Below are positions 1-64,000 of a DNA stretch of 64,000 nt, piece after piece (the stretch's first letter is position 1; every line of letters begins with the position of its first letter). Location of the stretch: the NCBI GenBank assembly GCA_036496625.1, contig DASXKW010000011.1:2372-66371 (forward strand). Reading direction: 5' to 3'. This stretch comes from Solirubrobacterales bacterium. Its GTDB lineage: Bacteria; Actinomycetota; Thermoleophilia; Solirubrobacterales; 70-9. The translations under genes and the position numbers were made by a program. The notes under the pieces are model-generated. The model worked only from the letters and a program-made list of their open reading frames with translations, was not told the origin of the DNA and did no database searches.

Positions 1-213
1 GAAGCGAAGATCCCCAAGATCGCCGGCGGCTACGGCCACCCGATCTCGGGACATCTGACCATCAACCGCAAATGGACCTACAAGGGCAAGAAGCACAGCT
101 ACGTGAACGCTCGCTGCGAAACCGGCCACCTCTTGGCCCGCGGCGAATTCACCTTCAATGACGGCACCTTCCTCAAGGGCAGCTTCTTCCGGCCCTGCAA
201 AGTGGCGAAGTAG
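1..213 (+). CDS. 3' end of a CDS entering from upstream (hypothetical protein)
   Basis: Frame 1 open from window edge to TAG 211-213; third codon positions almost all G/C; no recognisable domain. Confidence 0.4.
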   Translation, partial: EAKIPKIAGGYGHPISGHLTINRKWTYKGKKHSYVNARCETGHLLARGEFTFNDGTFLKGSFFRPCKVAK

Positions 214-504
214 CTAGCGGAGCTTCGCGCGCAGTCGCTGCCAGAGCGACGGCGGCCGGGGCTGGGTGCGGCGCCACTCTTCCTCGCTGGGAAGGTGGCC
301 GGCCTTGCGCTCTTTCATCACGCAAGCCATGTGGGCATGCCGCCTGCGGCTGCTGTCGCCTTCGGGGGCGATCAGCGCATGCTCGCTGAGCGCCGCCAGG
401 CGCTTGCCGCAGATCGGGCAGCGGTAGGTAGTGGGCTTGCGGTTCTGCGCCGGGCGCATCGACCACCAGCGAACCGGCTCCCGCTTGGCCGGCGCGGGAA
501 CCAT
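214..504 (-). CDS. Small conserved zinc-ribbon-like protein (YRCPICGK...RRRHAHMAC)
   Basis: ATG 3 nt after stop of upstream gene; CxxC plus HxHxxC pattern recalled from small actinobacterial proteins often annotated ATP/GTP-binding protein. Confidence 0.55.
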   Translation of the reverse strand: MVPAPAKREPVRWWSMRPAQNRKPTTYRCPICGKRLAALSEHALIAPEGDSSRRRHAHMACVMKERKAGHLPSEEEWRRTQPRPPSLWQRLRAKLR

Positions 505-507
505 CGC

Positions 508-1398
508 TCAGGCGCCGGCGTGCAACTGCGGCGTCCTTGTGCCTCCGCGCCGGCGCTCGGCCTTGGCGACGACGTCGAAGAAGACGTCGTTGCGGCCGCG
601 GCGCACCTGGCGGGGGAAGAAGTGGCGAGCGCGGCGATGGCCGGCGGCCATCGCCCGGAAGCTGGCCTCGTGGGCACGGCCCCACTCGATGGAGAAGATC
701 TCCCGCACCCGCGGCGGCAGCGTGCCCTTGATGATGTGGTTCTGGGCGACGATGTTGCCGCGCGCCGGTGCCGGCACCGGTTGCTCGAAGGCGACCAGCG
801 GAGCCATCTCGAGGCCGTGCGGCGTGACCTGCAGCTCGGGGGATGCGAGCCGCTCCCGCCACCAGGCGCTGAACTCGGGGTAGCTCGCCGGGACCTCGCC
901 GCGGGGCAGGCCGAAAAGCTCGCCGAAGCGGACGTAGTCCTGCCAGAGCCCCTCGCGCTCCTCCGCGGTCAGCGGCCGGACCATCGTCTCGTACATCGCC
1001 CGGCCCGAGTCGGCGATCACCGCCAGCGTCCACAGCATCAGCTCCGGATCGAATGCCGAGTACGAGGTGCCTGCCGCGTGAGCGCCCGCCGCCTCGGGCA
1101 GGGTGCCGTTGACCCTTTCGTGGAGGCGCTGCACCACCGCCAAGGCCTCGTCGGCTTCCTTGCGGGTGCCGAGCAGGATCGTCTCCTGGATCTTGGCGGT
1201 GCGCGCCAGGCGCTGGAAGGGCCTGTCTGCCGAGCGGGTGCTGATCATCGTGCCGGTGTAGGTGAGCGGCTCCAGGGCCCCGATCAGCAGCGCCCGCTGT
1301 CCGTAGAGCAGGCCGACCGAGCGCTCGCCGTGGACGCGGCGAGCCATCGAGCGGCCCGGCGGGAAGTAGTGGTCGGAGTCGTCTTTGCGGTACGCCAC
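508..1398 (-). CDS. DUF2236 / MpaB-like oxygenase family protein
   Basis: Translation (GERSVGLLYGQRALLIGALEP..., DPELMLWTLAVIADS..., FRAMAAGHRRARHFFP) resembles DUF2236; long ORF trimmed to GTG at 1398 just downstream of the ftsH stop; start uncertain. Confidence 0.7.
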   Translation of the reverse strand: MAYRKDDSDHYFPPGRSMARRVHGERSVGLLYGQRALLIGALEPLTYTGTMISTRSADRPFQRLARTAKIQETILLGTRKEADEALAVVQRLHERVNGTLPEAAGAHAAGTSYSAFDPELMLWTLAVIADSGRAMYETMVRPLTAEEREGLWQDYVRFGELFGLPRGEVPASYPEFSAWWRERLASPELQVTPHGLEMAPLVAFEQPVPAPARGNIVAQNHIIKGTLPPRVREIFSIEWGRAHEASFRAMAAGHRRARHFFPRQVRRGRNDVFFDVVAKAERRRGGTRTPQLHAGA

Positions 1399-1411
1399 GG
1401 GTACCGAAATG

Positions 1412-2980
1412 CTATCTCGGTTGAGCGGCTCCGACGGGAAGCGTCGCGGCGGCCCGCTCGAACAGCTCCGGGCGAGCTCCCTCCCGCAGCTCGTGGGCGG
1501 CGAAGATCTCGTCGAGGTCCTCGCGGGTAAGCGTCTCGCGCTCAAGCGCATTGGCTGCCAGATCGTCGAGGCATTCGCGGTTTGCCGCCAGCAGGGCGCG
1601 GGCGCGGCGATGGGCCTCGCGCGCCAGCGACATCGCCGCCACGTCGACATCGCGGCGAGTGCGGTCGGAGAGCGCGTAGTCGCCGGTCGGCAGGGCGATT
1701 GGCGGCGCGCCGTCGGCGTCGAGCGCCACGCCCATGCCGAACTCGCCGACCATCTGGTTGCAGACAGCGTGCACGCGGGCCAGGTCGTCTACCGCGCCAG
1801 AGTAGGAGTTGCCCAGCACCTCCTCCTCGGCGGCGCGGCCGCCCAGCAGGGTGACGATCTCGTCGAGCAGCTCGTCGCGGGACTTCAGGTAGGTGTCCTC
1901 CTGGGGTGAGTGGCCGACGAAGCCGAGCGCCGGGCCGCGCGGGACGATGCTGAGGATCTCCGGCGGGTCGAGGCCGAGCAGGCGCCGGGAGAGCGCGTGC
2001 CCCGCCTCATGGTAGGCGACGATGCGCCGCTCCTTCTGGTTCAGCCGCCGCGCCTGCTGCGAGCCGACCGACTGGCGCAGCAGCGCCTCGTCGAGGTCCT
2101 CGCGCGCCATCGCCTTGCGATCTGCCCGCCCAGCGATGATCGCCCCCTCGTTGAGCGCGTTGGCGAGCTGCGCGCCAGTCATCCCGGTCGTCTTGCGGGC
2201 GACGTCGGTCAAGTCGAGGTCTGGGCCGAGCGGCTTGCCCTTGGCGTGGGCGCGCAGGATCGCCTCGCGCCCGTGGCGGTCGGGCGGCGCCACCAGCACC
2301 TGGCGGTCGAAGCGGCCCGGGCGCAGCAGCGCGTGGTCGAGCTTGTCGACGTGGTTGGAGGCGGCGATGACGATCACCGTGCCGGGATCGCGCTCGAACC
2401 CGTCGAGCTCGACCAGCAGCTGGTTGAGCGCCTGCTCGCGCTCGCTTGTGCCGCCGTCGCCGCCTCCGCCGCGCGCGCCCCCCACGGCGTCGAGCTCGTC
2501 GATGAAGATCACCGCACGGCCCGACTTGCGCGCCTCTTTGAACAGCCGCCTGATCCGGGCGGCACCCCTCCCAACGAACATCTCGACGAAGCTGGATCCC
2601 GAGGCGGCGAAGAAGTCGACGCCGGCCTGGGCGGCCACCGCTCGCGCCAGCATCGTCTTGCCGGTCCCGGGCGGGCCGAAGAGCAGCACGCCGCGGGGCG
2701 GCTGCGCGCCGAGGGCGGCGAAGCGGTCGGGGTCGCGCAGCCACTCGGCGACGTCCATCAGCTCGTCCTTGGCGGCATCGACCCCCTGCACCTCGTCCCA
2801 GAGCACCGGCGCCGTGCGGCTCGCCTTCACCGTCTCCGGCTTGGTCGAGCCCATCGTGCTGCGCATCAGCCTGAGGAAGACGAGCAGCAGCCCGGCCATG
2901 AAGAAGACCCCGAAGACGGGATACCAGTCGAAGAAGAATTCCTGGACTTCGGTCATCGTGACCGCTTGGATCGGGTGCAA
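1412..2980 (-). CDS. ftsH: FtsH-family AAA+ zinc metalloprotease (short paralog, single N-terminal TM)
   Basis: Walker A GPPGTGKT, Walker B IFIDELDAVG, SRH region, zinc motif HEAGHAL; hydrophobic N-terminus. Confidence 0.85.
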   Translation of the reverse strand: MHPIQAVTMTEVQEFFFDWYPVFGVFFMAGLLLVFLRLMRSTMGSTKPETVKASRTAPVLWDEVQGVDAAKDELMDVAEWLRDPDRFAALGAQPPRGVLLFGPPGTGKTMLARAVAAQAGVDFFAASGSSFVEMFVGRGAARIRRLFKEARKSGRAVIFIDELDAVGGARGGGGDGGTSEREQALNQLLVELDGFERDPGTVIVIAASNHVDKLDHALLRPGRFDRQVLVAPPDRHGREAILRAHAKGKPLGPDLDLTDVARKTTGMTGAQLANALNEGAIIAGRADRKAMAREDLDEALLRQSVGSQQARRLNQKERRIVAYHEAGHALSRRLLGLDPPEILSIVPRGPALGFVGHSPQEDTYLKSRDELLDEIVTLLGGRAAEEEVLGNSYSGAVDDLARVHAVCNQMVGEFGMGVALDADGAPPIALPTGDYALSDRTRRDVDVAAMSLAREAHRRARALLAANRECLDDLAANALERETLTREDLDEIFAAHELREGARPELFERAAATLPVGAAQPR

Positions 2981-3099
2981 GGCTTCGCCATCTCCTCTGG
3001 ATAGTGGTCAGAAGTGCGCATTGAGTGTGGGGGCAAACGCCGCGCACTCCAATCGCATATGCGTCCAGCCGTGCCCGAGAGGGCTAAAGGTTCGCGGCG

Positions 3100-3774
3100 C
3101 TAGAGGTCGCGTGGAGCGACGGTGCCGCTCTGCAGCGCCCGCTCGACCAGGGCGACGCGCTTGCGGTTCTGCGGCAGGTCCTCGACGCCGAGCTTCTCGA
3201 AGAGGGCTCGCATATGCGTCTTGACCGCGTCGACGCTGAGGTGGAGCTGCTCGGCGATCGCTTGGTTGGTCGGCGGCGTGGCGAAGGCGGAGCCGTCCTT
3301 GAAGGGGCCGCAGAGGGCGAGGAGGATGCGCCGCTGGGCCGGTGAGACGGTCACCGCCGCCGATGCCTCGCTCGCCACCACGGTCGCTTCCGCCGCCGCC
3401 TCGCCGGGACGCCGGTAGAGCACCTGGGTGTGGCCGAAGCGCAGCGTGTCGCCGTCGCGCAGGCGATGGCGGCCGTGGATGCGCTCTTCGCCGACGAAGG
3501 AGCCGTTGCGGGAGAGGCCATCGTCGAGCAGCGTGCACTCGTCGCCGACGACCTCGATCTGCGCATGCAGGGCGGAGACCTCCTCGTCCCAATCGAGGCG
3601 CAGGCCGGCGGCCTCGCCTCGCCCTACCCAGAGCGCGGTGGCGCCGGCCTCGACGACGACGATCCGCTGCTCGCCGGCGCCGTCGCGAAGGACGAGGAAG
3701 GGCCGCCCGCCGCGTTCGGCCTCGATCTGGGCCCGCAGCTCGGGGGCGCTGGTCTGACGCAGGTCGCCGCGCAC
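3100..3774 (-). CDS. FHA domain + LuxR-type HTH transcriptional regulator
   Basis: FHA-like core (VGRGEAAGLRLDWDEEVSALHAQI...LSRNGSFVGEERI...LRDGDTLRFG) and C-terminal LuxR HTH (TNQAIAEQLHLSVDAVKTHMRALFEKLGV). Confidence 0.8.
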   Translation of the reverse strand: MRGDLRQTSAPELRAQIEAERGGRPFLVLRDGAGEQRIVVVEAGATALWVGRGEAAGLRLDWDEEVSALHAQIEVVGDECTLLDDGLSRNGSFVGEERIHGRHRLRDGDTLRFGHTQVLYRRPGEAAAEATVVASEASAAVTVSPAQRRILLALCGPFKDGSAFATPPTNQAIAEQLHLSVDAVKTHMRALFEKLGVEDLPQNRKRVALVERALQSGTVAPRDL

Positions 3775-3784
3775 CTCGGGGCCT

Positions 3785-5005
3785 CTAGCTCTCCAGCACC
3801 TCGGCGACCGTCTTGACCGCGAGGCCGCTGGATTTCACCTTGTCGATCATTTCCTTGAAGGTCGCTTCGTTGCATTCGGTGCCTTCCGAGGCGCCGCTGG
3901 CGACGATGCGGTGGAAGGTGAGGATCAGCCAGCTCTTGTTGGTCGAGCACTGGGTCAGCGCCGCTTCGACTTCGGCTGCCGTCGCGGTGTTGCCGACGAG
4001 CCAGGATCGCAAGCGGCCGTTCTCGCCGGGCGGGAAGGTCTCCTGCGCTCCCCCCGGCCCCCCCTTGCCGCCCGTGGTGCCGCGGATCGCGTTGAAGAAC
4101 TCCAGCGCCAGCGGCATCTGCGAGGCGGTGAAGGAGCCCTTCGGCCACATGAAGACGTCGCGGCGCTTGAAGCCGTTTTCGATCAGCCAGCCCTTGATCC
4201 CTTCGAGCTCTTCTTCGACCACCGAGTCTTCGAGCGTCCCGAAGCCGGCGTTGTGGTTGGCGACCGTGTTGGCGTGAGCGCAGATGTCCCAGCGGCTGAT
4301 CTGCTGCAGCGATTTGAGCTGGGCCAGACTCATGTAGTTAGCTTCGCCGACGACATCGCGAATGATGCAGGAGGTTCCCCGCATGCCGTACTTGTCCATG
4401 TAGGAACGGGCCTTGGTCGAGGTCGATTCCCAGCCGTCGTCGAAGACGATGCTGACCACGCCGTTGGTCGGCTCGGGGACTGCGGAGATCTCGTTGACGT
4501 GAATCGTGACCGGCGCGACTTTGTCGTCTTCGATCCGGAGCTCGACGTAGTTGACGGCGCTGCGTTTGATCGAGCCGGCGGGGAAGTTGCCGGCCAGGTC
4601 TCCCCAACTGAGCGTCAGCGAGGCCCACTCGCCATCGGCGATGTACGGCTGGAACGGGGTAGCGATCGTGTAATGCACATTGGTGGTTGCGAGGTTGTCG
4701 CTGGAGAGGAAGATCGAGAACTGTTCGAGGTGGGCGAGGCCTTCGACCTTGAAGACGATGCGCAGGTCGCTGGCAGTGAAGTCGTAGGGGCCCGTTGATT
4801 TCTTACGGATGTGATTTTGGTTTTCATCACCTTTGGTGACGTACTTCAGCGACTGGGTGCCGATCACGAAGTCCGTCGTGTCGTCGGAGAGGGTGCCGGT
4901 CCCTCCGGCAGCCTGTTCGTAGCCGTGGCCGGCCTGAAACTGCTGGAAGACCGTCCGCTGCGCGGCCGCCGGGGTGAGGAGAGACGGGATCTGAAGGTCG
5001 CTCAT
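3785..5005 (-). CDS. Polysaccharide deacetylase (NodB homology domain) with N-terminal beta-rich domain
   Basis: VSIVFDDGWEST motif and downstream His motifs; no obvious signal peptide; locally lower G+C. Confidence 0.75.
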   Translation of the reverse strand: MSDLQIPSLLTPAAAQRTVFQQFQAGHGYEQAAGGTGTLSDDTTDFVIGTQSLKYVTKGDENQNHIRKKSTGPYDFTASDLRIVFKVEGLAHLEQFSIFLSSDNLATTNVHYTIATPFQPYIADGEWASLTLSWGDLAGNFPAGSIKRSAVNYVELRIEDDKVAPVTIHVNEISAVPEPTNGVVSIVFDDGWESTSTKARSYMDKYGMRGTSCIIRDVVGEANYMSLAQLKSLQQISRWDICAHANTVANHNAGFGTLEDSVVEEELEGIKGWLIENGFKRRDVFMWPKGSFTASQMPLALEFFNAIRGTTGGKGGPGGAQETFPPGENGRLRSWLVGNTATAAEVEAALTQCSTNKSWLILTFHRIVASGASEGTECNEATFKEMIDKVKSSGLAVKTVAEVLES

Positions 5006-5063
5006 CGCGCCAGTGTATTTGCGCGCGCCTGGGAGGCGTCGGCGGATCGCGCCCGGAGCCGCA

Positions 5064-5810
5064 CTAGCCGCGTTCGACCTGGGACCCGCCGACGATCGCC
5101 TCCGTGCCGTCGTCGCCGAAGACGATCCAGGCCTTGTTGCCGCCGTCGTAGTCGGGCGCCCACAGCTTCATCGTCGCCGGGCGGCCCCAGACCGTGACCT
5201 GCTCTCCGCCGATCTCGTTCTCGCCGCGCCAGATCTGCACGAAGGGGTTGGCGTCCCACTCGGCGCCGATCGTCGTCGGCTCGCGGTGGCCGGGGTGGAC
5301 GACCGTCTCCGGCGGCAGCTCCATAAGCTGCATTACCGAAGTGCGCAGGTCGTCGAAGCCGCTGGCGCCCGGCGCCATAGTTCCTCCGACGGTTCCCTTG
5401 AAGAGGACGTCGGCGGTGAAGACGTCGCTGCCGTTGACGAGGAAGGCGAGGTGGCCGGCGGCATGGCCCGGGGTCAGGATCGCCTCGATCTCGAGCCCTC
5501 CGCTGCTGAGCTTCTCGCCGTCGGCGATCGTCTGTGCCACCTCGGCCTCGATCTCGGCCGCCGCGTCTGCATGAGCGACCATCGGCACGCCGCCGAGCTG
5601 CTGCTGCGCCTCCGCCAGGCCGGCGACGTGGTCGCCATGCGGGTGGGTGATGAGGATGTGGGTGATCTCGATCCCGTCGCGCTCGGCCCGCTCGAGCAGC
5701 GGCCCGAGCTCGTCGTTGCCGTCGATCAGCACGCCGCTGCCGCCGGCTTCGTCGGCGACGAGGTAGGCGTTCGACAGCCACTGCGGGTTCTCGGTTCTCT
5801 CGACGATCAC
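5064..5810 (-). CDS. MBL-fold metallo-hydrolase
   Basis: THPHGDHVAG (HxHxDH) motif, later TPGH and HPGH. Confidence 0.85.
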   Translation of the reverse strand: MIVERTENPQWLSNAYLVADEAGGSGVLIDGNDELGPLLERAERDGIEITHILITHPHGDHVAGLAEAQQQLGGVPMVAHADAAAEIEAEVAQTIADGEKLSSGGLEIEAILTPGHAAGHLAFLVNGSDVFTADVLFKGTVGGTMAPGASGFDDLRTSVMQLMELPPETVVHPGHREPTTIGAEWDANPFVQIWRGENEIGGEQVTVWGRPATMKLWAPDYDGGNKAWIVFGDDGTEAIVGGSQVERG

Positions 5811-5853
5811 TCGCCGCTCCTTTCGGTTGCTCGCGCCCCCAACTCTCCCAGAC

Positions 5854-6618
5854 TCACACCGCTGCCGAGACCGAGCTGCCCTCGAGCAGGGTCTCGGCGA
5901 TCAGCTCGGGGTCGTCCCACATCGGCGTGTGGCCGACCCCGGGCAGGACGAGGTAGCGCGAGCCGGCGGGGCGGCGCTCGGGCCGGGGCGGTGCGACCAG
6001 GCGGTCGCGTTCCCCCCAGGCGAGCGTGACCGGGAGGTCCGGGTAGCCGCGGGGATCGAAGACGTGGGTCCGCATCGCCCGGTTGGCGCCTTCGTAGCCG
6101 CTCGAGTCGATCCAGCCGAGGACCAGCTTGCGGCCCTCCTTGGCGGGGATCCGCTCGGGTCGTGCCGAGAACGTCGCCAGCATCGACTCGCGAATTCGCC
6201 GCGTGTGCAGGGCCAGCGAAATGAAGGGCCGCAGGCGCCTGGCCCAGAGGCGGGGATTGACGCGGCGCTCGCCGAGCGGCTTGCGCCAGAGGCCGGCGGG
6301 CGAGATCGCCGTGACCGACGCGGCCCAGCCGGCGCGGCCCACCTCCAGCGCGACCCAGCCGCCGAGCGAGTTGCCGGCGACGTGGGGGCGCTCGAAGCCG
6401 CGCGCCGCGCAGACCTCCCGCAGCGCCGCGGCGAGATTGACCGGGCTCGGCTCGACCCCGGCCGGCAGCGAAGGGGCGACGCCGAAGCCCGGCAGGTCGA
6501 TCGCCAGCACCTCGCGCTCTGCCGCGAGCCGCTCGATCACCGGGCTCCAGACCGCAGTCGAGCCACCGAGCCCGTGCAGCAGCACCAGCTGCTCGCCGCC
6601 CGCCTCCCTCAACGCCAC
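5854..6618 (-). CDS. Alpha/beta hydrolase
   Basis: LVLLHGLGGS oxyanion region and nucleophile elbow GNSLGG. Confidence 0.8.
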   Translation of the reverse strand: MALREAGGEQLVLLHGLGGSTAVWSPVIERLAAEREVLAIDLPGFGVAPSLPAGVEPSPVNLAAALREVCAARGFERPHVAGNSLGGWVALEVGRAGWAASVTAISPAGLWRKPLGERRVNPRLWARRLRPFISLALHTRRIRESMLATFSARPERIPAKEGRKLVLGWIDSSGYEGANRAMRTHVFDPRGYPDLPVTLAWGERDRLVAPPRPERRPAGSRYLVLPGVGHTPMWDDPELIAETLLEGSSVSAAV

Positions 6619-7727
6619 TCCGGCTTGGCGAACAGTGCCTGCACGTCGCCGATCCTACGCTCCCGAAAGCCCGCCTCGGAAGTGCTGAGGTAGAAGGCCC
6701 AGAGGCGGCGGAAGCGCTCGTCGTAGCCGTGTGCGCGGAGCCGCTCCCAGGCGGCCGAGAAGCGCTCGCGCCAGGCGGCCAGGGTCGGCGGGTAGTGCGC
6801 GGTGATGTCGTCCCGCCAGACCTGGCGCATGTCGGTGACCCGGGCGAGGCAGTCGGCGATCAGCCGCTCCGAGGGCAGGCAGCCGCCTGGGAAGACGTAA
6901 GTGTTGGCGAAGCTGCGGCTGCCCTTTTCGATCTCATAGATGCGCTCGTCGATCGTGATCGCCTGCAGCAGCATCAGCCCGTCGGGGCTGAGCAGATCGC
7001 TGCAGCGGCTGAAGAAGGCGTCGAAGTACTGCCAGCCGACCGCCTCGATCATCTCGACCGAGACCAGGCGGTCGTAGCTGCCGCCGAGGTCGCGGTAGTC
7101 CTGCTGCAGGACGGTGACGCGGTCCTCGAGGCCCGCCTCGCCGACCCGCTGCCACGCCAGCTCGTGCTGCTCGGCGGAGATCGTCGTCGTGGTCACGCGG
7201 CAGCCGTGCTCGCGGGCGGCGTGGATCGCCAGCCCGCCCCAGCCGCTGCCGATCTCCAGCAGGTGGTTCTCCGGGCCGAGATGGAGGTGGTCGCAGATTC
7301 GCTCCAGCTTCGCCAGCTGCGCTTCCTCCAGGCTTGCTCCCTCGGCCGCGAAGTAGGCACACGAGTAGACCATCCGCTCGTCGAGGAAGGCGGCGAAGAG
7401 GTCGTTGCCGAGGTCGTAGTGGGCGGCGATGTGCTGCCGCGCCCGCGCCCGCGTGTTCTTCGGCACCATCTGGCGAGCCCTGTGCAGCAGCCCTCGCTGC
7501 CGAGCGACCGCGCCGCGCAGGCCGTCGAGCTGGCGCAGCTCGCGGGCGGCGATGCGGACCAGCGCGACCAGATCGTCGGTCTCCCAGAGGCCCTCGACGT
7601 AGGTCTCGCCGAGCCCGACGCTGCCGCGCAGCGGACCGAGCCAGGCGGCCGGATCGCGGATCGTCACGGTGGCCTGCAGATCGGCTCCGGCGGGGCCGAA
7701 AGAGCGCCGCCGCCCGTCCTCGACCAC
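6609..7727 (-). CDS. Cyclopropane-fatty-acyl-phospholipid synthase-like SAM methyltransferase
   Basis: LLEIGSGWGGLAIHAA SAM motif and Cfa-like flanking sequence. The in-frame upstream segment (SRLARAAVQQALSRIRSGRID) also looks coding but has no ATG/GTG/TTG, so the true start is unresolved. Confidence 0.85.
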   Translation of the reverse strand: MVEDGRRRSFGPAGADLQATVTIRDPAAWLGPLRGSVGLGETYVEGLWETDDLVALVRIAARELRQLDGLRGAVARQRGLLHRARQMVPKNTRARARQHIAAHYDLGNDLFAAFLDERMVYSCAYFAAEGASLEEAQLAKLERICDHLHLGPENHLLEIGSGWGGLAIHAAREHGCRVTTTTISAEQHELAWQRVGEAGLEDRVTVLQQDYRDLGGSYDRLVSVEMIEAVGWQYFDAFFSRCSDLLSPDGLMLLQAITIDERIYEIEKGSRSFANTYVFPGGCLPSERLIADCLARVTDMRQVWRDDITAHYPPTLAAWRERFSAAWERLRAHGYDERFRRLWAFYLSTSEAGFRERRIGDVQALFAKPEWR

Positions 7728-7792
7728 GTCGATCCGGCCGCTGCGAATGCGCGACAGGGCCTGCTGGACGGCGGCGCGGGCGAGCCGGCTTC

Positions 7793-8611
7793 CTAGGGCG
7801 ATAGGAACCCCCTCGGCCGCCGCCCGTCGGGGTGGGGGAAGGTGTGGGCGCCCTTCAGCTTCAGGCGCAGCGCCTGCGCATAGATCTTGGCGACGACCTG
7901 CAGCGACATCGCCGGGTAGCGGACCAGCATCCGCGCCAGCAGCGGCCCGCTCAGCTCGCGGCGGCGCAGCGAGAGCGTCGCGTCGAAGGCCTTCTGGCCC
8001 CGAGGCGCAACGCGTTGGGCGTCAGGTAGACCGCTGACGCGTTGCAGCGGCCGGGACTCGATATGGACCGTCAGGCCGCTGCCGGGCTCCGTCGCCCGGA
8101 AGGCATAGGTCTGGTCCATCCCCATCAGGGGGGAGACGTGGAGCGCCTTGTCGAGCTCTTCGGCCAGCACGGGTCCCTGACGCCCGTCGCGTGCCAGGAC
8201 ATAAGGATGGCGCTCGCCCCAGGGGATGTTGTTGACGTCGGCGATGATCGCCTCTACCCGCTTTCCGCCTCGGTCGAAGCAGTAGTAGAAGCTGACCGGG
8301 TTGAAGACGTGGCCGAGGAAGCGAAGGTTGGCGAGCAGCCGCACCGGGCCGCCGGGCCGGCAGCCGGTCTGCTCCTCGACCGCGTCGCGGGCGCACTCGA
8401 TGAGCGGGTGTGCGGGATCGCCGATGAAGTCGGGGCGGTGGAAGCGGGCGGGGGCGGGACGGCGTGCCGAGAAGAGCGGGTAGCGATCGAGCAGCCCGGG
8501 CAGCTCGTCGAGGTCGAGGTACATCAGGAAGAGCCGGTAGCGGAAGTCGTGCTCGATCGGCTCGAAGCGCCGGTGGCGGATCCAGCCCTCGTAGACGGCG
8601 GAGGCGGTCAT
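7793..8611 (-). CDS. DUF1365 family protein
   Basis: N-terminus YEGWIRHRRFEPIEHDFRYRLFLMYLDLDEL typical of DUF1365; 4-nt overlap with upstream oxidoreductase. Confidence 0.8.
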   Translation of the reverse strand: MTASAVYEGWIRHRRFEPIEHDFRYRLFLMYLDLDELPGLLDRYPLFSARRPAPARFHRPDFIGDPAHPLIECARDAVEEQTGCRPGGPVRLLANLRFLGHVFNPVSFYYCFDRGGKRVEAIIADVNNIPWGERHPYVLARDGRQGPVLAEELDKALHVSPLMGMDQTYAFRATEPGSGLTVHIESRPLQRVSGLPDAQRVAPRGQKAFDATLSLRRRELSGPLLARMLVRYPAMSLQVVAKIYAQALRLKLKGAHTFPHPDGRRPRGFLSP

Positions 8612-9873
8612 GCCGCCAGGGCCTTCGGCGCCGCGGCGGCCGGGACGATTCGCTCGCAGGCCCGCTGGGCGCTGAGCACGCCGTCCTCGTGGAACCCCCA
8701 GCCCCAGTAGGCGCCGCAGTAGTGGGTGTTGCGAACGCCGCTGATCTCCGCGTGCCGGGCCTGGGCGGCGACCCCCGCGGCGGTGTAGACGGGGTGGTCG
8801 TAGGAGAAGCGGCGCAGCACCGTCGCCGGGTCGATTTCATCGCCGCGATTGAGCGTGACCAGGAGCTGGCGCTCGCTGCGCAGGCGCTGCAGCATGTTCA
8901 TCCAGTAGGTGACCGTGGTCCCCTGGGCGGGCCCGGCGCCGAGGTGGAAGTTCCAGCTCGACCAGGCGGCGCGGCGGCGCGGCAGCAACGCCGCGTCGGT
9001 GTGCAGCAGCGTTTCGTTGCGCTGGTAGGGGATGGCAGCGAGGATCTCGCGCTCCGCCTCGCTCGGATCGGCGAGCATCGCCAGCGCCTGGTCGGAGTGG
9101 GCCGCGATCACGACCTCGTCGAAGCCCTCGCTCTCGCAGCCGTCCGCCTCGACGCGGACGCCGGCGCCGAGCCGCTCGATCCTGCGGACGCGGGCCCGCA
9201 GCCGGACCCGCTCGCGCCAGGGCGCCGCGATCGCCTCCACGTAGCGGCTCGAGCCGCCGCTGACGGTGCGCCAGCGCGGGCGGTCGCGGAGGCTGAACAT
9301 CCCGTGGTTATCGAAGAACTCGACCATGAAGCTGGCCGGGAAGCTCCACATCTGCCGCGGGTCGGCCGACCAGACCGCGGACGCCTGCGGCACGATCAGC
9401 CGCTCGACGAAGTGCCGGGAGAAGCCCTTCTCCTCCAGCCAGGCGCCCAGCGAGGGCGCGGTGCCGTTCACCCCGATCAGCGCCCGTGCCTCGCGGTTGA
9501 AGCGACGCCAGTCACGCAGCATGCCGAGGAAGGAGGGGCTGAGCAGGTGGGCGGGGCGGGCGAAGAGTCCGAGTGGCCTGCCCGCGTACTCGAAGTCGCC
9601 CCGGCCGTCGGAGACGGAGAAGCCCATGTGGGAGGGCTGGGTGGCGACCCCCAGCTCGCCGAGCAGCCGTTCGAAGTTAGGGTAGTTGCGGTCGTTGAAG
9701 ACGATGAAGCCGGTGTCCACCCGGCGGGTCTCGTCCTCGAAGTCAACCCGGACCGTGTTGGCGTGCCCGCCGACGCGCGAGCCGGCCTCGTAGATCGTCA
9801 GCTCGTGCTCGCGGTGCAGCCGGTGGGCCGCCACGAGCCCGGAAATCCCGGTTCCGACGATCGCGATCTTCAT
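8608..9873 (-). CDS. NAD(P)/FAD-dependent oxidoreductase (amine-oxidase/desaturase-like)
   Basis: MKIAIVGTGISGLVAA dinucleotide-binding fold; ORF trimmed to that Met. Confidence 0.85.
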   Translation of the reverse strand: MKIAIVGTGISGLVAAHRLHREHELTIYEAGSRVGGHANTVRVDFEDETRRVDTGFIVFNDRNYPNFERLLGELGVATQPSHMGFSVSDGRGDFEYAGRPLGLFARPAHLLSPSFLGMLRDWRRFNREARALIGVNGTAPSLGAWLEEKGFSRHFVERLIVPQASAVWSADPRQMWSFPASFMVEFFDNHGMFSLRDRPRWRTVSGGSSRYVEAIAAPWRERVRLRARVRRIERLGAGVRVEADGCESEGFDEVVIAAHSDQALAMLADPSEAEREILAAIPYQRNETLLHTDAALLPRRRAAWSSWNFHLGAGPAQGTTVTYWMNMLQRLRSERQLLVTLNRGDEIDPATVLRRFSYDHPVYTAAGVAAQARHAEISGVRNTHYCGAYWGWGFHEDGVLSAQRACERIVPAAAAPKALAA

Positions 9874-9976
9874 CGCAGATGAGTACGGGGCGGATAGCCG
9901 AGCGGATGCATCCGGCAAGAGCCTCGGTGCAACGCTTTTTCGTGGTCATAGGACGAAAACGCGTTACACCTTCCGT

Positions 9977-11239
9977 TCATCCGTAGGGCTTGTAGATCAT
10001 CCGCTGCCCGAGCAGTCCGGTGACGGTGGCGAAGCCGTAGCCGCGGGCACGCAGCGTGTCGATGATCGCCGGCAGCGCCGCGAGGGTGCCTCTGCGATCG
10101 CCGCCGCCGTCGTGCATGAGGATGATCGAGCCCGCCTGGGCGGCGCCGACGACGCGGCTGTAGACGGCGGCGCTGCCCGGAGTCGTCCAGTCGGCCGGAT
10201 CGACGTCCCAGGTGATCGTCCGCAGCCCGTTCTCAGCGGCGGCTGCGATCACCGATGAGTCGACGGCGCCGCCCGGCGGCCGCAGCAGGCAGGGCCTGAA
10301 GTGGGTGATCGACTCGATCAGCGTGGTGACCGGGGCGATGTCCGCGTAGCCCGGGAATTCGGTGTGGTGCATCGTGTGGTTGCCGATCTCGTTGCCTTCG
10401 AGGAGGATCTGGCGCATCGTCGATTCGCGGCCCGCCATCTCCTGGCCGATCTCGAAGAAGGTGCCGGGAACGTGCTTTTCGCGCAGGACCTGGAGGAAGC
10501 CCGCCGTGTATTCGCTCGGCCCGTCGTCGAAGGTCAGGGCGACGGCGTTGCGGTCGCGCGGCCCGTTCGTGTCGAGGCCGGAGGTGCCCCCGGTGCAGCC
10601 GACGGCACGCGCCGGCCGCAGGCGGAAGGTCCGGGCGCCCTGGGCCGGCAGCCTCGTTTCGCAGCTTGAAGCCTCCTTCGCGCCACAGCCTCCGAGGCTG
10701 GCCACCACCCCCCATTGGTAGCGGTGCGGCGCCAGTCCTGCGTCGTCTGGCAGCAGCGCCAGGACCAGCTTCTGCGCGCTCGGCCGCTTCACGGTGACCG
10801 CGAGCGTTTCCTTGCCGATCAGCTCTCCCGCCGCGTTGAGGACCTCGAGACCGATGCGTCGCCGTGCGTTCGTTGTGCCGCCGAGACAGAGCCGTCGCAG
10901 CGCCTTGGTCCCGGTCGGCCGCATCGCCAGGCAGAGGTAGCGTGAGCCCTGCGCCCGCGGCAGCCGGTCGAGCTTGGCGAGCGCAACCGGGCCCGAGGTC
11001 CGCAGACTGAGGATCAGGCGCCTCCCCCTCTGGGAGAGTCGTGCGCGGACCGGCGCGGGTGGCGTCGCCGCAGCGCCGGGCGGAGCCACGGAGGCCGCTC
11101 CCAGCGCCGTGCCGGCGAGGGCAGCGATGCAGATGATCTTGCGAGATCTGGCGATTGAGATGATCCGGCTGATCGATTGGAAAGGCCTGCGCATTATTGC
11201 GCCTGCATCCCCGATCCTCGTCTCGATCGATCCAGACAA
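9977..11239 (-). CDS. Secreted polysaccharide deacetylase (NodB domain)
   Basis: Signal-like segment IICIAALAGTALGAASVA; LTFDDGP...GNHTMHH motifs; start may be Met at 11194. Confidence 0.8.
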   Translation of the reverse strand: MSGSIETRIGDAGAIMRRPFQSISRIISIARSRKIICIAALAGTALGAASVAPPGAAATPPAPVRARLSQRGRRLILSLRTSGPVALAKLDRLPRAQGSRYLCLAMRPTGTKALRRLCLGGTTNARRRIGLEVLNAAGELIGKETLAVTVKRPSAQKLVLALLPDDAGLAPHRYQWGVVASLGGCGAKEASSCETRLPAQGARTFRLRPARAVGCTGGTSGLDTNGPRDRNAVALTFDDGPSEYTAGFLQVLREKHVPGTFFEIGQEMAGRESTMRQILLEGNEIGNHTMHHTEFPGYADIAPVTTLIESITHFRPCLLRPPGGAVDSSVIAAAAENGLRTITWDVDPADWTTPGSAAVYSRVVGAAQAGSIILMHDGGGDRRGTLAALPAIIDTLRARGYGFATVTGLLGQRMIYKPYG

Positions 11240-11486
11240 GCGCGTCTATTTCCGGTACGTCAATGGTATGGGGGTTTCTTTGACCGCGGAGCGTTGCCCG
11301 CTACCGTGTTTCGCGTTGACGTGAAAGCCAGACGCGCTGCGGTGCCAGGGTTCGCCTCACGCTCTTCACGATCTTCTCCGCAATGGCGCTCATCGCGTAC
11401 ATGCCAGCCGCTGCCTGCGCGTTGCCGGACCGATCCGGGGAGTCGATTGACCCCTTGAACCACGAGAAAGATCCGGGTCCCGCTCC

Positions 11487-12578
11487 GTGAGCCGGCGCCC
11501 GGCGGGGGCGCTTGCGGGCATGGCCATGATCTTTCTCCTCGCAACTCCGGGAGGAGCTGTCGCCAAGCGTCCCGACCCGGGCGTTTCGCTCGAGGTGCCG
11601 CAGCCTGCGGTACCGATGCACGACGTCGTGTTGGGCGAGCCCGGCGCTGCGGGGGCGCGGATATCGGCATCCGCGTCGTCGCAGCGCTACTCGATCGGCG
11701 ACGGCAGCGAAGCGACGATCGCCGTCGACGTCACCGCCGCCTGCGCGGAGAGCTGCAACGTGACCGACCCGCAGCAGGTCGCCGACTTCATCGGCACCCT
11801 GATCCACGGCGAAGAGGTCGAACTGCTCACGGTCCAGCTCGACACCGAATACCAGCTCGGCTTCGACTGCGGCTTCGGCGCCGAGGCCTGCTACTTCACC
11901 GGCGAGAACAAGATCGTCATCGGCGGCTACGAAGAAGAGGACGGCGACGGGGCGACCTTCGACTTCGTCCTCGCTCACGAGTACGGGCACCACGTCGCCC
12001 AGCACCGCGAAATGCCGGCGCCGTTCGGCGCCGCGATCGATTGGGGCACCGAGCGCTGGGCCAGCGTCGAGCACGTCTGCCAGGGCCAGCGCCGTGGCCG
12101 TCTGTATCCCGGCAACGAGGGCACCCACTACTTCGAGGATCCCGGCGAGGCCTTCGCCGAGTCCTTCGCCCGCTATCGCTTCCCGGACCTGCCGGTCAAA
12201 TGGAGCTATGCGCCGGCCCTGAAGCCGACCCCGGCCTCGTTCCGGGCGATCCGCGAAGACACCCTTACGCCCTGGCGGGGGCGAACCAGCTTCGTGCTGT
12301 CGGGGCGAGTGCCGGCCAGGGGGGAGGGCGCAGCCGTCGAGTCCCTGCAGACGCCACTCGACGGAACGGTCAGCCTGCGCCCAAGCAGCCTGCGCAGGCG
12401 CGGCTACGAGTTGGCCCTTCGTAGCCGCGCCGGCAGGCTCCTGCGCAGCTCCCGTCATGGCCTCGGCCCCCTCCACCAGATCGACTACACCGTCTGCGGC
12501 CAGTCCCACCTGCGCCTCGTGATCACCTCAACCAAGGCCCAGGGAGGACCCTTCCGCCTCCGAATCCAGCGACCCTGA
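11487..12578 (+). CDS. Secreted hypothetical protein with HExxH zinc-peptidase-like motif
   Basis: Signal peptide MAMIFLLATPGGAVA; FVLAHEYGHHVAQH. Confidence 0.6.
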   Translation: MSRRPAGALAGMAMIFLLATPGGAVAKRPDPGVSLEVPQPAVPMHDVVLGEPGAAGARISASASSQRYSIGDGSEATIAVDVTAACAESCNVTDPQQVADFIGTLIHGEEVELLTVQLDTEYQLGFDCGFGAEACYFTGENKIVIGGYEEEDGDGATFDFVLAHEYGHHVAQHREMPAPFGAAIDWGTERWASVEHVCQGQRRGRLYPGNEGTHYFEDPGEAFAESFARYRFPDLPVKWSYAPALKPTPASFRAIREDTLTPWRGRTSFVLSGRVPARGEGAAVESLQTPLDGTVSLRPSSLRRRGYELALRSRAGRLLRSSRHGLGPLHQIDYTVCGQSHLRLVITSTKAQGGPFRLRIQRP

Positions 12579-12613
12579 GATAATCATCTCCGGGCGCAAG
12601 TCGCCCATCCCTC

Positions 12614-14321
<1,708 letters not shown>

Positions 14322-14471
14322 GATCGCCTCCTCGGTTCCTGGTTCGCTCGGGTCGCCAGCCGCTGCCGGCAAGCGATCCCGGCTCCATCGCTCGGACACG
14401 TTTAGCTCCACGCGCCCGAGATCTCAACAGGGTTGCCCGATCGGCCTGCCGGGGCGGCCGGGCAGCGTCGG

Positions 14472-15404
14472 TCATCGCCGCCTCTCCTTGGCTTCCCGAT
14501 CGTCGCCACCGAGCCAGTCGACCGCCCGGCTCGGGTCGCGAGCGTCGAGGAAGATCGGCGCGAAGGGGCCTTCGCCCTGCAGATCATCGAGCAGGCAGAT
14601 CGAGATTCCGACCTCGGGCGTGCGTGAGAACCGCGGGTCGCTGCGCAGCAAGGCAAGCACGGTGGAGCGGCGCCGCTCGAGCGCCGCCCTGTGGCCGCCC
14701 GTCAGCACGCAGTGGACGGGAGGGAAGAACGGGTAGAGCGAGCGCCACAGCGGTTCGCCATCGGAGCCACCGAGCCGGTACAGCTCCGCGTAGCGCGCCA
14801 GCTCAGCGGCGAGCCGGTCCACGGTGAGCGTGGCGCGATCGATCTCCAAGAAACGCTGCTCGATCGCGACCCCGTCCTCCTCGATCCGCAGGTAGGTGAA
14901 GACGGCGTCGGCGACCAGCCGGCGGCGACGCCGGCCGCGCCCGCGCGAGAGGGGATGGGAAACCTCGTGGCGCCAGGCGAGGGGGCCGAACTCGTCCCCG
15001 CGCTCGCGCGCTGCCTGCATGAAGCAGATCGCCGCGTCGTTGACCGCGAGCGTGTGGGCCTGGAGCGGCCCGGCCGCCTCCTCGGCGCCGATCAGGCGCG
15101 GCGCGTCGTCCAGCACGCCGGCCTCTCGCGCCAGGCTCGCCCCCAGCTCGGTCACATGCCAGAGGCGCCGATGGGAGCGCGGCGACTGCACATAGCCGGC
15201 GAGACCGGCCCGCCCAAGCCGCGCCAGCAGCCTCTGCACCCAGCGCTCGCCCCGGCCCGGGAGGTGGATGGCACGGACCTGGCCGGTGGAAAGGACGCGG
15301 TGCTGAGCGAGCGAGGCGGTTACCTCGATTCCAGCCTCGGTGAGAGCGCCCTGGACGCTCGCGGGCTTGCTCACTGCTTTGGCCTCGTTCCGCCGGGCAC
15401 CCAA
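14472..15404 (-). CDS. Replication-relaxation family protein
   Basis: wHTH-like N-terminus (LAQHRVLSTGQVRAIH...) and overall resemblance to the replication-relaxation family. Alternative GTG start at 15374 forms a GTGA overlap with the upstream stop. Confidence 0.65.
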   Translation of the reverse strand: MGARRNEAKAVSKPASVQGALTEAGIEVTASLAQHRVLSTGQVRAIHLPGRGERWVQRLLARLGRAGLAGYVQSPRSHRRLWHVTELGASLAREAGVLDDAPRLIGAEEAAGPLQAHTLAVNDAAICFMQAARERGDEFGPLAWRHEVSHPLSRGRGRRRRRLVADAVFTYLRIEEDGVAIEQRFLEIDRATLTVDRLAAELARYAELYRLGGSDGEPLWRSLYPFFPPVHCVLTGGHRAALERRRSTVLALLRSDPRFSRTPEVGISICLLDDLQGEGPFAPIFLDARDPSRAVDWLGGDDREAKERRR

Positions 15405-18013
15405 AGCGTCGGCTGGTCGGTCGACGCGCCCTGGTCGTCGGGGTTCGCCGATGCGGGAGCCTCCGACACCACCCCCTCGGTCTTAGCCGCCTTCCGGCGT
15501 CGCTTCGTCAGCTCGGCCAGGATGCGCTCGTCGAGCGTCTCCAGGTGCCGGGTCACCTCGGCGGCCTCGGTCTGTGCCACGGCGCCGCCCAGCGGCACTC
15601 CGCTCCCGGCAGCGGGTAGCTCGGCGACGTCCTCGACCCTGATCCCCTCCAGCGCGAAGGGCTCGCTCAGCTCGCCGCGGTCGGTGACCTGGGCGATGAA
15701 ATGAAAGCGCCGCAGGCGGGTCAGCGCCGCCGGGTCGGGCTTGCCCGCCCACTCCTTGGTCACGAGGGCTGCCGCGCGGAAGTTCATCGTCGTGGCGAGC
15801 AGGTGCGAGCGGTTGGTGGCGAGCGCGGTCAGCGTCTGCGGGTTCAGCCGCTCGGGGTTCTGGTTTAGCACGATGGCCCGCAGGCCGAACTTCGCGCTCT
15901 GCTCCAGCAGCGCCGCGAGGTTGCCCGAGGCGACGCTGTCGTAGGTCTGCACCTCGTCGAGGAAGACCCAGAAGGGCTTGCGCTCCGACCCGCGCCCCTT
16001 CCCCGCGTGCAGCAGGTCGAAGAGCAGCAGATTGGCGACCAACCGCTCATGGACATCGCTCGATCCGGGATGGGCGAGGACGATCAAGCCCTCGTCCATC
16101 GCCTCGCGCGCCCGGTAGGTGCTTTGGCTCTGGCCGAGCAGTGCCGTGATCGGGGTTGAGCCCGAGAGGCGGTCGACCAGGTTGGTGATCGGCGTGATCG
16201 CCTCCTCGGAGAGGCGCGGGAAGCGCTCGGTCCAGAACGCCTGCGATGAGGAGGGCAGGAAGGGCAGCGCAGCCTCGCGCCACCGCTCGCTGGAGAGCAG
16301 CGGCAGCAGCTGAAAGATCGTCGGGCAGAGCTCGGGCGGCAGGACGCGGGCAACGTGGGCCAGCGCCCGCGTCGCCTGCGTGGTCAGGTTGATCGCCCGC
16401 GTCGACTGATCGCCCCACTGCAGGGTCGAGGCGAAGGCGCCGACGATCGCCGCCACGCGCGACTCGACTTCGGCAGCGTTCTTGCCGCGAAGCTCGAAGA
16501 GGTTCCAGCCCGGCAGCTCCCAGGCACCGCTTTCGCTGACGTCGATCTCGACCACCCGCCGCGCCACCTCGGGCTCGGTCAGGTAGGGCTTGATCCGCGT
16601 GAGCGCGTCGCCGTGGGGATCGAGAAAGAGGCCGCCGCTGCCCGAGCGAACCAGGTGGACGAACTGGGCGATCGCCGTCTCGGTCTTGCCGTAGCGGGAG
16701 CGGCCGGCGATGTAGGTGAAGAAGGTGTCGGCGGTGCGGGCGCCGACGATGCGCTTGCCCCGCTCGCCGCTGACCTTGCCCAGCGGGATCAGGTCGGCTC
16801 GGCCTTCCTCGAAGGTCGGCAGCGAGGGCGCCGCCGGCAGCAGCGTGCCCGAGCGCACGACGTTGGTCGAGACGCAGTGGGCGCTCGGCGGCTTCAGGAA
16901 CCCCGCGACCTCACGGGCGGTGAGGACCGAGCGCTTCGCGGGGCGGTGGAGGCCGGTGGCGAGGCGGCGGTCGAAGCCGCGCCGCCGAGTTGGGAAGTCC
17001 GAGCCGAAGAAGACGACCTCGCCCGCCCCGATGCCCGAGGGGCGCAGCCAATTGTGAGAGCGCATTGGCTCGAAGGCGGCGAGCAGGAGCTGCATCGCAA
17101 GCTTCGCGCGCGGCTTCTCGGCCGCTTCGGCGCAGAGCAGGACCTGTGCCTCATACAGCGGTTCGGAACCGCGCAGCTTTGCGTCGAGCGCCTGGCCGAC
17201 CATGCGTCGCTCCAAGAGCGCCGTCGGGTCGCTCTTGCCGCGTCGCGGCCGTTCGTTGTTGAGAATCTCCGTCAGGCTGCGCTTCTCGCCGTGCAGACGC
17301 TTGGCCTGTCGTTTCAACTTTGCGCGCAGGCGAGCGCGGCGCAGTCCGGCGGTCGACAGCAGGTCGACGCAGACGCTGACCTGCTCGCCGTGCTCTGCCC
17401 TCAGCGAGGCCATCGCCGCGGCGAAGGGCTGGAGCGGATCGGGATCGAGAGCGAGCTGGACCAGCGGTTCGATGCTCGGGCGGGCGAGGACCAGCTCGAT
17501 CCGCAGCCGGACGGCCTGCTCCGGCTGCGCAGGCAGCACCTCGGCGACTTCGCGCAGCTCGACACCCTCGTAGTCGCGCAGCGCCGTCCGCAGCAGCTCG
17601 TGCGAGCGGGCTGGGACTTCGAGCAGATAGACGAGGCGCCCTTTCCGGTCGTTGGTCAGCCGCACGCGCAGGGCGCGGGCGCGGCGGTCGAACCAGCCGC
17701 GCAAGCTGCGATCGCTGCGCGCCAGCTCGGCGGCGAAGCGCTGCACCGCCTCGGCTTTCGGGTCGAACTCATCGGCCGGCACCACGGCCACGGCGGTTCG
17801 CGTCGCCAGCGTGCGGCGCGTGGCGCGGAAGCGCTGTGGAGCCAGCGCGGAGGCGATAGCGATGGCGCCGAGAGCGAGGGGCGCGACCGAGGCCGCCGAG
17901 GCCACCAGGTGAGCGGGATGGATGCTCGATGCGGCATGCACGATCACGGCGATCACGAGGAGGGCGAACAGCGCCAACATCGGCCTCGGATCGTGCGGAT
18001 CGACGCCCATCAT
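15371..18013 (-). CDS. TraD/VirD4-like type IV coupling protein (FtsK/HerA-superfamily P-loop ATPase)
   Basis: TM N-terminus (MLALFALLVIAVIV), Walker A GRSRYGKTE, Walker B FWVFLDEVQTY; trimmed to Met-Met at 18013. Confidence 0.75.
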   Translation of the reverse strand: MMGVDPHDPRPMLALFALLVIAVIVHAASSIHPAHLVASAASVAPLALGAIAIASALAPQRFRATRRTLATRTAVAVVPADEFDPKAEAVQRFAAELARSDRSLRGWFDRRARALRVRLTNDRKGRLVYLLEVPARSHELLRTALRDYEGVELREVAEVLPAQPEQAVRLRIELVLARPSIEPLVQLALDPDPLQPFAAAMASLRAEHGEQVSVCVDLLSTAGLRRARLRAKLKRQAKRLHGEKRSLTEILNNERPRRGKSDPTALLERRMVGQALDAKLRGSEPLYEAQVLLCAEAAEKPRAKLAMQLLLAAFEPMRSHNWLRPSGIGAGEVVFFGSDFPTRRRGFDRRLATGLHRPAKRSVLTAREVAGFLKPPSAHCVSTNVVRSGTLLPAAPSLPTFEEGRADLIPLGKVSGERGKRIVGARTADTFFTYIAGRSRYGKTETAIAQFVHLVRSGSGGLFLDPHGDALTRIKPYLTEPEVARRVVEIDVSESGAWELPGWNLFELRGKNAAEVESRVAAIVGAFASTLQWGDQSTRAINLTTQATRALAHVARVLPPELCPTIFQLLPLLSSERWREAALPFLPSSSQAFWTERFPRLSEEAITPITNLVDRLSGSTPITALLGQSQSTYRAREAMDEGLIVLAHPGSSDVHERLVANLLLFDLLHAGKGRGSERKPFWVFLDEVQTYDSVASGNLAALLEQSAKFGLRAIVLNQNPERLNPQTLTALATNRSHLLATTMNFRAAALVTKEWAGKPDPAALTRLRRFHFIAQVTDRGELSEPFALEGIRVEDVAELPAAGSGVPLGGAVAQTEAAEVTRHLETLDERILAELTKRRRKAAKTEGVVSEAPASANPDDQGASTDQPTLWVPGGTRPKQ

Positions 18014-18210
18014 GCACCGACCCTTGGGTGACGTAGGTATGTCGGCAAAACGGGGAGGCCGCAATCGCCGCTGCCATGCGGGAGAGCGCGCATCTCGGCG
18101 CTTGTCGCCCCGACCCGAGGACCGACCGCAGGGCCGACCCCACGCCCGACCTGTCGCTCGACCGCTGGCCGGTTGCCGCTGCTCGCTCTGTTCGCTGCGT
18201 TCTCCACCAC

Positions 18211-18309
18211 TACTACAGAGCAGGCAGCAGCGAAAGTGGACAGTGATTCGCGGCAAGTTTTAGATTCGGCTCTCATATAACTACGGAGCGGCGAGCAGCG
18301 AAAGTGGAC
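18211..18309. repeat. Two ~30-nt imperfect direct repeats (core AGCAGCGAAAGTGGAC at 18226-18241 and 18294-18309)
   Basis: Read directly; they lie in the non-coding gap upstream of the coupling-ATPase gene and flank an AT-rich stretch. Confidence 0.6.
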
Positions 18310-18446
18310 CCCCTTGTGTGACGAATCCGACGCTTCGCGGCAGGATCGGCCGCTCGTTTTCTTGCTCCCATACCTCCTTGCCGTACGAGAAGGTGTCTTG
18401 CGCCACGGATTTCCGGAGGGGCCGTGTGCTGGAGCCTGGACGGGCG

Positions 18447-18770
18447 CTACGAGGGGGCGGCCGGCTCGTCCTCAGAGACGAGATACGCCGCCGGGCCGGA
18501 GTGCTCGAACCAGCCCGGCCGCCAGGTGACGCCGCTGACGAGATCGCCCACTGAGGTCGAGTAGGCGCCCGCGAGCCGGATCAGGACATCGAGGCTGGGG
18601 ACGTATTCGCCGCCCTCGATCTTGTCGAGCTTGGAGCGGGTGAGCGCAGCTCGCTTGGCGGCCTCCTTCTGGTCGAGGCCGGCCAGCTCACGGGCGCGGT
18701 AGAGGTTGTCCGCGAAGCGGGCCAGCGCCTTGAACGGAAAGGGCACCTTGGAGCGCGAGCCAGCCGTCAT
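18447..18770 (-). CDS. XRE-family HTH regulator
   Basis: FADNLYRARELAGLDQKEAAKRAALTRSKLDKIEGG HTH_3-like; internal Met start gives ATGA-type overlap with upstream gene. Confidence 0.75.
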   Translation of the reverse strand: MTAGSRSKVPFPFKALARFADNLYRARELAGLDQKEAAKRAALTRSKLDKIEGGEYVPSLDVLIRLAGAYSTSVGDLVSGVTWRPGWFEHSGPAAYLVSEDEPAAPS

Positions 18771-19144
18771 CGGGAACCGTTGGCGACCTCGACGGCGGGC
18801 GGGCTGGTCGGCGCCTCGTCGGACTCCCGTAGCACTCGGTCTTCCCGCTCGACCACGTCCCACGAGCCCGGCACGACGATCTCGTAGCCGGGTTGCCACT
18901 CCAGCCCGGCGACGAGGTCGTCAAGCGGCACACCGAGGCTGCCGGCGATCCGCAGCGCCGTGTCGACGCGCGGCATCCGCTCACCGCGCTCAAGCAAGCT
19001 CACCTCGGTGCGGTGGATCGAGGCGCGGAAGCTCAACTCTTCCTGGGAGACATCTGCGCCCTCGCGGCAGCGAGCGAGGTTCCGGCCGAAGCGGACTTTC
19101 ATCTCCGCCGTGGGTGGCGCTGAGGTCGGCGCGCGCTGTCTCAT
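18767..19144 (-). CDS. XRE-family HTH regulator (paralog of 18447-18770)
   Basis: FGRNLARCREGADVSQEELSFRASIHRTEVSLLERGE; shared C-terminal DL(V)xG(L/V)xW(Q/R)PG motif; start could be 19102. Confidence 0.75.
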   Translation of the reverse strand: MRQRAPTSAPPTAEMKVRFGRNLARCREGADVSQEELSFRASIHRTEVSLLERGERMPRVDTALRIAGSLGVPLDDLVAGLEWQPGYEIVVPGSWDVVEREDRVLRESDEAPTSPPAVEVANGSR

Positions 19145-19280
19145 CGCGAACGCCGCCACCGCGCTCCTGCGGTTTCTCGAGGGCCGAGGCAGGTGTCGAG
19201 GTGCCCAACCAGCGGGCACCTCGTACCTCCCTGTGGCCTGCGCCTCGGCCCTCGAAAAACCGCAGGAGCGGCTCGCACGG

Positions 19281-19517
19281 TCACTTCGGCTTCGCCTCCT
19301 TGAGGACGTAGCCGCGCGGGCGCTTCTTGGCTTGGCGCACCTTCCCGTCCTTCGTCAGTCGCGCGAGGCAGTTGGCGACGGCGCCGGCCGAGCGCTCGAT
19401 GCCTTTGGCGATCGCGGTGGCGGTTAGCGGGCCGTCGTCCTTGTGCGCGGCCAGATAGGAGAGCACGAGGCCGTCCAGCTCTCCGGGGCGCAGGCGCTTC
19501 GCCTTCGCCGGGCTCAC
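19281..19517 (-). CDS. Small winged-helix DNA-binding protein
   Basis: LVLSYLAAHKDDGPLTATAIAKGIERSAGAVANCLARLTKDGKV resembles MarR/wHTH; 4-nt overlap with upstream gene. Confidence 0.6.
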   Translation of the reverse strand: MSPAKAKRLRPGELDGLVLSYLAAHKDDGPLTATAIAKGIERSAGAVANCLARLTKDGKVRQAKKRPRGYVLKEAKPK

Positions 19518-19927
19518 GCTCGCTCACCCTCTCGCTCGTCGAGGTCGACGAGCACTTCCTCGCAGGTGTCGAGGCCGAGCTGGAAGCGGGCGTCGGTCTC
19601 GGCGTCGGCTTTCTTGGACTCGCGCTCGGTGCCCGACTCCAAGAGCACCTTTTCGGCCTCGCCGTGGAGGCGCTTCAGCACTTCCATCAGGTCGTGGGTC
19701 GGCATCGTCAGCTCGAATGCCTCGCGGTTGTCCTTCGGCTGCCAGCCGATGTCGGCCAGCAGGCGGAAGTCTTCGCCGAACTCGATGCCGAGCCGCTCGG
19801 CGGTGGCGAAGTCCTCGTTCTCCTCCAGCGCGATCCAGACGTCGCCGATCGCGCCGAGGTGGTTGCGGACCAGCTCGTAGAGACCGTCGCGCTGATCGCG
19901 GTCGATCGTCGCGGTGATGCTGGGCAT
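19514..19927 (-). CDS. Acidic hypothetical protein
   Basis: D/E-rich, no recognisable domain; ATG 19927 preceded by AAAGGGGGG. Confidence 0.5.
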   Translation of the reverse strand: MPSITATIDRDQRDGLYELVRNHLGAIGDVWIALEENEDFATAERLGIEFGEDFRLLADIGWQPKDNREAFELTMPTHDLMEVLKRLHGEAEKVLLESGTERESKKADAETDARFQLGLDTCEEVLVDLDEREGERA

Positions 19928-20020
19928 GGCGCCCCCCTTTCGGTAGGGCACCGAAGAGCCGCCTCAGATCAGGGCCGTCGCTCTACCCGAGCACCGAAGT
20001 GCTCTGGGAGAATCGGTCGC

Positions 20021-20045
20021 GCATCGAAGGATGGTTCTTCGGTGC
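20021..20045. promoter_or_regulatory. Palindromic candidate operator GCATCGAAG-N7-CTTCGGTGC
   Basis: Lies in the divergent intergenic region; additional GCACCGAAG copies at 19948-19956 and 19991-19999. Confidence 0.4.
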
Positions 20046-20249
20046 CAGGCCCCGGGGCGTTAGTGCGCCGCCGGGGCCACTATGTCTTGGTCGGCGATGG
20101 ACGTTAGCTCTGCTGCGCGGAGGAAGCGAGCCGATTGCTGTGGATAGGTGCGGATCGCCTGAAGATCGATTCTTCGGTATCGCGTCGGTCGTCAATCGGG
20201 ACATATCCTGTCCTGAATAACCGACTGAGACGACCTGAAGGGGCAGGGG

Positions 20250-22979
20250 ATGACAAGCCCGAAGCAGCATTCCGCCAAGGAGCCACAGCCATACGCGCAG
20301 TTCTGGCGCTGCGATCTGCAATGCCATTCTCCACTCGAGCCCGAGTTCAAGCCCGGCGTTTCCCGCGACGACAAAGCAGCAGTCACAGGGGCTGCGAAAC
20401 GGTATGTCGACGCCGCGGTGGAGCGCGGCTTGGACGCAATCGCGGTTACTGACCACAACTCGGTTGCGTTCCTTAAAGAGCTCATGGCCGCTGCCACTGG
20501 ACGACTTGTCATCTTCCCGGGCATCGAGGTTTCGGCTGCTGACGGCTACCACTTGCTCGTGATATTCGAGATCGGCACTCGCCCCGCGGTGATCCAGGAA
20601 TTCCTTGCCAAGATTGGGATCAAAGCGGGCGAGGAGCGCGGCCCCCAAGGCGAGCCTGTATGCGCAGAGGACGGTTGGAGTTGGGGCAAGATTCTTGACG
20701 AGGTTGCGCGTCGCAGCGATGCGATCGCGATCGCTCCGCATGTACGAAGCGGCAAGGGCATTCTCAAGAGCAGCATTGCCGGCGAGGTGAAGGCTCGCAA
20801 CTGGAAGCACCCTCACCTCTACGCGATCGAGGACAATCGCAAGTCGTTGATCCCGAAAGGGAGCATGACCGACAAGGTCATGCTGAATGAACTCGACGAC
20901 TACCGCAGGGTGCGAGTTCCCGCGCGGGTTTGGGGGTCTGACTGCAAGTCCTATGACGGCTTGGGTTCTGAATGCACCTTCATCAAGATGACTGAGCCCA
21001 GCATCGAAGGCCTGCGTCAGGCATTCCTGGATCCCGGCTCGCGAATCCGCCATCCAGAGGATTTCCAGCTACACGCCCGTGATCGAATCCTGCGCGTGGG
21101 CTGGCAGGCTGGCTTTCTCTCTGAGCAGGAGGTGGTCTTCTCGGAACAGCTCTCCTGTCTAATCGGCGGAAAGGGAACGGGAAAGTCGACCGTGATCGAG
21201 TCCGTCCGATTTGCTCTCGGCAAGGAGCACGTTGACCAACCACTGGCAAGTCAGTACGAGGGCCTGCTTGAGAGCGCGCTCCCGCGTGGCACCAAGATCA
21301 CCCTGGAAGTCGCCCGGCGCGACGGCTCTCGCTATACGGTCTCCCGAACCGAGCCGTATGAGGCGGAGGTCAGCGACGAGACCGGTGTCGCTGTGGATAT
21401 TCCCGCTATCGACACCATCGATCCGACGATTCTCAGTCAGGGGGAGATCCTCTCGATCGCTCGTCGACCGACTTCCCACCTCGCACTCCTTGATGCTTTC
21501 CTCGAGGATGAGTTGTCAGCGCTGCAAGACACGCAAGAGAAGATAGGACGCGACCTCGCACGCAACCGCTCCCAGTTCGTGGAGGCGATTGAGGAACGTG
21601 AGAGCCTGGCGGAGGACCGAAACGAAATCATTCGCCTAAAGGAGGCGAAGAAGGCCTACGACAAACGGGGTCTGAGTGCTCGCACTGAGCAGCGTCGTGC
21701 CCTCGACCGCGAGGAACGCCTCGTCAAAGAGGCGATCGAAGCGGCGTCCGAAGCTGAGGCGGAGCTCGCTGGGCTCGAAGAGGAGGTGGAGTTGCCTTAC
21801 CTCCTGGTTGATAGGGACCTGCCGCACCATGAGCTTTGGAAGCCGCTACACAAACGCTGGCTGAAAGCCGTGAAAGTAGTTGCTGACCTTCGAACCAAAG
21901 GCGCCACCCTCTATGAGGGACTGGCCGAGGAACTAAGACAGATCACGGCAAGCGAGTCGGAGTGGGTCAGATCGATTGCCCGCCAGCGCGAGGAGGTATC
22001 CGCGGTCTACCGCGAACTGCAAGAGGAGTATCCGGATCTAGACCTCGCTCAGTTCGACAGGCTCGACCGCGCGCTTGAGGAGCTGCAGTCACGGATTGAC
22101 GATGGTGCTGGCATCGAGGCGCAGATCTCCGAGCTGTCGGGCAAGCGGCGCAAACTGCTTAAGCGGTTGCGAGAGAACCGCCGAGATCAGTTCCTCTTGC
22201 GAAACGAGTTGGCTGCGGGTCTAAACGAGGCTTTGATTGGCAGCGTCCGCATCGACGTCGAGTTTCTCGGGGACCGCGACAGCGCCCTGGAGCATCTGCT
22301 GGAGCTGAAGAGCGGTGTGCGTCGCGAGGCGTTGAAGCGGATCGTCGAGCACGACGACTTCACCCCGGAGCGTCTGGGAGAGACGCTGGGCAAAGGGGCC
22401 GAGGCGACTGTCGCAACCTTTGGCATTACCGAGGGGCAGGCGTCGACCCTCATCAGCAAGACGAGCATCGCACATAGACTTCAGCTCGAAGAGCTCCTCA
22501 TTCCTGAGCGCGTCGTAATTAACTTCAACACCTCACGACGCGGCGATGATCCTCGCTACCGCAACCTTTTGAATGTCAGTGTTGGCCAGAAGGCGACCTG
22601 CGTACTTCTCATTCTTCTGGCTCAAGACGGTCCACCTTTGATCGTCGATCAGCCGGAGGACGATCTCGACAATCGCTTCGTCTACGACGACATCGTCGAG
22701 CGTCTCCGCGACGTCAAGGACAAGAGGCAACTAATCCTGTCGACCCACAATGCGAACATTCCCGTGTTGGGCGACGCCGAGTTGATCGCCGTCATGGACA
22801 CCGAGGAGCGCAGCGGCAGAACCGCTGGTGTTGTCTCCGACCTCGGCTCTATCGATTCCGCCTCCATTCGCCGCTCGGTTACTCACATCCTTGAGGGAGG
22901 CCGCCGCGCCTTCCGCCGACGCCAGGAAAAGTATGGGGCCCCCGGACTCGACGAAGACGAGCAGCTGGGCAAGGAATGA
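20250..22979 (+). CDS. PHP-domain phosphoesterase fused to ABC/SMC-type coiled-coil ATPase
   Basis: PHP motifs (CDLQCHSP, IAVTDHNS, GIEVSA, IAPH). Walker A GGKGTGKST, Q-loop SQGE, long coiled coil, signature-like SVGQKA, Walker B LIVDQPEDDLD, STHN. Lower G+C than flanks. Confidence 0.85.
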   Translation: MTSPKQHSAKEPQPYAQFWRCDLQCHSPLEPEFKPGVSRDDKAAVTGAAKRYVDAAVERGLDAIAVTDHNSVAFLKELMAAATGRLVIFPGIEVSAADGYHLLVIFEIGTRPAVIQEFLAKIGIKAGEERGPQGEPVCAEDGWSWGKILDEVARRSDAIAIAPHVRSGKGILKSSIAGEVKARNWKHPHLYAIEDNRKSLIPKGSMTDKVMLNELDDYRRVRVPARVWGSDCKSYDGLGSECTFIKMTEPSIEGLRQAFLDPGSRIRHPEDFQLHARDRILRVGWQAGFLSEQEVVFSEQLSCLIGGKGTGKSTVIESVRFALGKEHVDQPLASQYEGLLESALPRGTKITLEVARRDGSRYTVSRTEPYEAEVSDETGVAVDIPAIDTIDPTILSQGEILSIARRPTSHLALLDAFLEDELSALQDTQEKIGRDLARNRSQFVEAIEERESLAEDRNEIIRLKEAKKAYDKRGLSARTEQRRALDREERLVKEAIEAASEAEAELAGLEEEVELPYLLVDRDLPHHELWKPLHKRWLKAVKVVADLRTKGATLYEGLAEELRQITASESEWVRSIARQREEVSAVYRELQEEYPDLDLAQFDRLDRALEELQSRIDDGAGIEAQISELSGKRRKLLKRLRENRRDQFLLRNELAAGLNEALIGSVRIDVEFLGDRDSALEHLLELKSGVRREALKRIVEHDDFTPERLGETLGKGAEATVATFGITEGQASTLISKTSIAHRLQLEELLIPERVVINFNTSRRGDDPRYRNLLNVSVGQKATCVLLILLAQDGPPLIVDQPEDDLDNRFVYDDIVERLRDVKDKRQLILSTHNANIPVLGDAELIAVMDTEERSGRTAGVVSDLGSIDSASIRRSVTHILEGGRRAFRRRQEKYGAPGLDEDEQLGKE

Positions 22980-23130
22980 GACAGGCCGTCGGTCCGGTGG
23001 CTGGTTAATAGGAGGTTTGCAGCTGGCCACACGATGTGGCTCAAGCCGTGTGATTTGTGACGCCCAGGTGTTGGAGACCGGAATTAGCCGCGAAGGTGAC
23101 TCTGGCTCGTCAAATTACCGGCGAATCGAC

Positions 23131-23165
23131 TAAAGAAAGAGACCGCCACGAAAACCGGAGGGCGG
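23131..23165 (-). terminator. Possible intrinsic terminator downstream of the STAND NTPase gene
   Basis: On the minus strand: CCGCC-N13-GGCGG followed by TCTCTTTCTTT; short stem. Confidence 0.3.
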
Positions 23166-23195
23166 AGCGAACTAATCGACCCCTTTGGTCGATGC

Positions 23196-25487
23196 TTAGC
23201 CGAGCCGCTCGAACATCAGCGCGATATCGCGGTCGCTGTCGCCGTAATCGGACTCGAGCTCCTCTGCGGAATCCCTCGCGAAGTGTTGACGGTCAGGTTC
23301 GTAGTCGTCGTCCGGATCCTCCTCGGAGAGCAATTCCCGGGCCTCCTCGAATCTCTCGTTGTCCACCGAGGAGTCCAGGCTCATGTAGTGAAATTCGAGG
23401 GTATCGACCTCGTTTGGACCGTCGAGCCAAGCGACTGGGTCGTCGAGGACCTCTTCGAGATATTCCCCGAAGCCTCTGCAGATCTCCGTCCATTCGGCAT
23501 CGCTGAAAAGGTCTGGCACAGCGTCATGGAGCTCGTCAACGCAGCCCCACCTCTCGGGCCCGGAATCCATCTGCTCGACTACCGCTCGAACGATTTCGCC
23601 ACTAGCTGTCAACTCGAAGGCACCGAGTTTCGACAAGCCGGGAAGAAGTCTTGGCGTTGCCGTGTCGACCGGGGCTGAGGTATTGCCGACATCGGACAGC
23701 CATTTCCGACCGATGTCGATCCAGACCTCCACATGATCCGCCAGCTCGGGCGTCTCATTCACATATTTCAAGACGCGCTGGAGCCGACTCTGCAGGACCG
23801 GATGATCATCCCACGTCCACGGAGCGTCCATCAATTCGAAGATCAGGGAGATACCAGATCCTTCGACGACTGCCGACTCAAGCGTTCTACCGAATGCCTC
23901 GCTGAAGGCTCTTGCGAGCCGCGGGGGTGGCGATCCGTCGGTCGGGCTCAGCGCGTTCCACAGCCAGACGACCTGCTCAAAGAAGTGCGCCCCCCGGATC
24001 GCCTGTTCGGCATCGGCGGGACTCGCGAGTAGGTAGTTGCGAAGGAAATCGACAAGGGAAGGGTTTATGAAGGAGAGGTGAGAGTCTGCGCCACCATCAG
24101 AACGGAGGAAGGAGTCATCCAGGACCTCGAGCGAACGGATGAACTGCCTGCCGGCGACGGGTAGCCCTTGCGCCTTGCAGGCACTCTCGAAGGCCGCTTC
24201 GACATCCCGGTCGGATGCCCTCCGGGGTAGCCCCAGCATGGAGGTCAGCATGGCTCGTTCGGCGGCGCCGAGCCCCTGCTCGAACGCATGGCTCCAAAGC
24301 TGCTGGGGATTGTTCAGGACCGAGAGGCAGTAGGACGCGTAATCCTCTTTCTCCTCATCCGAGGGTCGATGGCCTGACCATCCGGTGATCCACTCGATCA
24401 ACCGTGGGTTGTAGCCCTCGTGATCTATGACCTTCAGATAGTTGCGGTCTGCTCGCAGAGAAAGCCGCGCTGTGGCGTCGATCGCATCAGAGAAGTAGAT
24501 GTGGTTATAGAAGATCCGCGCCTTCTCCTGGCGGTTATAGCTGTCGATCGTCAGAAGGAACTTGCGGTCCTCGTTGGCATCCCGGTCCAAAGCCTCCGAT
24601 AGTTGCGTCGCCTGGCGCAGGATGTACTCGCGCGTAGCCAGGACGAATCGTCTCCTTGGCGTGCGCATCACCTTCTTCATCAACTTCAGCAGCTCAGCGT
24701 CGTAATGGCGCGATTCAAAGAGCGCAGTCTGGCCGAGGAAGTCGTCGAAATAGAAGAGCTGCGACTCGTCCTCGACTTCCAACAGCTTCCACGCATCGTC
24801 GAGCCCGCCGGGCGCGATCTCGTAGGGCTGAAAACCCTCCTCCAGGGCGTCTAGCATCAGAAGACGCGCGAGCGTGGTCTTGCCGACTCCTGGTGGTCCT
24901 GCGATGACACAGAGCTTCTGCTGGCGGAGAATCTGTCTCGCGTTGTGAAACGCCTCGGTTTCCACGACTCGCGGCAGCGCTTGCCGCGATTCTTCCAGTA
25001 GAGCGCGGCTCCTTTGGAAGGCGGCCGCGTTCAGTAGTTGCTGCAGCGGACCAGCTCCTGCCAACCAAAGCTTCACATGACGGCTTTCCACGCGGGTGTG
25101 GTTCCGCAGTAGACGGCGCAGATCGTTTTCCCCGTACACATTGTCCACGGAATCGATCCATTGCCCAAGGATTGATGCGATCTCGTCCCTCTGTCGATGG
25201 TTCAGGCGTAGCGAGGTTGCGAACCGGTAAGACCCAAAGCTCGCCCCTGCCGCCTTGAGCTTGGCTGCCTCCACCTTCGCCACTGTCCGCAGCTTCGCGT
25301 AGGTCCCATCGCGGTAATGCTTGCATTGGACCACATGCTCGCCTCCTTCGTCATCGACTGCGAGGACATCGATCCCTCCATCCCGTCCACGGGTTCCGGC
25401 TCTGAACGGGCGCCCAAACTCAGCCCGCATCAGGTCGGCAACAAGCTCCTCAAAGTCGAGGTCGGAAAGTTCGTCGAACTTAGCCAT
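23196..25487 (-). CDS. Mrr-like PD-(D/E)xK nuclease domain + STAND-type P-loop NTPase + helical C-terminal region
   Basis: GGIDVLAV...HVVQCKHY (Mrr_cat-like), Walker A GPPGVGKTT, Walker B LFYFDDFLG, REYILRQA and YNPRLIEW blocks, acidic tail; ATG 25487 preferred over TTG 25511. Confidence 0.85.
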   Translation of the reverse strand: MAKFDELSDLDFEELVADLMRAEFGRPFRAGTRGRDGGIDVLAVDDEGGEHVVQCKHYRDGTYAKLRTVAKVEAAKLKAAGASFGSYRFATSLRLNHRQRDEIASILGQWIDSVDNVYGENDLRRLLRNHTRVESRHVKLWLAGAGPLQQLLNAAAFQRSRALLEESRQALPRVVETEAFHNARQILRQQKLCVIAGPPGVGKTTLARLLMLDALEEGFQPYEIAPGGLDDAWKLLEVEDESQLFYFDDFLGQTALFESRHYDAELLKLMKKVMRTPRRRFVLATREYILRQATQLSEALDRDANEDRKFLLTIDSYNRQEKARIFYNHIYFSDAIDATARLSLRADRNYLKVIDHEGYNPRLIEWITGWSGHRPSDEEKEDYASYCLSVLNNPQQLWSHAFEQGLGAAERAMLTSMLGLPRRASDRDVEAAFESACKAQGLPVAGRQFIRSLEVLDDSFLRSDGGADSHLSFINPSLVDFLRNYLLASPADAEQAIRGAHFFEQVVWLWNALSPTDGSPPPRLARAFSEAFGRTLESAVVEGSGISLIFELMDAPWTWDDHPVLQSRLQRVLKYVNETPELADHVEVWIDIGRKWLSDVGNTSAPVDTATPRLLPGLSKLGAFELTASGEIVRAVVEQMDSGPERWGCVDELHDAVPDLFSDAEWTEICRGFGEYLEEVLDDPVAWLDGPNEVDTLEFHYMSLDSSVDNERFEEARELLSEEDPDDDYEPDRQHFARDSAEELESDYGDSDRDIALMFERLG

Positions 25488-25683
25488 CAGCCCCGATTCT
25501 CGGCAATCCAAGAAGAAAAAGCGTCTTCAGTCGACGGAGGGGTCGCAACTACGACGCGGCAAGCAATCCTGGGCGGGGTCAATCTTGCGATCCCACCGCC
25601 GGAGTCCCTCTTTTGCTGCCGAGGAGCGTGCGGCCCAAAAAGGGGCCAGATCCGGTAGCAGCACGCCCTGCACCCCGCCTCAC

Positions 25684-25750
25684 CCCGGATCTCAATCCGG
25701 CGTCCTTTGACGACTCCTGCCTGTCGCTTCGGCCGTTCCTTCAAATCGGC
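25684..25750. repeat. Degenerate copy of the integrase-tail/att block
   Basis: CGGATCTCAATCCGGCGTCCTTTGACGACTCCTGCCTGTCGCTTCGG aligns with blocks at 27752-27804 and 36888-36940. Confidence 0.5.
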
Positions 25751-25795
25751 GGTGTCGGTTCAGGCCGGTCCCGCGATTGTTCACCGGATGAGAGG

Positions 25796-26299
25796 TTATG
25801 AGGCGAGTGGGTCCTGGCCGAGGATGCGGCTTGAGGGCATGGCTTTCTTACGCAGGTCGATGGGATCGAGGCTGGCTTTCTTGGCGAGCTTGCCGATGAA
25901 CTGATCGGGGTGGTGGCCCCCTCCCGTACGGCCGGGAAGCCGCCAGACCTGTGGCTTGCGGAGTGTGGTGCGGGAGGCGATGTCCTCGATGTGGGCCAGA
26001 ACCAGGCCGGTGGAGCGGATCGGATCGTGGCCGGCGGCGACGGGTGCGACGAGCGTCAGGCGCGTAAAGCCGAGGACCGCCAGCTCACGCTCCTGGTCGA
26101 GCATGCTCGTGTCGTTGCTGATCAGTCCGTCCCATTCGCGGGAGTGGTGGTGGAGGGCGAGCAGCAATTCCCAGTCGTCGAGTTCCGGTAGGCGCGGATC
26201 GATGTCGCCGATCGGCACCAGCTCGACATCGCGGAGATACGGTTTTGCTTGCTCGATGATCGGCATCGGGTAGTTGTGGTCGAGAGCGAACAGAGCCAC
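25796..26299 (-). CDS. PIN-like (DUF5615/Mut7-C-like) putative toxin
   Basis: FALDHNYP..., DDWELL, LISNDTSM acidic motifs spaced as in PIN-like folds; follows a DUF433-type gene. Confidence 0.5.
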   Translation of the reverse strand: MALFALDHNYPMPIIEQAKPYLRDVELVPIGDIDPRLPELDDWELLLALHHHSREWDGLISNDTSMLDQERELAVLGFTRLTLVAPVAAGHDPIRSTGLVLAHIEDIASRTTLRKPQVWRLPGRTGGGHHPDQFIGKLAKKASLDPIDLRKKAMPSSRILGQDPLAS

Positions 26300-26318
26300 T
26301 GTCGCCTCCTCCGACTGC

Positions 26319-26990
26319 CTACGCCGCAGCCGCTACCGGTTCCAGGTTCCTGGCAAGTTGGGCCTCGAGATCCAGCGCTTCGTTGATCGCCGTCCTGTCG
26401 AAGCTCGGATAGAGGCCGTAGAGCTTTGCCTTGTCGACTCCGCGCTGCGCAATCGCGGCGAGGGCCTCCGTCTCCAGACGAGTGCGAAGAAGGTGGGGGG
26501 CGCCAGCCAACTTGCTGGCGATGATTCGCAGCCGGGGTCGAGGCGCGAACAGGTCCGGTCCTCGAATCCCCGCCTCGGACTCGAACGGCTCGATCAGATC
26601 CAGGTTGTGGAGAGGCAGTTGCCCTCCAACCGGCACGCTGTCCTCTGCCGGTCCGACGTAGACCTCTCCTTCGCGACTCACCCGCACCATGTAACCGTCC
26701 TCCTCGTCCCAAAGATCGAGGTCAATGCGATCGAGCTCGGCGAGAGCATCTCGGACTACCGACATCGGGGTCGGGGGTATCTCGTCGCCCTCGGGCGTCG
26801 GCTTTGGGTGGCGCAGCCAGTAGATGGCGCGCAGGCCCATCAAGTCCGTGTACGACCAGAGCTTCACCCGAGTCGGCGACACGCTGGGGACGAGCCATTC
26901 CTTGCGTGCCCAGTGGTGGACCGTCGACTTCGGCACTCCGGAGAGCGCTGCTGCCCGCTCGGCGGTATATGCGCCACGGCGATCGTTCAT
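26319..26990 (-). CDS. MerR-like HTH + DUF433-like protein (putative antitoxin/regulator)
   Basis: YTAERAAALSGVPKSTVHHWARKEW HTH; C-terminal RIIASKLAGAPHLLRTRLETEALAAI... resembles DUF433; Met at 26990. Confidence 0.55.
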   Translation of the reverse strand: MNDRRGAYTAERAAALSGVPKSTVHHWARKEWLVPSVSPTRVKLWSYTDLMGLRAIYWLRHPKPTPEGDEIPPTPMSVVRDALAELDRIDLDLWDEEDGYMVRVSREGEVYVGPAEDSVPVGGQLPLHNLDLIEPFESEAGIRGPDLFAPRPRLRIIASKLAGAPHLLRTRLETEALAAIAQRGVDKAKLYGLYPSFDRTAINEALDLEAQLARNLEPVAAAA

Positions 26991-27079
26991 CTGCCCAGTA
27001 TCGCGCGCCGGCCCGACGAGTGGCCTCGTTCTCGAAGGGATGCCAGCGATGATCTTGGCTGTGCTCGTGCGCACCACCC

Positions 27080-27517
27080 TTACATCGCCCCTGTGCTGAG
27101 GCGCTCGACGGCAGCGAGAACTCGCTCGAACTGGCCTTCGGCAAGCAAGTCGATCGGCTTCTCTCCGCCCAGGTCGCGGCTGCGGCCGTGAACCCAGATG
27201 TCGGTGCCCTCGGCGGTGTAGACATCGCGCAGCCGCTCCAAGATGTAGTGGAGCTCCAGCAGCCGGTCTTTCGCTTGCCCTTGGGGCCGGTGGGTGCCGG
27301 CGGCCCAGTGCTGGACCTGGCGCGTCTTGACGCCAGTGATCTTCGCCAGCTCGGCGTTGGTCAAGACGCCGCCTCGGAGATCGTCGACGAGGTGGGCATA
27401 GAGGCCAATGGGCGGGGGTGCTTGCGTTGTTTGCATTGACATCCGCATCATGCCGGAAGACAGCGCATCAAACAACGCCCCAAATGACATGGTCGTCAGA
27501 CTGGCGTTCATCGACAC
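27080..27517 (-). CDS. Xre/MbcA/ParS-type antitoxin (HTH + DUF2384 toxin-binding domain), no cognate RES toxin adjacent
   Basis: LTNAELAKITGVKTRQVQHWAAG HTH; C-terminal WVHGRSRDLGGEKPIDLLAEGQFERVLAAVERL typical of DUF2384. Confidence 0.65.
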   Translation of the reverse strand: MSMNASLTTMSFGALFDALSSGMMRMSMQTTQAPPPIGLYAHLVDDLRGGVLTNAELAKITGVKTRQVQHWAAGTHRPQGQAKDRLLELHYILERLRDVYTAEGTDIWVHGRSRDLGGEKPIDLLAEGQFERVLAAVERLSTGAM

Positions 27518-27540
27518 TGCCGACGTACGATCATTGACTT

Positions 27541-27732
27541 ATGAAATGGCCTGAACATCCGAAGCCTCATCACCAAGCCCGGAGCGGCGACGCGAATGCC
27601 ACCCGGCGGGCACCCGTCGGCCTGTCCGTGATTGCACTTGACGAGGAAGAGGCCCGCCGCTTCCTCAAGGCGCTTGAGCGGCCCTGCGGCCAAACGGTCG
27701 CGCGGCTCGCAGACCTGCGTCACCGGGCGTAG
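27541..27732 (+). pseudogene. Possible fragment of a DUF1778 (TacA-like) antitoxin
   Basis: Only the C-terminal IALDEEEARRFLKALERP pattern is recognisable; no GNAT toxin downstream. Confidence 0.3.
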
Positions 27733-28262
27733 CCGGAAAGATCCTGCTCAACCCCGAATCTCAATCCGGTGTCCTTTGAGGACTCCTGCCCCGTCGCTCC
27801 CGCTCGTTGAAGTGCCTGGATTTGGGCGAGTTTCAGGCTCCTTTTCTGGCGCTGTCTTGTCCTCCTGACCTCCGGTTGATTGGGCACTGGTGCCCATTGG
27901 GGACCACGCCTCGTCGCCAGCAGCCCTCCCATCCGGGTCTTCGGCTGCATCCCGGTCACGTCGGTGTAGACGCGAAGAGTCATGCGCGGGTCGCGGTGCC
28001 CCATCTGCGCGGCGGTGATCGCAGGATGCTCCCCAAGCTCTGCGCGCAGGGCCGCGTAGGTTCGGCGGAGCGAGTGGAACGTGAGCCCTTCCGGCAGCGG
28101 CGGTCGATCCTCGGCGCCGAGCAGCTCGTTTGCCTTCGTGATCGCCGCGTAGAGGATTTTCGTGCGGACGCTGTTGCGCTCACGCGGCTTCTCGCGGATG
28201 CGACCGGCGAATACGAAGTCGTCCGGCAGCTCGCCAGCCGGATCGAAGGCCGAGATTAGGCA
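27720..28262 (-). pseudogene. Tyrosine recombinase (phage integrase) C-terminal fragment
   Basis: My translation of the minus strand gives ...LTFHSLRRTYAALRAELGEHPAITAAQMGHRDPRMTLRVYTDV (HxLRxT and GH...Y boxes). N-terminal two-thirds absent. The tail reads through the att-like block. Confidence 0.75.
27727..27820. repeat. att-like block B containing exact tRNA-Asp 3' 15-mer (27790-27804)
   Basis: CCCGTCGCTCCCGCT identical to 12675-12689; block homologous to 36865-36953. Confidence 0.8.
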
Positions 28263-28350
28263 GTGAGTACGCGCATTTGCGTTGCTACTCCCTCGCCCCG
28301 GTCTCGCCCTGGCCGATCGCTACGAGCTGGCTGCGGCTGGCCGCCGCGCG

Positions 28351-28755
28351 TCAGCGCAGTAGCTGCACCTTGCACGTCAGGCCGCGGACTTTGGCGGCCT
28401 CTCGGTCGCCGGTCAGGACCAGACTGACCTCTGGGTGGATCTCTGCCGTCGCCAAGATCATGGCGTCCGGCATTCGCAGCGATTTGCGACGAGCGCGGAG
28501 GTGGGCAGCCGTGTCCGCCACATCCATATCGACGGGTAGAACTTCTGAGATCAGGTCGCTGAAGAATCCCTTGACTTGGCGCCCGTCGTGGTGCCCAAGC
28601 TTTGCGCCGGTCAGAACCTCGGCATAGGTCACGACTGAGACGAGCAGTCGTTCTTTGCCAAGGAGATCGCGGATCGCCTTGTCTGCGGCATCGTGAAGGG
28701 CGTCGTTGCGGTCGAGAAAGCCGACGACCGCGTCGGAGTCGAGGACTACCGCCAC
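28351..28755 (-). CDS. vapC: PIN-domain toxin VapC
   Basis: VVLDSDAVVGFL... N-terminal Asp, conserved acidic residues, ~130 aa; overlaps vapB by 10 nt. Confidence 0.85.
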   Translation of the reverse strand: MAVVLDSDAVVGFLDRNDALHDAADKAIRDLLGKERLLVSVVTYAEVLTGAKLGHHDGRQVKGFFSDLISEVLPVDMDVADTAAHLRARRKSLRMPDAMILATAEIHPEVSLVLTGDREAAKVRGLTCKVQLLR

Positions 28756-28985
28756 TCCTCGCGCAGCCCTTCCACGCGCTCGCGCAGGTCGCCGCCAGTG
28801 TCGAGGCAGCCGGAGTAGCGATCGATCAGCTCGTCGATCCGCGTCAAGACGACCCGGCCCGCTCCCTCGGCTTCCACCCTCAACATGTCGCCAGGCTCGA
28901 ACCCCGCCTTGCGAAATGGGGACGCCGGTATCGTCACTTGGTGCTTGCTGGAGACCCGGGTCTGGTTCTTTACCTTCTCAGTCAT
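28746..28985 (-). CDS. vapB: AbrB/SpoVT-type antitoxin VapB
   Basis: VSSKHQVTIPASPFRKAGFEPGDMLRVE swapped-hairpin motif. Confidence 0.8.
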   Translation of the reverse strand: MTEKVKNQTRVSSKHQVTIPASPFRKAGFEPGDMLRVEAEGAGRVVLTRIDELIDRYSGCLDTGGDLRERVEGLREEWR

Positions 28986-29105
28986 AGGTAAAGACTAGCC
29001 GATGCCAACCGATGCCGCAACGAATCTCGACTCGCCGCGACGGCTTCGCGTCGAGCTGATGGACCGAGACGATCGCATGACGCCTGCCTGGCTCACGCCG
29101 ACCCC

Positions 29106-29681
29106 TTGACAGTGTCGCTCCTGCAGAACGCGATCGTCGGCTGCTGGATCGTCTTCCTCGGCTTCTGGGCGATCACCGCGCTGCGAACGAAGCGCACCGT
29201 GGAGACCCGTCCCATTGGCGCGCGGCTGAGCTACGCGCTGCCGACCCTCCTCGGCGCCTGGCTGCTGTTCAAGGGGACATCCGATCCCCATCCGCTGGGC
29301 AACCGGGTCCTCCCACACACCGCGGCGATCGCCGCGGTGGGACTTGCGATCGCGCTGGCGGGCCTGGCGCTGGCGATTTGGGCGAGGGTCACCCTGGGCG
29401 GCAACTGGAGCGGCCAGGTCACCTTCAAGGAGGGCCACGAGTTGATCCGCCACGGCCCCTACGCCCACGTCCGCCACCCGATCTACAGCGCGATCCTGTT
29501 GATGCTCCTGGGCAGCGCGATCGCGATCGGAACGCTGGGGGCGCTCCTCGGCCTGGCGCTCATCGGGGTGGGGATGTGGCTGAAGATGGGCCAGGAGGAG
29601 ACGCTGATGAGCGAGCACTTCCCAGCCGAGTACGCCGCCTACCGCTCGCAGGTGAAGGCGCTGGTCCCGCACCTGTTCTGA
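29106..29681 (+). CDS. Isoprenylcysteine carboxyl methyltransferase (ICMT)-family membrane methyltransferase
   Basis: Multi-TM; HELIRHGPYAHVRHPIYSA motif. Confidence 0.8.
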   Translation: MTVSLLQNAIVGCWIVFLGFWAITALRTKRTVETRPIGARLSYALPTLLGAWLLFKGTSDPHPLGNRVLPHTAAIAAVGLAIALAGLALAIWARVTLGGNWSGQVTFKEGHELIRHGPYAHVRHPIYSAILLMLLGSAIAIGTLGALLGLALIGVGMWLKMGQEETLMSEHFPAEYAAYRSQVKALVPHLF

Positions 29682-29725
29682 GCGGTCTCCGTCGATGAAT
29701 CTCGCGGCACGACGAGAGGATCGCA

Positions 29726-30481
29726 TCAGCCCTCGAGGACCGTCAGGTCGAGGCGACGCAGGCGTTCGGGGTCGGCCAGGATGTCGATTTCGGCGATCTT
29801 CCCGTTCCGGATCGTCAGGCCGGTGACCGAGAAGGGTCGCCCGTCGCGCATCGCGACGGCGCCCGCGGCGCCGTTGACCAGGGCCGGCCGCACATCCAAC
29901 GCCTCGAAGTCCCCCTTGCGCGCGGCCGCCAGGAAGGCGTCGAGAACCTCCTGCTGGGCCTGGAGGTCGGCGTCGGGGGCCGGCTCGGCGCCCGACACGC
30001 GGCGCCGCGCCCGGCTCGCGAGCTGCCGGGCAGCCTCCGGCGAGCGGTCGAGGATAGGCGCGATCCGATCGAAGGGCACGGAGAACATGTCGTGCAGGAC
30101 GAAGGCGAGCCGCTCGGCCGGCGTCAGTGTTTCGAGCACGACGAGCAGCGCCAGGCCGACCGAGTCGGCGAGCAGCGCCTCGTGCTCGGGGTCGGTGCCG
30201 TCGGCGCGGTCGACGATCGGGTCTGGCACGTGAGGGCTGAAGGGCTCCTCGCGGCGCGTGCGTCGCGAGCGCAGCATGTTCAGCGAGACCCGAGCCACCA
30301 CCGTCGTCAGCCAGCCGCTGAGGTTCTCGACCTCGCCGGTGTCGGCGCGGCTCAGCCGCAGCCACGCCTCCTGGACCGCGTCGTCGGCCTCGCTCAGTGA
30401 TCCGAGCATCCGGTAGGACACCGCCCGCAACCGGGGCCGGTTCTCCTCGAAGCGCTCCGCCAGCCAGCGCTGCTCGTCCAT
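29726..30481 (-). CDS. ECF sigma factor with C-terminal SnoaL-like extension (SigJ-like)
   Basis: Region 2 (DAVQEAWLRL) and region 4 (PAERLAFVLHDMFSVPFDRIAPIL) plus ~100-aa extension; Met at 30481. Confidence 0.85.
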   Translation of the reverse strand: MDEQRWLAERFEENRPRLRAVSYRMLGSLSEADDAVQEAWLRLSRADTGEVENLSGWLTTVVARVSLNMLRSRRTRREEPFSPHVPDPIVDRADGTDPEHEALLADSVGLALLVVLETLTPAERLAFVLHDMFSVPFDRIAPILDRSPEAARQLASRARRRVSGAEPAPDADLQAQQEVLDAFLAAARKGDFEALDVRPALVNGAAGAVAMRDGRPFSVTGLTIRNGKIAEIDILADPERLRRLDLTVLEG

Positions 30482-30652
30482 CGGCGCTCCTTCCTCGCTT
30501 GCCGTCACGCAACTATGACCGCGCGAGCGCTCCGATGTGACCGCTGCTCGCGGTTCGCCCCCGATTGTCACATTCCGCACCCCGCGTGTCATCCCGTTGA
30601 CCGATGAGTTCCGGTCGATCCCGGAGCCCCCACGCCAGAAAGGAAAGACGAC

Positions 30653-31294
30653 ATGGCACGCATTGCAGGAGTCTCATCAAGCGAGGGCGGACTGCGCCTA
30701 AAGCTCATCTACTCCTTCACGCGGCGCGGTCTCGCGAAGCTTGCCGGCCGCCAGCCGACGCGCCCCGAGCAGATGCTCGAGCCGCTCGAGATGTTTGCCC
30801 ACCTGCCGGGCCTGCTGAACGCCTACGGCAAGCTCGAGCAGGCGAACGCTAAGCTCGATCGCCTCCCCCAGCGCATCACTGACCTTGCACAGCTGAAGGC
30901 CGCGACGATGACCAGCTGCGAGTACTGCATCGACCTCGGCTCCCAGGTAGCGCGGCAGCGCTCGGGACTCGGCGACGCGGAGCTGCTGGCACTCCCGCGC
31001 TACCGCGACAGCGAGCTGTTCGGCGAGGTGGAGAAGCTGGTGCTCGACTACGCGGTGGGCATCAGCCGCACCCCCGTGCAGGTCTCCGATCGGCTCTTCG
31101 CGCAGCTACAGGAGCACTTCGACGAGGCCCAGCTCGTGCAGTTCACCTTCGTGGTCGCGCTCGAGAACTTCCGCGGGCGCTTCAACCTGGCGCTCGGCAT
31201 CGGCTCGGCGGGCTTCAGCGAGGGAATGGTCTGCGCGGTGCCCGAGGCGACGGTCGGACCGGCGGTCGCGGTAGCCGGAGGAGGCCGGGAGTGA
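30653..31294 (+). CDS. Carboxymuconolactone decarboxylase (AhpD-like) family protein
   Basis: MTSCEYCIDLG CxxC motif in CMD-like context. Confidence 0.8.
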   Translation: MARIAGVSSSEGGLRLKLIYSFTRRGLAKLAGRQPTRPEQMLEPLEMFAHLPGLLNAYGKLEQANAKLDRLPQRITDLAQLKAATMTSCEYCIDLGSQVARQRSGLGDAELLALPRYRDSELFGEVEKLVLDYAVGISRTPVQVSDRLFAQLQEHFDEAQLVQFTFVVALENFRGRFNLALGIGSAGFSEGMVCAVPEATVGPAVAVAGGGRE

Positions 31295-31413
31295 GGAGAG
31301 CGACGAGCAGGGCGAGGTGGCAGATGTTGCTCGGCCCGATCGGACACCGATGAGTTTCCGCGCCCTCCCCGGTCTAATTCACTGCAAGGCAATCCACGCA
31401 CAGGAGGACCGAG

Positions 31414-31812
31414 ATGAGCGAGAGCACTGCTGCCGCAACGGCGATCGGCCAGGTGGCGACGGTGATGGTGCCGGTCGCAGACCAGGACAAGGCGATCGAG
31501 TTCTACACCGAGAAGCTCGGCTTCGAGAAGCGCGCCGACATCCCCTTCGGCGACGGCAACCGCTGGGTGGAAATCGCGCCCTCCGGCGCGGCGACCACGA
31601 TCGCCCTGGTGCAGCCGATGGAGGACCAGGAGACCGGGGTCGAGTCGCGGGTCGCCCTCGACAGCGCCGACATCGACGCCGACCACGCCGCCCTGCGCGA
31701 GCGTGGCGTCGACGTCGACGCGGAGGTGACGCGCATGGGCGGCCCGGTGCCGCCGATGTTCTTCTTCCGCGACCAGGACGGCAACCGCCTGCTGATCGTC
31801 GAAACGAGCTGA
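31414..31812 (+). CDS. VOC/glyoxalase family protein
   Basis: VMVPVADQDKAIEFYTEKLGFEK... typical betaalphabetabetabeta module. Confidence 0.8.
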   Translation: MSESTAAATAIGQVATVMVPVADQDKAIEFYTEKLGFEKRADIPFGDGNRWVEIAPSGAATTIALVQPMEDQETGVESRVALDSADIDADHAALRERGVDVDAEVTRMGGPVPPMFFFRDQDGNRLLIVETS

Positions 31813-31817
31813 GGGCC

Positions 31818-32966
31818 ATGGTGGGGCTTGCCCCGTCTACCCTGATCGGGGTGAGCCCCGCCAGCACAGGCCCCGGCCCCGGCGAGCCGCAGCTGCTCGA
31901 GGCCGCGCGCGGCGGCGATGAGGGCGCCTTCGGCCGCCTGCTCGAGCCCCACCGCGCCGAGCTGCACGCCCACTGCTACCGGATGCTCGGCTCCGTCCAC
32001 GACGCCGAGGACGCCCTGCAGGAGGCGCTGCTGCGCGCCTGGCGCGGGCTGGAGCGCTTCGAGGGCCGCAGCTCGCTGCGCTCCTGGCTCTACAAGATCG
32101 CCACCAATGCCGCCCTCGACGCGGTCGCGCGGCGGCCCAAGCGGGTCCTGCCGATCGACTTCCCGGCGGCCGACCCCGCCGCCGGCCCCGGAGAGCCGCT
32201 GCTGGAGTCGGTCTGGATCGAGCCCTATCCCGACGAGGCGATCGGGATCGAGGACGGGTTCGCCTCCCCGGAGGCCCGCTACGAAATGCGTGAGAGCGTT
32301 GAGCTTGCCTTCGTCGCGGCGCTCCAGCACCTGCCGGCCAACCAGCGCGCCGCTCTGATCCTGCGCGAGGTGCTCGGCTTCTCCGCGAAAGAGACCGCGG
32401 AGACCCTGGAGACCAACGTCGCCTCGGTCAACAGCGCCCTGCAGCGCGCCCGCGCCACGGTCGAGCAGCGCCTGCCGGAGCGCAGCCAGCAGGCGACCCT
32501 GCGCGAGCTCGGCGACCAGGAGGTCGGGGCATTGGTCGAGCGCTACCTGCAAGCCTGGGAGCGCAACGACGTCGAGTCGGTCGTCTCAATGCTGAGCGCG
32601 GACGCCGCCTTCGCGATGCCGCCGCTGCGCGACTGGTTCGGCGGCAGCGAGGCGATCCGCGCCTTCCTCGCCGGCTGGCCGCTCTCGGGCCAGTGGCGCT
32701 GGCGCGCCCTGCGCACCCGCGCCAGCGGCCAGGAGGCGCTCGCCTTCTACAGCTTCGACCCCGAGGCCGGCAGCTACCAGCGCTTCGCGCTCAACGTGCT
32801 CAGCTTTCGCGGCCACGAGATCGCCGAGGTCGACGCCTTCCTCACCCGCACCACCGAGGATCCCGACCGCGAGGTCCTCGCCCGGCTGCCCGAGCAGGCC
32901 TTCGACCCACGCCGGCTCGAGCTGGCCTTCGAGCGCCTCGGCTTGCCGGAGGAGCTGCCGGCCTGA
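31818..32966 (+). CDS. ECF sigma factor with long C-terminal extension (SigG-like)
   Basis: FGRLLEPHRAELHAHCYRMLGSVHDAEDALQEALLRAW, region 4 LPANQRAALILREVLGFSAKETAETL, then ~170 aa NTF2-like tail; ATG 31818. Confidence 0.85.
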   Translation: MVGLAPSTLIGVSPASTGPGPGEPQLLEAARGGDEGAFGRLLEPHRAELHAHCYRMLGSVHDAEDALQEALLRAWRGLERFEGRSSLRSWLYKIATNAALDAVARRPKRVLPIDFPAADPAAGPGEPLLESVWIEPYPDEAIGIEDGFASPEARYEMRESVELAFVAALQHLPANQRAALILREVLGFSAKETAETLETNVASVNSALQRARATVEQRLPERSQQATLRELGDQEVGALVERYLQAWERNDVESVVSMLSADAAFAMPPLRDWFGGSEAIRAFLAGWPLSGQWRWRALRTRASGQEALAFYSFDPEAGSYQRFALNVLSFRGHEIAEVDAFLTRTTEDPDREVLARLPEQAFDPRRLELAFERLGLPEELPA

Positions 32967-33041
32967 GGCGGTCCTCCGGAATCGCCGGCACCTGGTCGAT
33001 CGAAAGCACCCGCTGATTCGTCCATTGCGATAATCGGCCGA

Positions 33042-33539
33042 ATGAGCCGCCGAGACGCGCTTCCGTCATGGTCCGGCATCGGGGAGGGCGAGCAGCTCTG
33101 GTTCCTGGGTACGCTGGCGACGATCAGGATTCCGGGCGAGGCGGTGGCGGGGCGCCTCGCCCTGATCGAGTTTCTCTTCCCCAGCGGTGCTTCGCCGCCC
33201 CTCCACACCCATCCCCAGGACGAGAGCTACGTCGTGTTGGACGGACAGCTGACCATCCAAGCCGCGGAAGAGCGTTTCGAGCTTGCTTCCGGTGGTGCGT
33301 CCGTAGTGCCGATGGGCATCGCGCACACCTTCCGGGTGGACAGCGATACGGCTCGGGTGTTGGTGCTCAGCACACCGGCCGGCCTCGAGCGCATGGTCCG
33401 CGATGGCTCGGTACCGGCGGAGGCCCCAACGCTGCCTCCCGCCGAGGCATGGAGGCCCAGCCCCGAGGAGCTGGAGGAGATATTCCGCAGGCATGGCCAG
33501 GTCAACCTTGGCCCACCCATGGCTCCAGCCGTGGGTTGA
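33042..33539 (+). CDS. Cupin domain protein
   Basis: GASPPLHTHPQDESYVVLDGQL cupin motif 1. Confidence 0.75.
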   Translation: MSRRDALPSWSGIGEGEQLWFLGTLATIRIPGEAVAGRLALIEFLFPSGASPPLHTHPQDESYVVLDGQLTIQAAEERFELASGGASVVPMGIAHTFRVDSDTARVLVLSTPAGLERMVRDGSVPAEAPTLPPAEAWRPSPEELEEIFRRHGQVNLGPPMAPAVG

Positions 33540-33543
33540 GTCG

Positions 33544-34689
33544 TCAGGCTGCTTTGGCGAGCCGCCTTGCATCGGAGCGAATCTGGTGCAGGGGACCGGA
33601 GACGTTCGACCGGTAGCCGACGAAATGAAGTCCTGGAGCCCCGGGTAGCTCTCCGTCAGCGTGAATGCGCGGCCGGCCCTCGGCATCGAGCACGCCGAGG
33701 TGGCCGATCAACTCCTCGAGTCCCCGCCGGTAGCCGGTTGCGGCGAGCACGATCTCGGGCTCGATCATCCCACCGCCACCGAGGCGGACTCTTGCACCGT
33801 CGAAGCCTTCGACCGCGGGGATCACCTCGATCGCCCCTTCCTTCACCGCGCGGACGAAGCCACAATCGATCGCCGGCCCGATACCGCGCCTGAGCACATT
33901 GGTCTTGATCCCGGCAGGCGCCGGCTGCAGCCCGTATGGCGTCAGATCGCCGAAGGCCCGTCGCTGGCCAGCCCGTCCCATCCGATCCGCAAGTGGCGTC
34001 GGCAGGGCATTGAGGATCAGCGAGAACGCGTGCATCGGGAAGCCGTACCAGTAACGGGCGAGCAGGTTGGGTGGTGTCCGCACGGCGACCCGCACCCGCT
34101 TCGCACCGCCCGCACGGATCTCGGCAGCAAGCTCGACCCCCGTGGTGTTCGCGCCCACGACGAGGACGTCCTTGCCGCGGAACGGCTCCGCAGTCCGGTA
34201 CTCGGCGGCGTGGATCAGGCTCCCGGGAAAGGATTCGCGTCCTGGCCAGCTCGGAACGAACGGAACCTTGTCCAGACCAGTCGCGACGACCACCCGCCCG
34301 GCGCGCAGGTTGCCCTCGGACGTCTCGATCTGCCAGCCCTCAGACTCGCGATCGAGCCTCCGCGCCGTCGTCTCGAAGCGAATCGTGAGTTCGTGGTGGA
34401 AGGCGTACCGTTGGAGGTAGGCGACCCATTCGTCTCGCGAGGGATAGCGCCGCCAGTCCCAGCCACCCCGGAGGCCGGGCAGACTTGAGAGCCAGCCCAG
34501 CGAGTTGAGATGCAGGCTCTGGTACCTGCTGCGCCACGACCACGCCGGGGCCGACCCGCGCTCGAGGACGAGCACGGTGAGGCCGCGCTTTCTCAGCATC
34601 GCCGCCGACCCCAGGCCGGCCGGGCCCGCGCCGATCACGACCGCGTCCCAGGCGGCCTCCGACGATAGACCCGCGGCCTCAGACCTCAT
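33544..34689 (-). CDS. NAD(P)/FAD-dependent oxidoreductase (flavin monooxygenase-like)
   Basis: VVIGAGPAGLG and second VVGANTTGVELA nucleotide-binding motifs; ATG 34689 overlaps the upstream gene end. Confidence 0.8.
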   Translation of the reverse strand: MRSEAAGLSSEAAWDAVVIGAGPAGLGSAAMLRKRGLTVLVLERGSAPAWSWRSRYQSLHLNSLGWLSSLPGLRGGWDWRRYPSRDEWVAYLQRYAFHHELTIRFETTARRLDRESEGWQIETSEGNLRAGRVVVATGLDKVPFVPSWPGRESFPGSLIHAAEYRTAEPFRGKDVLVVGANTTGVELAAEIRAGGAKRVRVAVRTPPNLLARYWYGFPMHAFSLILNALPTPLADRMGRAGQRRAFGDLTPYGLQPAPAGIKTNVLRRGIGPAIDCGFVRAVKEGAIEVIPAVEGFDGARVRLGGGGMIEPEIVLAATGYRRGLEELIGHLGVLDAEGRPRIHADGELPGAPGLHFVGYRSNVSGPLHQIRSDARRLAKAA

Positions 34690-36142
34690 CGCCGGCCTGA
34701 GGGTAGAAGGCGCCGTGGATGCCATGAGGGACCACATGTGGCGCGTAGCAGCGCCCGAGCTGCTCCATGGAGGCCGCATCGAGCACGAGGAGGAACGAGC
34801 GCTCGGCCGCCGCGTCCAGCACGACGCTGAGCACGACGCCGGCATCTTCCTTGCCAGCCGCGGGATCCGGGACGAAGACCGGCTCCCCCGGATAGCAGCC
34901 GTCCTCGCTCCAGGTGACGGACTCACCGGTCTCGTTGTCCAGCTTCGCCAGCTGGTCGGCAGAGTCGAACTCGGCCTCCGGGGTTGCGGAGATCCCGTAT
35001 ACGAACCGGTAGCGGTCGAGGTAGCGCTCCTCGTTGATCCGCGGCAGCTCGATCTGCTGCTCACTCCGCAGTTCGCTCTCGATCCCCCCGGTACCGAGGT
35101 CGATGCTCACCCTTCGCAGCCGCGCGGGGTCACGATCCCGACCCACGGTGCGCTCTGCCGAGCGGAGCCTGTCCAGGTAGAGGGCATCGATGATCCCCGG
35201 CGTCCCGTGATCCACGTACTCCATGACCAGGCGACCACCCTCCTCCCAGGCCCCGACGTGGTGGAACGCGAACCCCGGCTCGGTTTCGTACGTTCCGATC
35301 TGCTCTCGGGTGTGGCGATCCCAGACGAGAATCCGGGTGCCTCGCTCGGGCTTCCAGCGGAAGTTCTCGATGAAGGGCTTGCCTTTCAGCGGGATCTCGA
35401 TCGGGTTGACGACGAAGGGGAACTCCGTCAGGGCGATGTATCGCGCGCTCATCGCAAATGAATGGACATAGCCCGGTTCCCGGACCCCGGCCGAGAACAG
35501 GGCGCTCGCCCTGCGCCCCGGCTCCTGGAGATAGAAGCGGTAGCTGCTCTTCGGCCCGAAGCGGATCGCGACGTTGACCAACGCGCCGCTGCCCGGATCG
35601 CGGTGAGGGTGCGCCGTGGCGAGCGTGCCGGGGGCCTTGGGGCCGTATCCGAGCGTCTCCAGGGTGTGAGGGTCGAACTCGACCGAGAGCGGCGCCTCGG
35701 TCATCGCGTAATGACGCCCGCCGAGCGTGCTCACGGAGACGGCCGCGTTGTCGGTGATCCCCGGGTCGAAGACGGTCATGATCCGCTTGAAGATCGAGCG
35801 GCATGGATCCGAGGCGAACTCGCTGTAGCCGAGGCGCCCCTCCTCCCGGATCGCCCGGTAGGCCTTGGTCCGGAGAAAGCGGTTGCTGTAGCTCACCCCG
35901 CCGGCGGCGAGCGTGAAGCGGTGCAGCATCGCCTGACCGTCGAACCAGTGCCGGACGCTCTGGCCCGAGTAGTCGAAGAGGCCGGGTCCGTTCCGCAGCA
36001 GGCTGCCCCGGAGCCAGGTCGGAACCGTCCCGTCGACCGGGAGATCGTCGACGACCACCTCCTCCTCGAGCGACCGGTAGCCGATCTCAGGACCCCGGGC
36101 CGAGTTCTTCGCGACCGAATCGCCGACCGCTGCATGCTCCAT
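34679..36142 (-). CDS. Carotenoid/stilbene cleavage oxygenase (RPE65/CCO family)
   Basis: Length and conserved His-containing blocks (TAHPHRDP, HSFAMS, FHHVGAWEE, PHGIHG). Confidence 0.85.
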   Translation of the reverse strand: MEHAAVGDSVAKNSARGPEIGYRSLEEEVVVDDLPVDGTVPTWLRGSLLRNGPGLFDYSGQSVRHWFDGQAMLHRFTLAAGGVSYSNRFLRTKAYRAIREEGRLGYSEFASDPCRSIFKRIMTVFDPGITDNAAVSVSTLGGRHYAMTEAPLSVEFDPHTLETLGYGPKAPGTLATAHPHRDPGSGALVNVAIRFGPKSSYRFYLQEPGRRASALFSAGVREPGYVHSFAMSARYIALTEFPFVVNPIEIPLKGKPFIENFRWKPERGTRILVWDRHTREQIGTYETEPGFAFHHVGAWEEGGRLVMEYVDHGTPGIIDALYLDRLRSAERTVGRDRDPARLRRVSIDLGTGGIESELRSEQQIELPRINEERYLDRYRFVYGISATPEAEFDSADQLAKLDNETGESVTWSEDGCYPGEPVFVPDPAAGKEDAGVVLSVVLDAAAERSFLLVLDAASMEQLGRCYAPHVVPHGIHGAFYPQAGDEV

Positions 36143-36227
36143 GCGTTCCTCCTTCTTCGACAGTTGTAATGCAACCATCTAAAAGCTACCGTAATTGTGC
36201 GACCTTTGCAACGATATGCTTCCTCGC

Positions 36228-36737
36228 ATGGAGTTGACGGAGGTTTCCTACATCGTCCTGGCCCTGATCGAGGAAGCGGGCGAGGTGACGCCCTACGACC
36301 TGAAGAAGATGACCGGATCGTTCTCCGGCCTCTGGGCCCTGCGACACGATCAGGTCTACCGCGAGCCCGAGCGGCTCGCCGCCGCCGGCCTGCTGAGCGA
36401 GCGGCGCGAGGATGGGGGGCGGCGGCGGCGGCGCTTCCGACTGACGAAGGCGGGGCGCGAGGCGCTCAGGGAATGGAGGCGCACGCCCACCTCCGAGTTC
36501 ACCGAGCTGCGCGATCCAGGGCTGCTGCGCCTGCTCTTCGGGGCTGAGCCCGAGCCGCTGGCAGAGGTGCAGCTCGTGGCCCACCAGGAAAGACTCGCCG
36601 AGTACGAGGGCTACGCCGAGCAGCTCAACGTGGACACGCCGATGGCCGTCCGGCGGGCCCTCAACGCCGGCATCGGGCATGAGCGCGAGTACGTCCGCTT
36701 CTGGCGCTCGGTGCTCAACGGGGAAGATGGGTCATAA
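36228..36737 (+). CDS. PadR-family transcriptional regulator
   Basis: SYIVLALIEEAGEVTPYDLKKM... wHTH and C-terminal helical domain; divergent from the oxygenase gene. Confidence 0.8.
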   Translation: MELTEVSYIVLALIEEAGEVTPYDLKKMTGSFSGLWALRHDQVYREPERLAAAGLLSERREDGGRRRRRFRLTKAGREALREWRRTPTSEFTELRDPGLLRLLFGAEPEPLAEVQLVAHQERLAEYEGYAEQLNVDTPMAVRRALNAGIGHEREYVRFWRSVLNGEDGS

Positions 36738-36864
36738 GCGGAAGGCGAAGCTGCTGCCGCTCTGATCTGACCGTTGCGCCTTCGTGCAGGTCGCGCACTC
36801 CCACAACGTCCCTGCGCCGAGGCGCTCGACGACGGCGATCACTCGCTCGAACTCGCCTCGCAGA

Positions 36865-36953
36865 GCGTAGTCGGAAGTCGCGCTCAGCCTCGAATTTCAA
36901 TCCGGTGTCCTTGACGGACTCCTGCCCCGTCGCTCCCGCTCCTTGAAGTGCCT
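36865..36953. repeat. att-like block C containing exact tRNA-Asp 3' 15-mer (36926-36940)
   Basis: Identical 15-mer; flanks homologous to block B on both sides; preceded by a fragment homologous to the 3' end of the 27080-27517 antitoxin gene. Confidence 0.8.
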
Positions 36954-37110
36954 GCATCAAATCCCGGCGACGCCGACGTCCCGCTCACCGGCTCGAAGTT
37001 CAAACCAGGCTGGCGAGGAGCCGGTAGCCGACCGTCTCCGAGATGATCGGAGGCGGTCGGCCTGTGCTCCGTACCGCCTGCCGGCGCTGAGAGCAAAATG
37101 ACGAAGGGTC

Positions 37111-38160
37111 CTACTTGCCCACCGTGAGGTTCACCTTGGTTCCCGGCGCCAGCACCTTGCCGGGCTTGGGGCTTTGCTTGGTTACCTTGCCCGGCTTGCC
37201 GTGGCGGCGCTTGATCGTGCCGACCTTGCAATCGGCTCGGCCCAGGGCCTTCTTGGCGGTCTTGAGCTTCTTGCCCTTCAGCTTCGGGACGACGCAACCT
37301 TCGTAAAAGAACTGGTCGTCTTTGACTGTGGCGCTGGTTCCGGCGAGGGTGGTGGCCGTCACGTCGAGCGAGCCGACCGTGGGGCTGGGCGGCGCGACCG
37401 CGGTGATCTGAGTTTCCGATTCGGCTTTGAAGCTGGTCGCCGGGACGGTGCCGAATTTGACCGCGCTTGCCGCGGCGAGATTGGTGCCGGTGATCGTCAC
37501 GCTGGTGCCACCGGTGACCGAGCCGAAGTCCGGAGCGATCGAGCTGATCGCGGGGGTGGGTTGAACTTCGGCGCTGAGCTCGATCTCTTTCCCCGCGACC
37601 GTCCCGCTCGGGGCCACCGTCGCCCCGTCGAACGGCGGCGGGAAGATGAAGCCGTAGCTGGCGCCGGCCACTTCGGCGATGCCGATTTTGTCGCCGACGT
37701 TGGTCGGATCGACCCCGATCAGGTCACCCGCCTGGACCGGCAGGTTCGCGGTGAAGGTCTGCAGCCCGCTTCCCGAAGGGGTGGCTGGATTGCTGGTGCC
37801 CGCCGCCATGTACCCACCCGAGCCGTTGGGCCGGAGGACTCGCAGAAAGAAGGGGCCCCCTTCGGAATCCTGCATCCGCCAGCGCACGATTGCGCCGCTG
37901 ACCGGCGAGGTCAAATTGGCGCCTTTCTCCGGCAGCGCGGTGTTGAAAAAGGTCTCCACCTGTCCAAACGCGGTGGGAGTGGACCCGGGCGGCAGAACAC
38001 TGCCGACGGCGACCGTCGACGCCTGCGCGGCCGAGGCCGCCAGCAGTGCCCAGGCGCTCGTCGCGGCGATTGCCAGAAAGCCAAGTCTCCCCAACACCCC
38101 CTGCCTCGTGCCGGAACTGGCGCGGACATGGTCCTCGTGTCGTTGTCGACACCTCATCAA
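37111..38160 (-). CDS. Secreted protein with IPT/TIG-like domain and C-terminal PASTA-like domain
   Basis: Signal peptide; ISSIAPDFGSVTGGTSVTITGTNL (IPT/TIG); CVVPKLKGKKLKTAKKALGRADCKVG...VNLTV (PASTA-like). Confidence 0.6.
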   Translation of the reverse strand: MMRCRQRHEDHVRASSGTRQGVLGRLGFLAIAATSAWALLAASAAQASTVAVGSVLPPGSTPTAFGQVETFFNTALPEKGANLTSPVSGAIVRWRMQDSEGGPFFLRVLRPNGSGGYMAAGTSNPATPSGSGLQTFTANLPVQAGDLIGVDPTNVGDKIGIAEVAGASYGFIFPPPFDGATVAPSGTVAGKEIELSAEVQPTPAISSIAPDFGSVTGGTSVTITGTNLAAASAVKFGTVPATSFKAESETQITAVAPPSPTVGSLDVTATTLAGTSATVKDDQFFYEGCVVPKLKGKKLKTAKKALGRADCKVGTIKRRHGKPGKVTKQSPKPGKVLAPGTKVNLTVGK

Positions 38161-38291
38161 CCTGCCTCCTTAGGTCGTTGCCCCGGGCCCCTGCGGCCTT
38201 CGGGTAGCAGCTCGGGAGTCTCAAAACCGCCCGATTCCCGAATGTTGCGGCGAGCCCGTTGGCAACGGTCCGGCGAGGGCCCCTGACGAGC

Positions 38292-38675
38292 TCAGTCGCG
38301 CGGGGCGTAGCGGCGGTGGAGCATCAGGACGTTGCCGTCGGGATCGGCGAAGGGGGCCATGTGGCAGACGCCGCTGTCCATGGTGTCGGCGAGGAAGGCG
38401 ACGCCCTTGGACTCGAGGTCGGCTCGGGCGGCTTCGACATCCTCGACGTGGAAGGCGGTCGGGTGGGTGTTGGGCTGGAACTCCCGGTCGATCGAGGCGG
38501 CATCCAGCACCTGCAGCGTCAGGTTGCCGGTCTCGAACTCGCCGCCAGGAATTTTCCCGTAGTCGACTGAGTGCTCCAGTCCCAGGGTCTGGCCGTAGAA
38601 CTCAACCGCGGCCGGATAGTCCGTGACGAAGACGGTGGCGAAGTCGACGCCGGTGATGCCGGTCGGAGCGGGCAT
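38292..38675 (-). CDS. VOC/glyoxalase family protein
   Basis: GVDFATVFVTDYPAAVEFYGQTLGLE; ...CHMAPFADPDGNVLMLH. Confidence 0.8.
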   Translation of the reverse strand: MPAPTGITGVDFATVFVTDYPAAVEFYGQTLGLEHSVDYGKIPGGEFETGNLTLQVLDAASIDREFQPNTHPTAFHVEDVEAARADLESKGVAFLADTMDSGVCHMAPFADPDGNVLMLHRRYAPRD

Positions 38676-38704
38676 GGCTTCCTCCTAGCTGGTATTCAGG
38701 TCGG

Positions 38705-39130
38705 GTGGATCTAGGAGACGATACGAAGGTTGTGCTGCTGCTGGCAGCCTTGATGTTCCTCTGGGCGCTCCTCCTCGGGGTCTGGAAGTTCCGCCAGATG
38801 GACGCTTCCGAGGACGGGCTGGCGCATCCGTACGTCGACACGGCGCACCGGGCGGCGCTGCTCTACAGCTTCGCCCTGCTGCTGGTCGCCACCTTCGTCG
38901 AGCTGAGCGGTTGGGGCGCGCTGGTCAACCTGCTCGCCGCCGGCGCGATGGCCCTTTACTTCTTCGCCGCCGTCGCCGGCTACGCGTTCCACGGCTGGAA
39001 GCGCGACACCGACAACCAGTTCCGTCGGCCGGTCCACGGCATGAACGCCTTCATGCTCAGCCTGATCGCCGCCGAGATCGGCGGCTGGCTGGTGCTGGTC
39101 GCCGGCTTCCTCGACGCCCAGATCTTCTAG
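38705..39130 (+). CDS. Integral membrane protein (about 4 TM), unknown function
   Basis: Four hydrophobic segments; no recognised motif. Confidence 0.55.
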   Translation: MDLGDDTKVVLLLAALMFLWALLLGVWKFRQMDASEDGLAHPYVDTAHRAALLYSFALLLVATFVELSGWGALVNLLAAGAMALYFFAAVAGYAFHGWKRDTDNQFRRPVHGMNAFMLSLIAAEIGGWLVLVAGFLDAQIF

Positions 39131-41088
39131 CGCACGAGGCAGCTCCGGCTGCGGCCGCCGCCTGATGGGAAGGCTTCGGCCAGGGCGTCGGCGATCAGGC
39201 GGGCGCGGGCGCGGTAGCCGGGAGTGGTGAAGTGGATGCCGTCTTCGATGAACCAGGCGTCCTTGACGTCGGAGGCCCAGTCGTAGACGCGCATGTTGGG
39301 ATAGCGGGGGCAGGCTTCGAGCAGGGCTTCGTCCCACTTGCGCATGTTCGACTCAGCGTAGGGGCCGCTGGGGACGAGCGATTTCACGTTGACCCAGAGC
39401 GCCGGCTCGCTGCCGGCCGCCGACATCATCCGTTCGATCCGTTCGCGATCGCCGATGTTGCCGCCGACGTAGACATCGGCGGCGTCGTTGGTGCCGAGGG
39501 CGAAGACCCAACAGCCGCGGAAGCCTTCGGCCTTCCAGGCCATCGCCGCTTCGTATGCGTTCGGTTCGCCTTCGAAGGTCTCGTCGATCGAGCGCGCTCC
39601 GGAGATCGCGTAGTAGGAGGTGGTGGCGCCGACGCGAGCGTACTGGGCTTCGATCCGGTCGCCCGGCGCGGGCAGGTAGTTGCTCGAGGTGAGCCCCTCC
39701 GAAGTCGAGTCGCCGATGTGGACGACAGAGTGGCATGAGCTGTGCCCGGGGATCGCCGGTTCGCTGGCGGCTGCCGTCCGCTGAGCGATGTTCGAGGCCG
39801 GCACCGGCGAGGCCACGGCGTTGCCCGCGACAACCGGCGGTTCGGCGCTGGGGTCGAGCGCCGCCCCCGCCAGCCCGACCACGGCGACGAGCCCTACGGC
39901 GGCGAGCGCGCCCGCAGCTGCCCAGCCCCGCTGTGGGACCAGCCCCGGGCGCCAGCCCTGCGAGCGCAGCCGCTTCCAGAGCCGCCCCAGGGCGCCGTGG
40001 CGGACAGGCTCCTCGACGAAGCGCCAGGAGAGCGCCGCGATGCCGAACGTCGCCCCGACCTGGAGCGCGTCGCGGAGCAGGCCGGGACTGTGCGGCCCGC
40101 TCGGCGAGGTGAGGACGATGATCGGGAAGTGCCATAGGTAGATGCCGTAGGAGCGCACGCCGATCCAGCGCAGCAGCTTCCAGCCGAGCAGCGTTCCCAG
40201 TCGGCTCGCCGGGTGGGCGAGCGCGGCGACGACGAGGACCGTCGCGATCGAGAGCAGCGCCAGGCCGCCCTCGTAGATGAACGACGAGTACTGGTTGGTG
40301 CGCCAGATCATCAGCCCGATCGCGATCAGGCCGGCCGCGCCGGCGCCGTCGAGGACGTTGCGCGCCCCCGCGGCGATCTTCGGCGTCAGCTTGCGGCTGG
40401 GCCAGACCATCGCCAGCGCCGCCCCGGCGAGCAGCTCGAAGGCACGCGTGTCGGTGCCGTCGTAGACCCGCGAGGGATCGAAGCTGGGGTGGTAGAGGAC
40501 CGCCATCGCGATCGCCGAGGCGGCGGCGAGCACGAGCGTCGCGGCGGCGAGCCGTGGCCGAAGCCCGGCGGGGGCGCCGGGCGCCTCACGGATGAGACGG
40601 GTTCCAAGCAGCAGCAAGAAGGGCCAGAAGATGTAGAACTGCTCCTCGACCGCCAGCGACCAGAGATGGCCGAGCGGTTCGGGCCCGCCGAAGCGGGCGA
40701 AGTAGGAGACGTGCTGGAAGATCAGCTGCCAGTTGCTGACGTAGAGCGCGGCGGCGATCACCGCGTCGCGGAACTTCGACGGCTGAGCCGGGCCGAAGAC
40801 CGTGACCCAGGCGACGACGACGACCAGCATCAGGAAGAGGGCGGGGAGCAGGCGCCGCGCCCGGCCCAGCCAGAAGTCGATGAGGCGCATGTCGCGCCGC
40901 GCCATGTGGGCGAGCAGGATGTCGGTGATCAGGTAGCCGCTGAGGGTGAAGAAGATCCCCACCCCGAGCAGCCCGCCGGGAGCCCACCCGAATTCCAGGT
41001 GGTAGGCGATGACGGCGAGCACCGCGACGGCTCGCAGCCCATCGAGGCCGGGCATGTAGCGCTTGCTGCGCCTGACGGGTTCAGGCAT
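39127..41088 (-). CDS. Acyltransferase-3 family membrane protein fused to SGNH hydrolase domain (OafA/YrhL-like)
   Basis: LDGLRAVAVLAVIAYH N-terminal motif, ~10 TM, C-terminal VVHIGDSTSEG SGNH block; Met at 41088. Confidence 0.85.
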   Translation of the reverse strand: MPEPVRRSKRYMPGLDGLRAVAVLAVIAYHLEFGWAPGGLLGVGIFFTLSGYLITDILLAHMARRDMRLIDFWLGRARRLLPALFLMLVVVVAWVTVFGPAQPSKFRDAVIAAALYVSNWQLIFQHVSYFARFGGPEPLGHLWSLAVEEQFYIFWPFLLLLGTRLIREAPGAPAGLRPRLAAATLVLAAASAIAMAVLYHPSFDPSRVYDGTDTRAFELLAGAALAMVWPSRKLTPKIAAGARNVLDGAGAAGLIAIGLMIWRTNQYSSFIYEGGLALLSIATVLVVAALAHPASRLGTLLGWKLLRWIGVRSYGIYLWHFPIIVLTSPSGPHSPGLLRDALQVGATFGIAALSWRFVEEPVRHGALGRLWKRLRSQGWRPGLVPQRGWAAAGALAAVGLVAVVGLAGAALDPSAEPPVVAGNAVASPVPASNIAQRTAAASEPAIPGHSSCHSVVHIGDSTSEGLTSSNYLPAPGDRIEAQYARVGATTSYYAISGARSIDETFEGEPNAYEAAMAWKAEGFRGCWVFALGTNDAADVYVGGNIGDRERIERMMSAAGSEPALWVNVKSLVPSGPYAESNMRKWDEALLEACPRYPNMRVYDWASDVKDAWFIEDGIHFTTPGYRARARLIADALAEAFPSGGGRSRSCLVR

Positions 41089-41111
41089 GGGGTACCGGAA
41101 TGGTACGGGCG

Positions 41112-41921
41112 CTACGCGCGGGCGACGCGGGCGATATAGATCGCCTTGGTGTGAGTCGATTGGTCGAGCGGCTGTTTGAGGATCCCGTCGGTGTAGATGC
41201 CGTAGACGTCGACGCACTCCAGCCCGGCTCGCTCCAGGGCTGTCAGCACCTCGGCTTCGGGGAAGTGTCGCTGGCGGTGGGTGAGGGTCGGCGCCTCGCC
41301 GGCGCCGTCCTGCGCATCGTCGCGGGCCACTTCGAGGCGCGATTCGCAGATCGAGCCGGCCGCCACGTCGGCCGCTGCCAGTCCTTTCCAGACCAGCCGT
41401 CGCCCTCCCTGCTCGACCTCAACCGTTTCAGCGAAGAAGGTTCGGTAGGCGAGCAGCTCGTTGACGTCGAAGAGGAGCAGCCCGGTCGGGGCCAGGTTTG
41501 CCCGCATCCCCGCCAGCGCTTGCTCCAGCTCCCTGGGGCTGAGCAGGTAGTTGATCGCGTCGTCGAGCGCCCAGACCAGGTCGAACTCGCCGAACCTTGG
41601 CAGCGCCAGCATGTCGGCGACCTCGAGGCGGGCGGCGTCGCCTGCCTTCTCGTGGGCGAGCTCGAGCATCGCGGGCGAGATGTCGCAGGCGGTGACCTGC
41701 CATCCCCGCGGCAGCATCGGCATGAAGCTCTTGCCCGTCCCGCAGCCGACGTCGAGCAGGCGCTGGCCCTGCAGCCCGCGGCGTTCCAGGGCGACCAGCA
41801 GATCGGCGAGCCAGGCGTCGTATTCGTGGTGGGCGGTGAAATCGTCGTAGACCGGCGCCATCGCCTCGTAGGTCCGCTCTGCCCAGTCACCCCCGCTTTC
41901 CCCCGCCGCCGCGATCTCCAC
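41112..41921 (-). CDS. Class I SAM-dependent methyltransferase
   Basis: LLDVGCGTGKS motif I. Confidence 0.8.
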   Translation of the reverse strand: MEIAAAGESGGDWAERTYEAMAPVYDDFTAHHEYDAWLADLLVALERRGLQGQRLLDVGCGTGKSFMPMLPRGWQVTACDISPAMLELAHEKAGDAARLEVADMLALPRFGEFDLVWALDDAINYLLSPRELEQALAGMRANLAPTGLLLFDVNELLAYRTFFAETVEVEQGGRRLVWKGLAAADVAAGSICESRLEVARDDAQDGAGEAPTLTHRQRHFPEAEVLTALERAGLECVDVYGIYTDGILKQPLDQSTHTKAIYIARVARA

Positions 41922-42075
41922 GAAAGGGAGACCGGAATATAAGTCAGGAAAGTTTCATCGTTAAAATTTCCCCGTTTGCTTTTAGAAGTAGTACGGTCGA
42001 GCAATCAACGTTTCCTTCATTCCAAATTCGAATTCCGACGACGGCTGGCAGTGGGACGAGGCGCAGCGCTTCTGC

Positions 42076-42579
42076 GTGCGCATGGCCTACCACTACGCCA
42101 GCAACCCGAACGAAGCGGAGGACATTGCCCAGGACGCGCTGCTGCGCGCCTGGCGCCGCCGCTCGACCCTGCGCGACGGCGCTCGCCGCAAAGAGTGGCT
42201 GGGGACGATCGTCCGCAACGAGGCGTTCCGCCAGCATTCCCGGGTGCGCCCCGACCCGGTCGAAAGCGTCGAGAGCTGGGAGGGCGCGGAGGACGAGCAG
42301 ATCCTCTCCGCGGTCGAGCGCTCCGACCTCCACGCCGTGCTCAACCGCCTCAGCGCGCGCGATCGCGAGCTGATCCAGCTCCGCTACGACGAGGACTTGA
42401 CCCAGGAGGCGATCGCGCGGCGGTTGGGTGTTCCCGACGGCACGGTCAAGGTGCGTCTGCACAGGCTGCGCGACAAGCTGCGCCGGGAAATGGCGGCGGC
42501 GAAGGCGATGCCGCCGGCGCCTCAGCGGGTCGCGGCGACGCGGCGCATCTCCTCGGCCGCGGCACGCGGCCCGATGTAG
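42076..42579 (+). CDS. ECF-type sigma-70 family sigma factor (N-terminus possibly truncated or non-canonical start)
   Basis: AEDIAQDALLRAW region 2, region 4 LSARDRELIQLRYDEDLTQEAIARRLGVPDGTVKVRLHR. In-frame upstream DDGWQWDEAQRFC has no canonical start back to TAG at 41989-41991. Confidence 0.7.
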   Translation: MRMAYHYASNPNEAEDIAQDALLRAWRRRSTLRDGARRKEWLGTIVRNEAFRQHSRVRPDPVESVESWEGAEDEQILSAVERSDLHAVLNRLSARDRELIQLRYDEDLTQEAIARRLGVPDGTVKVRLHRLRDKLRREMAAAKAMPPAPQRVAATRRISSAAARGPM

Positions 42580-43127
42580 GGGACGAGCATCGCGAAGAGC
42601 AGGTCGGGCAACAGCGCCGGCAGCTGCGCCGCCCGCCCCGCCAGCAGCTCGTCGAAGATCAGCCCCGAGACGGCGCCGGCCGACATCAGCGAGATGTTCT
42701 CCGGCAGCTCGCGGCCGTCGGATAGCTCGCGGCCCCCCTCGAGGTACTCGGTGAACCTGGCGATTGCGTTCCAGTGCCTCTGCCGCGCCTCGGCACCGGC
42801 GGCGGCGACCTCGACGACGGCCGTCCGCGCCAGCGTCGGGTCGAGCGCGAAGAGCTTGACGATCGTCGAGAGCCCGGTCTCGACGCGCTGCAGCCAGGGC
42901 TGATTGCCGTCGCAGCTGGTGACGACCTCGGCGAAGACCTGCTCGACCAGCATGTCGTAGGCGGCCAGGAAGCACTCGTGCTTGTCGTCGAAGTACTTGT
43001 AGAAGGTGGTGCGGGAGGTTTCGGCCTCCTCGATCACGTCGGCGACCGAGGTCTCCTTGTATCCCTTGCTGCCGACGACGCGGATCATTGCCGCGAGGAT
43101 CAGTTCACGCCGCGATTTGGATGCCAT
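42522..43127 (-). CDS. TetR-family regulator
   Basis: RELILAAMIRVVGSKGYKETSVADVIEEAETSRTTFYKYFDDKHECFLAAYD. Confidence 0.8.
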   Translation of the reverse strand: MASKSRRELILAAMIRVVGSKGYKETSVADVIEEAETSRTTFYKYFDDKHECFLAAYDMLVEQVFAEVVTSCDGNQPWLQRVETGLSTIVKLFALDPTLARTAVVEVAAAGAEARQRHWNAIARFTEYLEGGRELSDGRELPENISLMSAGAVSGLIFDELLAGRAAQLPALLPDLLFAMLVPYIGPRAAAEEMRRVAATR

Positions 43128-43195
43128 CGGCCAATCCCAGGTAGGTGGAAAACTCCGGAGTACCTTCATCATAGCGGCATGGTGTACGTAGGCGT

Positions 43196-43870
43196 TTACT
43201 GTCCTCTTCCGCCCACCTCCCTGGCTGCCGCCGCTGGGCCGATATAGGGCACTAGCGTCGCAAAAAGCAGGTCCGAAAGCAAATCGGGAAGCTGCTCGGC
43301 ACGCCCTTCGGCGAGCTCGTCGGAGATCAATCCCGCGACCGCGCCGATCGCCATCCGCGATGTGTTCGCGGGCAGGTTGCGGCCCCCCGGAGCGAAGTCG
43401 CGACCCTCGTCGAAGAGTGGCATCAGCCGTTGCAGCGCGGCCCGGTAGCGGCGTTGGGCCGCCGGACCGGCGGCGGCGACGTCGACCAGTGCCAAGCGCG
43501 CCAGGCCGGGCTCTTCGGCAAGGGCGTCGAGCAGGGCAGCGAGCCCTGCCCGCGCCCGCCGCGGCCAGTCCCCCTCTTCCTCATACGCCGCCGAGACGCG
43601 CCTCACCAGCGCATCGGCGATCGTGTCGTAGGCGGCCAGGAAGCAGGCTTCCTTGTCCTCGTACATCGCGTAGAAGGTTGTGCGGGAGATGCCGGCCTCG
43701 CGGGTCAGGTCGGCCACCGTCGTCGGGCCGTAGCCCTTCTCGGCGACCACCCGCGCGGCCGCCTCGAGCAGCCGCTCGCGCTGCGAGCGGGCGATCACCT
43801 CCGGCGGCAGCCGGTGGCGACCCCGCGGCGGCCGCCAGCGCTCGCGTTTGGCGCTCTCCCCCTGCGGCAT
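43196..43870 (-). CDS. TetR-family regulator (paralog)
   Basis: SQRERLLEAAARVVAEKGYGPTTVADLTREAGISRTTFYAMYEDKEACFLAAYD. Confidence 0.8.
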   Translation of the reverse strand: MPQGESAKRERWRPPRGRHRLPPEVIARSQRERLLEAAARVVAEKGYGPTTVADLTREAGISRTTFYAMYEDKEACFLAAYDTIADALVRRVSAAYEEEGDWPRRARAGLAALLDALAEEPGLARLALVDVAAAGPAAQRRYRAALQRLMPLFDEGRDFAPGGRNLPANTSRMAIGAVAGLISDELAEGRAEQLPDLLSDLLFATLVPYIGPAAAAREVGGRGQ

Positions 43871-43878
43871 CGGCTCGC

Positions 43879-44613
43879 TCAGTCGTCGGCCGCGACGATC
43901 GCCCGCTCGGCCTGGCGCGATTGGCGCAGCGCCTCCTCCTGGCCGAGGTAGGGCACCATGGCGATGTAGACGATGTCGGGGAGAAGCTCGGGCAGGCGGG
44001 CGGTGTTGCCGGCGAGGATCTGGCCGACGATCAGCGACTCGGCGGCGGAGAGCGCGGCGCGGCCGGCGGTCGAGGGGATCGCCTGTTCCTCGACCGGGTC
44101 GTCGCGGCCGCGTTCGAGCAGCGACTGCAGCACCCGCTTGCCGGAGGCATAGAGCTCGAAGGCGCGCTCGCCGGAGGACGGCGCCTCGACCAGCGCCATG
44201 CGGGCAAAGCCGGGCCGCGTGGCGAGCAGGTCGAGGAAGGTGGCGGCGGCGTCGCGGACCATCGTCGCCCAGGGCTTGTCGGGCGAGTAGACGGCGACGA
44301 TGCGGCCCATCGCTTCGGCCAGCGCCAGCTCCATCGCGGCGTGGAAGCAGTCCTCCTTGTCCTTGAACAGCTCGTAGAAGGTGGCGCGCGAGACCCCCGC
44401 CGGCTCGCAGACGTCGGCGATCGTCGTCGCGCCGTAGCCCTTCTTGGCGCAGCTTGCCGCCATCGAGTTGAGGATTCGTTCGCGCTGGGAGTGGGCGATC
44501 AGCGGCTCGGGAAGGTCCTCGCGGCCGGCCGGCAGTCGCTCCTGCTCGATCACGGCCTCGAGGTCGCCCGGGGGGGCGGGAGAAGGGTTGCCGTTAGATG
44601 GTCTAGTGGGCAA
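43879..44613 (-). CDS. TetR-family regulator (paralog)
   Basis: SQRERILNSMAASCAKKGYGATTIADVCEPAGVSRATFYELFKDKEDCFHAAM; start uncertain (TTG 44613 or GTG 44553). Confidence 0.7.
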   Translation of the reverse strand: MPTRPSNGNPSPAPPGDLEAVIEQERLPAGREDLPEPLIAHSQRERILNSMAASCAKKGYGATTIADVCEPAGVSRATFYELFKDKEDCFHAAMELALAEAMGRIVAVYSPDKPWATMVRDAAATFLDLLATRPGFARMALVEAPSSGERAFELYASGKRVLQSLLERGRDDPVEEQAIPSTAGRAALSAAESLIVGQILAGNTARLPELLPDIVYIAMVPYLGQEEALRQSRQAERAIVAADD

Positions 44614-44840
44614 TGCGGGCTCCTCAGCCAGACAGTCGTGTTTAGGTAAACGCGATTGTACACCCCAAGGAGGCTCTGTGGACGATCGGGTACCGAAATT
44701 AATAATCGGGCGATTGTCTGGGAACGCGGCTGGGACTGGCCGAGCCGGTTCGGATCGCGGCGACTGTACAACCGGGCGAGGGCGCCGGGCGGAACTTCGG
44801 ACCCCTGTACAACGATGAATCTCCCCGCTGCCGCGACGAT

Positions 44841-45611
44841 TTGCCAATGGATATTTCGCCTCGCCAGATCGTGGCCTTCGGAGGCGGCGGCTTCTCGATG
44901 GAGTCGGGCAACCCGCTGCTCGACGAGTACGTCCTCGGCCTCTGCCGGCGGGAGAAGCCGCGGGTCTGCTTCCTGCCCTCGGCCAGCGGCGACGCTGACC
45001 ACTACGTCGTTCGCTTCTACCGCGCTTTTCCTGCGGATCGTTGCGAGTCGAGCCACATCTCGCTCTTCCGGCGCGAGCAGGGCCCGGCTGACCTGCGCGC
45101 CCACTTGCTCTCACAGGACCTGATCTACGTCGGCGGCGGCAGCGTGATCAGCCTGCTCGGGGTTTGGAGGGCGCATGGGCTCGACCGGATCCTGCGCGAA
45201 GCGTGGGAGGCGGGCGTCGTCCTCTGCGGCCTCTCCGCCGGCTCGCTCTGCTGGTTCGCCGAGGCCCACAGCGGCTTCCACGGCGCCCCGCGGCGGGTCG
45301 AGGGGCTGGGGCTCCTCCCCTTCAGCAACTCGGTTCACTACGAGCCCGGGTCCGACCACGGCCTCGCCTACCACAGCCTGCTCGAGGGAGGGATGTGCTC
45401 CGGCTACGCGGCGCAGGACGGCGCCGCCCTGCATTTCGTCGGCGCCGAGCTGAACCAGGTCGTCGCCTCGCGGCCCGAGTCGCACGGCTACCGCCTCGAC
45501 GCCGAGACCGGCAAGGTCGCGGAGAGCAGGCTCGCCACCGCCTATCTCGGCGATTCTCCAGCGGCTGCGGCCAGCCTTGCCGAGTCGACCGCGACGGCTA
45601 TCGCGGCCTGA
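44841..45611 (+). CDS. Peptidase E-like (S51 / class I glutamine-amidotransferase-like) protein
   Basis: GGGGF..., LIYVGGGS, nucleophile context LSAGSLCWF. Confidence 0.75.
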   Translation: MPMDISPRQIVAFGGGGFSMESGNPLLDEYVLGLCRREKPRVCFLPSASGDADHYVVRFYRAFPADRCESSHISLFRREQGPADLRAHLLSQDLIYVGGGSVISLLGVWRAHGLDRILREAWEAGVVLCGLSAGSLCWFAEAHSGFHGAPRRVEGLGLLPFSNSVHYEPGSDHGLAYHSLLEGGMCSGYAAQDGAALHFVGAELNQVVASRPESHGYRLDAETGKVAESRLATAYLGDSPAAAASLAESTATAIAA

Positions 45612-46405
45612 TGGCGATCACCCGCATCCTCGCCCTCGGCGGCCACGACTTCACCTCGCGCCCGCCCGATCGCGCGGTCAGCGAGCTGATGCTGCGGCTG
45701 GCGACCGAGCGGGCCGGGCGGCGGCCGCGAATCTGCATCCTGCCGACGGCCAGCGGCGATACCTCCGAGCAGATCGGCCGCTTCTACGCGGCATTCGGCG
45801 AGCGCCCCTGCGAGCCATCTGACCTCTCGCTCTTCCGGCTCGGCCGCCGCCCGATGGCGTTGCGCGACCACCTGCTCGCCCAGGATCTGATCTACGTCGG
45901 CGGCGGCAGCTTGGTCAACCTGCTGGCGGTCTGGGAGGCGCACGAGCTGGGCGCCATCCTCAGCCTCGCCTGGCGCCAGGGCATCGTCCTCGCCGGCCAG
46001 AGCGCCGGCGCGATGTGCTGGTTCGAAGAGGGCATCACCAAGTCCTCGGGCCGCCCGCAGGCCGAGGCCGGCCTCGGCCTGCTCTCCGGCAGCCTCTGCG
46101 TCCACTACAACAACGAGCCCGAGCGCCGCGCCGCCTACCTCGAAGCGGTCGGCAACGGCATGCCCGACGGCTACGGCCTCGACGACTATGCCGGCCTGGT
46201 CTGGGAAGGCCCCGGCCCCCCCTCGGCAGTAACAGCCCGCAGAGGAGCCCGCGCCTACAGGGTCACAAGCTCCGACACCGGAGTCGTGGAGTCACCTCTA
46301 CCAGCAAGGTTCCTGCCTGCTCCCGCTCCAGCAGCGCTCCGCGAGGACATAGCGGAGTTCAGGCGGATCAAATCGATGCGCAAGCGAGCCGGCTGGCTCG
46401 GCTAG
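45611..46405 (+). CDS. Peptidase E-like protein (tandem paralog)
   Basis: LIYVGGGS, QSAGAMCWF; ATG shares one base with the preceding TGA. Confidence 0.75.
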   Translation: MAITRILALGGHDFTSRPPDRAVSELMLRLATERAGRRPRICILPTASGDTSEQIGRFYAAFGERPCEPSDLSLFRLGRRPMALRDHLLAQDLIYVGGGSLVNLLAVWEAHELGAILSLAWRQGIVLAGQSAGAMCWFEEGITKSSGRPQAEAGLGLLSGSLCVHYNNEPERRAAYLEAVGNGMPDGYGLDDYAGLVWEGPGPPSAVTARRGARAYRVTSSDTGVVESPLPARFLPAPAPAALREDIAEFRRIKSMRKRAGWLG

Positions 46406-46503
46406 GTAGGACCGGGGGTGTCCCTCGGACTGGCGGATACTCAAAGTCGTCGCGCTCATCAGCGCGACGACTTGTCAGGCCGAGGGACACCCCCGGTCCT
46501 ACC
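46405..46503. repeat. Nested-hairpin palindromic element P1
   Basis: Perfect 24-bp outer stem (46405-46428 / 46480-46503), core CTGGCGGATACTCAAAG, inner 12-bp hairpin; stop codons of both convergent genes lie at or inside the arms. Confidence 0.85.
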
Positions 46504-47035
46504 CCGCGGAACCCCCGGCCATAGGCGGTGCGGTCGGATCCCCACCCTCTTCGCCAAGGCTCTCCCGAGCGATGTAATCCTCGGCCAGCAGCAGGTTCTC
46601 CTTCGAACGCTCGACCACGTTCAGCAGGTCGCCCATCAGCGCGACCTCCTCGACCTGCTCCTTGACGAACCACTGCAGAAACTGCTCGGCCCGGTAGTCC
46701 TTGACCTCGCGCGCCAGCTCGAACAGGGCGAAGATCTCCTCGCTGACCCGCTTCTCCTGTTCGAGCGCCATCCGCACAGGGGCGCTGCCATCGGCGTAGG
46801 CTGTCTCCTGCGCCTTGATGTCGGGGATGTGAACCTCCTCGCCGACGTCGAGCAGGTGCTGGATCATCATCATCGCGTGCTCGCGCTCCTCCAGCGCCTG
46901 CCGGTAGAAGAAGGCAGCGAGTCGAGGCAGCGTTTCGACGTCGTAGTAGACCGCAGCCCCAACGTACTGCTGCGAGGCGGCGAACTCGTTGGCGATTTGC
47001 TCGTTGAGCGCGTCGGCGAAGCTTTTCTCGGCCAT
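46499..47035 (-). CDS. Ferritin (non-haem, Ftn-like)
   Basis: LNEQIANEFAASQQY..., EEREHAMMMIQHL diiron ligand pattern; Met at 47035. Confidence 0.85.
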   Translation of the reverse strand: MAEKSFADALNEQIANEFAASQQYVGAAVYYDVETLPRLAAFFYRQALEEREHAMMMIQHLLDVGEEVHIPDIKAQETAYADGSAPVRMALEQEKRVSEEIFALFELAREVKDYRAEQFLQWFVKEQVEEVALMGDLLNVVERSKENLLLAEDYIARESLGEEGGDPTAPPMAGGSAG

Positions 47036-47104
47036 CTTTCTTCTCCTTGCTCGGCGGCGGTCAGTCCGCAACGTAGCTGAAACCGCAAATTCGGCTAGCC
47101 GAAC

Positions 47105-47192
47105 GGGTGAGGATCGGGTGGCCCTCGAACCGGCGGATACTCAGAGCGGGCGAAGCCCGCGAGTCGGGGCGAGGGACGCCCGATCCTCACCC
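47105..47192. repeat. Nested-hairpin palindromic element P2
   Basis: ~23-bp outer stem (one wobble, one mismatch), core CCGGCGGATACTCAGAG, inner hairpin GCGGGC-GAA-GCCCGC. Confidence 0.8.
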
Positions 47193-48253
47193 TCGTCCCA
47201 CTGGAATCCGGTCGGTGTCAACTTTGGCTCCAGCGGACTGACCGGCAGCCCCGCTGGCGGCTCGGCTTCGTTGTAGCCGCGCGGCGCTGTGTCATTGGGG
47301 GTGTCGGGATGGAACAGCGAGGCGAGGACCTGGATCTGGCCGCGGCCGACCCCGAGCTCCCACTGGCCGCCGCCGTAGGCGCCGATGCCGCGCTCGGCGC
47401 AGTAGTCGTAGGTCTCGCAGAGCGCCCGCAGTCCGCCGATCCGCGAGGGCTTGATGTTGACCATCCTCGGCAGCCAGGGCAGCGCCTCGATGTCGGCGAT
47501 CGAATGGATCGGCGCGTCCCAGGTAAGGCGCTCCCGGACAGGCTCGAGGATAGGCCGGGTCTCGTCGTTGACGTCTGGGTCCTCGAGCCAGGCATCCGGG
47601 AAAGCCTGGATCAGCTTTGCGTAGAGCTCGGGGTCCGTTTCCACGTCGACCACGGTGCCCTTGTAGAAGCCCTTCAGGTCGAGTGAGTCGACGGCACCGG
47701 TCTCGACCAGCTCGGCGACCAGCTCGTCCGTCCAGTCGTTGACCGGGTCGAGCTTGAAGCGAAGATCGGGGTAGCGATCGAGCTTGCGGCGCAGCGGCGC
47801 GAGCAAGGAGGGGCCTTCGCCTTCGGGCGGCGCCAGCCGCATCGAGGCGACGAAGTTGACCGGCCGCGGCTCGTGGCCGATGACCTCGGCGAGACCCTTG
47901 CCTGCCTGGCGCAGAGCCAGGTCAAGGGCTGCGGACTCGAAGGCCCATCGCCTATAGAGGCGCGAAACGTCGCGCTGCGGCTCCTCCGAGAACGTATCGA
48001 GATCGCCCATCAGCCGGCAGAACTCGCCAAGCGTCGAGAAGCCGGTGATGTCGAGGTTCGGCCCGGCATCCTGAAAGGCGATGTGGTCGACAGCGTCGTA
48101 GGTGACGTCCTCGCCCAGTCCGTCTTCGCCGCTGCCCCACATGTGGATCACCGTGCACAGCCGTTCGAAACCGGGCAGGTTCAACTCCAGGGGCTGCAGC
48201 TCATACCCCTCGATCTCCAGCGGCAAGTCGGCAAGAGCGTCGAAAGTGGACAC
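47141..48253 (-). CDS. Enolase-superfamily-like protein (MR/MLE C-terminal domain-like)
   Basis: NIKPSRIGGLRALCETYDYCAERGIGAYGGG resembles the enolase-superfamily barrel end; GTG 48253 chosen because upstream ORF sequence is palindrome P3; function tentative. Confidence 0.5.
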   Translation of the reverse strand: MSTFDALADLPLEIEGYELQPLELNLPGFERLCTVIHMWGSGEDGLGEDVTYDAVDHIAFQDAGPNLDITGFSTLGEFCRLMGDLDTFSEEPQRDVSRLYRRWAFESAALDLALRQAGKGLAEVIGHEPRPVNFVASMRLAPPEGEGPSLLAPLRRKLDRYPDLRFKLDPVNDWTDELVAELVETGAVDSLDLKGFYKGTVVDVETDPELYAKLIQAFPDAWLEDPDVNDETRPILEPVRERLTWDAPIHSIADIEALPWLPRMVNIKPSRIGGLRALCETYDYCAERGIGAYGGGQWELGVGRGQIQVLASLFHPDTPNDTAPRGYNEAEPPAGLPVSPLEPKLTPTGFQWDEGEDRASLAPTRGLRPL

Positions 48254-48269
48254 GGCGGCAAGTCTAGGG

Positions 48270-48345
48270 GGAGGGAAGGGCGTGCCTCTCAGGACACTCA
48301 AGAGCGGCTCCTGCCGCTCGTCCTGAGAGGCACGCCCTTCCCTCC
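48270..48345. repeat. Nested-hairpin palindromic element P3
   Basis: Perfect 25-bp outer stem (48270-48294 / 48321-48345), core GACACTCAAGAG, inner hairpin GAGCGGC-TCCT-GCCGCTC. Confidence 0.8.
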
Positions 48346-48362
48346 TGCAACACTCGTCTCCC

Positions 48363-49760
48363 ATGAAGCACGATGCCCATGGGTACTGGCTGGAGGAGGC
48401 ACCGGCCGTGGAGGTTGCTCCGGAGCTTGCGGGTGAGCGGAGCGCCGACATTGTGATCGTGGGTGGTGGCTACACCGGAATGTGGGCAGCTTGGCATGTG
48501 AAGCAGCTTGAGCCCGAGGCTTCGGTGGCTTTGCTCGAGGCGGATCGGTGTGGGTTCGGGCCGAGTGGGCGGAATGGGGGGTTCTGCAACCTGATGTGGT
48601 TCTCGTTGCCGAACATGCGGGAGCGCTGGGGAGACGCCTGGGCGTTGGATGTGGCTCGAGCGGCGGAAGAGGCTGCAGTTGGAATCGGGGAGTTCTGCGA
48701 GAGCGAGGGGGTCGATGCTTGGCACACGCGTGGGGGATACCTGCAGGTCTCTACCGCGGAGGCCCACGATGCCGTTTGGGAGAAGGCGCTCGATGCCTGT
48801 CGGGAGCTTGGTGCCGAGGATGCGATCCAACCGCTCTCGGCGGCGCAGGTGGCGGAGCGCTGTGCCTCGCCTGCGTTTCGGGGCGGGGCCTTTTACCCAA
48901 AGGCGGCGACCGTGCAGCCGGCGCGGCTGGCGCTCGGTTTGCGCGAGCGGTTGCGGGCGGGCGGGGTCGAGATATATGAGCGCTCGCCGGTGAGGAGGGT
49001 TGCCGGGTCCTGGTCAGGCGTGGAGGCGCACACCGCCGGAGGCATCGTGCGGGCGCAGCGCGCCGTGCTCGCGGTCGGCGCCGCGGCCAAGTCCGCCGGC
49101 GGGCCGCTGCACAACCGGCTCTCCGTCGCCTCCTCCCACATCGTCCTCACCGAGCCGGTGCCGGAGTTGCTCAGGCAGATCGGCTGGACGGGGGGCGAGT
49201 GCATCACTGACAGCCGCGCTTTGATCAACTACTTTCGCACCACCCGCGATGGCCGTATCGCCTTCGGCTGGGGTGGCGGCCACATCGCGATGGGAGCCCG
49301 CCTGCACGGCAACAGCGAGATAGACGCCGAGGTCGCCTCCCGCGCCGCCGTCCACCTCTGGGATTACTTCCCCGGCCTCGAGGGCAAGGCCCTGACCCAC
49401 GCCTGGGGAGGCCCGATCGACGCCTCGCCGACCCACCTTCCCCTGGTGCTGCCCCTGCGCGGCAACCGCGCTTTCGCCGCCGCCGGCTACACCGGCAACG
49501 GAGTGGGCCCCTCCCACATGGTCGGCCGAACCCTTGCCTCTCTAGCTCTCGACCACAACGACGAGCATTCCAATCTCGCCTTCGTAGATCCTTCTCCGCC
49601 CAACGTCCCTCCCGAGCCGTTCCAATGGATTGGCGGCGAAGCGATCCGAGCCGGACTGATCCGCAAGGAGAATGCAGAGCTATCGGGCCGCAGGCCTGAC
49701 CCAGTCAGCTCTCTCCTGGCCCGCATCCCAGAGCTGATCGGCTTCCATATCGGCAGGTAG
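48363..49760 (+). CDS. FAD-dependent oxidoreductase (DAO family; gamma-glutamylputrescine-oxidase-like)
   Basis: DIVIVGGGYTGMWAA FAD fold, DAO-like length. Confidence 0.85.
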   Translation: MKHDAHGYWLEEAPAVEVAPELAGERSADIVIVGGGYTGMWAAWHVKQLEPEASVALLEADRCGFGPSGRNGGFCNLMWFSLPNMRERWGDAWALDVARAAEEAAVGIGEFCESEGVDAWHTRGGYLQVSTAEAHDAVWEKALDACRELGAEDAIQPLSAAQVAERCASPAFRGGAFYPKAATVQPARLALGLRERLRAGGVEIYERSPVRRVAGSWSGVEAHTAGGIVRAQRAVLAVGAAAKSAGGPLHNRLSVASSHIVLTEPVPELLRQIGWTGGECITDSRALINYFRTTRDGRIAFGWGGGHIAMGARLHGNSEIDAEVASRAAVHLWDYFPGLEGKALTHAWGGPIDASPTHLPLVLPLRGNRAFAAAGYTGNGVGPSHMVGRTLASLALDHNDEHSNLAFVDPSPPNVPPEPFQWIGGEAIRAGLIRKENAELSGRRPDPVSSLLARIPELIGFHIGR

Positions 49761-49857
49761 AGGACGGGGGTGTCCCTCGGACTGGCGGATACTCAAAGTC
49801 GTCGCGCTCACCAGCGCGACGACTTGTCAGGCCGAGGGACACCCCCGTCCTCTACCT
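49755..49857. repeat. Nested-hairpin palindromic element P4
   Basis: Perfect 26-bp outer stem (49755-49780 / 49832-49857); interior nearly identical to P1; both flanking stop codons lie at or inside the arms. Confidence 0.85.
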
Positions 49858-50275
49858 ATGACTTGGCAGGAACCACAAGCACCGGCCGCTCGGCCAGGTG
49901 CAGCAGCTTGTTAGGCGTCGAGCCTAGGATCACGCCCTTGAGCGGCGGATCCCCATAGCTGCCGACGACGATCATCCGGGCGTCGTGGGCCTCCGCGACC
50001 TCGACCAGCGCGTCGGTCCCCCGCTTCGGGACCATCTCGATCTCAGCGCTGACACCGCCCTCGGCGGCCCGGCGCTTGGCCTCGCCCATCACCCTGTCGC
50101 CGAACTCCTCGATCGCTTTCTCGTGGTCGGAGATCTCACCGCCCCAGAGCCCCGGGGGGGCGTAGCCGAAGACGACCACGACGCTGTCGCCGAGGCCCTT
50201 GGCCAGCTCGACCGCCGCGTCGAGCGCCGTGTTGCTGCAGTCCGAACCGTCATATCCGACGACTATCGCTCCCAC
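49856..50275 (-). CDS. Universal stress protein
   Basis: IVVGYDGS..., MIVVGSYG...GSTPNKLLHLAERPVLVV. Confidence 0.85.
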   Translation of the reverse strand: MGAIVVGYDGSDCSNTALDAAVELAKGLGDSVVVVFGYAPPGLWGGEISDHEKAIEEFGDRVMGEAKRRAAEGGVSAEIEMVPKRGTDALVEVAEAHDARMIVVGSYGDPPLKGVILGSTPNKLLHLAERPVLVVPAKS

Positions 50276-50276
50276 C

Positions 50277-51833
50277 TCAGACTCCCTCCGTTCCGGTCGG
50301 GCCGGGTGGCGCGGCTTCGCCCTCGAGGAAGCCGGCGGGCACCACCTCCGGGCGCCGGCGGAAGAAGGCCGGGACCTTGCGCCATTGGATCATCATCAGG
50401 AAGACCCCGAGGATGAGGAAGAAGACCGCGATCACCAGCGGCGGGCCGATCCCGAACCAGGAGTTGCCCGATTCCGAGTTGGCCGGATTGGAGAGTTCGA
50501 TCCCGTTCTTGATCAGCAGGTAGAAGAGGATCAGGCCGCCGACGGTCGGGCCGACGCCGATGAAGAAGAAGTTCTTGACGCTGCGCATCAGCTCGCGCCG
50601 GTAATAGATGGTGCAGGCAAAGCCGGTGATGCCGATGTAGAAGGCGATCATCAGGCCGAGCGCGGCGAGCGAGTCGAAGAGGATGTCTTCGCTGAAGATC
50701 GTCAGGCCGACGTACCAGACGATCGACAGCGCTCCCATCAGGATCGTCGAGATGTGCGGCGTCAGGTAGCGGGGGTGGACCTTGCCGAGGCTCTCCGGCA
50801 GGGCGTGCGCCCGGGCCATCGAGAGCGTCGTTCGGGCGGTTGGCAGGATGGTGGTCTGGGTCGAGGCCGCGGCCGAGGACAGCACCGCGATGATCAGCAG
50901 CTTGTCCAGCGGCGAGCCGAACACTTCGGTGCCCAGCGAGCTGAGCACGTCTTCCTGGTTTTCGACCAGGGTGTGGACGCCGGCATAGGCTTGCGCCGCC
51001 ACTGCGACGATCAGGTAGATGGCGAGCAGGATCAGGGTGCTGACCACCGTCGCCTTGCCCGGCGCCTCACCGGGATCCTCGGTCTCCTCGTTGACCGTCG
51101 CCGTCGTGTCCCAGCCCCAGTAGATGAAGACCGCTAGCAGCATCCCGGCTGAGATCTCAGTGGGGCTCAGCGAGAAGGGATTGATCCACGACAGGGCCGG
51201 GTGGATCGAGCCGGAAGGCGCGCTGCCCCCGTAGACCTTGATCAGCGCCACGACAGCGAACAGCGCCAGGGTGAAGAGCTCAGCGGCGAGCAGCCCCACC
51301 TGGGTGCGGGCGGAGAGCTCGATCCCGATCACGACGATCGCCGTCATCACCACGATCCAGAGGACGCCTACCGCGGTCACCGCGACCGTCGAGGAAGCCG
51401 CCGAGCTCCAGCCGAAGAGCAGGAAGGTGTAGAGGCCGGCGATCTGGGCCAGGTTGGCCATCACGATCACGTCGGCGACGACGATCGCCCAGCCGGCGAG
51501 CCAGCCGAGCTGCGGCCCCATCGCCCTGGTCACCCAGGAGAAGCTGGTGCCGCAGTCCGGGTCGGCCTTGTTCATGTAGTAGTAGCCCCCCGCGACGAGG
51601 AACATCGGGATGAAGCTGATCAGCAGGATTGCCGGCGACTGCAGGGCGACGGCGGCGGCGACGAAGCCCAGCGTGGCGGCGAGGCTGTAGCCGGGCGCCG
51701 TCGATGCGACCCCGATCACGACGCTGGAGACGAACCCGATCGCGTTCTTCTTCAGTCCCTTGTCGGCGGTGCTGCCGGCGGGCGGCGCGACGGGATCTTG
51801 CGAACCTGGAGCGGGAACCGCTGCGCTCTCCAT
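50277..51833 (-). CDS. APC-family amino acid/polyamine permease
   Basis: ~12 TM, LKKNAIGFVSSVVIGVASTAPGYS N-terminal signature; Met at 51833. Confidence 0.85.
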   Translation of the reverse strand: MESAAVPAPGSQDPVAPPAGSTADKGLKKNAIGFVSSVVIGVASTAPGYSLAATLGFVAAAVALQSPAILLISFIPMFLVAGGYYYMNKADPDCGTSFSWVTRAMGPQLGWLAGWAIVVADVIVMANLAQIAGLYTFLLFGWSSAASSTVAVTAVGVLWIVVMTAIVVIGIELSARTQVGLLAAELFTLALFAVVALIKVYGGSAPSGSIHPALSWINPFSLSPTEISAGMLLAVFIYWGWDTTATVNEETEDPGEAPGKATVVSTLILLAIYLIVAVAAQAYAGVHTLVENQEDVLSSLGTEVFGSPLDKLLIIAVLSSAAASTQTTILPTARTTLSMARAHALPESLGKVHPRYLTPHISTILMGALSIVWYVGLTIFSEDILFDSLAALGLMIAFYIGITGFACTIYYRRELMRSVKNFFFIGVGPTVGGLILFYLLIKNGIELSNPANSESGNSWFGIGPPLVIAVFFLILGVFLMMIQWRKVPAFFRRRPEVVPAGFLEGEAAPPGPTGTEGV

Positions 51834-52052
51834 CTGTCTCCTTCCGTCGTTTCGCTGGGTCCTGTCCGCAGCGACAGCTTGAAAGTAGGACCGCCAGCCG
51901 TTTTGCACAAGTGGCAGATGTCCCAAAAGCCAGGCATTGACTTATACGCTTGGTACAAGTCATTGCCTCGGACTTGCCCCGGTGAACATTGCATGTGCGC
52001 TATACCAGTTCTAGCGTTGTCCATATAGTCGTAGGCACGAGAGGAGATTGAG

Positions 52053-53438
52053 ATGGCCGTTGCATCGAGCCCGGGCACACAGGTCGGGGCCGGCCTGCAG
52101 GAGCTTGCCCAGCGCCATCTCTGGATGCACTTTTCGCGGATGGGCTCTTATGGCCCCGACCACGAGATCCCGATCATCACCCGCGGCGAGGGCTGTTACG
52201 TCTACGACGATCACGGCAAGCGCTACCTCGACGGCCTCTCCGGCCTCTTCTGCGTCAATGCCGGCCACGGCCGCGCGGAGTTGGGCGAAGCGGCCGCGCG
52301 CCAGGTCGAAGAGCTCGACTTCTACACGCTCTGGAGCTACGCCCACCCCCGCGCGATCGAACTCGCCGCCCGGCTTGCCTCGTTCGCCCCCGGCGACCTC
52401 AACCGGGTCTTCTTCACCTCCGGCGGCTCGGAGTCGGTCGAGTCGGCGCTGAAGCTGGCCCGCAACTACCACCGCGCGCTCGGCAAGGGCCAGAAGCACA
52501 AGGTGATCGCCCGTGAGATCGCCTACCACGGCACCTCGCTCGGCGCCCTCTCCGCGACCGGCATTACCGAGCTGCGCTCCCAGTTCGAGCCGCTCGTCCC
52601 CGGCGGCTGTCACGTCCCCAACACCAACATCTACCGCTGGCCGGAAGACCGCCATCCGCTCTGGGCGGCGACCGCGATCGAGGAGCGGATCCAGTTCGAG
52701 GGCCCGGAGACCGTCGCCGCGGTGATCCTCGAGCCGGTCCAGAACGCCGGCGGCTGCATCGTTCCGCCGGACGGCTACTTCGAGCGCGTGCGCGAGATCT
52801 GCGACCGCTACGACGTGCTGATGATCTCCGACGAGGTGATCTGCGCCTGGGGACGGCTCGGCCACTACTTCGGCTGCGAACGCTTCGGCTACGTCCCCGA
52901 CATCATCACCGTCGCCAAGGCGCTGACCTCGGCCTATGCCCCGATGGGCGCCCTGATCGCCTCCGATGCCGTCGCATCGCCGTTCATGCAGGGCGACGCC
53001 TCCTTCTCCCACGGCTTCACCTTCGCCGGCCACCCGCTGGCCTCGGCGATGGCGATGGCCAACCTCGACATCTTCGAGCGGGAGGACCTCTGCGGCCATG
53101 TGCTTGCCAAGGAGGCCGAGTTCCGCGCGATGCTGGAGACCCTGTGCGACATCCCGATCGTCGGGGACGTTCGTGGCGCCGGCTACTTCCAGGCGATCGA
53201 GCTTGTCAAGGACCGCGAGACCAAAGAGAGCTTCGACGAGGAGGAGTCCGAGGACCTGCTGCGGGGCTTCCTCTCCGGCGAGCTGTACAAGCGCGGCCTG
53301 ATCTGCCGCGCCGACGATCGCGGCGATCCGGTGGTCCAGCTGGCGCCGCCGCTGATCGCGGACACGGAGCAGTTCGAAGAGATCCACGACGTCCTGCGCG
53401 ATGTGCTCAGCGAGGCCTGGGAGCGGGTCCGCAGATAG
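52053..53438 (+). CDS. Class III (omega) aminotransferase, PLP-dependent
   Basis: FTSGGSESVESALK, ISDEVICAWGRLG, TVAKALTSAY (PLP Lys context); GAGAGGAG RBS. Confidence 0.9.
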   Translation: MAVASSPGTQVGAGLQELAQRHLWMHFSRMGSYGPDHEIPIITRGEGCYVYDDHGKRYLDGLSGLFCVNAGHGRAELGEAAARQVEELDFYTLWSYAHPRAIELAARLASFAPGDLNRVFFTSGGSESVESALKLARNYHRALGKGQKHKVIAREIAYHGTSLGALSATGITELRSQFEPLVPGGCHVPNTNIYRWPEDRHPLWAATAIEERIQFEGPETVAAVILEPVQNAGGCIVPPDGYFERVREICDRYDVLMISDEVICAWGRLGHYFGCERFGYVPDIITVAKALTSAYAPMGALIASDAVASPFMQGDASFSHGFTFAGHPLASAMAMANLDIFEREDLCGHVLAKEAEFRAMLETLCDIPIVGDVRGAGYFQAIELVKDRETKESFDEEESEDLLRGFLSGELYKRGLICRADDRGDPVVQLAPPLIADTEQFEEIHDVLRDVLSEAWERVRR

Positions 53439-53446
53439 GCCCCCGG

Positions 53447-55003
53447 ATGCTCACCGTCCAAAGCCTGCTCGATGAGCTCGATCTGGGGCTCGCGGCCGGC
53501 ACGCACGCGGCCGAGGCGCCGGTGCGGTGGGTGCACATCTCCGAGCTCGAGGACCCGACCCCGTGGCTCTCGGGGGGTGAGCTGATGCTGACGACTGGGA
53601 TCCCGCTGACGACGGCGGCCAAGCAGCGTGCCTTCGTCGGGCTGCTTGCCGACCATAACCTCGCCGGACTCGGCTTCGGCACCGGCTTCAACCACGACAA
53701 GATTCCGAAAGCGCTGGTCGACGAGGCGAAGAAGCGCGACTTCCCGCTCTTCGAGGTCCCCTACTCGACCCCGTTCATCGCGATCACCGAGAAGGCCTTC
53801 GCGCGCCTCGTCAACGAGCAGTACGAGGTCCTCCAGCGCGGCATCGCCGTGCAGCGCCGGCTCGAGCGCCTGGTCCTCGAAGAGCGCGGCCTGGAGGAGA
53901 TCGTCGCGACGATCTCCTCCGCCGTTGGCGGCACGGTGGCGATCCTCGGCGGCCGCGGCGAGCGCCTTGCCGGTCGCGGCTTCCGCCGCCAGCTCTCGGC
54001 CGAGGCAGTCAAGGCGATCCGCGCGGAAGCGCTCTCGCACACCGCCGACGGGCACCCCTTCGTCCCCGCTCACCCGGCGGTGGCCGGCCGTGCCCTCGCC
54101 CATCCGGTGATCTCCCCCGGTGGCGGTCCGCCGCAGGCCTGGGTGGTGATCGTCCGCGACTCGGGTGGGCTCGGCGACTTCGAGCGGCTGATCCTCCAGC
54201 AGGCGGTCGCCGTCGTCGCCCTGGAGCTGATGCGCCGCCGCGTCGCCAGCGAGACCGAGCGCCGCCTCGCCGGCGACGTCCTCGCTGGGGCGCTGGGGGG
54301 GCGCCTCGAGCCTTCCGAGCTGCGCCGGCGCCTCGAGCCCTTCGGCATCGGCGACGAGGCGGCGGTGCTTGTCTTCGACGTCGACGATCCCGTCGCCGCC
54401 GAGTCGGTGCTGGAGCGGGCGCTGGCTGCCGATGCCTGTCCGGCGGTGGTCGCCCCCCACGCCAGCGGTCGCCGCGAGCTGCTCTGCGCGGTCGTCGACG
54501 CGGCCGATCGCGACCCGGTCGATCTGGCCGCCGACGCGCGAAAAGCGCTCACCGTCGACCGTGGGGTCGTCCGCGCCGCGGCCAGCCGACCGGCGCCGCC
54601 GGAGAACCTGCGCCACTCCTTCCACGAGGCGCGCTGCGCTCTCGAGGCGACGGCGATCGGCAACGGCAGCGCCCCCGAGGTCGCCTCCTGGAAGGACCTC
54701 GGCGCCTTCACCCTGCTGCTCTCGATCCAGGACGACGAGGCGCTGAAGCTCTACTGCGACAGCGTCCTCGGCCCGATCGAGGAGGGCGACGAGGAGTACG
54801 GCGGCGAGCTGCTGCGCTCGCTGGAGGCCTTCATCGAACAGAACGGGCAGTGGGAGAAGGCCGCCCGCGAGGTCTACTGCCACCGCCACACGCTGCGCTA
54901 CAGGATGCGTCGCGTCGAGGAGCTGACCGGGCGCGACCTCTCGCGCGCCCACGACCGGATCGAGTTCTGGCTGGCGCTGCGAGCGAGGGAGCTGGTGACG
55001 TGA
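53447..55003 (+). CDS. PucR-family transcriptional regulator
   Basis: N-terminal PucR-like sensor region, C-terminal HTH YCHRHTLRYRMRRVEELTGRDL. Confidence 0.85.
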   Translation: MLTVQSLLDELDLGLAAGTHAAEAPVRWVHISELEDPTPWLSGGELMLTTGIPLTTAAKQRAFVGLLADHNLAGLGFGTGFNHDKIPKALVDEAKKRDFPLFEVPYSTPFIAITEKAFARLVNEQYEVLQRGIAVQRRLERLVLEERGLEEIVATISSAVGGTVAILGGRGERLAGRGFRRQLSAEAVKAIRAEALSHTADGHPFVPAHPAVAGRALAHPVISPGGGPPQAWVVIVRDSGGLGDFERLILQQAVAVVALELMRRRVASETERRLAGDVLAGALGGRLEPSELRRRLEPFGIGDEAAVLVFDVDDPVAAESVLERALAADACPAVVAPHASGRRELLCAVVDAADRDPVDLAADARKALTVDRGVVRAAASRPAPPENLRHSFHEARCALEATAIGNGSAPEVASWKDLGAFTLLLSIQDDEALKLYCDSVLGPIEEGDEEYGGELLRSLEAFIEQNGQWEKAAREVYCHRHTLRYRMRRVEELTGRDLSRAHDRIEFWLALRARELVT

Positions 55004-56148
55004 AGGTCGGCGTCCCGAGGGAGGTCAAGCCCGCCGAGTACCGGGTCGCGATCACGCCGGCCGGAGTCCGCGAGATGGTCGAACACGGTCATGAGGTGTT
55101 GATCGAGACCGGCGCCGGAGAGGGAAGCGCGATCGCCGACGCCGACTTCGAGGCCCAGGGTGCCCGCATCGCGCCTGAGGCCGCCGCCCTCTTCGGCGAG
55201 GCGGAGATGGTGCTGAAGGTGAAGGAGCCCCAGGCGCCCGAGGTCGCGATGCTGCGCCCCGGTCAGCTGCTCTTCACCTATCTCCACCTGGCCCCCGACC
55301 CCGAGCTGACCCACGGCCTGCGCGACTCCGGCGCGACCTGCATCGCCTATGAGACCGTCGAGGACGCCCGCGGCCGTCTGCCGCTGCTGGCGCCGATGAG
55401 CGAGATCGCCGGCAAGATCGCCACCCAGGCCGGCGCCTTCATGCTCGAGAAGCCGCTCGGCGGCCGCGGCATCCTGCTTGGCGGCGTCCCCGGCGTCGCC
55501 GCCGCCAACGTGATGGTGATCGGCGGCGGCGTGGTCGGCATGAACGCCGCCTTCATCGCGATCGGGATGGAGGCCGACGTCTTCGTCTTCGACAAATCGA
55601 TCGACCGGCTGCGCGAGCTCGAGGTCGACTTCGCCGGACGCTGCTCGACCGTGTTCTCGACCACGCTGGCGGTCGAAGAGATGCTGCCGAGCGCCGACCT
55701 CGTGATCGGCGCCGTCCTCGTCCACGGTGCCCGCGCGCCTTTCGTCGTCCGCCGCGAGCAGCTGGCGCTGATGAAGCCCGGCGCGGTGCTGGTCGACGTC
55801 GCGATCGACCAGGGCGGCTGCTTCGAGACCTCGCGACCGACGACCCACCAAGACCCGACCTTCGAGGTCGACGGGATCATCCACTACTGCGTCGCCAACA
55901 TGCCCGGCGCGGTGCCGATCACCTCGACCCACGCGCTCACCAATGCCACGCTGCCCTATGCGATCGCCCTCGCCGACGACGGAGTCGCCGGAGCGATCCG
56001 GCGCGACCCGGGCCTGCGACTAGGAATCAACGTCGCCGCGGGAGCGGTCACCCACCCGGCAGTGGCCGAAGGCGTCGGCACGAGCTGCACTCCGGTCGAG
56101 GAGGCGCTTGAGCTCGACAGGGCCGAAACAACCAAGCTAGGAGGCTGA
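55000..56148 (+). CDS. ald: Alanine dehydrogenase
   Basis: (V)[34 protein letters not shown] Rossmann motif; GTG overlaps the pucR stop. Confidence 0.9.
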
Positions 56149-56152
56149 CCAG

Positions 56153-57595
56153 ATGGCGACCGCGTCCAAGGCGAAGCTCCAGAATTTCATCGGCGGCAAG
56201 GCTGTGGACCCGGCCGAGGGCGGCAACGAGGACGTGATCAACCCTGCGAGCGGTGAGGCGATCGCCTCGGCGCCGCTTTCGACCAGGGCCGACGTCGATG
56301 CGGCTGTGGCCGCGGCGAAGGGCGCCTTTCCGGCTTGGGCGGCGACGCCGCCAGGCGAACGGGCGCGGGCACTGCTGCGCATGGCCGACCTGGTCGAGGA
56401 GCGCGGCGAGCAGATCGCCGACCTCGAAGCCGCCGACGCGGGCAAGCCGCGCAGCGCCGTGGTCGAGGACGAAATCCCGGTGATGGCCGACCAGCTGCGC
56501 TTCTTCGCCGGCGCCGCGCGGACCATGGAGGGCCGCGCCGCGGGCGAGTACATGGAGGGACACACCTCCTTCATCCGCCGCGAGCCGATCGGCGTCGTAG
56601 GGCAGATCACGCCCTGGAACTACCCGCTGATGATGGCGATCTGGAAGATCGGCCCCGCCCTCGCCGCCGGCAACGCGATCGTGCTGAAGCCCGCCGAGAC
56701 GACGCCGTTGACGACGCTGCTCTTCGCCGAGTGGTGCGCCGAGATCCTGCCCCCCGGCGTCTTCAACGCGATCGCCGGCCACGGCGACCCGACCGGCGCC
56801 GAGCTGGTCACCCACCCCGACGTCGGCATGGTCTGCCTGACCGGCTCGCCGCCGACCGGCAAGTGGATCGCCAAGGCGGCTGCCGACACGCTCAAGCGCG
56901 TCCACCTCGAGCTGGGCGGCAAGGCGCCGGTGGTGATCTTCGACGACGCCGACATGGAGGCGGCGATGGAGACGATCGCCGGCACCGGCTACTACAACGC
57001 CGGCCAGGACTGCACCGCGGCGACGCGCGTGCTGGCCGCGAAGGGCGTCTACGACGACGTCGTCAGCGGCCTCGCCGGAGAAGCCAAGGGGCTGGTCCTC
57101 GGCGACACGATGTCCGCCGATACGACCCTGGGCCCGCTCAACTCCAAACGGCAGCGCGAGCGGGTCGAGGGCTTCCTAGAGCGCAAGCCCGGTAACGCCG
57201 AGATCGTCACCGGCGGCGTCCAGGCCGACCTGCCCGGTTTCTTCCTCGAGCCCGCCGTCGTCGCCGGCCTCGAGCAGTCCGACGAGATGATCCAGGACGA
57301 GATCTTCGGCCCGGTGATCACGGTGCAGCCCTTCGACGACGAGGCGAAGGCGATCGAGTGGGCCAACGGCACCCGCTACGGCCTCGCCTCCTCGGTCTGG
57401 ACCCGCGACGTGGGCCGCGCGATGCGGGTCGCGAACGCGCTCGAGTTCGGCTGCGTCTGGATCAACGACCACATCCCGCTCGTCTCCGAGATGCCGCACG
57501 GCGGCTTCAAGCAGTCCGGCTACGGCAAGGACCTGTCCGTCTACGCGCTCGAGGACTACACCGAGATCAAGCATGTAATGATCAATTTGGAATGA
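56153..57595 (+). CDS. NAD-dependent aldehyde dehydrogenase (aminobutyraldehyde/betaine-aldehyde DH-like)
   Basis: [16 protein letters not shown], catalytic Cys context NAGQDCTA. Confidence 0.9.
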
Positions 57596-59313
57596 GGATC
57601 GCCATCGCAGGGGCGGCGCTGGCCGCGGTCGTCTTCATCGCCGCGGCGCCGGCGTCCGAAGAAGAAGAAGTGCCGCGCTGCCACGGGCGGCGGGCGACGA
57701 TCGTCGGCACCGAAGGCGACGACGTCCTGCAGGGGACGCCCGGCCGCGACGTGATCTGGGGTGGCGGGGGCGATGACGCGATCTCCGGCAGCCTCGGCAA
57801 CGATCTGCTTTGCGGCGGCCCTGGGGCAGACGTGATTCACGGCGGGCGCGGCAACGACGTCGTCGACGGCGGCGCCGGCGATGGCGACCGCGTTTACGGC
57901 GACCTTGGCGACGACAAGCTGCTCGGTGGCTCCGGGAACTACGACGAAGTCGCGGGCGGCCTCGGCATCGACACGCTCAACGGCGGCCCGGGTGACTTCG
58001 ACTTCGTCCACGGCGATTACGGATACGACCGCATGGACGGCGGCCCGGGCAAGGGCGACATCGCCTCCTTTGCCACCGATGTCGGTGCCGGTCGCGATGG
58101 CGGCGTCAAGGCCTCGCTCGCGACCCACCGAGCCCGCGGCGACGGTCACGACCGCCTCTTTCGCTTCGAGAGCCTCGAAGGCTCGGCCTTCGAAGACACC
58201 CTGATCGGCAACCGCCAGAGCAACGTGATCGACGGCGGAGCCGGCGATGACGTGATCCGGGGAGGGGGCGGCAGGGACGAGCTGATCGGCGGCCAGGGAA
58301 GCGATCGCTGCAACGGCGCCAAAGGGCGCACCGCCTCATGCGGGCGGGAAGCGAAGCTGAAGGCCTCCGCCTACGTCGAACTCGACACCCCGCTCGATTC
58401 CGTGCCAGGTGGGGGCGGTGGCCTGGAGATCGTCGGCGGCGGCGGTCGCGACGACTTCACCGTCGCCTTCGACGAAGCCTCCTCGACCTTCGGCGTCACC
58501 GCCGCCAAGGGCATCGCCCTGGGGCCGGGCTGCAACCGGGTCAGCGCCGTGCAGGCGAGCTGCCCCAGCGACGGGCCGGCGCGTTGGCTCACGGCCGACC
58601 TGGGGCCCGGCCCCGACAGCCTGCGGGTCGCAGGCTCGCTGGCCGGGGCGCAGAACGTCCGCCTCGCCGGCGGGCTCGGCGACGACACGATCCACGGCGG
58701 TCCCGAGGACGACCTGATCGAGGGCGGCTACGGCGCCGATCGCCTCTACGGCGGCGCCGGCGCCGACGGGCTGATCGGCAGCCGGCCCGGGCCGACCTAC
58801 CTCTACGGAGGCCCCGACGGCGACCTGCTCGCCGCCGGCGGCGGCTGCGCCGGGGGCGCCCTGGTCGGCGGCCCCGGCCGCGACGACGCCTCTTTCGCCG
58901 AGACGCCCGCCCATCCGGGGATCCTCCACATCTCCTTTCCCGCTCACGCCGCCTGGATCGACGCGGTCCCCGGCTGCCACAAGGTCCATCTCTCGGCCAG
59001 CGACGAGGATATGGAGGGCTCCTTCGACAACGACATCCTCGTCGGCGACAGCCGCGCCAACGCGATGCTTGGCCAGCCGGGTGAAGACAGCTTCTACGGG
59101 GGGGGCGGCGAAGACGTGATCGACGCTCGCGATGGGGTGCGCGACAGGTCGATCCAGTGCGGTCGCGGGACGGCGCCGAAGCCGGGAAAGCCGATTCGCG
59201 GCAGCGCCGAAGGCCGTGCCCTCACCGATCCCTTCGATCCCGCCCCGGCGCTCTGCGCGGTCTCGAAGCACGGCCATCCAGTCGATGGCCTGGGCCACAC
59301 GTCCGAACCCTGA
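57592..59313 (+). CDS. Secreted calcium-binding RTX-like repeat protein
   Basis: Signal peptide [21 protein letters not shown]; many GGxGxD nonapeptide-type repeats; ATGA overlap with the ALDH stop. Confidence 0.75.
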
Positions 59314-59319
59314 GTCTCG

Positions 59320-60630
59320 CTAGCGGCCGCGGCCGTCGCTGTTGGCCACGGCGCAGGCCTCCTCGGCGCCGATGAAGGGTGCGAGGGTGACGTAGGTCGC
59401 GAGCGGCGCGATCTCCTGCATGCTCTCGGCGCCGCCGCGCATCACCTGGTCGTAGATCATCGAATAGATCGCGCCGCCGATTGCCTCGGCGGCGATTGGG
59501 CTGACCTTTGGGTTGAGCTCGAAACCGGGAATGAGCAGCGCCTCCATGCTGGTCATCACCTGATCCCGCTGTTCCAGCGCCCTCTTGCCGGCGGCGTATA
59601 CGTCGACCGCGCCCAGCGTCGTGTACTCGGGCTCGGCGGCGCAAAAGGCGAACATCGCGCCGAAGGCTCCCCGAACCGCGTGCTGCCAGTCGGGGGCGCG
59701 GCGGAAGGCCGGCAGCGTCGTCGCCAGCATCTGCGAGGAGCCGCTGTCGACGGCGGCCAGCATCGCCTCCTCCTTGTCGGCGAAGTTCGCGTAGAAGGTG
59801 GAGAGCGAGATCGAGCCGCGGGCGGCGATGTCGCCGATCGTCATCGCCGGGTATCCCTTCTCAGCGACGACCGAGGCAAGCGCGCGCAGGATGCGATCTG
59901 CGGGGTCGTAGCCGTTCGGAGGCCCGCCGTTGTGCGCCGGCCTGGCGTGCGGTCGGCGAAGTGGCGCGGGTGGTGGCGTGTACGCGGCCACCCAGTCCCA
60001 CATCTGTGGGATCAGCTCGGTCAGTTCCTCCTCCTCGTTTCGATACAGGCGGGTGTGGATGACCTTGCGCAGCCCGCCCACCATCGCCCGCACGATCTCG
60101 GGCGGCATGTTCGCCCGGCCCGGCATTTGATCGAGGGTCGTCGAGACGAACGCCTGCACGGAATCGATCGTGCGGTCGATCTTCTCGACCGCCTGCGGGC
60201 CGGCGGCGTAGATCTCGACGAAGCACATTCGCGCGGCGGCGGACTGTTCGACGATCAGGCGGATGAAGGCATCGAAGGCCCCCCGCGCGCGGGCTTCGTC
60301 AGGCGGTGGGCCGTCGTCGCGGAAGATGCCCCCGACCGTCGGCCCGACGAACGCCTGGAGCGCCGCGAGCAGACACTCCTCCTTGTCGCTGAAGTGGGCG
60401 TAGAAGGCACTGCGCGAGACGCCCGAGAGCTCGAGCAGATCCTCGACCCGGGTCCCCTCGTAGCCCTTCTCGGCGACCACGGCCACCAGCGCCGCGAACA
60501 GCCGCTCACGCTGATTTCGCGCCACCTCGTCGGCTGGCAGGCGCTGTCCCGGTCGCAGCCTGCGATCGCGCAACGTGCCTGCATCCCCCCACGGCGTCTT
60601 GACCATCGCGACCGGACCATAGCCGGCCAT
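59320..60630 (-). CDS. Fused tandem TetR-family regulator (two complete TetR units)
   Basis: Two HTH blocks: RNQRERLFAALVAVVAEKGYEGTRVEDLLELSGVSRSAFYAHFSDKEECLLAAL and ADRILRALASVVAEKGYPAMTIGDIAARGSISLSTFYANFADKEEAMLAAV. Confidence 0.75.
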   Translation of the reverse strand: MAGYGPVAMVKTPWGDAGTLRDRRLRPGQRLPADEVARNQRERLFAALVAVVAEKGYEGTRVEDLLELSGVSRSAFYAHFSDKEECLLAALQAFVGPTVGGIFRDDGPPPDEARARGAFDAFIRLIVEQSAAARMCFVEIYAAGPQAVEKIDRTIDSVQAFVSTTLDQMPGRANMPPEIVRAMVGGLRKVIHTRLYRNEEEELTELIPQMWDWVAAYTPPPAPLRRPHARPAHNGGPPNGYDPADRILRALASVVAEKGYPAMTIGDIAARGSISLSTFYANFADKEEAMLAAVDSGSSQMLATTLPAFRRAPDWQHAVRGAFGAMFAFCAAEPEYTTLGAVDVYAAGKRALEQRDQVMTSMEALLIPGFELNPKVSPIAAEAIGGAIYSMIYDQVMRGGAESMQEIAPLATYVTLAPFIGAEEACAVANSDGRGR

Positions 60631-60851
60631 ATCGCCACCTCCGCGGTGTGTTTGTGGTGCCGAGCGAACCGATGGTATGTCGAGTTCTTTTGGAACGCAA
60701 GTGTTCCCGAGTAAAAGATTTCCCTTTCCCGTGTTATGGAGCCATTTTGTGGGGGATTCAGGCCAGCCTTAACAGGAAAAGATAAGGGAAGACTTGATTT
60801 TTGCGTATGGCTATGTTCTTATATGGCGAGGCCATCGATGCCGCAGTGATA

Positions 60852-60953
60852 GCCGGTTCCCTGCCGGCATCTCCCGCCGCCGGCTCCCCTTCCGGCGGCG
60901 ACCAAGCAAACAGGGCCCGGGCCGGCGCCTCCCTCGCCGGCCCGGGCTGTTTG
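60852..60953 (+). ncRNA. Candidate small RNA or leader with three hairpins carrying C-rich loops (6C-like)
   Basis: GCCGG-TTCCCTG-CCGGC; CGCCGCCGG-CTCCCCTT-CCGGCGGCG; ~19-21-bp stem with loop CCTCCCT ending ...CTGTTTG. Confidence 0.25.
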
Positions 60954-60987
60954 TCCCAGCACTGGGTTGAACTATTAGGCTTCGCCC

Positions 60988-61182
60988 ATGGCCCGGAGCC
61001 CGAGCGAGGACGAGGCTGCCGCGATAGCGGCAGCGATTGAGCGTTTCCGCGCGGAGACGGCTCTGGCGCCTGGCGGTGGGGAAGGGGCCATCGGCCCGTG
61101 GCAGCGGGCCGCGCTGCTCGAGGGGATCGGGGCGAAGGGCACTGTCGAGGATTCAGAAGGAGGAGCGAAATGGCTGTCGTGA
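60988..61182 (+). CDS. Small hypothetical protein
   Basis: ORF with moderately G/C-rich third positions; overlaps dodecin start by 13 nt; no recognised domain. Confidence 0.35.
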   Translation: MARSPSEDEAAAIAAAIERFRAETALAPGGGEGAIGPWQRAALLEGIGAKGTVEDSEGGAKWLS

Positions 61183-61379
61183 AGATCATCGAGCTGGTTG
61201 GCAGCTCGAAAACCTCAACCGACGATGCGGCGAGGCAGGCCTTGAGCCAGGCTCAGGGCACCCTGCGCAACATCCGCGCCGTCGACATCGTCTCTACCGG
61301 GATTCGCGGCGAGAACCTGGACGAGTACCGCGCTCACGTGCGGGTGGCCTTCCTGATCGAGGGAACGGATATCGACTGA
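61170..61379 (+). CDS. Dodecin-family flavin-binding protein
   Basis: MAVVKIIELVGSSKTSTDDAARQAL...YRAHVRVAFLIE matches the dodecin pattern; GGAGGAG RBS. Confidence 0.8.
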   Translation: MAVVKIIELVGSSKTSTDDAARQALSQAQGTLRNIRAVDIVSTGIRGENLDEYRAHVRVAFLIEGTDID

Positions 61380-61513
61380 TGGCTCTGGGCCGGCGGGTCC
61401 TGTCGCCGTTTTGGCGCCGCCACCCCTGCGGGGGCGGCTGCGCCGCCTCCTCGGGGCGGTCCCCCAAAACCGCGCCACCCCCCGGCAGAGGCGTTGGCTA
61501 GATTTCCGCTTTC

Positions 61514-61912
61514 ATGAGTTCCGAGCCACCTGAAGTTTCACGCGAGCAGCTTCAAAAGCTGGTTGACGATGGCGCGCAGTTGATCGATGTGCGGGCTGAG
61601 CATGAGTGGGAGATGGGGCGGATCGCTGGCGCTGAGCACTTGCCGCTGGCCGAGCTTGCGGATCGGACTTCTGAGATCGACGAGGATCGGCCCGTTGTCT
61701 TCTACTGCCGTGGTGGCAATCGCTCGACGATGGCCACCGAAGCGCTGGTTGCCGCCGGCTACGACGCCAAGAAGCTGAGCGAGGGGATTGTCGGTTGGGC
61801 TGAGGCGGGGTTGCCGCTGGAGCCCGAGGGCGGTCAGGTTGCCGAGTCGGGTGAGGCGGCGGCGATCCTCCACGCACGAAAAAGACTGCCTCCAGAGCTG
61901 ACCAACCCCTAA
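61514..61912 (+). CDS. Rhodanese-domain sulfurtransferase
   Basis: Active-site loop CRGGNRS. Confidence 0.85.
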   Translation: MSSEPPEVSREQLQKLVDDGAQLIDVRAEHEWEMGRIAGAEHLPLAELADRTSEIDEDRPVVFYCRGGNRSTMATEALVAAGYDAKKLSEGIVGWAEAGLPLEPEGGQVAESGEAAAILHARKRLPPELTNP

Positions 61913-61951
61913 ATACCCTAATCCCTGTCAGGTTTTGCTATTTTTCCTGGC

Positions 61952-63787
61952 GTGGAGGTCACAGTCGATCAGGCGAAAGAGCAGCGCGGCAAGGGGCGCA
62001 CCGGAACTCTGGAGAACCCGGAGACCTACCGCAACGTCCCCGGCCACATCATCCCGATCATCGAGCGCGAGTTCCTCGACTTCGACAACGAAGCCGAGGA
62101 GTTCCTCGCCGGCAATCGTCTCGAAGACGAGTTCATCGGCTTCCGCCTCAAGCAGGGCGTCTACGGCCAGCGCCAGCCCGACGTGCAGATGGTCCGGGTC
62201 AAGCTTCCCTTCGGCGGCGTCACCCCGCAGCAGATGGAGGCTTTCGCCAGCGTGGTCGAGAAGTACGCGCCGCTGAACAAGGGGCACATCACCACCCGGC
62301 AGAACATTCAGATCCACCACATTCCGCTGCGCGACATGGAGTCGCTGCTGCGCGAGATCGCCGAGGCCGACCTCTCCTCTCGCGAGGGCTGCGGCAACAC
62401 GGTGCGCAACGTCACCGGCGATCCCTGGGCCGGCGTCGCCACCGACGAGGTCTTCGACCCGACTCCCTACGCCGGCGCCTACGCCCGCTACTTCGTCCGC
62501 CATCCCACCACGCAGCTGATGCCGCGCAAGATCAAGACCGCGTTCAGCGGCTCCGACGAGGACCGCGCGATCACCGGCATCCACGACGTCGCCTTTCTTT
62601 CGCGTGAACGCGACGGGGTGAAGGGCTTCGAGATCCGCGTCGGCGGCGGCACCTCGATCATGGCCCGGATCGCGCCCACCCTCTATGACTTCGTCGAGGC
62701 CGACAACGGCGACTACCTCAAGGTCTCTGAGGCCGTGCTGCGCATCTTCGATCGCCAGGAGTGGCTGCGCGCCAACCGCGCCCGCGCCCGGATCAAGGTC
62801 CTGATCGACAAGATCGGCATCGACGCCTTCCGCGAGCAAGTCGACGAGGAGCTCGAGGGCGAGTGGGCCGAGGAGCGTGACTTCGACGTCGAGCGGCTGC
62901 GCTTCGAGGACGATGAGGAGGCCAACGCTCCCGGGATTCCGCCCGAGCCCGCCTCGCCCAACGGCGACCACTCCGAGTTCGAGCGTTTCTGCGAAGGCAA
63001 CGTCCAGGCCCAGGTCCAGGAGGGCTTCTCCGCCGTCGAGGTGAAGATCTATCGCGGCGACCTCACCCCGGAGCAGTTCCGCGGCCTGGCGGCGATCATG
63101 CGCGACTTCACCGGCGGCTACGCCCGCAGCACCGTGCAGCAGAACCTGGTCCTGCGCTGGGTCCGCGACGAGGCGCTCTACGACCTCTGGCAGCGGCTCG
63201 GCGAGCTCGGACTCGACGAGGCCGGCGCCGACGAGATCACCGACGTGGTCAGCTGTCCCGGCACCGACAGCTGCAAGATGGGCATCACCAGCTCGATGGG
63301 CCTGAACAAGGCGATCAGGGAGCGCTTGGCGGAGATGGAGATCTCCGACGAGCTGACCCGCAAGATCCATATCAAGATGAGCGGCTGCCCCAACGGCTGC
63401 AGCCAGCATCACATCGCCAACATCGGCTTCTACGGCGCCTCGCTGAAAGTCGGCGAGCGCCAGATCCCGGCCTACATCCCGCACATCGGCGGCAACTACG
63501 AGGGCGGCGAGGTGATCTTCGGCACGCGGCTGAAGTCGCGCCTCCCGGCCAAGCGGGTTCCCGAGGCGGTCGAGCGCTGGGTGCGCCTCTACGAGGCGGA
63601 GCGCTCCGACGAAGGCGAGGAGTTCAACGCCCTCGCTGAGCGGATCGGCGCCGCCCGCTTCGAAGCGGAGGTCAAGGACCTGACGCTGCCGGCTGAGTTC
63701 AGCCTCGAGACGATGCAGGAGTTCATCGACTGGAGCCGCTCCAGCCCCTACAAGGTCGAGAGGGGCGAGGGCGAGTGCGCGATATGA
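61952..63787 (+). CDS. sir: Sulfite reductase (ferredoxin-type nitrite/sulfite reductase hemoprotein)
   Basis: Duplicated NIR_SIR domains; siroheme/4Fe-4S Cys cluster CPGTDSCKMG...CPNGCSQHH. Confidence 0.9.
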   Translation: MEVTVDQAKEQRGKGRTGTLENPETYRNVPGHIIPIIEREFLDFDNEAEEFLAGNRLEDEFIGFRLKQGVYGQRQPDVQMVRVKLPFGGVTPQQMEAFASVVEKYAPLNKGHITTRQNIQIHHIPLRDMESLLREIAEADLSSREGCGNTVRNVTGDPWAGVATDEVFDPTPYAGAYARYFVRHPTTQLMPRKIKTAFSGSDEDRAITGIHDVAFLSRERDGVKGFEIRVGGGTSIMARIAPTLYDFVEADNGDYLKVSEAVLRIFDRQEWLRANRARARIKVLIDKIGIDAFREQVDEELEGEWAEERDFDVERLRFEDDEEANAPGIPPEPASPNGDHSEFERFCEGNVQAQVQEGFSAVEVKIYRGDLTPEQFRGLAAIMRDFTGGYARSTVQQNLVLRWVRDEALYDLWQRLGELGLDEAGADEITDVVSCPGTDSCKMGITSSMGLNKAIRERLAEMEISDELTRKIHIKMSGCPNGCSQHHIANIGFYGASLKVGERQIPAYIPHIGGNYEGGEVIFGTRLKSRLPAKRVPEAVERWVRLYEAERSDEGEEFNALAERIGAARFEAEVKDLTLPAEFSLETMQEFIDWSRSSPYKVERGEGECAI

Positions 63788-64000
63788 ACCCCGTTGCCAC
63801 GCCGCCGAAAATCCAGGACCCGGAGGCGATCGCCGCTGCGCTCGAGGACCGCAGCGCAGAGCAGGCGGTCGAGTGGATGTTCGAGACCTTTGGCGAGAGC
63901 CACTACATCGCCTGCTCGTTTCAGAAAACGAGCTCGGTGACGGCGCATCTGGCGAGCAAGGTGAACCCCAACGCGCGCTTCTTCTACCTCGACACCGACG
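63784..64000 (+). CDS. cysH: Phosphoadenosine phosphosulfate/APS reductase, 5' part (continues beyond window)
   Basis: ATGA overlap with sir stop; AVEWMFETFG...IACSFQ N-terminal pattern; sulfur-assimilation context. Confidence 0.8.
   Translation, partial: MNPVATPPKIQDPEAIAAALEDRSAEQAVEWMFETFGESHYIACSFQKTSSVTAHLASKVNPNARFFYLDTD

Follow-up and report, generated by a model that had tools for sequence, protein, structure and literature searches.

The variable cargo slot of the integrated element analysed here probably consists of two independent single-gene defence-type cassettes, which are arranged tail to tail (the window is the whole stretch of 64,000 nucleotides of Solirubrobacterales DNA). 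As an earlier note on this DNA had stated, each of the two large genes joins an NTPase to a domain predicted to attack nucleic acids: gene A combines PHP and ABC ATPase domains, and gene B combines Mrr_cat and nSTAND3 (Pfam). Both genes belong to the accessory, horizontally mobile cargo and show a defence-type architecture in which an NTPase is joined to a nuclease-type domain, and each occurs independently of the other in the loci compared. Their stacking appears to be ordinary stacking of defence genes and not a new two-gene system. The ORFs, their convergent orientation and the gap of ~216 bp (22980-23195), all noticed before, were confirmed, and the locus is laid out as follows:

12614-12688, plus strand: tRNA-Asp (ARAGORN), which together with the adjacent recombinase marks one end of the element
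12633-14411, minus strand: large serine recombinase adjoining tRNA-Asp (Pfam Resolvase, Recombinase, Zn_ribbon_recom)
19281-19951, minus strand: backbone genes beside the cargo slot, encoding an 80-aa winged-helix protein (19281-19523) and a 145-aa protein (Pfam)
20163-23042, plus strand: gene A cassette, made up of 87 bp upstream, the ORF and 63 bp with a hairpin; limits from comparison with L167, L001, L002 and L085
20250-22979, plus strand: gene A, a 909-aa TrlF-family protein, PHP phosphoesterase fused to an SMC/Rad50-like ABC ATPase (NCBIfam, PADLOC, AF2, Foldseek)
22980-23195, no strand: 216-bp spacer between the convergent genes, with the cassette junction at ~23042/23043 (homology break points)
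23196-25487, minus strand: gene B, a 763-aa protein with Mrr nuclease, nSTAND3 NTPase and helical sensor (PADLOC PDC-S73, Pfam, AF2, Foldseek)
25521-25782, no strand: 262-bp insertion in comparison with contig L165 (98% identical; blastn of L165 is split at 25520/25783), containing the att-like remnant

The proposal that the element is integrated at a tRNA gene holds: in the vicinity of tRNA-Asp, the large serine recombinase is accompanied by Replic_Relax, HTH regulators and an Xre/MbcA/ParS-type antitoxin (Pfam). A unit of ~75 bp ending in the tRNA-Asp 3' end (CCCGTCGCTCCCGC) is present in copies at ~27,730-27,804 and ~36,870-36,940. The suspected degenerate att remnant is real as well: an att-like copy at ~25,682-25,740 can be aligned to the repeats of the tRNA-Asp 3' end and includes a 40-bp match of 92.5% to 27751-27790. 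Of the toxin-antitoxin modules that had been placed nearby, an Xre-type antitoxin (27080-27517) is found, but no RES toxin comes next to it in the window, unlike in the related element L167.

The G+C content drops to 0.59-0.62 across 20-26 kb, compared to 0.68-0.72 on either side (window composition), which bears out the lower G+C claimed for the two genes (0.60 for both vs. ~0.70 in the flanks). Gene A (0.602, GC3 0.714) and gene B (0.599, GC3 0.719) are nearly alike in this respect, while the backbone genes have a GC3 of 0.875-0.914. However, in other genomes, homologues of A and homologues of B each have less G+C than the loci around them. Because each family is G+C-poor separately, a common origin of the two genes is not shown by their shared low G+C.

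The two genes had been described as one cassette, possibly a single sensor/effector unit, and this view does not survive the comparison of related loci. An obligate two-gene system would be consistent with the adjacency of A and B (216 bp), their matching G+C and GC3, and the recurrence of the same junction in a second contig, L165. Nevertheless, three contigs (L001, L002, L085) are 95-96% identical in DNA sequence to the window from 17094/19260 to 22988/23042 and then continue with different genes: homology ends at 23042 in L001 and L002 and at 22988 in L085, i.e., 9-63 bp past the stop codon of gene A, and all three carry backbone and gene A without gene B. The related element L167, in turn, has a gene B homologue and the backbone without gene A; its backbone comprises a recombinase (82% nucleotide identity), Replic_Relax, a large protein, HTH genes, and genes of 79 and 136 aa. 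Here, the B homologue stops at 10271, and homology to the window from 20162 downwards resumes only 5 bp later, at 10276; since the B homologue is joined directly to sequence that lies beyond A in the window, gene A is absent from L167. The 80-aa winged-helix gene and the 145-aa gene are found both in L167 and in L001, which lacks B, and the presence of the former in the A-less L167 assigns it to the backbone of the element. Neither gene belongs to one of the two cassettes.

The same picture emerges from the question, raised in the earlier note, of whether the two genes are neighbours in other genomes. Among 167 loci with relatives of A (~2.0 Mb of flanks), B occurs in just one, L165, with the same A-B junction and 97.8% nucleotide identity, and this contig represents the same element as that in the window. 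No pairing was detected in ~160 loci with distant relatives of A, and no gene A was present in six independent contexts of B. Conserved adjacency across unrelated genomes was thus not found; the pair is confined to the window's own lineage, where the kept junction in L165 implies that it is stably inherited. The genes are convergent and cannot be co-transcribed, and the 216-bp spacer contains no consensus terminator and has no exceptional fold (z = -1.7). In L004, a B homologue is located 133 bp downstream of a different, LmuB-like SMC-like ATPase, which could be read in favour of a two-gene system, but this ATPase has no detectable similarity to gene A. With A and B separated in close relatives, no co-occurrence in the 166 A loci other than L165 or in the six independent B loci, and low G+C being a property of each family, it is extremely improbable that A and B form one obligate sensor/effector system.

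Considered one by one, both proteins match defence profiles (PADLOC Ppl for A, E 1.5e-50; PDC-S73 for B, E 2e-116). The description as an uncharacterised conflict system is accordingly right as far as defence-type mobile cargo is concerned, but not with regard to novelty, as both genes are already catalogued (TrlF NF045780 and PDC-S73). The domains of gene A are:

20298-21059, plus strand: PHP domain, ~residues 17-270 (Pfam PHP over residues 49-104; family profile; conserved residues)
21084-22934, plus strand: ABC ATPase head (motifs; model secondary structure), split by a coiled-coil insertion of ~260 residues (residues 397-661)

Pfam matches of gene A are to PHP (weak, 22 bits), AAA_23, SMC_N and AAA_21. 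Judged by its score, gene A belongs to the NCBIfam TrlF family, whose curated cut-off it passes (NF045780, 484.3 bits, cut-off 350; residues 15-896 on model positions 2-944). In 2020, Gao et al. reportedly described Ppl as a single-gene anti-phage PHP-ATPase. Gene A likewise is a single gene in which a PHP domain at the N-terminus precedes an ABC/SMC-like ATPase, and it is homologous to Ppl over residues 17-653. However, the PADLOC Ppl match is partial (170 bits, residues 52-658), and the score of 216 bits against the NCBIfam Ppl model (NF042955) is far below the equivalog cut-off of 1000, which places gene A in a sister family of Ppl, not in Ppl itself.

The predicted fold (AF2; pLDDT 91, pTM 0.80) has its top Foldseek matches in the heads of SMC, MukB, JetC, Rad50 and RecN, and, in the PDB, the family profile picks up two PHP phosphoesterases (9etk, 3e0f) and RNase AM (7ug9). 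Five residues of the PHP domain (H69, E93, H101, H164, D231) are invariant in 111 homologues. By alignment position only, the first His of the HxH motif is replaced by Q24, whereas H26 is present, if not invariant; the final His of D-x-H, likewise by alignment position, is apparently missing, with no His after D231. Nuclease activity of the PHP domain is therefore not assured. The ATPase motifs, i.e., Walker A GGKGTGKST (306-314), signature SVGQK (777-781), Walker B DQPEDD (800-805) and the H-loop H833, are nearly all invariant in the 111 homologues, with G307, T314 and D804 at ≥90%.

The head and coiled-coil fold is common to gene A, Mre11-Rad50/SbcCD, JetC of Wadjet and LmuB of Lamassu, and gene A, like Mre11-Rad50/SbcCD, couples an ATPase with a metal-dependent phosphoesterase (PHP, predicted). 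Gene A differs from these in that PHP is fused in cis instead of being a separate Mre11/SbcD or Toprim subunit, in its short coiled coil (~260 residues), and in the lack of kleisin or accessory subunits nearby. A role as a Rad50/SbcC-like DNA-processing factor in replication, transfer or repair of the element, and not in defence, might be read from the kinship of the head to SMC, Rad50 and RecN and from the location of close homologues on integrative or conjugative elements, in one case with a TrwC relaxase on one side and a coupling protein on the other. Such a role is quite unlikely, though: L167 has the same backbone and dispenses with gene A, which sits in the variable cargo slot outside the conserved backbone; among named relatives, anti-phage Ppl and the TrlF family are closest to it; and its neighbours elsewhere are defence genes (PD-Lambda-1, GmrSD-like, type I RM).

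TrlF is part of the TRL operon trlR-trlF-trlG, the temperature restriction locus of Photorhabdus laumondii (PMC7554251); the only functional data for a TrlF locus concern growth arrest at 36 °C in Photorhabdus, which was mapped to TrlG and not to TrlF. Gene A resembles TrlF in its full-length family match and the same PHP plus ABC ATPase architecture, and homologues on plasmids carry the annotation "TrlF family AAA-like ATPase". In contrast to the TRL operon, it has neither a downstream TrlG (AlbA_2 + HATPase_c_4) nor a TrlR: no trlR was found in the operon of gene A, the nearby 80-aa winged-helix gene being on the opposite strand, and no TrlG was detected in the window (best tblastn E 0.023) or in L001-L003, L085 and L168-L170. 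As a separate observation, 144 of the 164 loci with distant TrlF relatives have a TrlG-like gene (Schlafen AlbA_2 + HATPase_c_4) directly downstream of them, the median offset being 12 bp.

A clear gap in identity sets the clade of gene A (≥48% identity) apart from the TrlG-linked majority (≤36%), and this clade appears to be a "solo" TrlF clade without a TrlG partner. TrlG is missing in all contexts examined, namely L001, L002, L085 and four independent contexts of 50-74% identity. The latter have no neighbour in common, which is consistent with a single-gene status of gene A, and all four are on mobile elements or beside GmrSD, PD-Lambda-1, an integrase, or a relaxase and T4CP. One could suppose that gene A is an inactive, decaying remnant of a TrlF-TrlG pair that lost its partner, considering how regularly TrlG follows TrlF relatives while none is present in the window, and that the Photorhabdus phenotype maps to TrlG. 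This is very unlikely, however, given that the whole clade lacks TrlG and is full-length, with ATPase and conserved PHP-site residues invariant and synonymous changes in excess. Compared to copies of 98-99% identity, synonymous and nonsynonymous changes in gene A amount to 45:18 and 54:13, and gene B differs from a 98% identical copy by 28 synonymous and 16 nonsynonymous codon changes. Both genes are under purifying selection, and their catalytic motifs are intact (in A, the ATPase and the conserved PHP-site residues).

Gene B was called as an ORF of 771 aa from a TTG codon (23196-25511, minus strand); homologues of 763 aa begin at the ATG at 25487. Its parts are:

25206-25475, minus strand: Mrr-type PD-(D/E)xK nuclease domain (Pfam Mrr_cat, residues 6-76)
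24492-24965, minus strand: nSTAND3 P-loop NTPase domain (Pfam PF20720, 153 bits, residues 176-333)
23199-24023, minus strand: C-terminal helical putative sensor with a disordered, acidic tail and a terminal helix that is conserved (AF2 model)

The Mrr_cat match scores 33.8 bits, and the nuclease residues E14, D41, Q55 and K57 (numbered from 25490) do not vary among 21 homologues; in a set of 100, they are invariant or conserved at ≥90%. The 100 homologues show no variation in Walker B (D249-D250) or at four positions of Walker A (G198-T205). The protein matches PDC-S73 over residues 4-487 (388.5 bits, E 2.2e-116) and, by this criterion, is already catalogued as a PADLOC candidate. PDC-S73 is one of 145 such candidates, which are predictions from guilt-by-embedding. 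The likeness extends to the layout as a single-gene Mrr + nSTAND3 unit, as implied by the "S" class, but the C-terminal third of the profile is unmatched by gene B, which points to a divergent sensor. No conserved partner was found: neighbours differ among six independent contexts, and the small genes upstream are not homologous to one another.

The predicted structure (AF2, pLDDT 87) includes an all-helical C-terminal region that is modelled with pLDDT >90 over most of its length but is poorly conserved in sequence. Among 1.84 billion proteins, this region matches only 19 representative clusters, all of which are C-termini of gene B family proteins or shorter fragments. Foldseek matches of the model include SAMD9, Avs3, Avs4, Avs5 and Apaf-1, with probability 1.0 to Avs3 (8dgc), Avs4 (8dgf), Avs5 (9jap, 9nc9) and Apaf-1. 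By its predicted fold, gene B is an Avs-like STAND NTPase: it has the three-part layout of effector, STAND NTPase and helical sensor, and Avs4 has an Mrr-like nuclease as well. On the other hand, Avs3 and Avs4 are about twice as large, the sensor of gene B comprises only ~270 residues without recognisable TPR, and gene B is 10-13% identical in sequence to the solved structures. Moreover, the PADLOC search that included gene B returned no Avs model among the 11 families matched at E ≤0.1; PADLOC v2 includes Avs models. The NTPase of Avs5 belongs to the same Pfam family, nSTAND3 (PF20720; bioRxiv 10.1101/2025.07.08.663546).

As for defence activity, ligands, nuclease substrates and activation steps, we infer the following by analogy with these systems. 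Gene A would most likely work like Ppl or like a fused Mre11-Rad50: its ATPase head may form dimers on ATP and bind to DNA or DNA ends, thereby gating the PHP domain, which would degrade nucleic acid. For gene B, the fast-evolving helical C-terminus would most likely recognise a phage-derived ligand, which could lead to NTP-dependent oligomerisation; the oligomers would place the Mrr nuclease domains of the N-termini close to one another, and the resulting DNA cut would cause abortive infection.

Ppl has been reported to be an NTP-inhibited 3'-5' ssDNA exonuclease that needs 3'-OH DNA ends for activation (reviewed in PMC12904381). A non-obligate synergy is therefore conceivable, in which A and B are independent but co-operate, with DNA ends made by the Mrr domain of B feeding an end-dependent PHP exonuclease of A: the nuclease of B would create such ends, and this lineage carries both genes. 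However, pairing of A and B is not enriched anywhere in the loci compared, and gene A is not Ppl proper, which makes the synergy unlikely. Two cassettes acting independently remain the favoured reading. It is tentatively suggested that the solo TrlF-like PHP-SMC clade, having dispensed with the TrlG that nearly all other relatives have, might be a self-sufficient single-gene defence nuclease, which in this element is maybe fed with DNA ends by the adjacent Avs-like Mrr-STAND protein. If this were shown to be true, an anti-phage function would be implied for the widespread TrlF-TrlG pair, which so far is known only as a "temperature restriction locus".

Genes A and B lie convergently on an integrated mobile element at a tRNA gene, as the earlier note had described them, and are separated by a spacer of 216 bp (22980-23195). 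Their positions and those of the features that mark the element are as follows:

20250..22979 (+), gene A, a long ORF of 909 aa
23196..25511 (-), gene B, an ORF of 771 aa with a TTG start
12614-12688, tRNA-Asp
12633-14411, large serine recombinase, adjoining tRNA-Asp
12675-12689 (tRNA-Asp 3' end), ~27,730-27,804 and ~36,870-36,940, att-like copies in the window, the latter two downstream of the element
~25,682-25,740, decayed att-like copy in the window
L001:6753-6824 and L167:2017-2106, att-like copies on two related contigs

Since the homologues of gene B are 763 aa long and begin with MAKFDEL or MARFDDL, its real start is the ATG at 25487. The low G+C noticed earlier is borne out: it amounts to 0.59-0.62 over 20-26 kb vs. 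0.68-0.72 on both sides, with 0.602 for gene A (GC3 0.714) and 0.599 for gene B (GC3 0.719), compared to a GC3 of 0.875-0.914 in the backbone genes. In other genomes, too, homologues of A and B have a lower G+C than the loci around them, for which reason a joint origin argued from the common low G+C was rejected; the low G+C belongs to each family separately. The spacer folds unexceptionally (z = -1.7), and a search for a consensus terminator within it found none.

The recombinase at the tRNA site is of the serine, not the tyrosine, type, and its ORF and the tRNA-Asp gene, which lie on opposite strands, share ~55 bp at the 3' end of the ORF. In L167, a contig with a related element, the recombinase end lies directly beside a homologue of the MazE-like gene found at 28746-28994 in the window. 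Further element genes encode Replic_Relax, a 961-aa protein, HTH regulators and an Xre/MbcA/ParS-type antitoxin. The 961-aa protein (15371-18256; 885 aa in L167) has no Pfam match; it matches the PADLOC 'mad8' P-loop model with 41 bits over residues 506-819 and is possibly the transfer or replication ATPase of the element. The att-like unit measures ~75 bp and terminates in the tRNA-Asp 3' end (CCCGTCGCTCCCGC), and its repeats suggest tandem or successive integrations at tRNA-Asp, although the genes at 27.8-36.9 kb are mostly of housekeeping type. The degenerate att remnant postulated next to gene B is real: the decayed unit is harboured by a stretch of 262 bp (25521-25782) that separates gene B from the 167-aa gene upstream of it and is missing in the otherwise 95-98% identical contig L165. 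As for the toxin-antitoxin modules said to lie beside the genes, the antitoxin is present (27080-27517), but no RES toxin accompanies it. In L167 the antitoxin gene is followed by the RES toxin gene (L167:2381-3291); in the window the place of the toxin is taken by a 223-aa gene with a weak MerR-like match (26319-26990) and the 167-aa gene, function not assigned, which apparently leaves the antitoxin an orphan. The region at 27.8-37 kb was dismissed as a possible defence island because its gene content is mainly of housekeeping type (sigma factors, CMD, RPE65, PadR).

The earlier note had proposed an uncharacterised system pairing A and B, and this proposal finds no support: some loci carry one gene without the other. 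Gene B is missing from three metagenome contigs (L001, L002 and L085) whose version of protein A is 98-99% identical. Their DNA is 95-96% identical to the window; this homology starts in the backbone, at 17094 or 19260, and ends at 22988 or 23042, 9-63 bp after the stop codon of gene A. The cassette junction therefore lies within the spacer, at ~23042/23043, with a small hairpin 3' of gene A just ahead of it. In L001 and L002, gene A is followed by four small genes including a nucleotidyltransferase, then by an att-like repeat and type I restriction-modification. The cargo of L001 (L001:3929-10202) comprises three small genes without assigned function and the nucleotidyltransferase (NTP_transf_2; weak PDC-S09 and PDC-M05A matches), with HsdM and HsdS beyond the repeat; the slot here bears another defence load.

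Gene B without gene A is found in L167, a 208-kb contig whose B homologue is 56% identical. Its element has in common with that of the window the recombinase (82% nucleotide identity), Replic_Relax, the large protein, both HTH genes, the 79-aa and 136-aa genes and the Xre antitoxin. The stop codon of its B homologue lies at 10271, and homology to the window, from 20162 downwards, begins at 10276; relative to L167, window 20163-23195 is thus a ~3 kb insertion or deletion that holds gene A. That gene A serves maintenance of the element rather than defence is quite unlikely, given that the backbone can do without it. The only other A-B junction is that of L165, whose 97.8% identity with the window over 22749-25520 marks it as the same element lineage.

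The co-occurrence check suggested in the earlier note gave the same picture on a broader scale. It covered distant relatives of A (29-35% identity) at 160 loci from a 185,579-species genome set and JGI metagenomes, to which 7 close-clade A loci were added. A tblastn search with gene B against ~2.0 Mb of flanks of A loci found nothing except L165, and no A relative was found in six independent B contexts (L004, L166, L167, L171, L172 and L173; 47-83% identity), which have no neighbour in common. An obligate pair, which is contradicted by the loci with a single gene and by the convergent orientation, is therefore extremely improbable. A non-obligate synergy, in which the gene B nuclease makes ends that gene A degrades, would be compatible with the data, but no A-B enrichment supports it, and it is considered unlikely. 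Modules A and B are distinct from each other and merely happen to share one cargo slot. With the regulatory genes on one side and the att-side end on the other, the slot is variable and was observed in three states: A with B (window and L165), A with other genes (L001, L002 and L085), and B alone (L167). The arrangement is the ordinary stacking of defence-type genes in a mobile-element hotspot.

Other potential partners of gene B were rejected as well. No other B gene is preceded by a homologue of the 167-aa gene; the small genes found upstream of B genes are not mutually homologous. In L004, a co-directional 750-aa SMC-like ATPase (L004:7616-9868) is encoded 133 bp upstream of an 83% identical B homologue (10001-12292); it matches the PADLOC LmuB (Lamassu) profiles, is unrelated to gene A in sequence, and none of the other five independent B contexts has it. 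This ATPase is probably part of a defence-island neighbourhood, while a Lamassu-like variant is conceivable.

Each gene does combine an NTPase with a domain of nucleic-acid-attacking type, as had been stated, but the families are not uncatalogued: profile and PADLOC searches place each as a new member of a family already on record, A in the TrlF family (Ppl-like) and B in PDC-S73 (Avs-like). Gene A aligns along its entire length with the NCBIfam model NF045780 ('TrlF family AAA-like ATPase') and reaches 484 bits, above the cut-off of 350. With two sister models, Spaf_1101 and Ppl_antiphage, it scores 220 and 216 bits, respectively, below their cut-offs of 475 and 1000; its top PADLOC match is Ppl (E 1.5e-50). 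Pfam identifies PHP (weak), AAA_23, SMC_N and AAA_21. Alignment of 111 homologues shows the ABC motifs (Walker A 306-314, signature S777-G-Q, Walker B D800-E803, H833) and the PHP residues H69, E93, H101, H164 and D231 to be invariant or near-invariant. Read by alignment position alone, the PHP metal site looks reduced, with Gln24 at the first His of the HxH motif and no His after D231. The AlphaFold2 model (pLDDT 91, pTM 0.80) has an alpha/beta domain at the N-terminus; its ABC head is interrupted by a ~260-residue coiled coil, and there is also a small helical insertion. Foldseek groups the head with SMC, MukB, JetC, Rad50, RecN and LmuB, and the family profile matches PHP phosphoesterases (9etk, 3e0f) and RNase AM (7ug9) in the PDB. 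A PDB sequence search found no solved relative of the whole of A or B, only generic SMC heads, PHP phosphoesterases and P-loops, and thus provided no Ppl structure for comparison.

Most relatives of gene A have a partner gene: 144 of the 164 A-relative loci first collected contain a co-directional ~410-aa gene downstream, at a median distance of 12 bp, with the Pfam domains SLFN_AlbA_2 and HATPase_c_4. The TrlF name derives from the 'temperature restriction locus' trlR-trlF-trlG of Photorhabdus laumondii, whose TrlG has exactly these two domains (PMC7554251), which identifies the conserved partner as TrlG. P. laumondii grows at 36 C once the operon is deleted or trlG carries point mutations; no trlF mutation was recovered (PMC7554251). 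The TrlF-TrlG loci lie within L005-L164 (e.g., L005:10001-13809, L018:10001-13897) on contigs assigned to many phyla. Against PADLOC v2, the TrlG-like partner matches no defence family beyond weak Argonaute-associated models, and a literature search for PHP-ABC and Schlafen systems found no descriptive paper.

A TrlG-like gene was found neither in the window nor in any examined close-clade context (50-99% identity). Moreover, identity to A is 48-98% for ~23 proteins and, after a clear gap, at most 36%; on both grounds gene A is a member of a 'solo' TrlF clade. Elsewhere, members of this clade adjoin an integrase, lie between TrwC relaxase and coupling protein, or occur near GmrSD-like, PD-Lambda-1 and NsnA-like genes. 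An 80-aa winged-helix gene considered as a TrlR equivalent was rejected, as it belongs to the backbone. Gene A might also be read as a decaying remnant of TrlFG; since the whole solo clade is conserved and under purifying selection, this is very improbable. Between gene A and its 98-99% identical copies, synonymous and nonsynonymous codon changes number 45:18 and 54:13; for gene B and a 98% identical copy the ratio is 28:16. Both genes are under purifying selection.

Gene B contains Mrr_cat (residues 6-76) and nSTAND3 (176-333, 153 bits) according to Pfam, and matches PDC-S73 with 388 bits (E 2e-116); a literature search on the latter name found no paper. The Mrr residues E14, D41, Q55 and K57, Walker A, and the Walker B pair D249-D250 are invariant or near-invariant in 100 homologues. 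In the structural model (pLDDT 87), the C-terminal region (~490-725) is all-helical; the model also has a disordered acidic tail and a terminal helix that is conserved. The top Foldseek matches are SAMD9, Avs3, Avs5, Avs4 and Apaf-1 (probability 1.0 each, 9-13% identity). Among 1.84 billion proteins, the C-terminal 275 residues have related sequences in only 19 representative clusters, all of them C-termini of same-family proteins or shorter fragments, which fits a fast-evolving, family-specific putative sensor.

For gene B, architecture and fold make an Avs-type mechanism most likely: the helical C-terminus would bind a phage-derived ligand, the nSTAND3 NTPase, which belongs to the same Pfam family as that of Avs5 (bioRxiv 10.1101/2025.07.08.663546), would then oligomerise, and the clustered Mrr domains would cleave DNA. 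By homology and fold, gene A most likely resembles a fused Mre11-Rad50 with a PHP phosphoesterase in Mre11's place. ATP-driven engagement of the heads, together with the short coiled coil, would grip DNA, probably ends, and this engagement would govern the PHP nuclease. Among characterised proteins Ppl comes closest; it is inhibited by NTPs on its PHP and NTPase domains and activated by phage-induced nucleotide depletion plus 3'-OH ends (PMC12904381). However, gene A falls below the cut-off of the Ppl model and hence is not Ppl; for this reason, and given its apparently reduced PHP site, a Ppl-like working would be the least secure step of the scheme. Architecture, intact motifs, purifying selection, mobility and mutual independence are established for A and B. 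A role in defence is putative for either clade, and PDC systems are explicitly candidates.

The locus fails as a candidate for a new two-gene conflict system, and it deserves no priority on that ground. Instead, it provides a clean natural example of an actinobacterial integrative element with a cargo slot into and out of which single-gene defence cassettes are swapped. A and B are intact, selectively maintained members of the solo TrlF clade, a recognisable variant, and of the candidate family PDC-S73. It is TrlF with TrlG that looks like a candidate two-gene conflict system: by its linkage across many phyla, the 'temperature restriction locus' looks like a widespread conflict system, worth testing with phages.

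Follow-up and report, generated by a model that had tools for sequence, protein, structure and literature searches.

The protein encoded at positions 20250–22979 of the analyzed stretch of Solirubrobacterales DNA (64,000 nucleotides, hereafter the window) is a new member of the TrlF family, which had been named before but is of putative function. What sets it apart is mainly the lack of a TrlG partner, which most TrlF family members have, and it belongs to a small partnerless ("solo") TrlF clade. By analogy with the anti-phage protein Ppl, we consider it somewhat probable that the gene encodes a self-contained, Ppl-like nucleic-acid-targeting nuclease that serves in defence or against mobile elements.

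Gene and family assignment

The gene is an ATG-start, stop-free ORF of 909 aa, with a Shine-Dalgarno-like GAAGGGG 7–13 nt upstream of the start and an opposite strand full of stops. This ORF had been proposed in an earlier note made from the sequence alone; it is real, and every motif quoted there was found in the sequence. Its features are as follows:

20250..22979 (+), trlF-family gene: PHP domain and SMC/Rad50-like ABC ATPase with coiled-coil insertion (ORF, NCBIfam, AlphaFold, dN/dS)
20295..21059 (+), PHP-fold phosphoesterase domain, aa 16–270 (domain model, Foldseek, family profile)
20313..20327 (+), PHP motif I, D22-L-Q24-C-H26 (alignment to FDFHNH of E. coli Ppl and ADFHLH of Y. ruckeri TrlF)
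20448..20552 (+), PHP motifs II and III, T67-D-H69-N and P90-G-I-E93 ... H101 (alignment A1)
20739..20741 (+), conserved PHP histidine H164 (invariant, aligned with the AAH of 3e0f)
20940..20948 (+), PHP motif IV, D231-C-K233 (D231 invariant)
21084..21464 (+), ABC ATPase N-lobe, aa 279–405 (Pfam AAA_23, 36.6 bits, cut-off 27)
21165–21191 (+), Walker A, G306-G-K-G-T-G-K312-S-T314
21438–21440 (+), Q-loop, Q397
21468..22232 (+), antiparallel coiled-coil insertion, aa 407–661 (AlphaFold secondary structure)
22500..22937 (+), ABC ATPase C-lobe, aa 751–896 (Pfam AAA_21, 36.4 bits, cut-off 27)
22578–22592 (+), signature, S777-V-G779-Q780-K
22638–22670 (+), Walker B/D-loop, L797-I-V-D800-Q-P-E803-D-D-L-D807
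22740–22751 (+), H-loop, S831-T-H833-N834

Membership was decided by the curated equivalog cut-off of the NCBIfam model NF045780 ("TrlF family AAA-like ATPase", 350 bits), which the protein exceeded with 484.3 bits (E 1.2e-144) in an end-to-end match of residues 15–896 on model positions 2–944 of 944; the likeness to TrlF-family AAA-like ATPases, proposed in the earlier note, thus holds over the full length. A chance resemblance can be dismissed, with 1356 homologues at E ≤ 1e-10 in a set of 5.8 billion proteins, 1496 clusters of 50% identity at E ≤ 1e-30 and members in at least 592 species-representative genomes, and the query is 31–36% identical to most of the family. The family alignment used below (A1, 108 sequences) is collinear and contains the query together with 107 homologues of 878–950 aa.

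The gene is under purifying selection, with a dN/dS of 0.11 in comparison with a relative of 98% identity, from which it differs at 45 synonymous and 16 non-synonymous positions; the two share 96% DNA identity over 19260–23042 of the window. Only 1 of the 18 amino-acid changes between the two proteins lies inside the PHP domain (aa 16–270). Within the clade, identity amounts to 60% in the PHP domain, 54% in the ATPase N-lobe and 46% in the coiled coil, where the protein is least conserved and shares 23% identity with other family members.

ATPase lobes and coiled coil

The query carries all motifs of an SMC/Rad50/RecN-type ABC ATPase, whose lobes are split by an antiparallel coiled coil, and the proposed fusion of a PHP phosphoesterase to such an ATPase was borne out by both profiles and folds. 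In the HMM search that had been recommended, Pfam AAA_21 and AAA_23 as well as NCBIfam TrlF scored above their cut-offs, while Pfam SMC_N stayed below (34.6 vs. 40 bits). The N-lobe matched the heads of SMC3, Smc and Rad50 by profile and by fold. For the full-length AlphaFold model (pLDDT 90, pTM 0.79), the top fold matches were the heads of Smc, MukB, JetC, RecN, Rad50 and RecF (E 4e-12 to 1e-6).

The motifs GGKGTGKST, Q-loop, SVGQKA, LIVDQPEDDLD and STHN, all read correctly in the earlier note, lie at invariant columns of the 108-sequence alignment; the invariant residues are K312 and Q397 in the N-lobe and S777, G779, Q780, D800, Q801, P802, E803, D805–D807 and H833 in the C-lobe. The Walker-B Asp is followed by a Gln, with no catalytic Glu directly after it (D800-Q801-P-E803), and this Gln, invariant in A1, is found in 135 of 139 family cluster representatives and also in Ppl. 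Since it stands where the catalytic Glu usually is, ATP turnover may be slow or absent.

The coiled coil had been estimated at ~350 aa; the AlphaFold model divides this region into ~255 aa of long helices (aa 407–661; helices 419–471, 480–508, 527–565, 571–593, 599–618 and 622–661) and a helical insert of ~85 aa (aa 662–750). The apex (aa 509–526) is modelled as a short loop and has neither an SMC hinge nor a Rad50 CxxC zinc hook, as there is not a single Cys between aa 305 and 783.

PHP domain and its metal-site residues

The PHP-like character of the N-terminus is confirmed by the family profile and by Foldseek but not by Pfam, as PF02811 matched residues 49–104 only and stayed below its gathering score (22.3 vs. 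26.4 bits); the assignment therefore follows from the family-profile match to solved PHP structures and from the fold. Together with the Pfam AAA matches, these results provide significant support for both halves of the fusion, the absence of which the earlier note had named as grounds for dismissing it. The family profile matched the solved PHP phosphoesterases 9etk and 3e0f at ~5e-8, as well as the PHP structures 7ug9, 2yb1 and 3f2b. With the model of the PHP domain (pLDDT 92.5, pTM 0.90), all 15 PDB matches at E ≤ 1e-3 were PHP folds (TM 0.43–0.59), among them PsfC, Endonuclease Q, BVU_3505, the PHP domain of Pol III alpha, RNase AM and Cv1693 (E 9e-8 to 3e-4).

Canonical PHP motif I is D-x-H-x-H and motif IV is D-x-H. 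In the query, motif I reads C21-D-L-Q24-C-H26-S; the Gln in place of the first His had been noticed correctly, but it is no anomaly of this protein, being present in 103 of 108 close homologues (Q24) and at the motif I position of 81 of 139 family cluster representatives. Judged from these alignments, the Gln is a conserved lineage trait of most of the TrlF family and no private oddity. Nor is it the sole departure from the canon, given that the last His of motif IV is replaced by K233 and the position of a third-metal His is not conserved. At position 233, the query clade and the paired relatives closest to it have K or R and Ppl has H, and the residue varies elsewhere. T67, H69, P90, G91, E93 and H101 are invariant in A1, and H101 falls in the same column as the His that binds metal in 9etk and 3e0f. 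The nine metal ligands of the trinuclear PHP site are H7, H9, H15, H40, E73, H101, H131, D192 and H194 in YcdX, with H131 being the equivalent of H164 of the query. On this numbering, six equivalents are kept and conserved (H26, H69, E93, H101, H164 and D231) and three are replaced (H7 by Q24, H194 by K233 and H15 by a non-conserved position).

As three of the nine canonical ligands are absent, the PHP domain could be a binding or sensing module instead of a hydrolase, although the conserved residues make catalytic competence plausible. We regard it as improbable that the domain is a small-molecule phosphatase (acting, e.g., on pAp, nucleoside bisphosphates or a signalling nucleotide) or a dead sensor, with the ATPase and coiled coil as the functional core. 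Its best relatives at the sequence level are indeed COG0613-type phosphoesterases, Cv1693 (a 3',5'-nucleoside bisphosphate phosphatase) and RNase AM, and beyond the missing ligands, motif I has degenerated further to A-L-Q-V-N in 75 of the 139 representatives; the fold matches also include the PHP domain of E. coli Pol III alpha, in which catalysis has been lost. The query clade, however, keeps H26 along with the other five conserved ligand equivalents, Q24 is conserved and not drifting, the PHP domain is among the best-conserved parts of the protein within the clade, and the DNA endonuclease EndoQ ranks high among the fold matches. The PHP domain of Ppl, moreover, is reported to be an exonuclease (PMC12904381). 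A nuclease thus remains our preferred reading.

The missing TrlG partner

In the wider family, a TrlG gene (SLFN_AlbA_2 + HATPase_c_4) lies directly downstream of trlF at 64 of 80 genome loci, within a few to ~40 nt in 82% of the assessable ones (64/78), and it is also found on Y. ruckeri and Citrobacter plasmids. The pairing characterises the system, whereas the TrlF protein family is defined by its HMM. The TrlG partner beside typical TrlF proteins is not mentioned in the earlier note.

The gene downstream of the query is convergent and no TrlG, and a search of the whole 64-kb window yielded no TrlG homologue (the best tblastn match, with E 0.01, was an unrelated 39-aa stretch). Likewise, no TrlG adjoins trlF at the eight clade members examined (the query, P0001, P0002, P0007, P0010, P0013, P0019 and P0021). 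Solo clade members span 50–100% identity and occupy unrelated neighbourhoods, so that the partnerless state common to these eight is old and stable; solo trlF genes are also carried by Gordonia and Staphylococcus plasmids. As for a TrlR-like regulator, neither of the two small upstream genes of the query resembles the 79-aa protein encoded upstream of Y. ruckeri trlF.

Such a gene might be the orphaned half of a TrlF–TrlG system, either decaying without its partner or dependent on a TrlG-like effector encoded elsewhere, and the frequency of TrlG at the assessable loci, as well as the mapping of the Photorhabdus growth arrest to TrlG (PMC7554251), would fit. We nevertheless give this explanation a low probability, because the gene is intact, its dN/dS is low and all catalytic columns are conserved, and because the same state recurs across the divergent clade members and on the plasmids named above, with zero TrlG homologues in the window.

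Genomic island and distribution on mobile DNA

The trlF-family gene, which comes from a metagenome contig, is foreign-composition cargo in a horizontally acquired ~16-kb island at tRNA-Asp, where it adjoins other defence-type genes. The features around it are:

12614..12687 (+), tRNA-Asp (GTC), probable left island edge (ARAGORN; Rfam tRNA, 72 bits)
12633..14411 (-), large serine recombinase, Resolvase + Recombinase + Zn_ribbon_recom (Pfam, 7e-26, 2e-17 and 3e-10)
14472..15404 (-), Replic_Relax (replication-relaxation) protein, element backbone (Pfam PF13814, 8e-24)
19281..19951 (-), two small divergent genes, a 78-aa winged-helix protein and a 145-aa protein (weak Pfam wHTH matches)
23196..25511 (-), Mrr_cat nuclease + nSTAND3 NTPase, PADLOC candidate PDC-S73 (nSTAND3 6e-45, Mrr_cat 4e-8)
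28351..28985 (-), VapBC-like toxin-antitoxin pair, PIN + MazE/AbrB-type antitoxin, near the right low-GC edge (Pfam MazE_antitoxin; PIN from the precomputed annotation of L006)

The tRNA and the recombinase ORF share 55 nt at the 3' end of the latter. GC content drops from 0.70 to 0.60 in the island and returns to about 0.69–0.70 after ~29 kb; the recombinase and Replic_Relax genes belong to a backbone of host-like GC, and the trlF-family gene to the low-GC cargo segment, with a GC3 of 0.71 vs. 0.87–0.94 in the flanks. It stands alone between convergent and divergent genes. The PDC-S73 neighbour (388 bits in PADLOC) is a separate convergent gene and no operon partner of trlF; in the 98%-identical relative its place is taken by NTP_transf_2 and a type I R-M system, and the swap of cargo starts ~60 bp after the trlF stop codon. 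The two small upstream genes are kept 5' of trlF in this relative; loci L006 and L095 both have them.

Neighbours vary across clade members, whose genes adjoin integrases, a TrwC/T4SS conjugative module, TA pairs, GmrSD and SNIPE. TrlF homologues are present on 1147 plasmids, of which 826 are conjugative, and a type I R-M operon of a Citrobacter IncC plasmid has a paired TrlFG embedded between its hsdS and hsdR genes. Relatives thus sit in variable, mobile-element contexts and not, as the earlier note had said would speak against its reading, as core genes in syntenic, non-island ones.

The same distribution could mean that the protein serves its element, as a single-chain analogue of SbcCD/Mre11-Rad50 that handles DNA ends or hairpins when the element transfers, integrates or replicates, or that it excludes competing plasmids and not phages. 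The fusion of a Rad50/SMC-like head and coiled coil to a nuclease-type domain, the concentration of homologues on conjugative plasmids, the position of one clade member between the TrwC relaxase and the T4SS coupling protein and of another directly after an integrase, and the GO term "double-strand break repair" that PGAP assigns to family members by inference all point in this direction. Still, the gene is no fixed part of any element backbone, its neighbours differ at every locus, the query itself lies in low-GC cargo outside the recombinase/Replic_Relax backbone of host-like GC, and the nearest experimentally studied relative is an anti-phage protein (PMC12904381, PMC11482910), all of which makes this explanation unlikely, if less so than an orphaned half or a non-nuclease PHP domain.

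Proposed function

The case for a defence role consists of Ppl homology and association only, as PADLOC contains no model made for TrlF or TrlG. Under the preferred reading of a Ppl-like nuclease, two ATPase heads would dimerise around nucleotide, and the coiled coils would clamp DNA in the manner of Rad50, probably at its ends. The nucleotide bound at the DQPE-type site would control the fused PHP domain rather than fuel rapid turnover, and the PHP domain would then degrade the invader nucleic acid. Its site is probably binuclear, with an alpha metal bound by Q24/H26/E93/D231 and a beta metal by E93/H101/H164, and with K233 standing where the third-metal His would be. In most of the family, which is paired, the effector role is probably filled or shared by the downstream TrlG (AlbA_2/Schlafen-like + HATPase_c_4), while in the solo clade the PHP domain would be the only effector.

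More tentatively, and with odds that we put clearly below even, TrlF may be an uncatalogued immune module distinct from Ppl, whose PHP domain was remodelled stepwise. If so, this module would be widespread, usually paired with TrlG and sometimes located inside type I R-M operons, and the PHP domain would have passed from a three-metal H-x-H...D-x-H site (Ppl) over Q-x-H...D-x-K/R (the query clade) to Q-x-N (the majority). The PHP domain of the solo Q-x-H clade, probably a two-metal site with a Lys at the third-metal position, would then be the sole active effector nuclease, whereas in the Q-x-N majority catalysis would have been handed over to TrlG.

Comparison with known systems

The family takes its name from the temperature restriction locus trlR-trlF-trlG of Photorhabdus laumondii, in a study that also named Y. 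ruckeri TrlF as a homologue of the Photorhabdus protein (PMC7554251). The query shares domain architecture and length (about 875–945 aa) with Photorhabdus TrlF and the NF045780 family, but lacks both the TrlG directly downstream and the small TrlR of the founding locus. Also in common are the D-x-K/R of motif IV, DQPEDDLD (likewise shared with Y. ruckeri TrlF), the THNANIP H-loop and a C-terminal LEGG..AF..R..KY tail. Identity to Y. ruckeri TrlF is only 24%; motif I is a canonical H-x-H in the Y. ruckeri protein and Q-x-H in the query. A rise in temperature induces the TRL operon, and strains from which it is deleted can grow at 36 °C (PMC7554251), which, along with the family name, might suggest a regulator of growth or temperature restriction with no defence role. 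For the query we find this highly improbable. Suppressor mutations in that study, the sole one of the founding locus and one in which phage was not considered, fell in trlG only and none in trlF (PMC7554251), so the phenotype depended on a protein absent here and no role of TrlF was found; the patchy, mobile and R-M-embedded distribution fits a defence module, of which auto-activation at high temperature would be a side effect.

On sequence evidence, the TrlF family is a sister of the Ppl anti-phage nuclease. Ppl is reportedly the single-gene anti-phage system of Gao et al. 2020. It protects against phage (PMC11482910) and is described as an NTP-inhibited ssDNA 3'–5' exonuclease that senses 3'-OH ends (review PMC12904381), the primary reference being, as listed in PMC13434339, Xu et al., Mol Cell 2026. 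The earlier note had called the mechanism of such fusions unresolved, which still applies to TrlF but no longer to Ppl (PMC12904381, PMC13434339). Its comparison with ppl was apt as to full-length homology and DQPEDDLD, but the query is no Ppl member: NCBIfam NF042955 gave 216.1 bits against a cut-off of 1000 (best stretch residues 17–653). The PADLOC Ppl model (PDLC02208) matched with 170 bits (1.5e-50, best stretch residues 52–658), and identity to E. coli Ppl WP_015059139 is 22%. Both are single genes on mobile elements that combine PHP with an ABC/SMC-like ATPase, and both have the Walker A, Q-loop, signature and DQPEDDLD motifs. They differ in the H-loop (SHSAPIV in Ppl, THNANIP in the query) and in the metal site, where E. 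coli Ppl has a canonical FDFHNH, an H at +5 and GSDAHH, with all nine ligand positions plausible, while the query has CDLQCH and GSDCKS and no third-site His. Ppl also comes with experimental anti-phage data and a reported mechanism.

A third sister family of the same superfamily, Spaf_1101 (NCBIfam NF045781), was likewise rejected (220 bits vs. a cut-off of 475), although its C-terminal ATPase lobe aligns well (residues 757–895).

Mre11-Rad50/SbcCD similarly joins a coiled-coil ABC ATPase with a metal-dependent phosphoesterase nuclease, and Rad50 heads are among the fold matches; as a functional analogy, the complex may illustrate how DNA ends are engaged under the control of ATP. The nuclease-type domain of the query, however, is a PHP (TIM-barrel-like) fold in cis and not a calcineurin-like subunit as in Mre11/SbcD, and compared with Rad50 its coiled coil is much shorter, lacks the CxxC zinc hook and is accompanied by a D-Q-P-E instead of a D-E Walker B. 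PARIS AriA, Lamassu LmuB, Septu PtuA and Gabija GajA have no PHP domain; in PADLOC, their ATPase lobes show a weak but significant likeness to the query that does not extend beyond the P-loop and signature regions. AriA and PtuA were also matched in the PDB by the family profile. The paired TrlF–TrlG arrangement resembles, as in PARIS, Lamassu, Septu and Gabija, an ATPase that controls a separate effector.

Domain architecture and family assignment

The trlF-family gene has a clean open frame with a purine-rich GAAGGGG box ahead of its start codon, and numerous stops interrupt the frame on the complementary strand. Every motif quoted in the earlier note was recovered in the translation; they are listed here with the segments read from the secondary structure of an AlphaFold2 model.

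Gene, structural segments (AlphaFold2 secondary structure) and motifs of the query protein
20250..22979, + strand: trlF-family gene, ATG start, 909 aa
Residues 16-270: alpha/beta PHP domain
C21-D-L-Q24-C-H26-S: PHP motif I
Residues 279-405: ATPase N-lobe
Residues 306-314: Walker A, GGKGTGKST
Q397: Q-loop
Residues 407-661: long helices (coiled coil)
Residues 662-750: helical insert
Residues 751-896: ATPase C-lobe
Residues 777-781: signature, SVGQK
Residues 797-807: Walker B/D-loop, LIVDQPEDDLD
Residues 831-834: H-loop, STHN

When the query was aligned with 107 homologues, invariant columns covered the ATPase motifs together with the PHP residues T67, H69, P90, G91, E93, H101, H164 and D231, and homology searches returned 1356 homologues at E ≤ 1e-10 (90%-clustered collection) and 1496 50%-identity clusters at E ≤ 1e-30. 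The observed feature is real. Among the Pfam models, AAA_21 and AAA_23 exceeded their cut-offs, with SMC_N (34.6 vs. 40) and PHP (22.3 vs. 26.4) slightly under theirs. A single-sequence search of the PDB gave one marginal PHP match (2yb1, E 0.0075), and the family profile matched PHP phosphoesterases (9etk and 3e0f, both ~5e-8) and the SMC3 head (2.6e-8). The full-length model, built from the family alignment (pLDDT 90.0, pTM 0.79), was matched by Foldseek to the heads of Smc, MukB, JetC, RecN, condensin, cohesin, Rad50 and RecF in the PDB (E 4e-12 to 1e-6). For a model of residues 1-285 alone (pLDDT 92.5, pTM 0.90), all 15 significant matches were PHP folds (TM 0.43-0.59), namely PsfC, Endonuclease Q, BVU_3505, the Pol III alpha PHP domain, RNase AM, BAD_1165, and Cv1693; no solved Ppl or TrlF structure was among the listed top matches of the PDB sequence and fold searches. 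On this evidence, the original reading as a PHP domain joined to an SMC/ABC ATPase is correct. The coiled coil is likewise present, but spans ~255 aa instead of the 350 first estimated; it has neither hinge nor CxxC hook, and there are no cysteines between residues 305 and 783.

Two resemblances had been proposed in the earlier note. That to the TrlF family held, as the query passed NCBIfam model NF045780 (TrlF family AAA-like ATPase) end to end with 484 bits (cut-off 350). That to Ppl held as kinship, not as membership: Ppl was the best PADLOC match (1.5e-50, partial), followed by weak ATPase-lobe matches to LmuB, AriA, PtuA, and GajA, but the query reached only 216 bits against Ppl_antiphage (cut-off 1000), and 220 bits against Spaf_1101 (cut-off 475). 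PADLOC v2 holds no TrlF or TrlG models. Judged by these profile scores, the query belongs to the TrlF family as its HMM defines it, and is related to Ppl without belonging to the Ppl family.

A TrlF clade without TrlG

When a single genome was scanned for each species, relatives were located at 592 loci at least, from many bacterial phyla and from ANME-1 archaea. A TrlG-like gene (SLFN_AlbA_2 + HATPase_c_4) stood beside trlF in 64 of the 80 loci fetched, starting a few to ~40 nt past the trlF stop in nearly all of them; the remaining 16 include 2 cut by contig ends. The gene 3' of the query is convergent, no TrlG homologue was found in the whole 64-kb window, and the partner was absent beside all clade relatives examined (P0001, P0002, P0007, P0010, P0013, P0019, and P0021; 50-98% identity); the clade as a whole makes up essentially one 50%-identity cluster. 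This TrlG-less state of the query clade is the main new finding of the analysis. Solo trlF genes also occurred on Gordonia and Staphylococcus plasmids.

An alternative partner shared by the TrlG-less loci of the family was rejected, the downstream genes being mutually unrelated (HEAT repeat, CysS, S24 LexA-like protein, sigma factor, AAA_15, AAA_5, methylase). Eight candidate TrlF-TrlG fusion ORFs with negative offsets were discarded as well, each having a stop codon after ...KYGF, and the two small genes upstream of the query were dismissed as TrlR for lack of similarity to the protein in the TrlR position of Y. ruckeri.

With pairing the rule in the fetched loci, the query could be the orphaned half of a two-gene system, a reading we consider improbable. 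Compared with a 98%-identical copy, its dN/dS was 0.11 (single-hit differences: 45 synonymous, 16 non-synonymous), only one of 18 amino-acid changes fell inside the PHP domain (aa 16-270), and conservation within the clade was higher in this domain (60%) than in the ATPase N-lobe (54%) and in the coiled coil (46%). Given this low dN/dS and the better conserved PHP domain, the gene is not in decay.

The name TrlF derives from the temperature restriction locus (trlR-trlF-trlG) of Photorhabdus laumondii, in which loss-of-function mutations of trlG (Alba_2 + HATPase_c_4) allowed growth at 36 °C; the same study recovered no trlF mutations, assigned no function to trlF, did not discuss phage defence, and listed a gene on a Y. 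ruckeri plasmid as homologous to Photorhabdus trlF (PMC7554251). In the literature searched, nothing was found that tied the temperature restriction locus to phage, or that combined AlbA_2, PHP and defence. The phenotype would fit a temperature or growth regulator, but with the mutations confined to trlG we regard such a role for the query as very improbable.

Non-canonical PHP motifs and the ATPase head

The query was aligned with the annotated E. coli Ppl and the annotated Y. ruckeri TrlF (loci L093 and L094).

PHP motifs I and IV
E. coli Ppl: motif I FDFHNHTPASH; motif IV GSDAHH
Y. ruckeri TrlF: motif I ADFHLHT; motif IV GCDAKQ
Query: motif I CDLQCHS; motif IV GSDCKS

The metal ligands of YcdX are H7, H9, H15, H40, E73, H101, H131, D192, and H194. 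Under this numbering, the query keeps H26 (H9), H69 (H40), E93 (E73), H101, H164 (H131), and D231 (D192), has Q24 and K233 in place of H7 and H194, and offers no conserved counterpart of H15. The glutamine in motif I that had drawn attention in the earlier note is present, but it is no private oddity of this protein, with Gln at position 24 in 103 of the 108 close hits aligned and in 81 of the 139 cluster representatives. Motif I took the form Q-x-N in 75 of the 139 representatives, H-x-H in 46, and Q-x-H, the form of the query, in 5, while H69, E93, H101, H164, and D231 were nearly invariant across every form. Most TrlF proteins (fetched family loci L008-L087; representatives P0121-P0267) carry A-L-Q-V-N in motif I (D22 to A, H26 to N), and the His position of motif IV is variable. 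The degenerate Q-x-N form was rejected as a marker of the TrlG-paired state, there being no clean correlation and 13 Q-x-N loci also without TrlG.

This pattern points to a PHP metal site that was remodelled in a graded fashion across the family: the beta-metal site (E, H, H) would be intact family-wide, the alpha site would have a Gln/Asn oxygen in place of a His nitrogen, and the third metal site appears to be lost, with Lys/Arg possibly filling an electrostatic role in the query clade. The altered ligands could also mean that the PHP domain is dead or not a nuclease; beside the near-invariant remaining ligands, we give this reading a low probability. Graded ligand loss alongside a conserved Gln poses a question about the evolution of metalloenzymes that can be tested.

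In the ATPase head, an invariant Gln stands directly behind the Walker-B Asp, where a catalytic Glu is usual (D800-Q801-P-E803; codon of Q801 at window 22647-22649), and both reference proteins, Y. ruckeri TrlF and E. coli Ppl, carry DQPEDDLD unchanged. These residues suggest that the head performs nucleotide sensing or slow hydrolysis, matching the behaviour reported for Ppl; the role of catalytic base could still fall to E803.

Genomic island and mobility

The flanks of the window encode ordinary chromosomal functions (FtsH-like protease, polysaccharide deacetylase, aminotransferase, aldehyde dehydrogenase, sulfite/nitrite reductase-like protein), and the query lies in an island between them.

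Features of the island
~12.6 to 29 kb: island, with tRNA-Asp at its left; right boundary (~29 kb) approximate, set from GC
12614-12687, + strand: intact tRNA-Asp (GTC), Rfam 72 bits
12633-14411, - strand: large serine recombinase, 3' end overlapping tRNA-Asp by 55 nt
15371-18256, - strand: backbone protein, 961 aa; no Pfam/NCBIfam match, weak PADLOC mad8-like match (41 bits, residues 506-819)
23196-25511, - strand: Mrr_cat-nSTAND3 gene, 771 aa, convergent with trlF; PADLOC candidate PDC-S73, 388 bits

The recombinase overlap suggests that the island integrated at tRNA-Asp and regenerates the 3' part of the tRNA. A search of the right edge with a 10-nt seed gave no direct repeat matching the 3' end of tRNA-Asp, which is compatible with a serine recombinase. 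GC falls from ~0.70 to ~0.60 over window 19-29 kb, and GC3 is 0.71 in trlF vs. 0.87-0.94 in the flanks. Other contents are Replic_Relax, several HTH proteins, MerR-like and Xre-like genes, and a VapBC pair; the 961-aa protein, placed between the Replic_Relax and HTH genes, could be the transfer or replication ATPase of the island. The 771-aa neighbour combines an N-terminal Mrr-type restriction nuclease domain with an nSTAND3 NTPase, and is itself a predicted Avs-like STAND defence gene. Two copies of a 40-nt sequence (direct repeat, 93% identical; 25682-25721 and 27751-27790) that holds the palindrome CCGGAT-CTCA-ATCCGG each lie just 5' of a minus-strand start, that of the Mrr_cat-nSTAND3 gene (25511) and that of a 71-aa ORF (27723), and may be a shared operator/promoter element of island cargo. 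Around trlF, a scan found no sigma-70 promoter, and terminator-like matches did not exceed the shuffled expectation.

The 98%-identical relative, from another metagenome (L095), matches window 19260-23042 at 96% DNA identity, ending ~60 bp past the trlF stop; from its position 3780 on (window 23042 on) its cargo differs, with small ORFs, an NTP_transf_2 gene and type I R-M hsdM/hsdS, and this switch point marks a breakpoint at which recombination exchanged cargo. Other clade members have an integrase alongside, lie within a TrwC/T4SS conjugative module, are surrounded by TA pairs, or have GmrSD and SNIPE genes close by, and homologues were present in 1147 plasmid records, 826 of them conjugative. 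On the Citrobacter IncC plasmid NZ_CP026233.1 (L097, locus 2197-13164), the order hsdM-hsdS-trlF-trlG-hsdR places the pair inside a type I R-M operon, the anticodon nuclease PrrC being placed likewise inside the EcoprrI hsd locus. The earlier note had named a conserved core gene in non-island settings as one of the findings that would speak against it; the relatives instead occupy varied mobile contexts and show no core-gene pattern. Such contexts would also suit an enzyme of element maintenance or anti-plasmid end processing, which we hold to be unlikely.

Proposed function

Fusions of a PHP domain to an ATPase are already recognised as one class of single-gene defence against phage, represented by Ppl. 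A 2024 publication still listed Ppl as uncharacterised (PMC11482910). It is now summarised as an exonuclease acting 3'-5' on ssDNA, which NTPs hold back by binding to its PHP and its NTPase domain alike and which becomes active when nucleotides are depleted and 3'-OH ends are present (PMC12904381); the primary reference for the mechanism is listed as Xu et al., Mol Cell 2026 (PMC13434339). By analogy, the query is somewhat more probably than otherwise a Ppl-like, self-contained defence protein that targets nucleic acids. In such a protein, the ATPase heads would dimerise round bound nucleotide and the short coiled coils would form a Rad50-like DNA clamp, plausibly at ends, with nucleotide occupancy gating the cis-fused PHP phosphodiesterase so that invader DNA is degraded. 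In the paired majority of the family, TrlG would probably be the toxic or effector activity, which would be consistent with Photorhabdus suppressors confined to trlG.

If the defence reading is true, the 'temperature restriction' phenotype of Photorhabdus may be auto-immunity of a defence system. The partnerless clade makes this idea more tractable, along with the role of TrlF/TrlFG and the question of whether a remodelled PHP site is catalytic, and is the simplest system for asking whether a Q-x-H / D-x-K PHP domain has nuclease activity and what a DQPE-type ATPase contributes.

Comparison with known systems

The TrlF family is already named and automatically annotated by NCBI, so the query gene is not a discovery in itself, and its architecture is already linked to defence. 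The founding TrlF system has TrlG and TrlR, whereas the query is without both and carries the Q-x-H motif. It differs from Ppl in having three metal-ligand positions altered, and in architecture it resembles a single-chain version of Mre11-Rad50.

Follow-up and report, generated by a model that had tools for sequence, protein, structure and literature searches.

STAND/NLR-type receptors are a main bacterial route for the detection of phage proteins. In 2026, 90 or more STAND families were proposed, with the trigger known for only some of them, and a survey of that year comprises a STAND tree of 589 clades. For Avs7-21, triggers were sought by toxicity screens in which phage gene libraries were co-expressed. 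Among the closest described systems, Avs proteins with a nuclease oligomerise, and so become active, once the sensor has bound a phage protein. Apo Avs7 is autoinhibited via contacts between the C-lobe, the NBD and the nuclease, and it carries a conserved C-terminal helix. Avs5 (SIR2-STAND) is experimentally anti-phage and activated by phage proteins, and the NTPase of PaAvs5 is annotated as nSTAND3. Avs5, Avs6 and Avs9 constitute a SAMD9-like group that also takes in human SAMD9/9L, with SIR2 (Avs5), PNP (Avs6) and AlbA_2 (Avs9/SAMD9) as effectors.

The Mrr-nSTAND3 architecture is compact, widespread across phyla, plasmids, prophages and integrative elements, and already catalogued computationally as the PADLOC candidate PDC-S73. 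A paper testing eight PDC candidates did not have PDC-S73 among them, and our literature search found neither a paper naming PDC-S73 nor experimental data on the Mrr-nSTAND3 architecture. A first-pass annotation of the locus described here had assumed that the nSTAND families lack experimental data; this agrees with our search for Mrr-nSTAND3, but not with nSTAND3 as a whole, as the NTPase of the characterised Avs5 carries the same annotation.

Gene and domain organisation

In the window (the whole stretch of DNA analysed, 64,000 nucleotides), the ORF list contains a reading frame at 23196..25511 on the minus strand, encoding 771 aa from a TTG. An ATG at 25487 gives a 763-aa protein with the N-terminus MAKFDELSDLDFEE. 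Since relatives begin at this same position, the ATG was taken as the start in preference to the upstream TTG at 25511, which would give the longer protein. The first-pass coordinates of 23196-25487 are thus right, and the strand, which had gone unstated, is minus. The gene, which is intact, evolves under purifying selection, with a dN/dS of 0.087 against an 83%-identical homologue, an approximate value because dS (~1) is close to saturation. By region, the lowest dN/dS of the gene was obtained in the NTPase (0.041, aa 191-335), and a value of 0.114 in the variable C-terminus. Additionally, a second, independent sample holds an identical copy, so that the identical protein is present on two independent contigs. 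The scan for promoters and terminators and the Rfam search gave nothing useful around the gene. The gene comes from a metagenomic contig of high GC, to which Solirubrobacterales are the closest named relatives.

The features of the gene, with the basis of each assignment in brackets, are as follows.

23196..25487, minus: complete CDS, 763 aa plus stop, with Mrr nuclease, nSTAND3 NTPase, candidate helical sensor and acidic tail (ORF and translation)
25143..25487, minus: Mrr-type PD-(D/E)xK nuclease effector, aa 1-115, with E13, D40 and Q54-C55-K56 (Pfam, conservation and model)
24918..25142, minus: conserved helical linker joining nuclease and NTPase, aa 116-190, with invariant L127, K139 and W141 (model and identity)
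24483..24917, minus: P-loop NTPase (NBD) of the nSTAND3 family, aa 191-335, with Walker A G197-K203-T204, Walker B D248-D249 and R286 (Pfam and conservation)
24228..24482, minus: helical domain after the NBD, aa 336-420, with invariant H356, P361 and P394 (model and conservation)
24018..24227, minus: winged-helix domain, aa 421-490, of two helices, a beta-hairpin and a third helix (DSSP of the model)
23322..24017, minus: variable, very acidic, Trp-rich alpha-helical domain, aa 491-722, candidate sensor (model and identity)
23238..23321, minus: disordered acidic linker EDPDDDYEPDRQHFARDSAEELESDYGD, aa 723-750 (pLDDT and composition)
23199..23237, minus: conserved C-terminal amphipathic helix SDRDIALMFERLG, aa 751-763, with the motif [ILVM]xx[LMIV]Fxx[L], proposed latch (motif count and model)

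The nuclease was recognised by Pfam Mrr_cat (PF04471) with 33.8 bits against a cut-off of 21 (E=4e-8), the match covering only model positions 2-72 of 115, and by Mrr_cat_2 (E=7e-4). Both hallmarks of Mrr_cat membership, an acidic catalytic residue and an (E/Q)-x-K motif, are present: across 99 homologues, E13 and D40 are invariant and Q54, C55 and K56 are at least 90% conserved. In the AlphaFold2 model, the nuclease core adopts an alpha-beta-beta-beta-alpha-beta order with pLDDT above 90. The linker that follows is helical over residues 120-190, and here relatives have a mean identity of 52% to the query. Together, the Mrr domain and the linker (aa 3-177) match the PADLOC model Aga_TIR-PNTD1-PNTD2 with E=1e-24.

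The NTPase was matched by Pfam nSTAND3 (PF20720) over aa 175-332 with 153.2 bits against a gathering cut-off of 27.2 (E=5.7e-45), and the whole model is covered (positions 2-155 of 155). Residues G197, G200, G202, K203, D248, D249 and R286 are invariant in the 99 homologues. The nSTAND3 and Mrr_cat matches are far beyond chance. They bear out what had been read from short motifs in the first-pass annotation, namely an Mrr-type PD-(D/E)xK N-terminus (GGIDVLAV, aa 37-44, and VVQCKHY, aa 52-58) and a P-loop NTPase (GPPGVGKTT, aa 197-205, and LFYFDDF, aa 244-250). The guess at an nSTAND family proved correct, the family being nSTAND3, and the profile searches proposed with it placed both domains above their Pfam cut-offs.

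Downstream of the NBD, helices 338-416 of the helical domain are modelled with pLDDT of ~90. The winged helix consists of the DSSP elements H426-439, H448-456, E461-464, E470-473 and H476-488, with N475-P476-S477 and D480-F481 conserved. The PDC-S73 model and distant relatives cease aligning near this domain, at aa 482-510. The protein therefore contains the parts that define the STAND superfamily architecture: Walker A, an hhhhDD Walker B, a helical domain, a winged helix and a C-terminal region. From this STAND homology, a nucleotide-dependent oligomerisation switch is predicted.

Structural and profile searches

The full-length AlphaFold2 model (pLDDT 85.9) shows the order nuclease, linker, NBD, helical domain, winged helix and helical domain. 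The best Foldseek matches in the PDB were Avs4 with portal (8dgf_B, E=1.2e-8), SAMD9 (9zjs), the EfAvs5 and PaAvs5 filaments (9jap, 9nc9), Apaf-1 and RPP1, which supports the effector-NTPase-sensor order proposed at first reading as a STAND domain order. Full-length TM-scores are low (0.2-0.3), as domain orientations differ. When all PDB chains were searched by sequence, using the protein, the 99-sequence family profile and the NTPase-WHD part, generic P-loop matches were obtained and no Avs, SAMD9 or Apaf-1 chain; the tie to solved STANDs thus rests on fold and Pfam family only. A Foldseek search of viral structures was uninformative, yielding generic AAA+ proteins plus a single NLR-like siphovirus protein. 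Among PADLOC models, 11 families matched at E<=1 and no Avs model (Avs1-5) was among them. NCBIfam has no specific model for the 763-aa protein, and PHROGs gave a P-loop match only.

Variable C-terminal domain

Beyond aa 336, the model is all-helical except for the winged-helix hairpin, and aa 491-722 form 12 helices with pLDDT mostly above 88. This domain has a net charge of -30 and the tail (aa 723-763) of -12, giving the C-terminal third a net charge of ~-42. Among the 15 Trp residues of the protein, 9 lie within aa 491-722. Composition, charge and model thus agree with the earlier description of a helical, Trp-rich C-terminal part with an acidic tail.

Mean identity to the query falls to 25% in aa 491-722, compared with 42-54% in the N-terminal modules. 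On these alignments, the conserved effector and switch combined with a variable C-terminus follow the evolutionary pattern of immune receptors, and aa 491-722 are a candidate sensor. This type of C-terminal domain is represented by only 19 cluster representatives among 1.84 billion proteins. The 2026 STAND survey used a criterion of at least 400 aa C-terminal of the NTPase for a large repeat sensor; here, ~430 aa follow the NTPase and ~230 aa follow the winged helix, and the fold is a generic helical repeat. The structural comparison with Avs sensors suggested in the first-pass annotation gave no specific match: when aa 421-763 were modelled separately and searched with Foldseek against the PDB, nothing significant was found (best E=5e-3, to generic TPR, PPR and solenoid proteins), so no known Avs sensor can be assigned to this domain.

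Acidic linker and C-terminal helix

The protein ends in a disordered acidic linker and a short amphipathic helix ([ILVM]xx[LM]F), a family-wide feature absent from the first-pass annotation. In the full-length model, aa 725-747 have pLDDT below 50. The composition of the linker is conserved and its sequence is not (11% identity), and the last 60 aa carry a mean net charge of -12.5 in 135 relatives. The motif of the terminal helix was observed within the final 30 aa in 125 of the 135 full-length relatives (93%), compared with 2.4% of internal windows, and F759 is at least 90% conserved in the 99 homologues. Furthermore, the helix has a pLDDT of ~90 in the full-length model and of 40-51 in the model of aa 421-763, a contrast between alignments that differ in depth (99 and 22 sequences, respectively). 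A helix that is confident only with the N-terminal half present suggests that the acidic linker and the amphipathic helix may act as an autoinhibitory latch. Such a latch would be a simple account of how a small receptor keeps a DNA nuclease off and, if true, a minimal model of NLR autoinhibition; if the idea fails, the gene simply joins the other annotated defence candidates.

A few relatives carry an SSB-like D-D-L-P-F tip, which stands beside the helix or replaces it. Under a more speculative reading, which we hold to be highly improbable, the tail would mimic an SSB C-terminus-like acidic tail or DNA while plugging the nuclease/NTPase module, and phage proteins that bind such tails (recombination proteins, replication proteins or DNA-mimic binders) would pull it off and fire the nuclease. 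This would represent guard/decoy sensing in a bacterial NLR, unlike the fold recognition by the large TPR sensors of Avs1-21. A beta-clamp-binding motif (QL[SD]LF) was also considered for the tail and dropped on sequence inspection, as position -3 from the Phe is polar or charged, not Leu.

Genomic context and distribution

The gene lies within a low-GC island (GC 0.60 vs 0.70), beside a Ppl/TrlF-like defence ATPase and toxin-antitoxin genes. The surrounding element, observed in two unrelated samples, carries a serine recombinase at tRNA-Asp, Replic_Relax and a large unknown protein. Relatives were identified throughout many bacterial phyla as well as in one archaeon, some of them carried by plasmids, by a temperate phage or by integrative elements, and the homologues number roughly 900. 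Among them, some are located on another copy of the same element type and on an element with Prim-Pol, SSB and TrwC genes, others on 43 plasmids (28 of them conjugative), and one in the temperate Clostridium phage HM T. Beside the relatives no gene recurs, and this applies to the TrlF/Ppl-like gene and the upstream small ORFs as well. The Mrr-nSTAND3 gene is cargo of an integrative mobile element, and the TrlF/Ppl-like gene is separate cargo.

Proposed mechanism and alternative explanations

Homology and domain anatomy make it reasonably likely that the gene encodes an antiviral STAND (bacterial NLR-like) receptor that works alone, as a single protein, and belongs to the Mrr-nSTAND3 family; it would be a trigger-activated, oligomerising DNA nuclease that aborts infection. 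The resting protein would be monomeric and closed, probably with ADP bound, and intramolecular contacts, including those of the C-terminal amphipathic helix on its acidic-linker tether, may keep the Mrr nuclease from other copies. During infection, the fast-evolving, acidic helical domain (aa 491-722) would bind a phage-derived ligand. Because this domain is so negatively charged, a basic protein that binds nucleic acid is the most plausible candidate. Its capture would release the closed state and allow the NBD to exchange its nucleotide, and the NBD-HD-WHD modules would then oligomerise, either into tetramers as in Avs3/4/7 or into filaments as in Avs5. Mrr domains joined in this way into active dimers or tetramers are predicted to cut double-stranded DNA indiscriminately, so that phage replication would be halted and the cell lost (abortive infection).

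The mobile location of the gene bears on two other explanations. The same mechanism could serve competition between mobile elements or stabilisation of the gene's own element (plasmid/ICE exclusion, addiction), with a rival element or the loss of the host element as trigger. The position inside an integrative element in two unrelated samples is consistent with this, as are the relatives that adjoin TrwC, Prim-Pol and SSB genes or occupy the 28 conjugative plasmids. However, a temperate phage bears a relative too, location does not discriminate because such elements often carry defence genes, and all characterised nuclease- or NADase-STANDs of similar type respond to phage proteins; we consider this role unlikely. 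Plasmids, phages and integrative elements suit restriction systems equally, the nuclease belongs to the Mrr family, and RefSeq names relatives "restriction endonuclease". The protein could be a restriction enzyme of Mrr type (Type IV-like) that depends on NTP and itself recognises foreign DNA, modified DNA for instance; its NTPase would then serve regulation or assembly, and its C-terminal domain would be no protein sensor. This is quite improbable given the anatomy: the catalytic domain begins at residue 5, with no Mrr-like N-terminal (winged-helix) DNA-recognition domain upstream; the NTPase, with its helical and winged-helix domains, is a STAND and neither a translocase nor a McrB-type GTPase; and the C-terminal third, at a net charge of ~-42, is unfavourable for DNA binding and diverges quickly in a way that recalls protein-sensing receptors.

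A two-gene system with the PHP-ABC ATPase gene (TrlF/Ppl-like, 20250-22979) was also weighed, as both proteins match defence-related models and the genes are adjacent in one low-GC island, with 216 bp between their stop codons. Their convergent orientation rules out a shared operon. Neither the 83%-identical nor the 55%-identical homologue has the TrlF-like gene beside it, a tblastn search with its product found it at 0 of 38 other homologue loci, and in the sister element the Mrr-nSTAND3 gene abuts a backbone gene directly. PADLOC and NCBIfam, moreover, describe Ppl as a single-gene system. This pairing is largely refuted by the absent co-occurrence, and we regard it as barely credible.

Comparison with known systems

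The protein resembles Avs4 (and Avs3/Avs7) in its N-terminal PD-(D/E)xK nuclease, STAND NTPase and helical C-terminus, and Avs4 is the top PDB fold match. Avs4, however, has 1534 residues and a large TPR sensor, compared with ~230 aa after the winged helix here. The first-pass remark that ~760 aa is short for a classical Avs holds in that comparison, but this length is normal for the PDC-S73 family, and only ~230 aa of it are a candidate sensor. The protein also differs from Avs3/4/7 in having no PADLOC Avs match and no sequence match to the solved chains, and nSTAND3 is a different Pfam NTPase family.

With Avs5 and SAMD9, the likeness lies in the nSTAND3 NTPase, common to PaAvs5, and in the fold, with EfAvs5, PaAvs5 and SAMD9 all placed within the top four matches. 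Of effector, NTPase and sensor, the NTPase family is the only one in common with the Avs5/SAMD9-like group, and the protein falls outside that group, its effector being Mrr. In addition, the family profile misses the Avs5 and SAMD9 chains, and the C-terminal domain alone gave no match to 9zjs, 9jap or 9nc9. Mrr and Type IV restriction enzymes share the catalytic core with its D...Q-x-K signature; here, that core lacks an N-terminal domain for DNA recognition and is joined to a STAND switch and an acidic helical domain.

Among database matches, PDC-S73 ranks first (E=2.3e-116), aligned over HMM positions 5-487 of 752, the N-terminal two thirds. The Mrr domain, linker, NTPase, helical domain and winged helix all align, the lengths are similar (752 HMM positions vs 763 aa), and both are single genes without a conserved partner. 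HMM positions 488-752 are unmatched by the 763-aa protein, so its C-terminal domain is of another, rare type. The locus is a clean, intact example of the PDC-S73 family with a rare, very acidic variant of the candidate sensor.

Gene integrity and domain architecture

The window has a G+C content of ~70%, with an island of ~60% G+C at roughly 19.5 to 28.5 kb. The longest open reading frame inside this island lies at 23196-25511 on the minus strand, and translation from the ATG at 25487 yields a protein of 763 aa (MAKFDELSDLDFEELVADLM...IALMFERLG). This start is backed by the homologues, whose N-termini begin at the same position. An independent Logan assembly contains a second copy encoding an identical protein. 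Against the gene of the 83%-identical homologue, dN/dS was 0.087 (an approximate ratio, as dS is ~1 and near saturation). Split by domain, the ratio rises from 0.041 in the NTPase to 0.114 in the C-terminal domain and 0.27 in the tail. The gene is real, intact and under selection.

All motifs quoted in the first-pass annotation, which had proposed a Mrr-type nuclease joined to a STAND NTPase, were found in the 763-aa translation. Both assignments were upheld by profile searches: Mrr_cat at aa 5-75 (E=4e-8) and nSTAND3 at aa 175-332 (E=5.7e-45, entire model) exceed the curated Pfam cut-offs, and the protein has STAND architecture as well. Across 99 aligned full-length homologues, residues E13, D40, G197, G200, G202, K203, D248, D249 and R286 were invariant and Q54-C55-K56 was conserved at ≥90%; the nuclease and NTP sites are therefore both maintained. 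The top PADLOC match was PDC-S73, a candidate system consisting of a single gene (E=2.3e-116), aligned over HMM positions 5-487 of 752 only. Additionally, the PADLOC model Aga_TIR-PNTD1-PNTD2 matches the first 177 residues (E=1e-24), which suggests that nuclease and linker form a shared cassette. NCBIfam searches returned no specific model for the protein.

Predicted structure

A full-length AlphaFold2 model built on the 99-homologue alignment (mean pLDDT 85.9, pTM 0.63) shows the following regions.

Regions of the AlphaFold2 model
aa 1-115: alpha/beta nuclease core
aa 120-190: helical linker
aa 191-335: nucleotide-binding domain (NBD)
aa 338-416: helical domain (HD)
aa 426-488: winged helix (WHD)
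aa 490-722: twelve further helices
aa 725-747: disordered acidic stretch
aa 752-760: final helix

Foldseek comparison of this model with the PDB gave portal-bound Avs4 as the top match (8dgf, E=1.2e-8), followed by human SAMD9 (9zjs), EfAvs5 (9jap) and PaAvs5 (9nc9), with Apaf-1 and RPP1 also among the best. The TM-scores are low (0.2-0.3), as expected for multi-domain proteins in differing conformations. None of these six proteins was found by sequence searches of PDB chains, including a search with the family profile. When aa 421-763 were modelled on their own (pLDDT 80.6), no PDB match was significant; the top hits, at E=5e-3 or above, were TPR, PPR or solenoid proteins of a generic kind. 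The C-terminal domain is therefore described as a helical domain without a recognisable sensor type.

Distribution and divergence of the family

At an E-value of ≤1e-5 the protein matches at least 884 database clusters, the full-length ones almost all measuring 745-800 aa. Scanning one genome per species identified relatives in Actinomycetota, Pseudomonadota, Bacteroidota, Campylobacterota, Spirochaetota, Verrucomicrobiota and Patescibacteria, and in the archaeon Methanogenium marinum. In that scan the alignments almost always ended at query residues 482-558, at the winged helix or shortly beyond it. Mean identity to the protein is 42-54% across the nuclease, linker, NBD, helical domain and winged helix, 25% over aa 491-722, 11% in the acidic linker and 40% in the last helix. 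When aa 491-763 were searched exhaustively against 1.84 billion cluster representatives, only 19 proteins reached E≤1e-3. In all of these the match runs to the C-terminus or close to it; those of 750-790 aa have the region at about residues 490-760, and the shorter ones may be fragments. As judged from these alignments, the family combines a conserved effector and switch with a putative, rapidly diversifying sensor, as would be expected of an immune receptor.

The last third of the protein is extremely acidic: aa 491-722 carry a net charge of -30 (the family averages -20) and aa 723-763 one of -12; the last 60 residues of 135 full-length relatives average -12.5. The motif [ILVM]xx[LMIV]F occurs in the last 30 residues of 125 of these 135 relatives, compared with 2.4% of random internal windows, and its hydrophobic positions (i, i+3, i+4, i+7) share one helix face. 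Relatives in other phyla, and the archaeal one, keep this motif although their candidate sensor regions cannot be aligned. The pLDDT of the C-terminal helix is ~90 in the full-length model versus 40-51 in the aa 421-763 model, although alignment depths differ; this fall suggests that the helix packs against the N-terminal half. This tail module may be newly described here. In three distant relatives (from Sphingomonas pruni, a Mesorhizobium MAG and a Polaribacter isolate) the last residues are DDLPF or DVPF, a sequence similar to the acidic tip at the C-terminus of bacterial SSB; two of these three also have the usual [ILV]xxLF helix.

Genomic context

The segment at about 12614-29000 is probably an integrated mobile element, of which the Mrr-nSTAND3 gene is cargo.

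Features of the element, in window order
12614-12688, plus strand: tRNA-Asp, overlapping the 3' end of the serine recombinase gene
12633-14411, minus strand: large serine recombinase
14472-15404, minus strand: Replic_Relax
15371-18256, minus strand: 880-960-aa protein of no known function, matching PHROG 5156 (likewise without known function)
between the preceding and the following gene: two HTH genes
20250-22979, plus strand: PHP and ABC ATPase of the TrlF family, Ppl-like (NCBIfam, PADLOC)
23196-25487, minus strand: Mrr-nSTAND3 gene
after the Mrr-nSTAND3 gene: small ORFs of no known function
27080-27517, minus strand: Xre/MbcA/ParS-type antitoxin-like gene, 143 aa
28351-28755, minus strand: PIN-domain toxin, overlapping the MazE-like gene by 10 nt
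28746-28985, minus strand: MazE-like antitoxin; the pair lies on the border of the low-GC region

Past the MazE-PIN pair, ordinary high-GC genes (ICMT, ECF sigma factor) resume. The TrlF-like protein (909 aa) combines an N-terminal PHP phosphoesterase domain with an SMC/ABC-type ATPase. It scores 484 bits with the NCBIfam model 'TrlF family AAA-like ATPase' (cut-off 350), matches PADLOC Ppl-like (E=1.5e-50) and reaches 216 bits with Ppl_antiphage, below its 1000-bit cut-off. Its gene is convergent with the Mrr-nSTAND3 gene and absent from a sister element; it is therefore regarded as independently acquired, defence-type cargo.

Locus L004 carries the sister element, which shares the backbone of the element in the window but has different cargo. 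At 2381-3291 of that locus, an 89%-identical counterpart of the 143-aa antitoxin-like protein is encoded ahead of a RES-domain toxin gene. The next gene downstream in the window instead encodes a 223-252-aa MerR-like/PHROG 31673 protein, which points to replacement or loss of the toxin partner. A 40-nt direct repeat was also observed (25682-25721 and 27751-27790); its two copies share 37 of 40 positions, and no such repeat is expected by chance. Its minus-strand sequence contains the hairpin CCGGAT-TGAG-ATCCGG, in which the second copy's substitution still pairs as G-U. The copies lie ~200-270 nt upstream of the minus-strand starts of the Mrr-nSTAND3 gene and the 143-aa Xre-like gene. The repeat has no Rfam match and, among the loci compared, is present only in the window contig and its Logan twin.

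The settings of relatives vary. The 55%-identical homologue occupies the same element type with the same backbone genes, and the neighbours of the 83%-identical homologue are entirely different from those in the window. At the latter locus (L003), HepT/MNT toxin-antitoxin pairs lie nearby, and a 750-aa SMC_N/AAA_15 ATPase gene (7616-9868) in the same orientation precedes the homologue by 132 nt. This ABC-type ATPase differs from the TrlF-like protein, so the recurrence of an ABC ATPase may be a coincidence within defence islands. A Nocardia homologue neighbours Prim-Pol, SSB and TrwC genes. Furthermore, relatives occur on 43 plasmids, 28 of them predicted conjugative. The temperate Clostridium phage HM T (KU517658.1) encodes a 787-aa relative (6001-8364 of its locus, L041) between a replication module and a sigma factor/integrase-family gene, a position consistent with a prophage-encoded defence gene. 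Plasmid and phage relatives are annotated only as 'restriction endonuclease' (the HM T protein included), 'ATP-binding protein' or 'AAA family ATPase'.

Proposed mechanism

By homology and anatomy, the protein is probably an Avs-type nuclease that oligomerises once activated by a trigger. In the resting state it would be closed and autoinhibited; binding of a phage product to the C-terminal domain would open it, allowing assembly through the NBD-HD-WHD module. The Mrr domains would then pair and cut DNA, aborting infection.

The same chemistry under a different trigger could serve mainly in competition between mobile elements, on some of which relatives reside; we consider this main role rather unlikely. 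A DNA-sensing, Type IV-like restriction enzyme is an improbable reading of the Mrr-type nuclease, and the DNA-recognition domain of Mrr is missing from the protein. A two-gene system with the adjacent TrlF-like gene is highly improbable and largely refuted: that gene is absent beside the 55%-identical homologue, and none of the window neighbours, the TrlF-like gene among them, recurs at 38 other homologue loci. The protein is therefore considered a stand-alone system.

Comparison with known systems

The protein is a new member of the computationally defined Mrr-nSTAND3/PDC-S73 family and carries a rare variant of the candidate sensor, matching PDC-S73 over its N-terminal two thirds; the PADLOC Avs models gave no match. 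In the literature searched, no experimental work on this family was found. Avs5, with an NTPase annotated as nSTAND3, is triggered by phage proteins and confers protection from phages. Together with Avs6 and Avs9 it forms a SAMD9-like group with exchangeable effectors; our protein has none of the effectors of these three. Apo Avs7, which has a conserved C-terminal helix, is kept inactive through contacts of the C-lobe, NBD and nuclease. At least 90 Avs families have been proposed in a 2026 STAND survey, which identified triggers for 14 of them; the present protein may already have a clade number there. The architecture will not surprise a specialist; the compact size and conserved tail make the protein a convenient, testable model.
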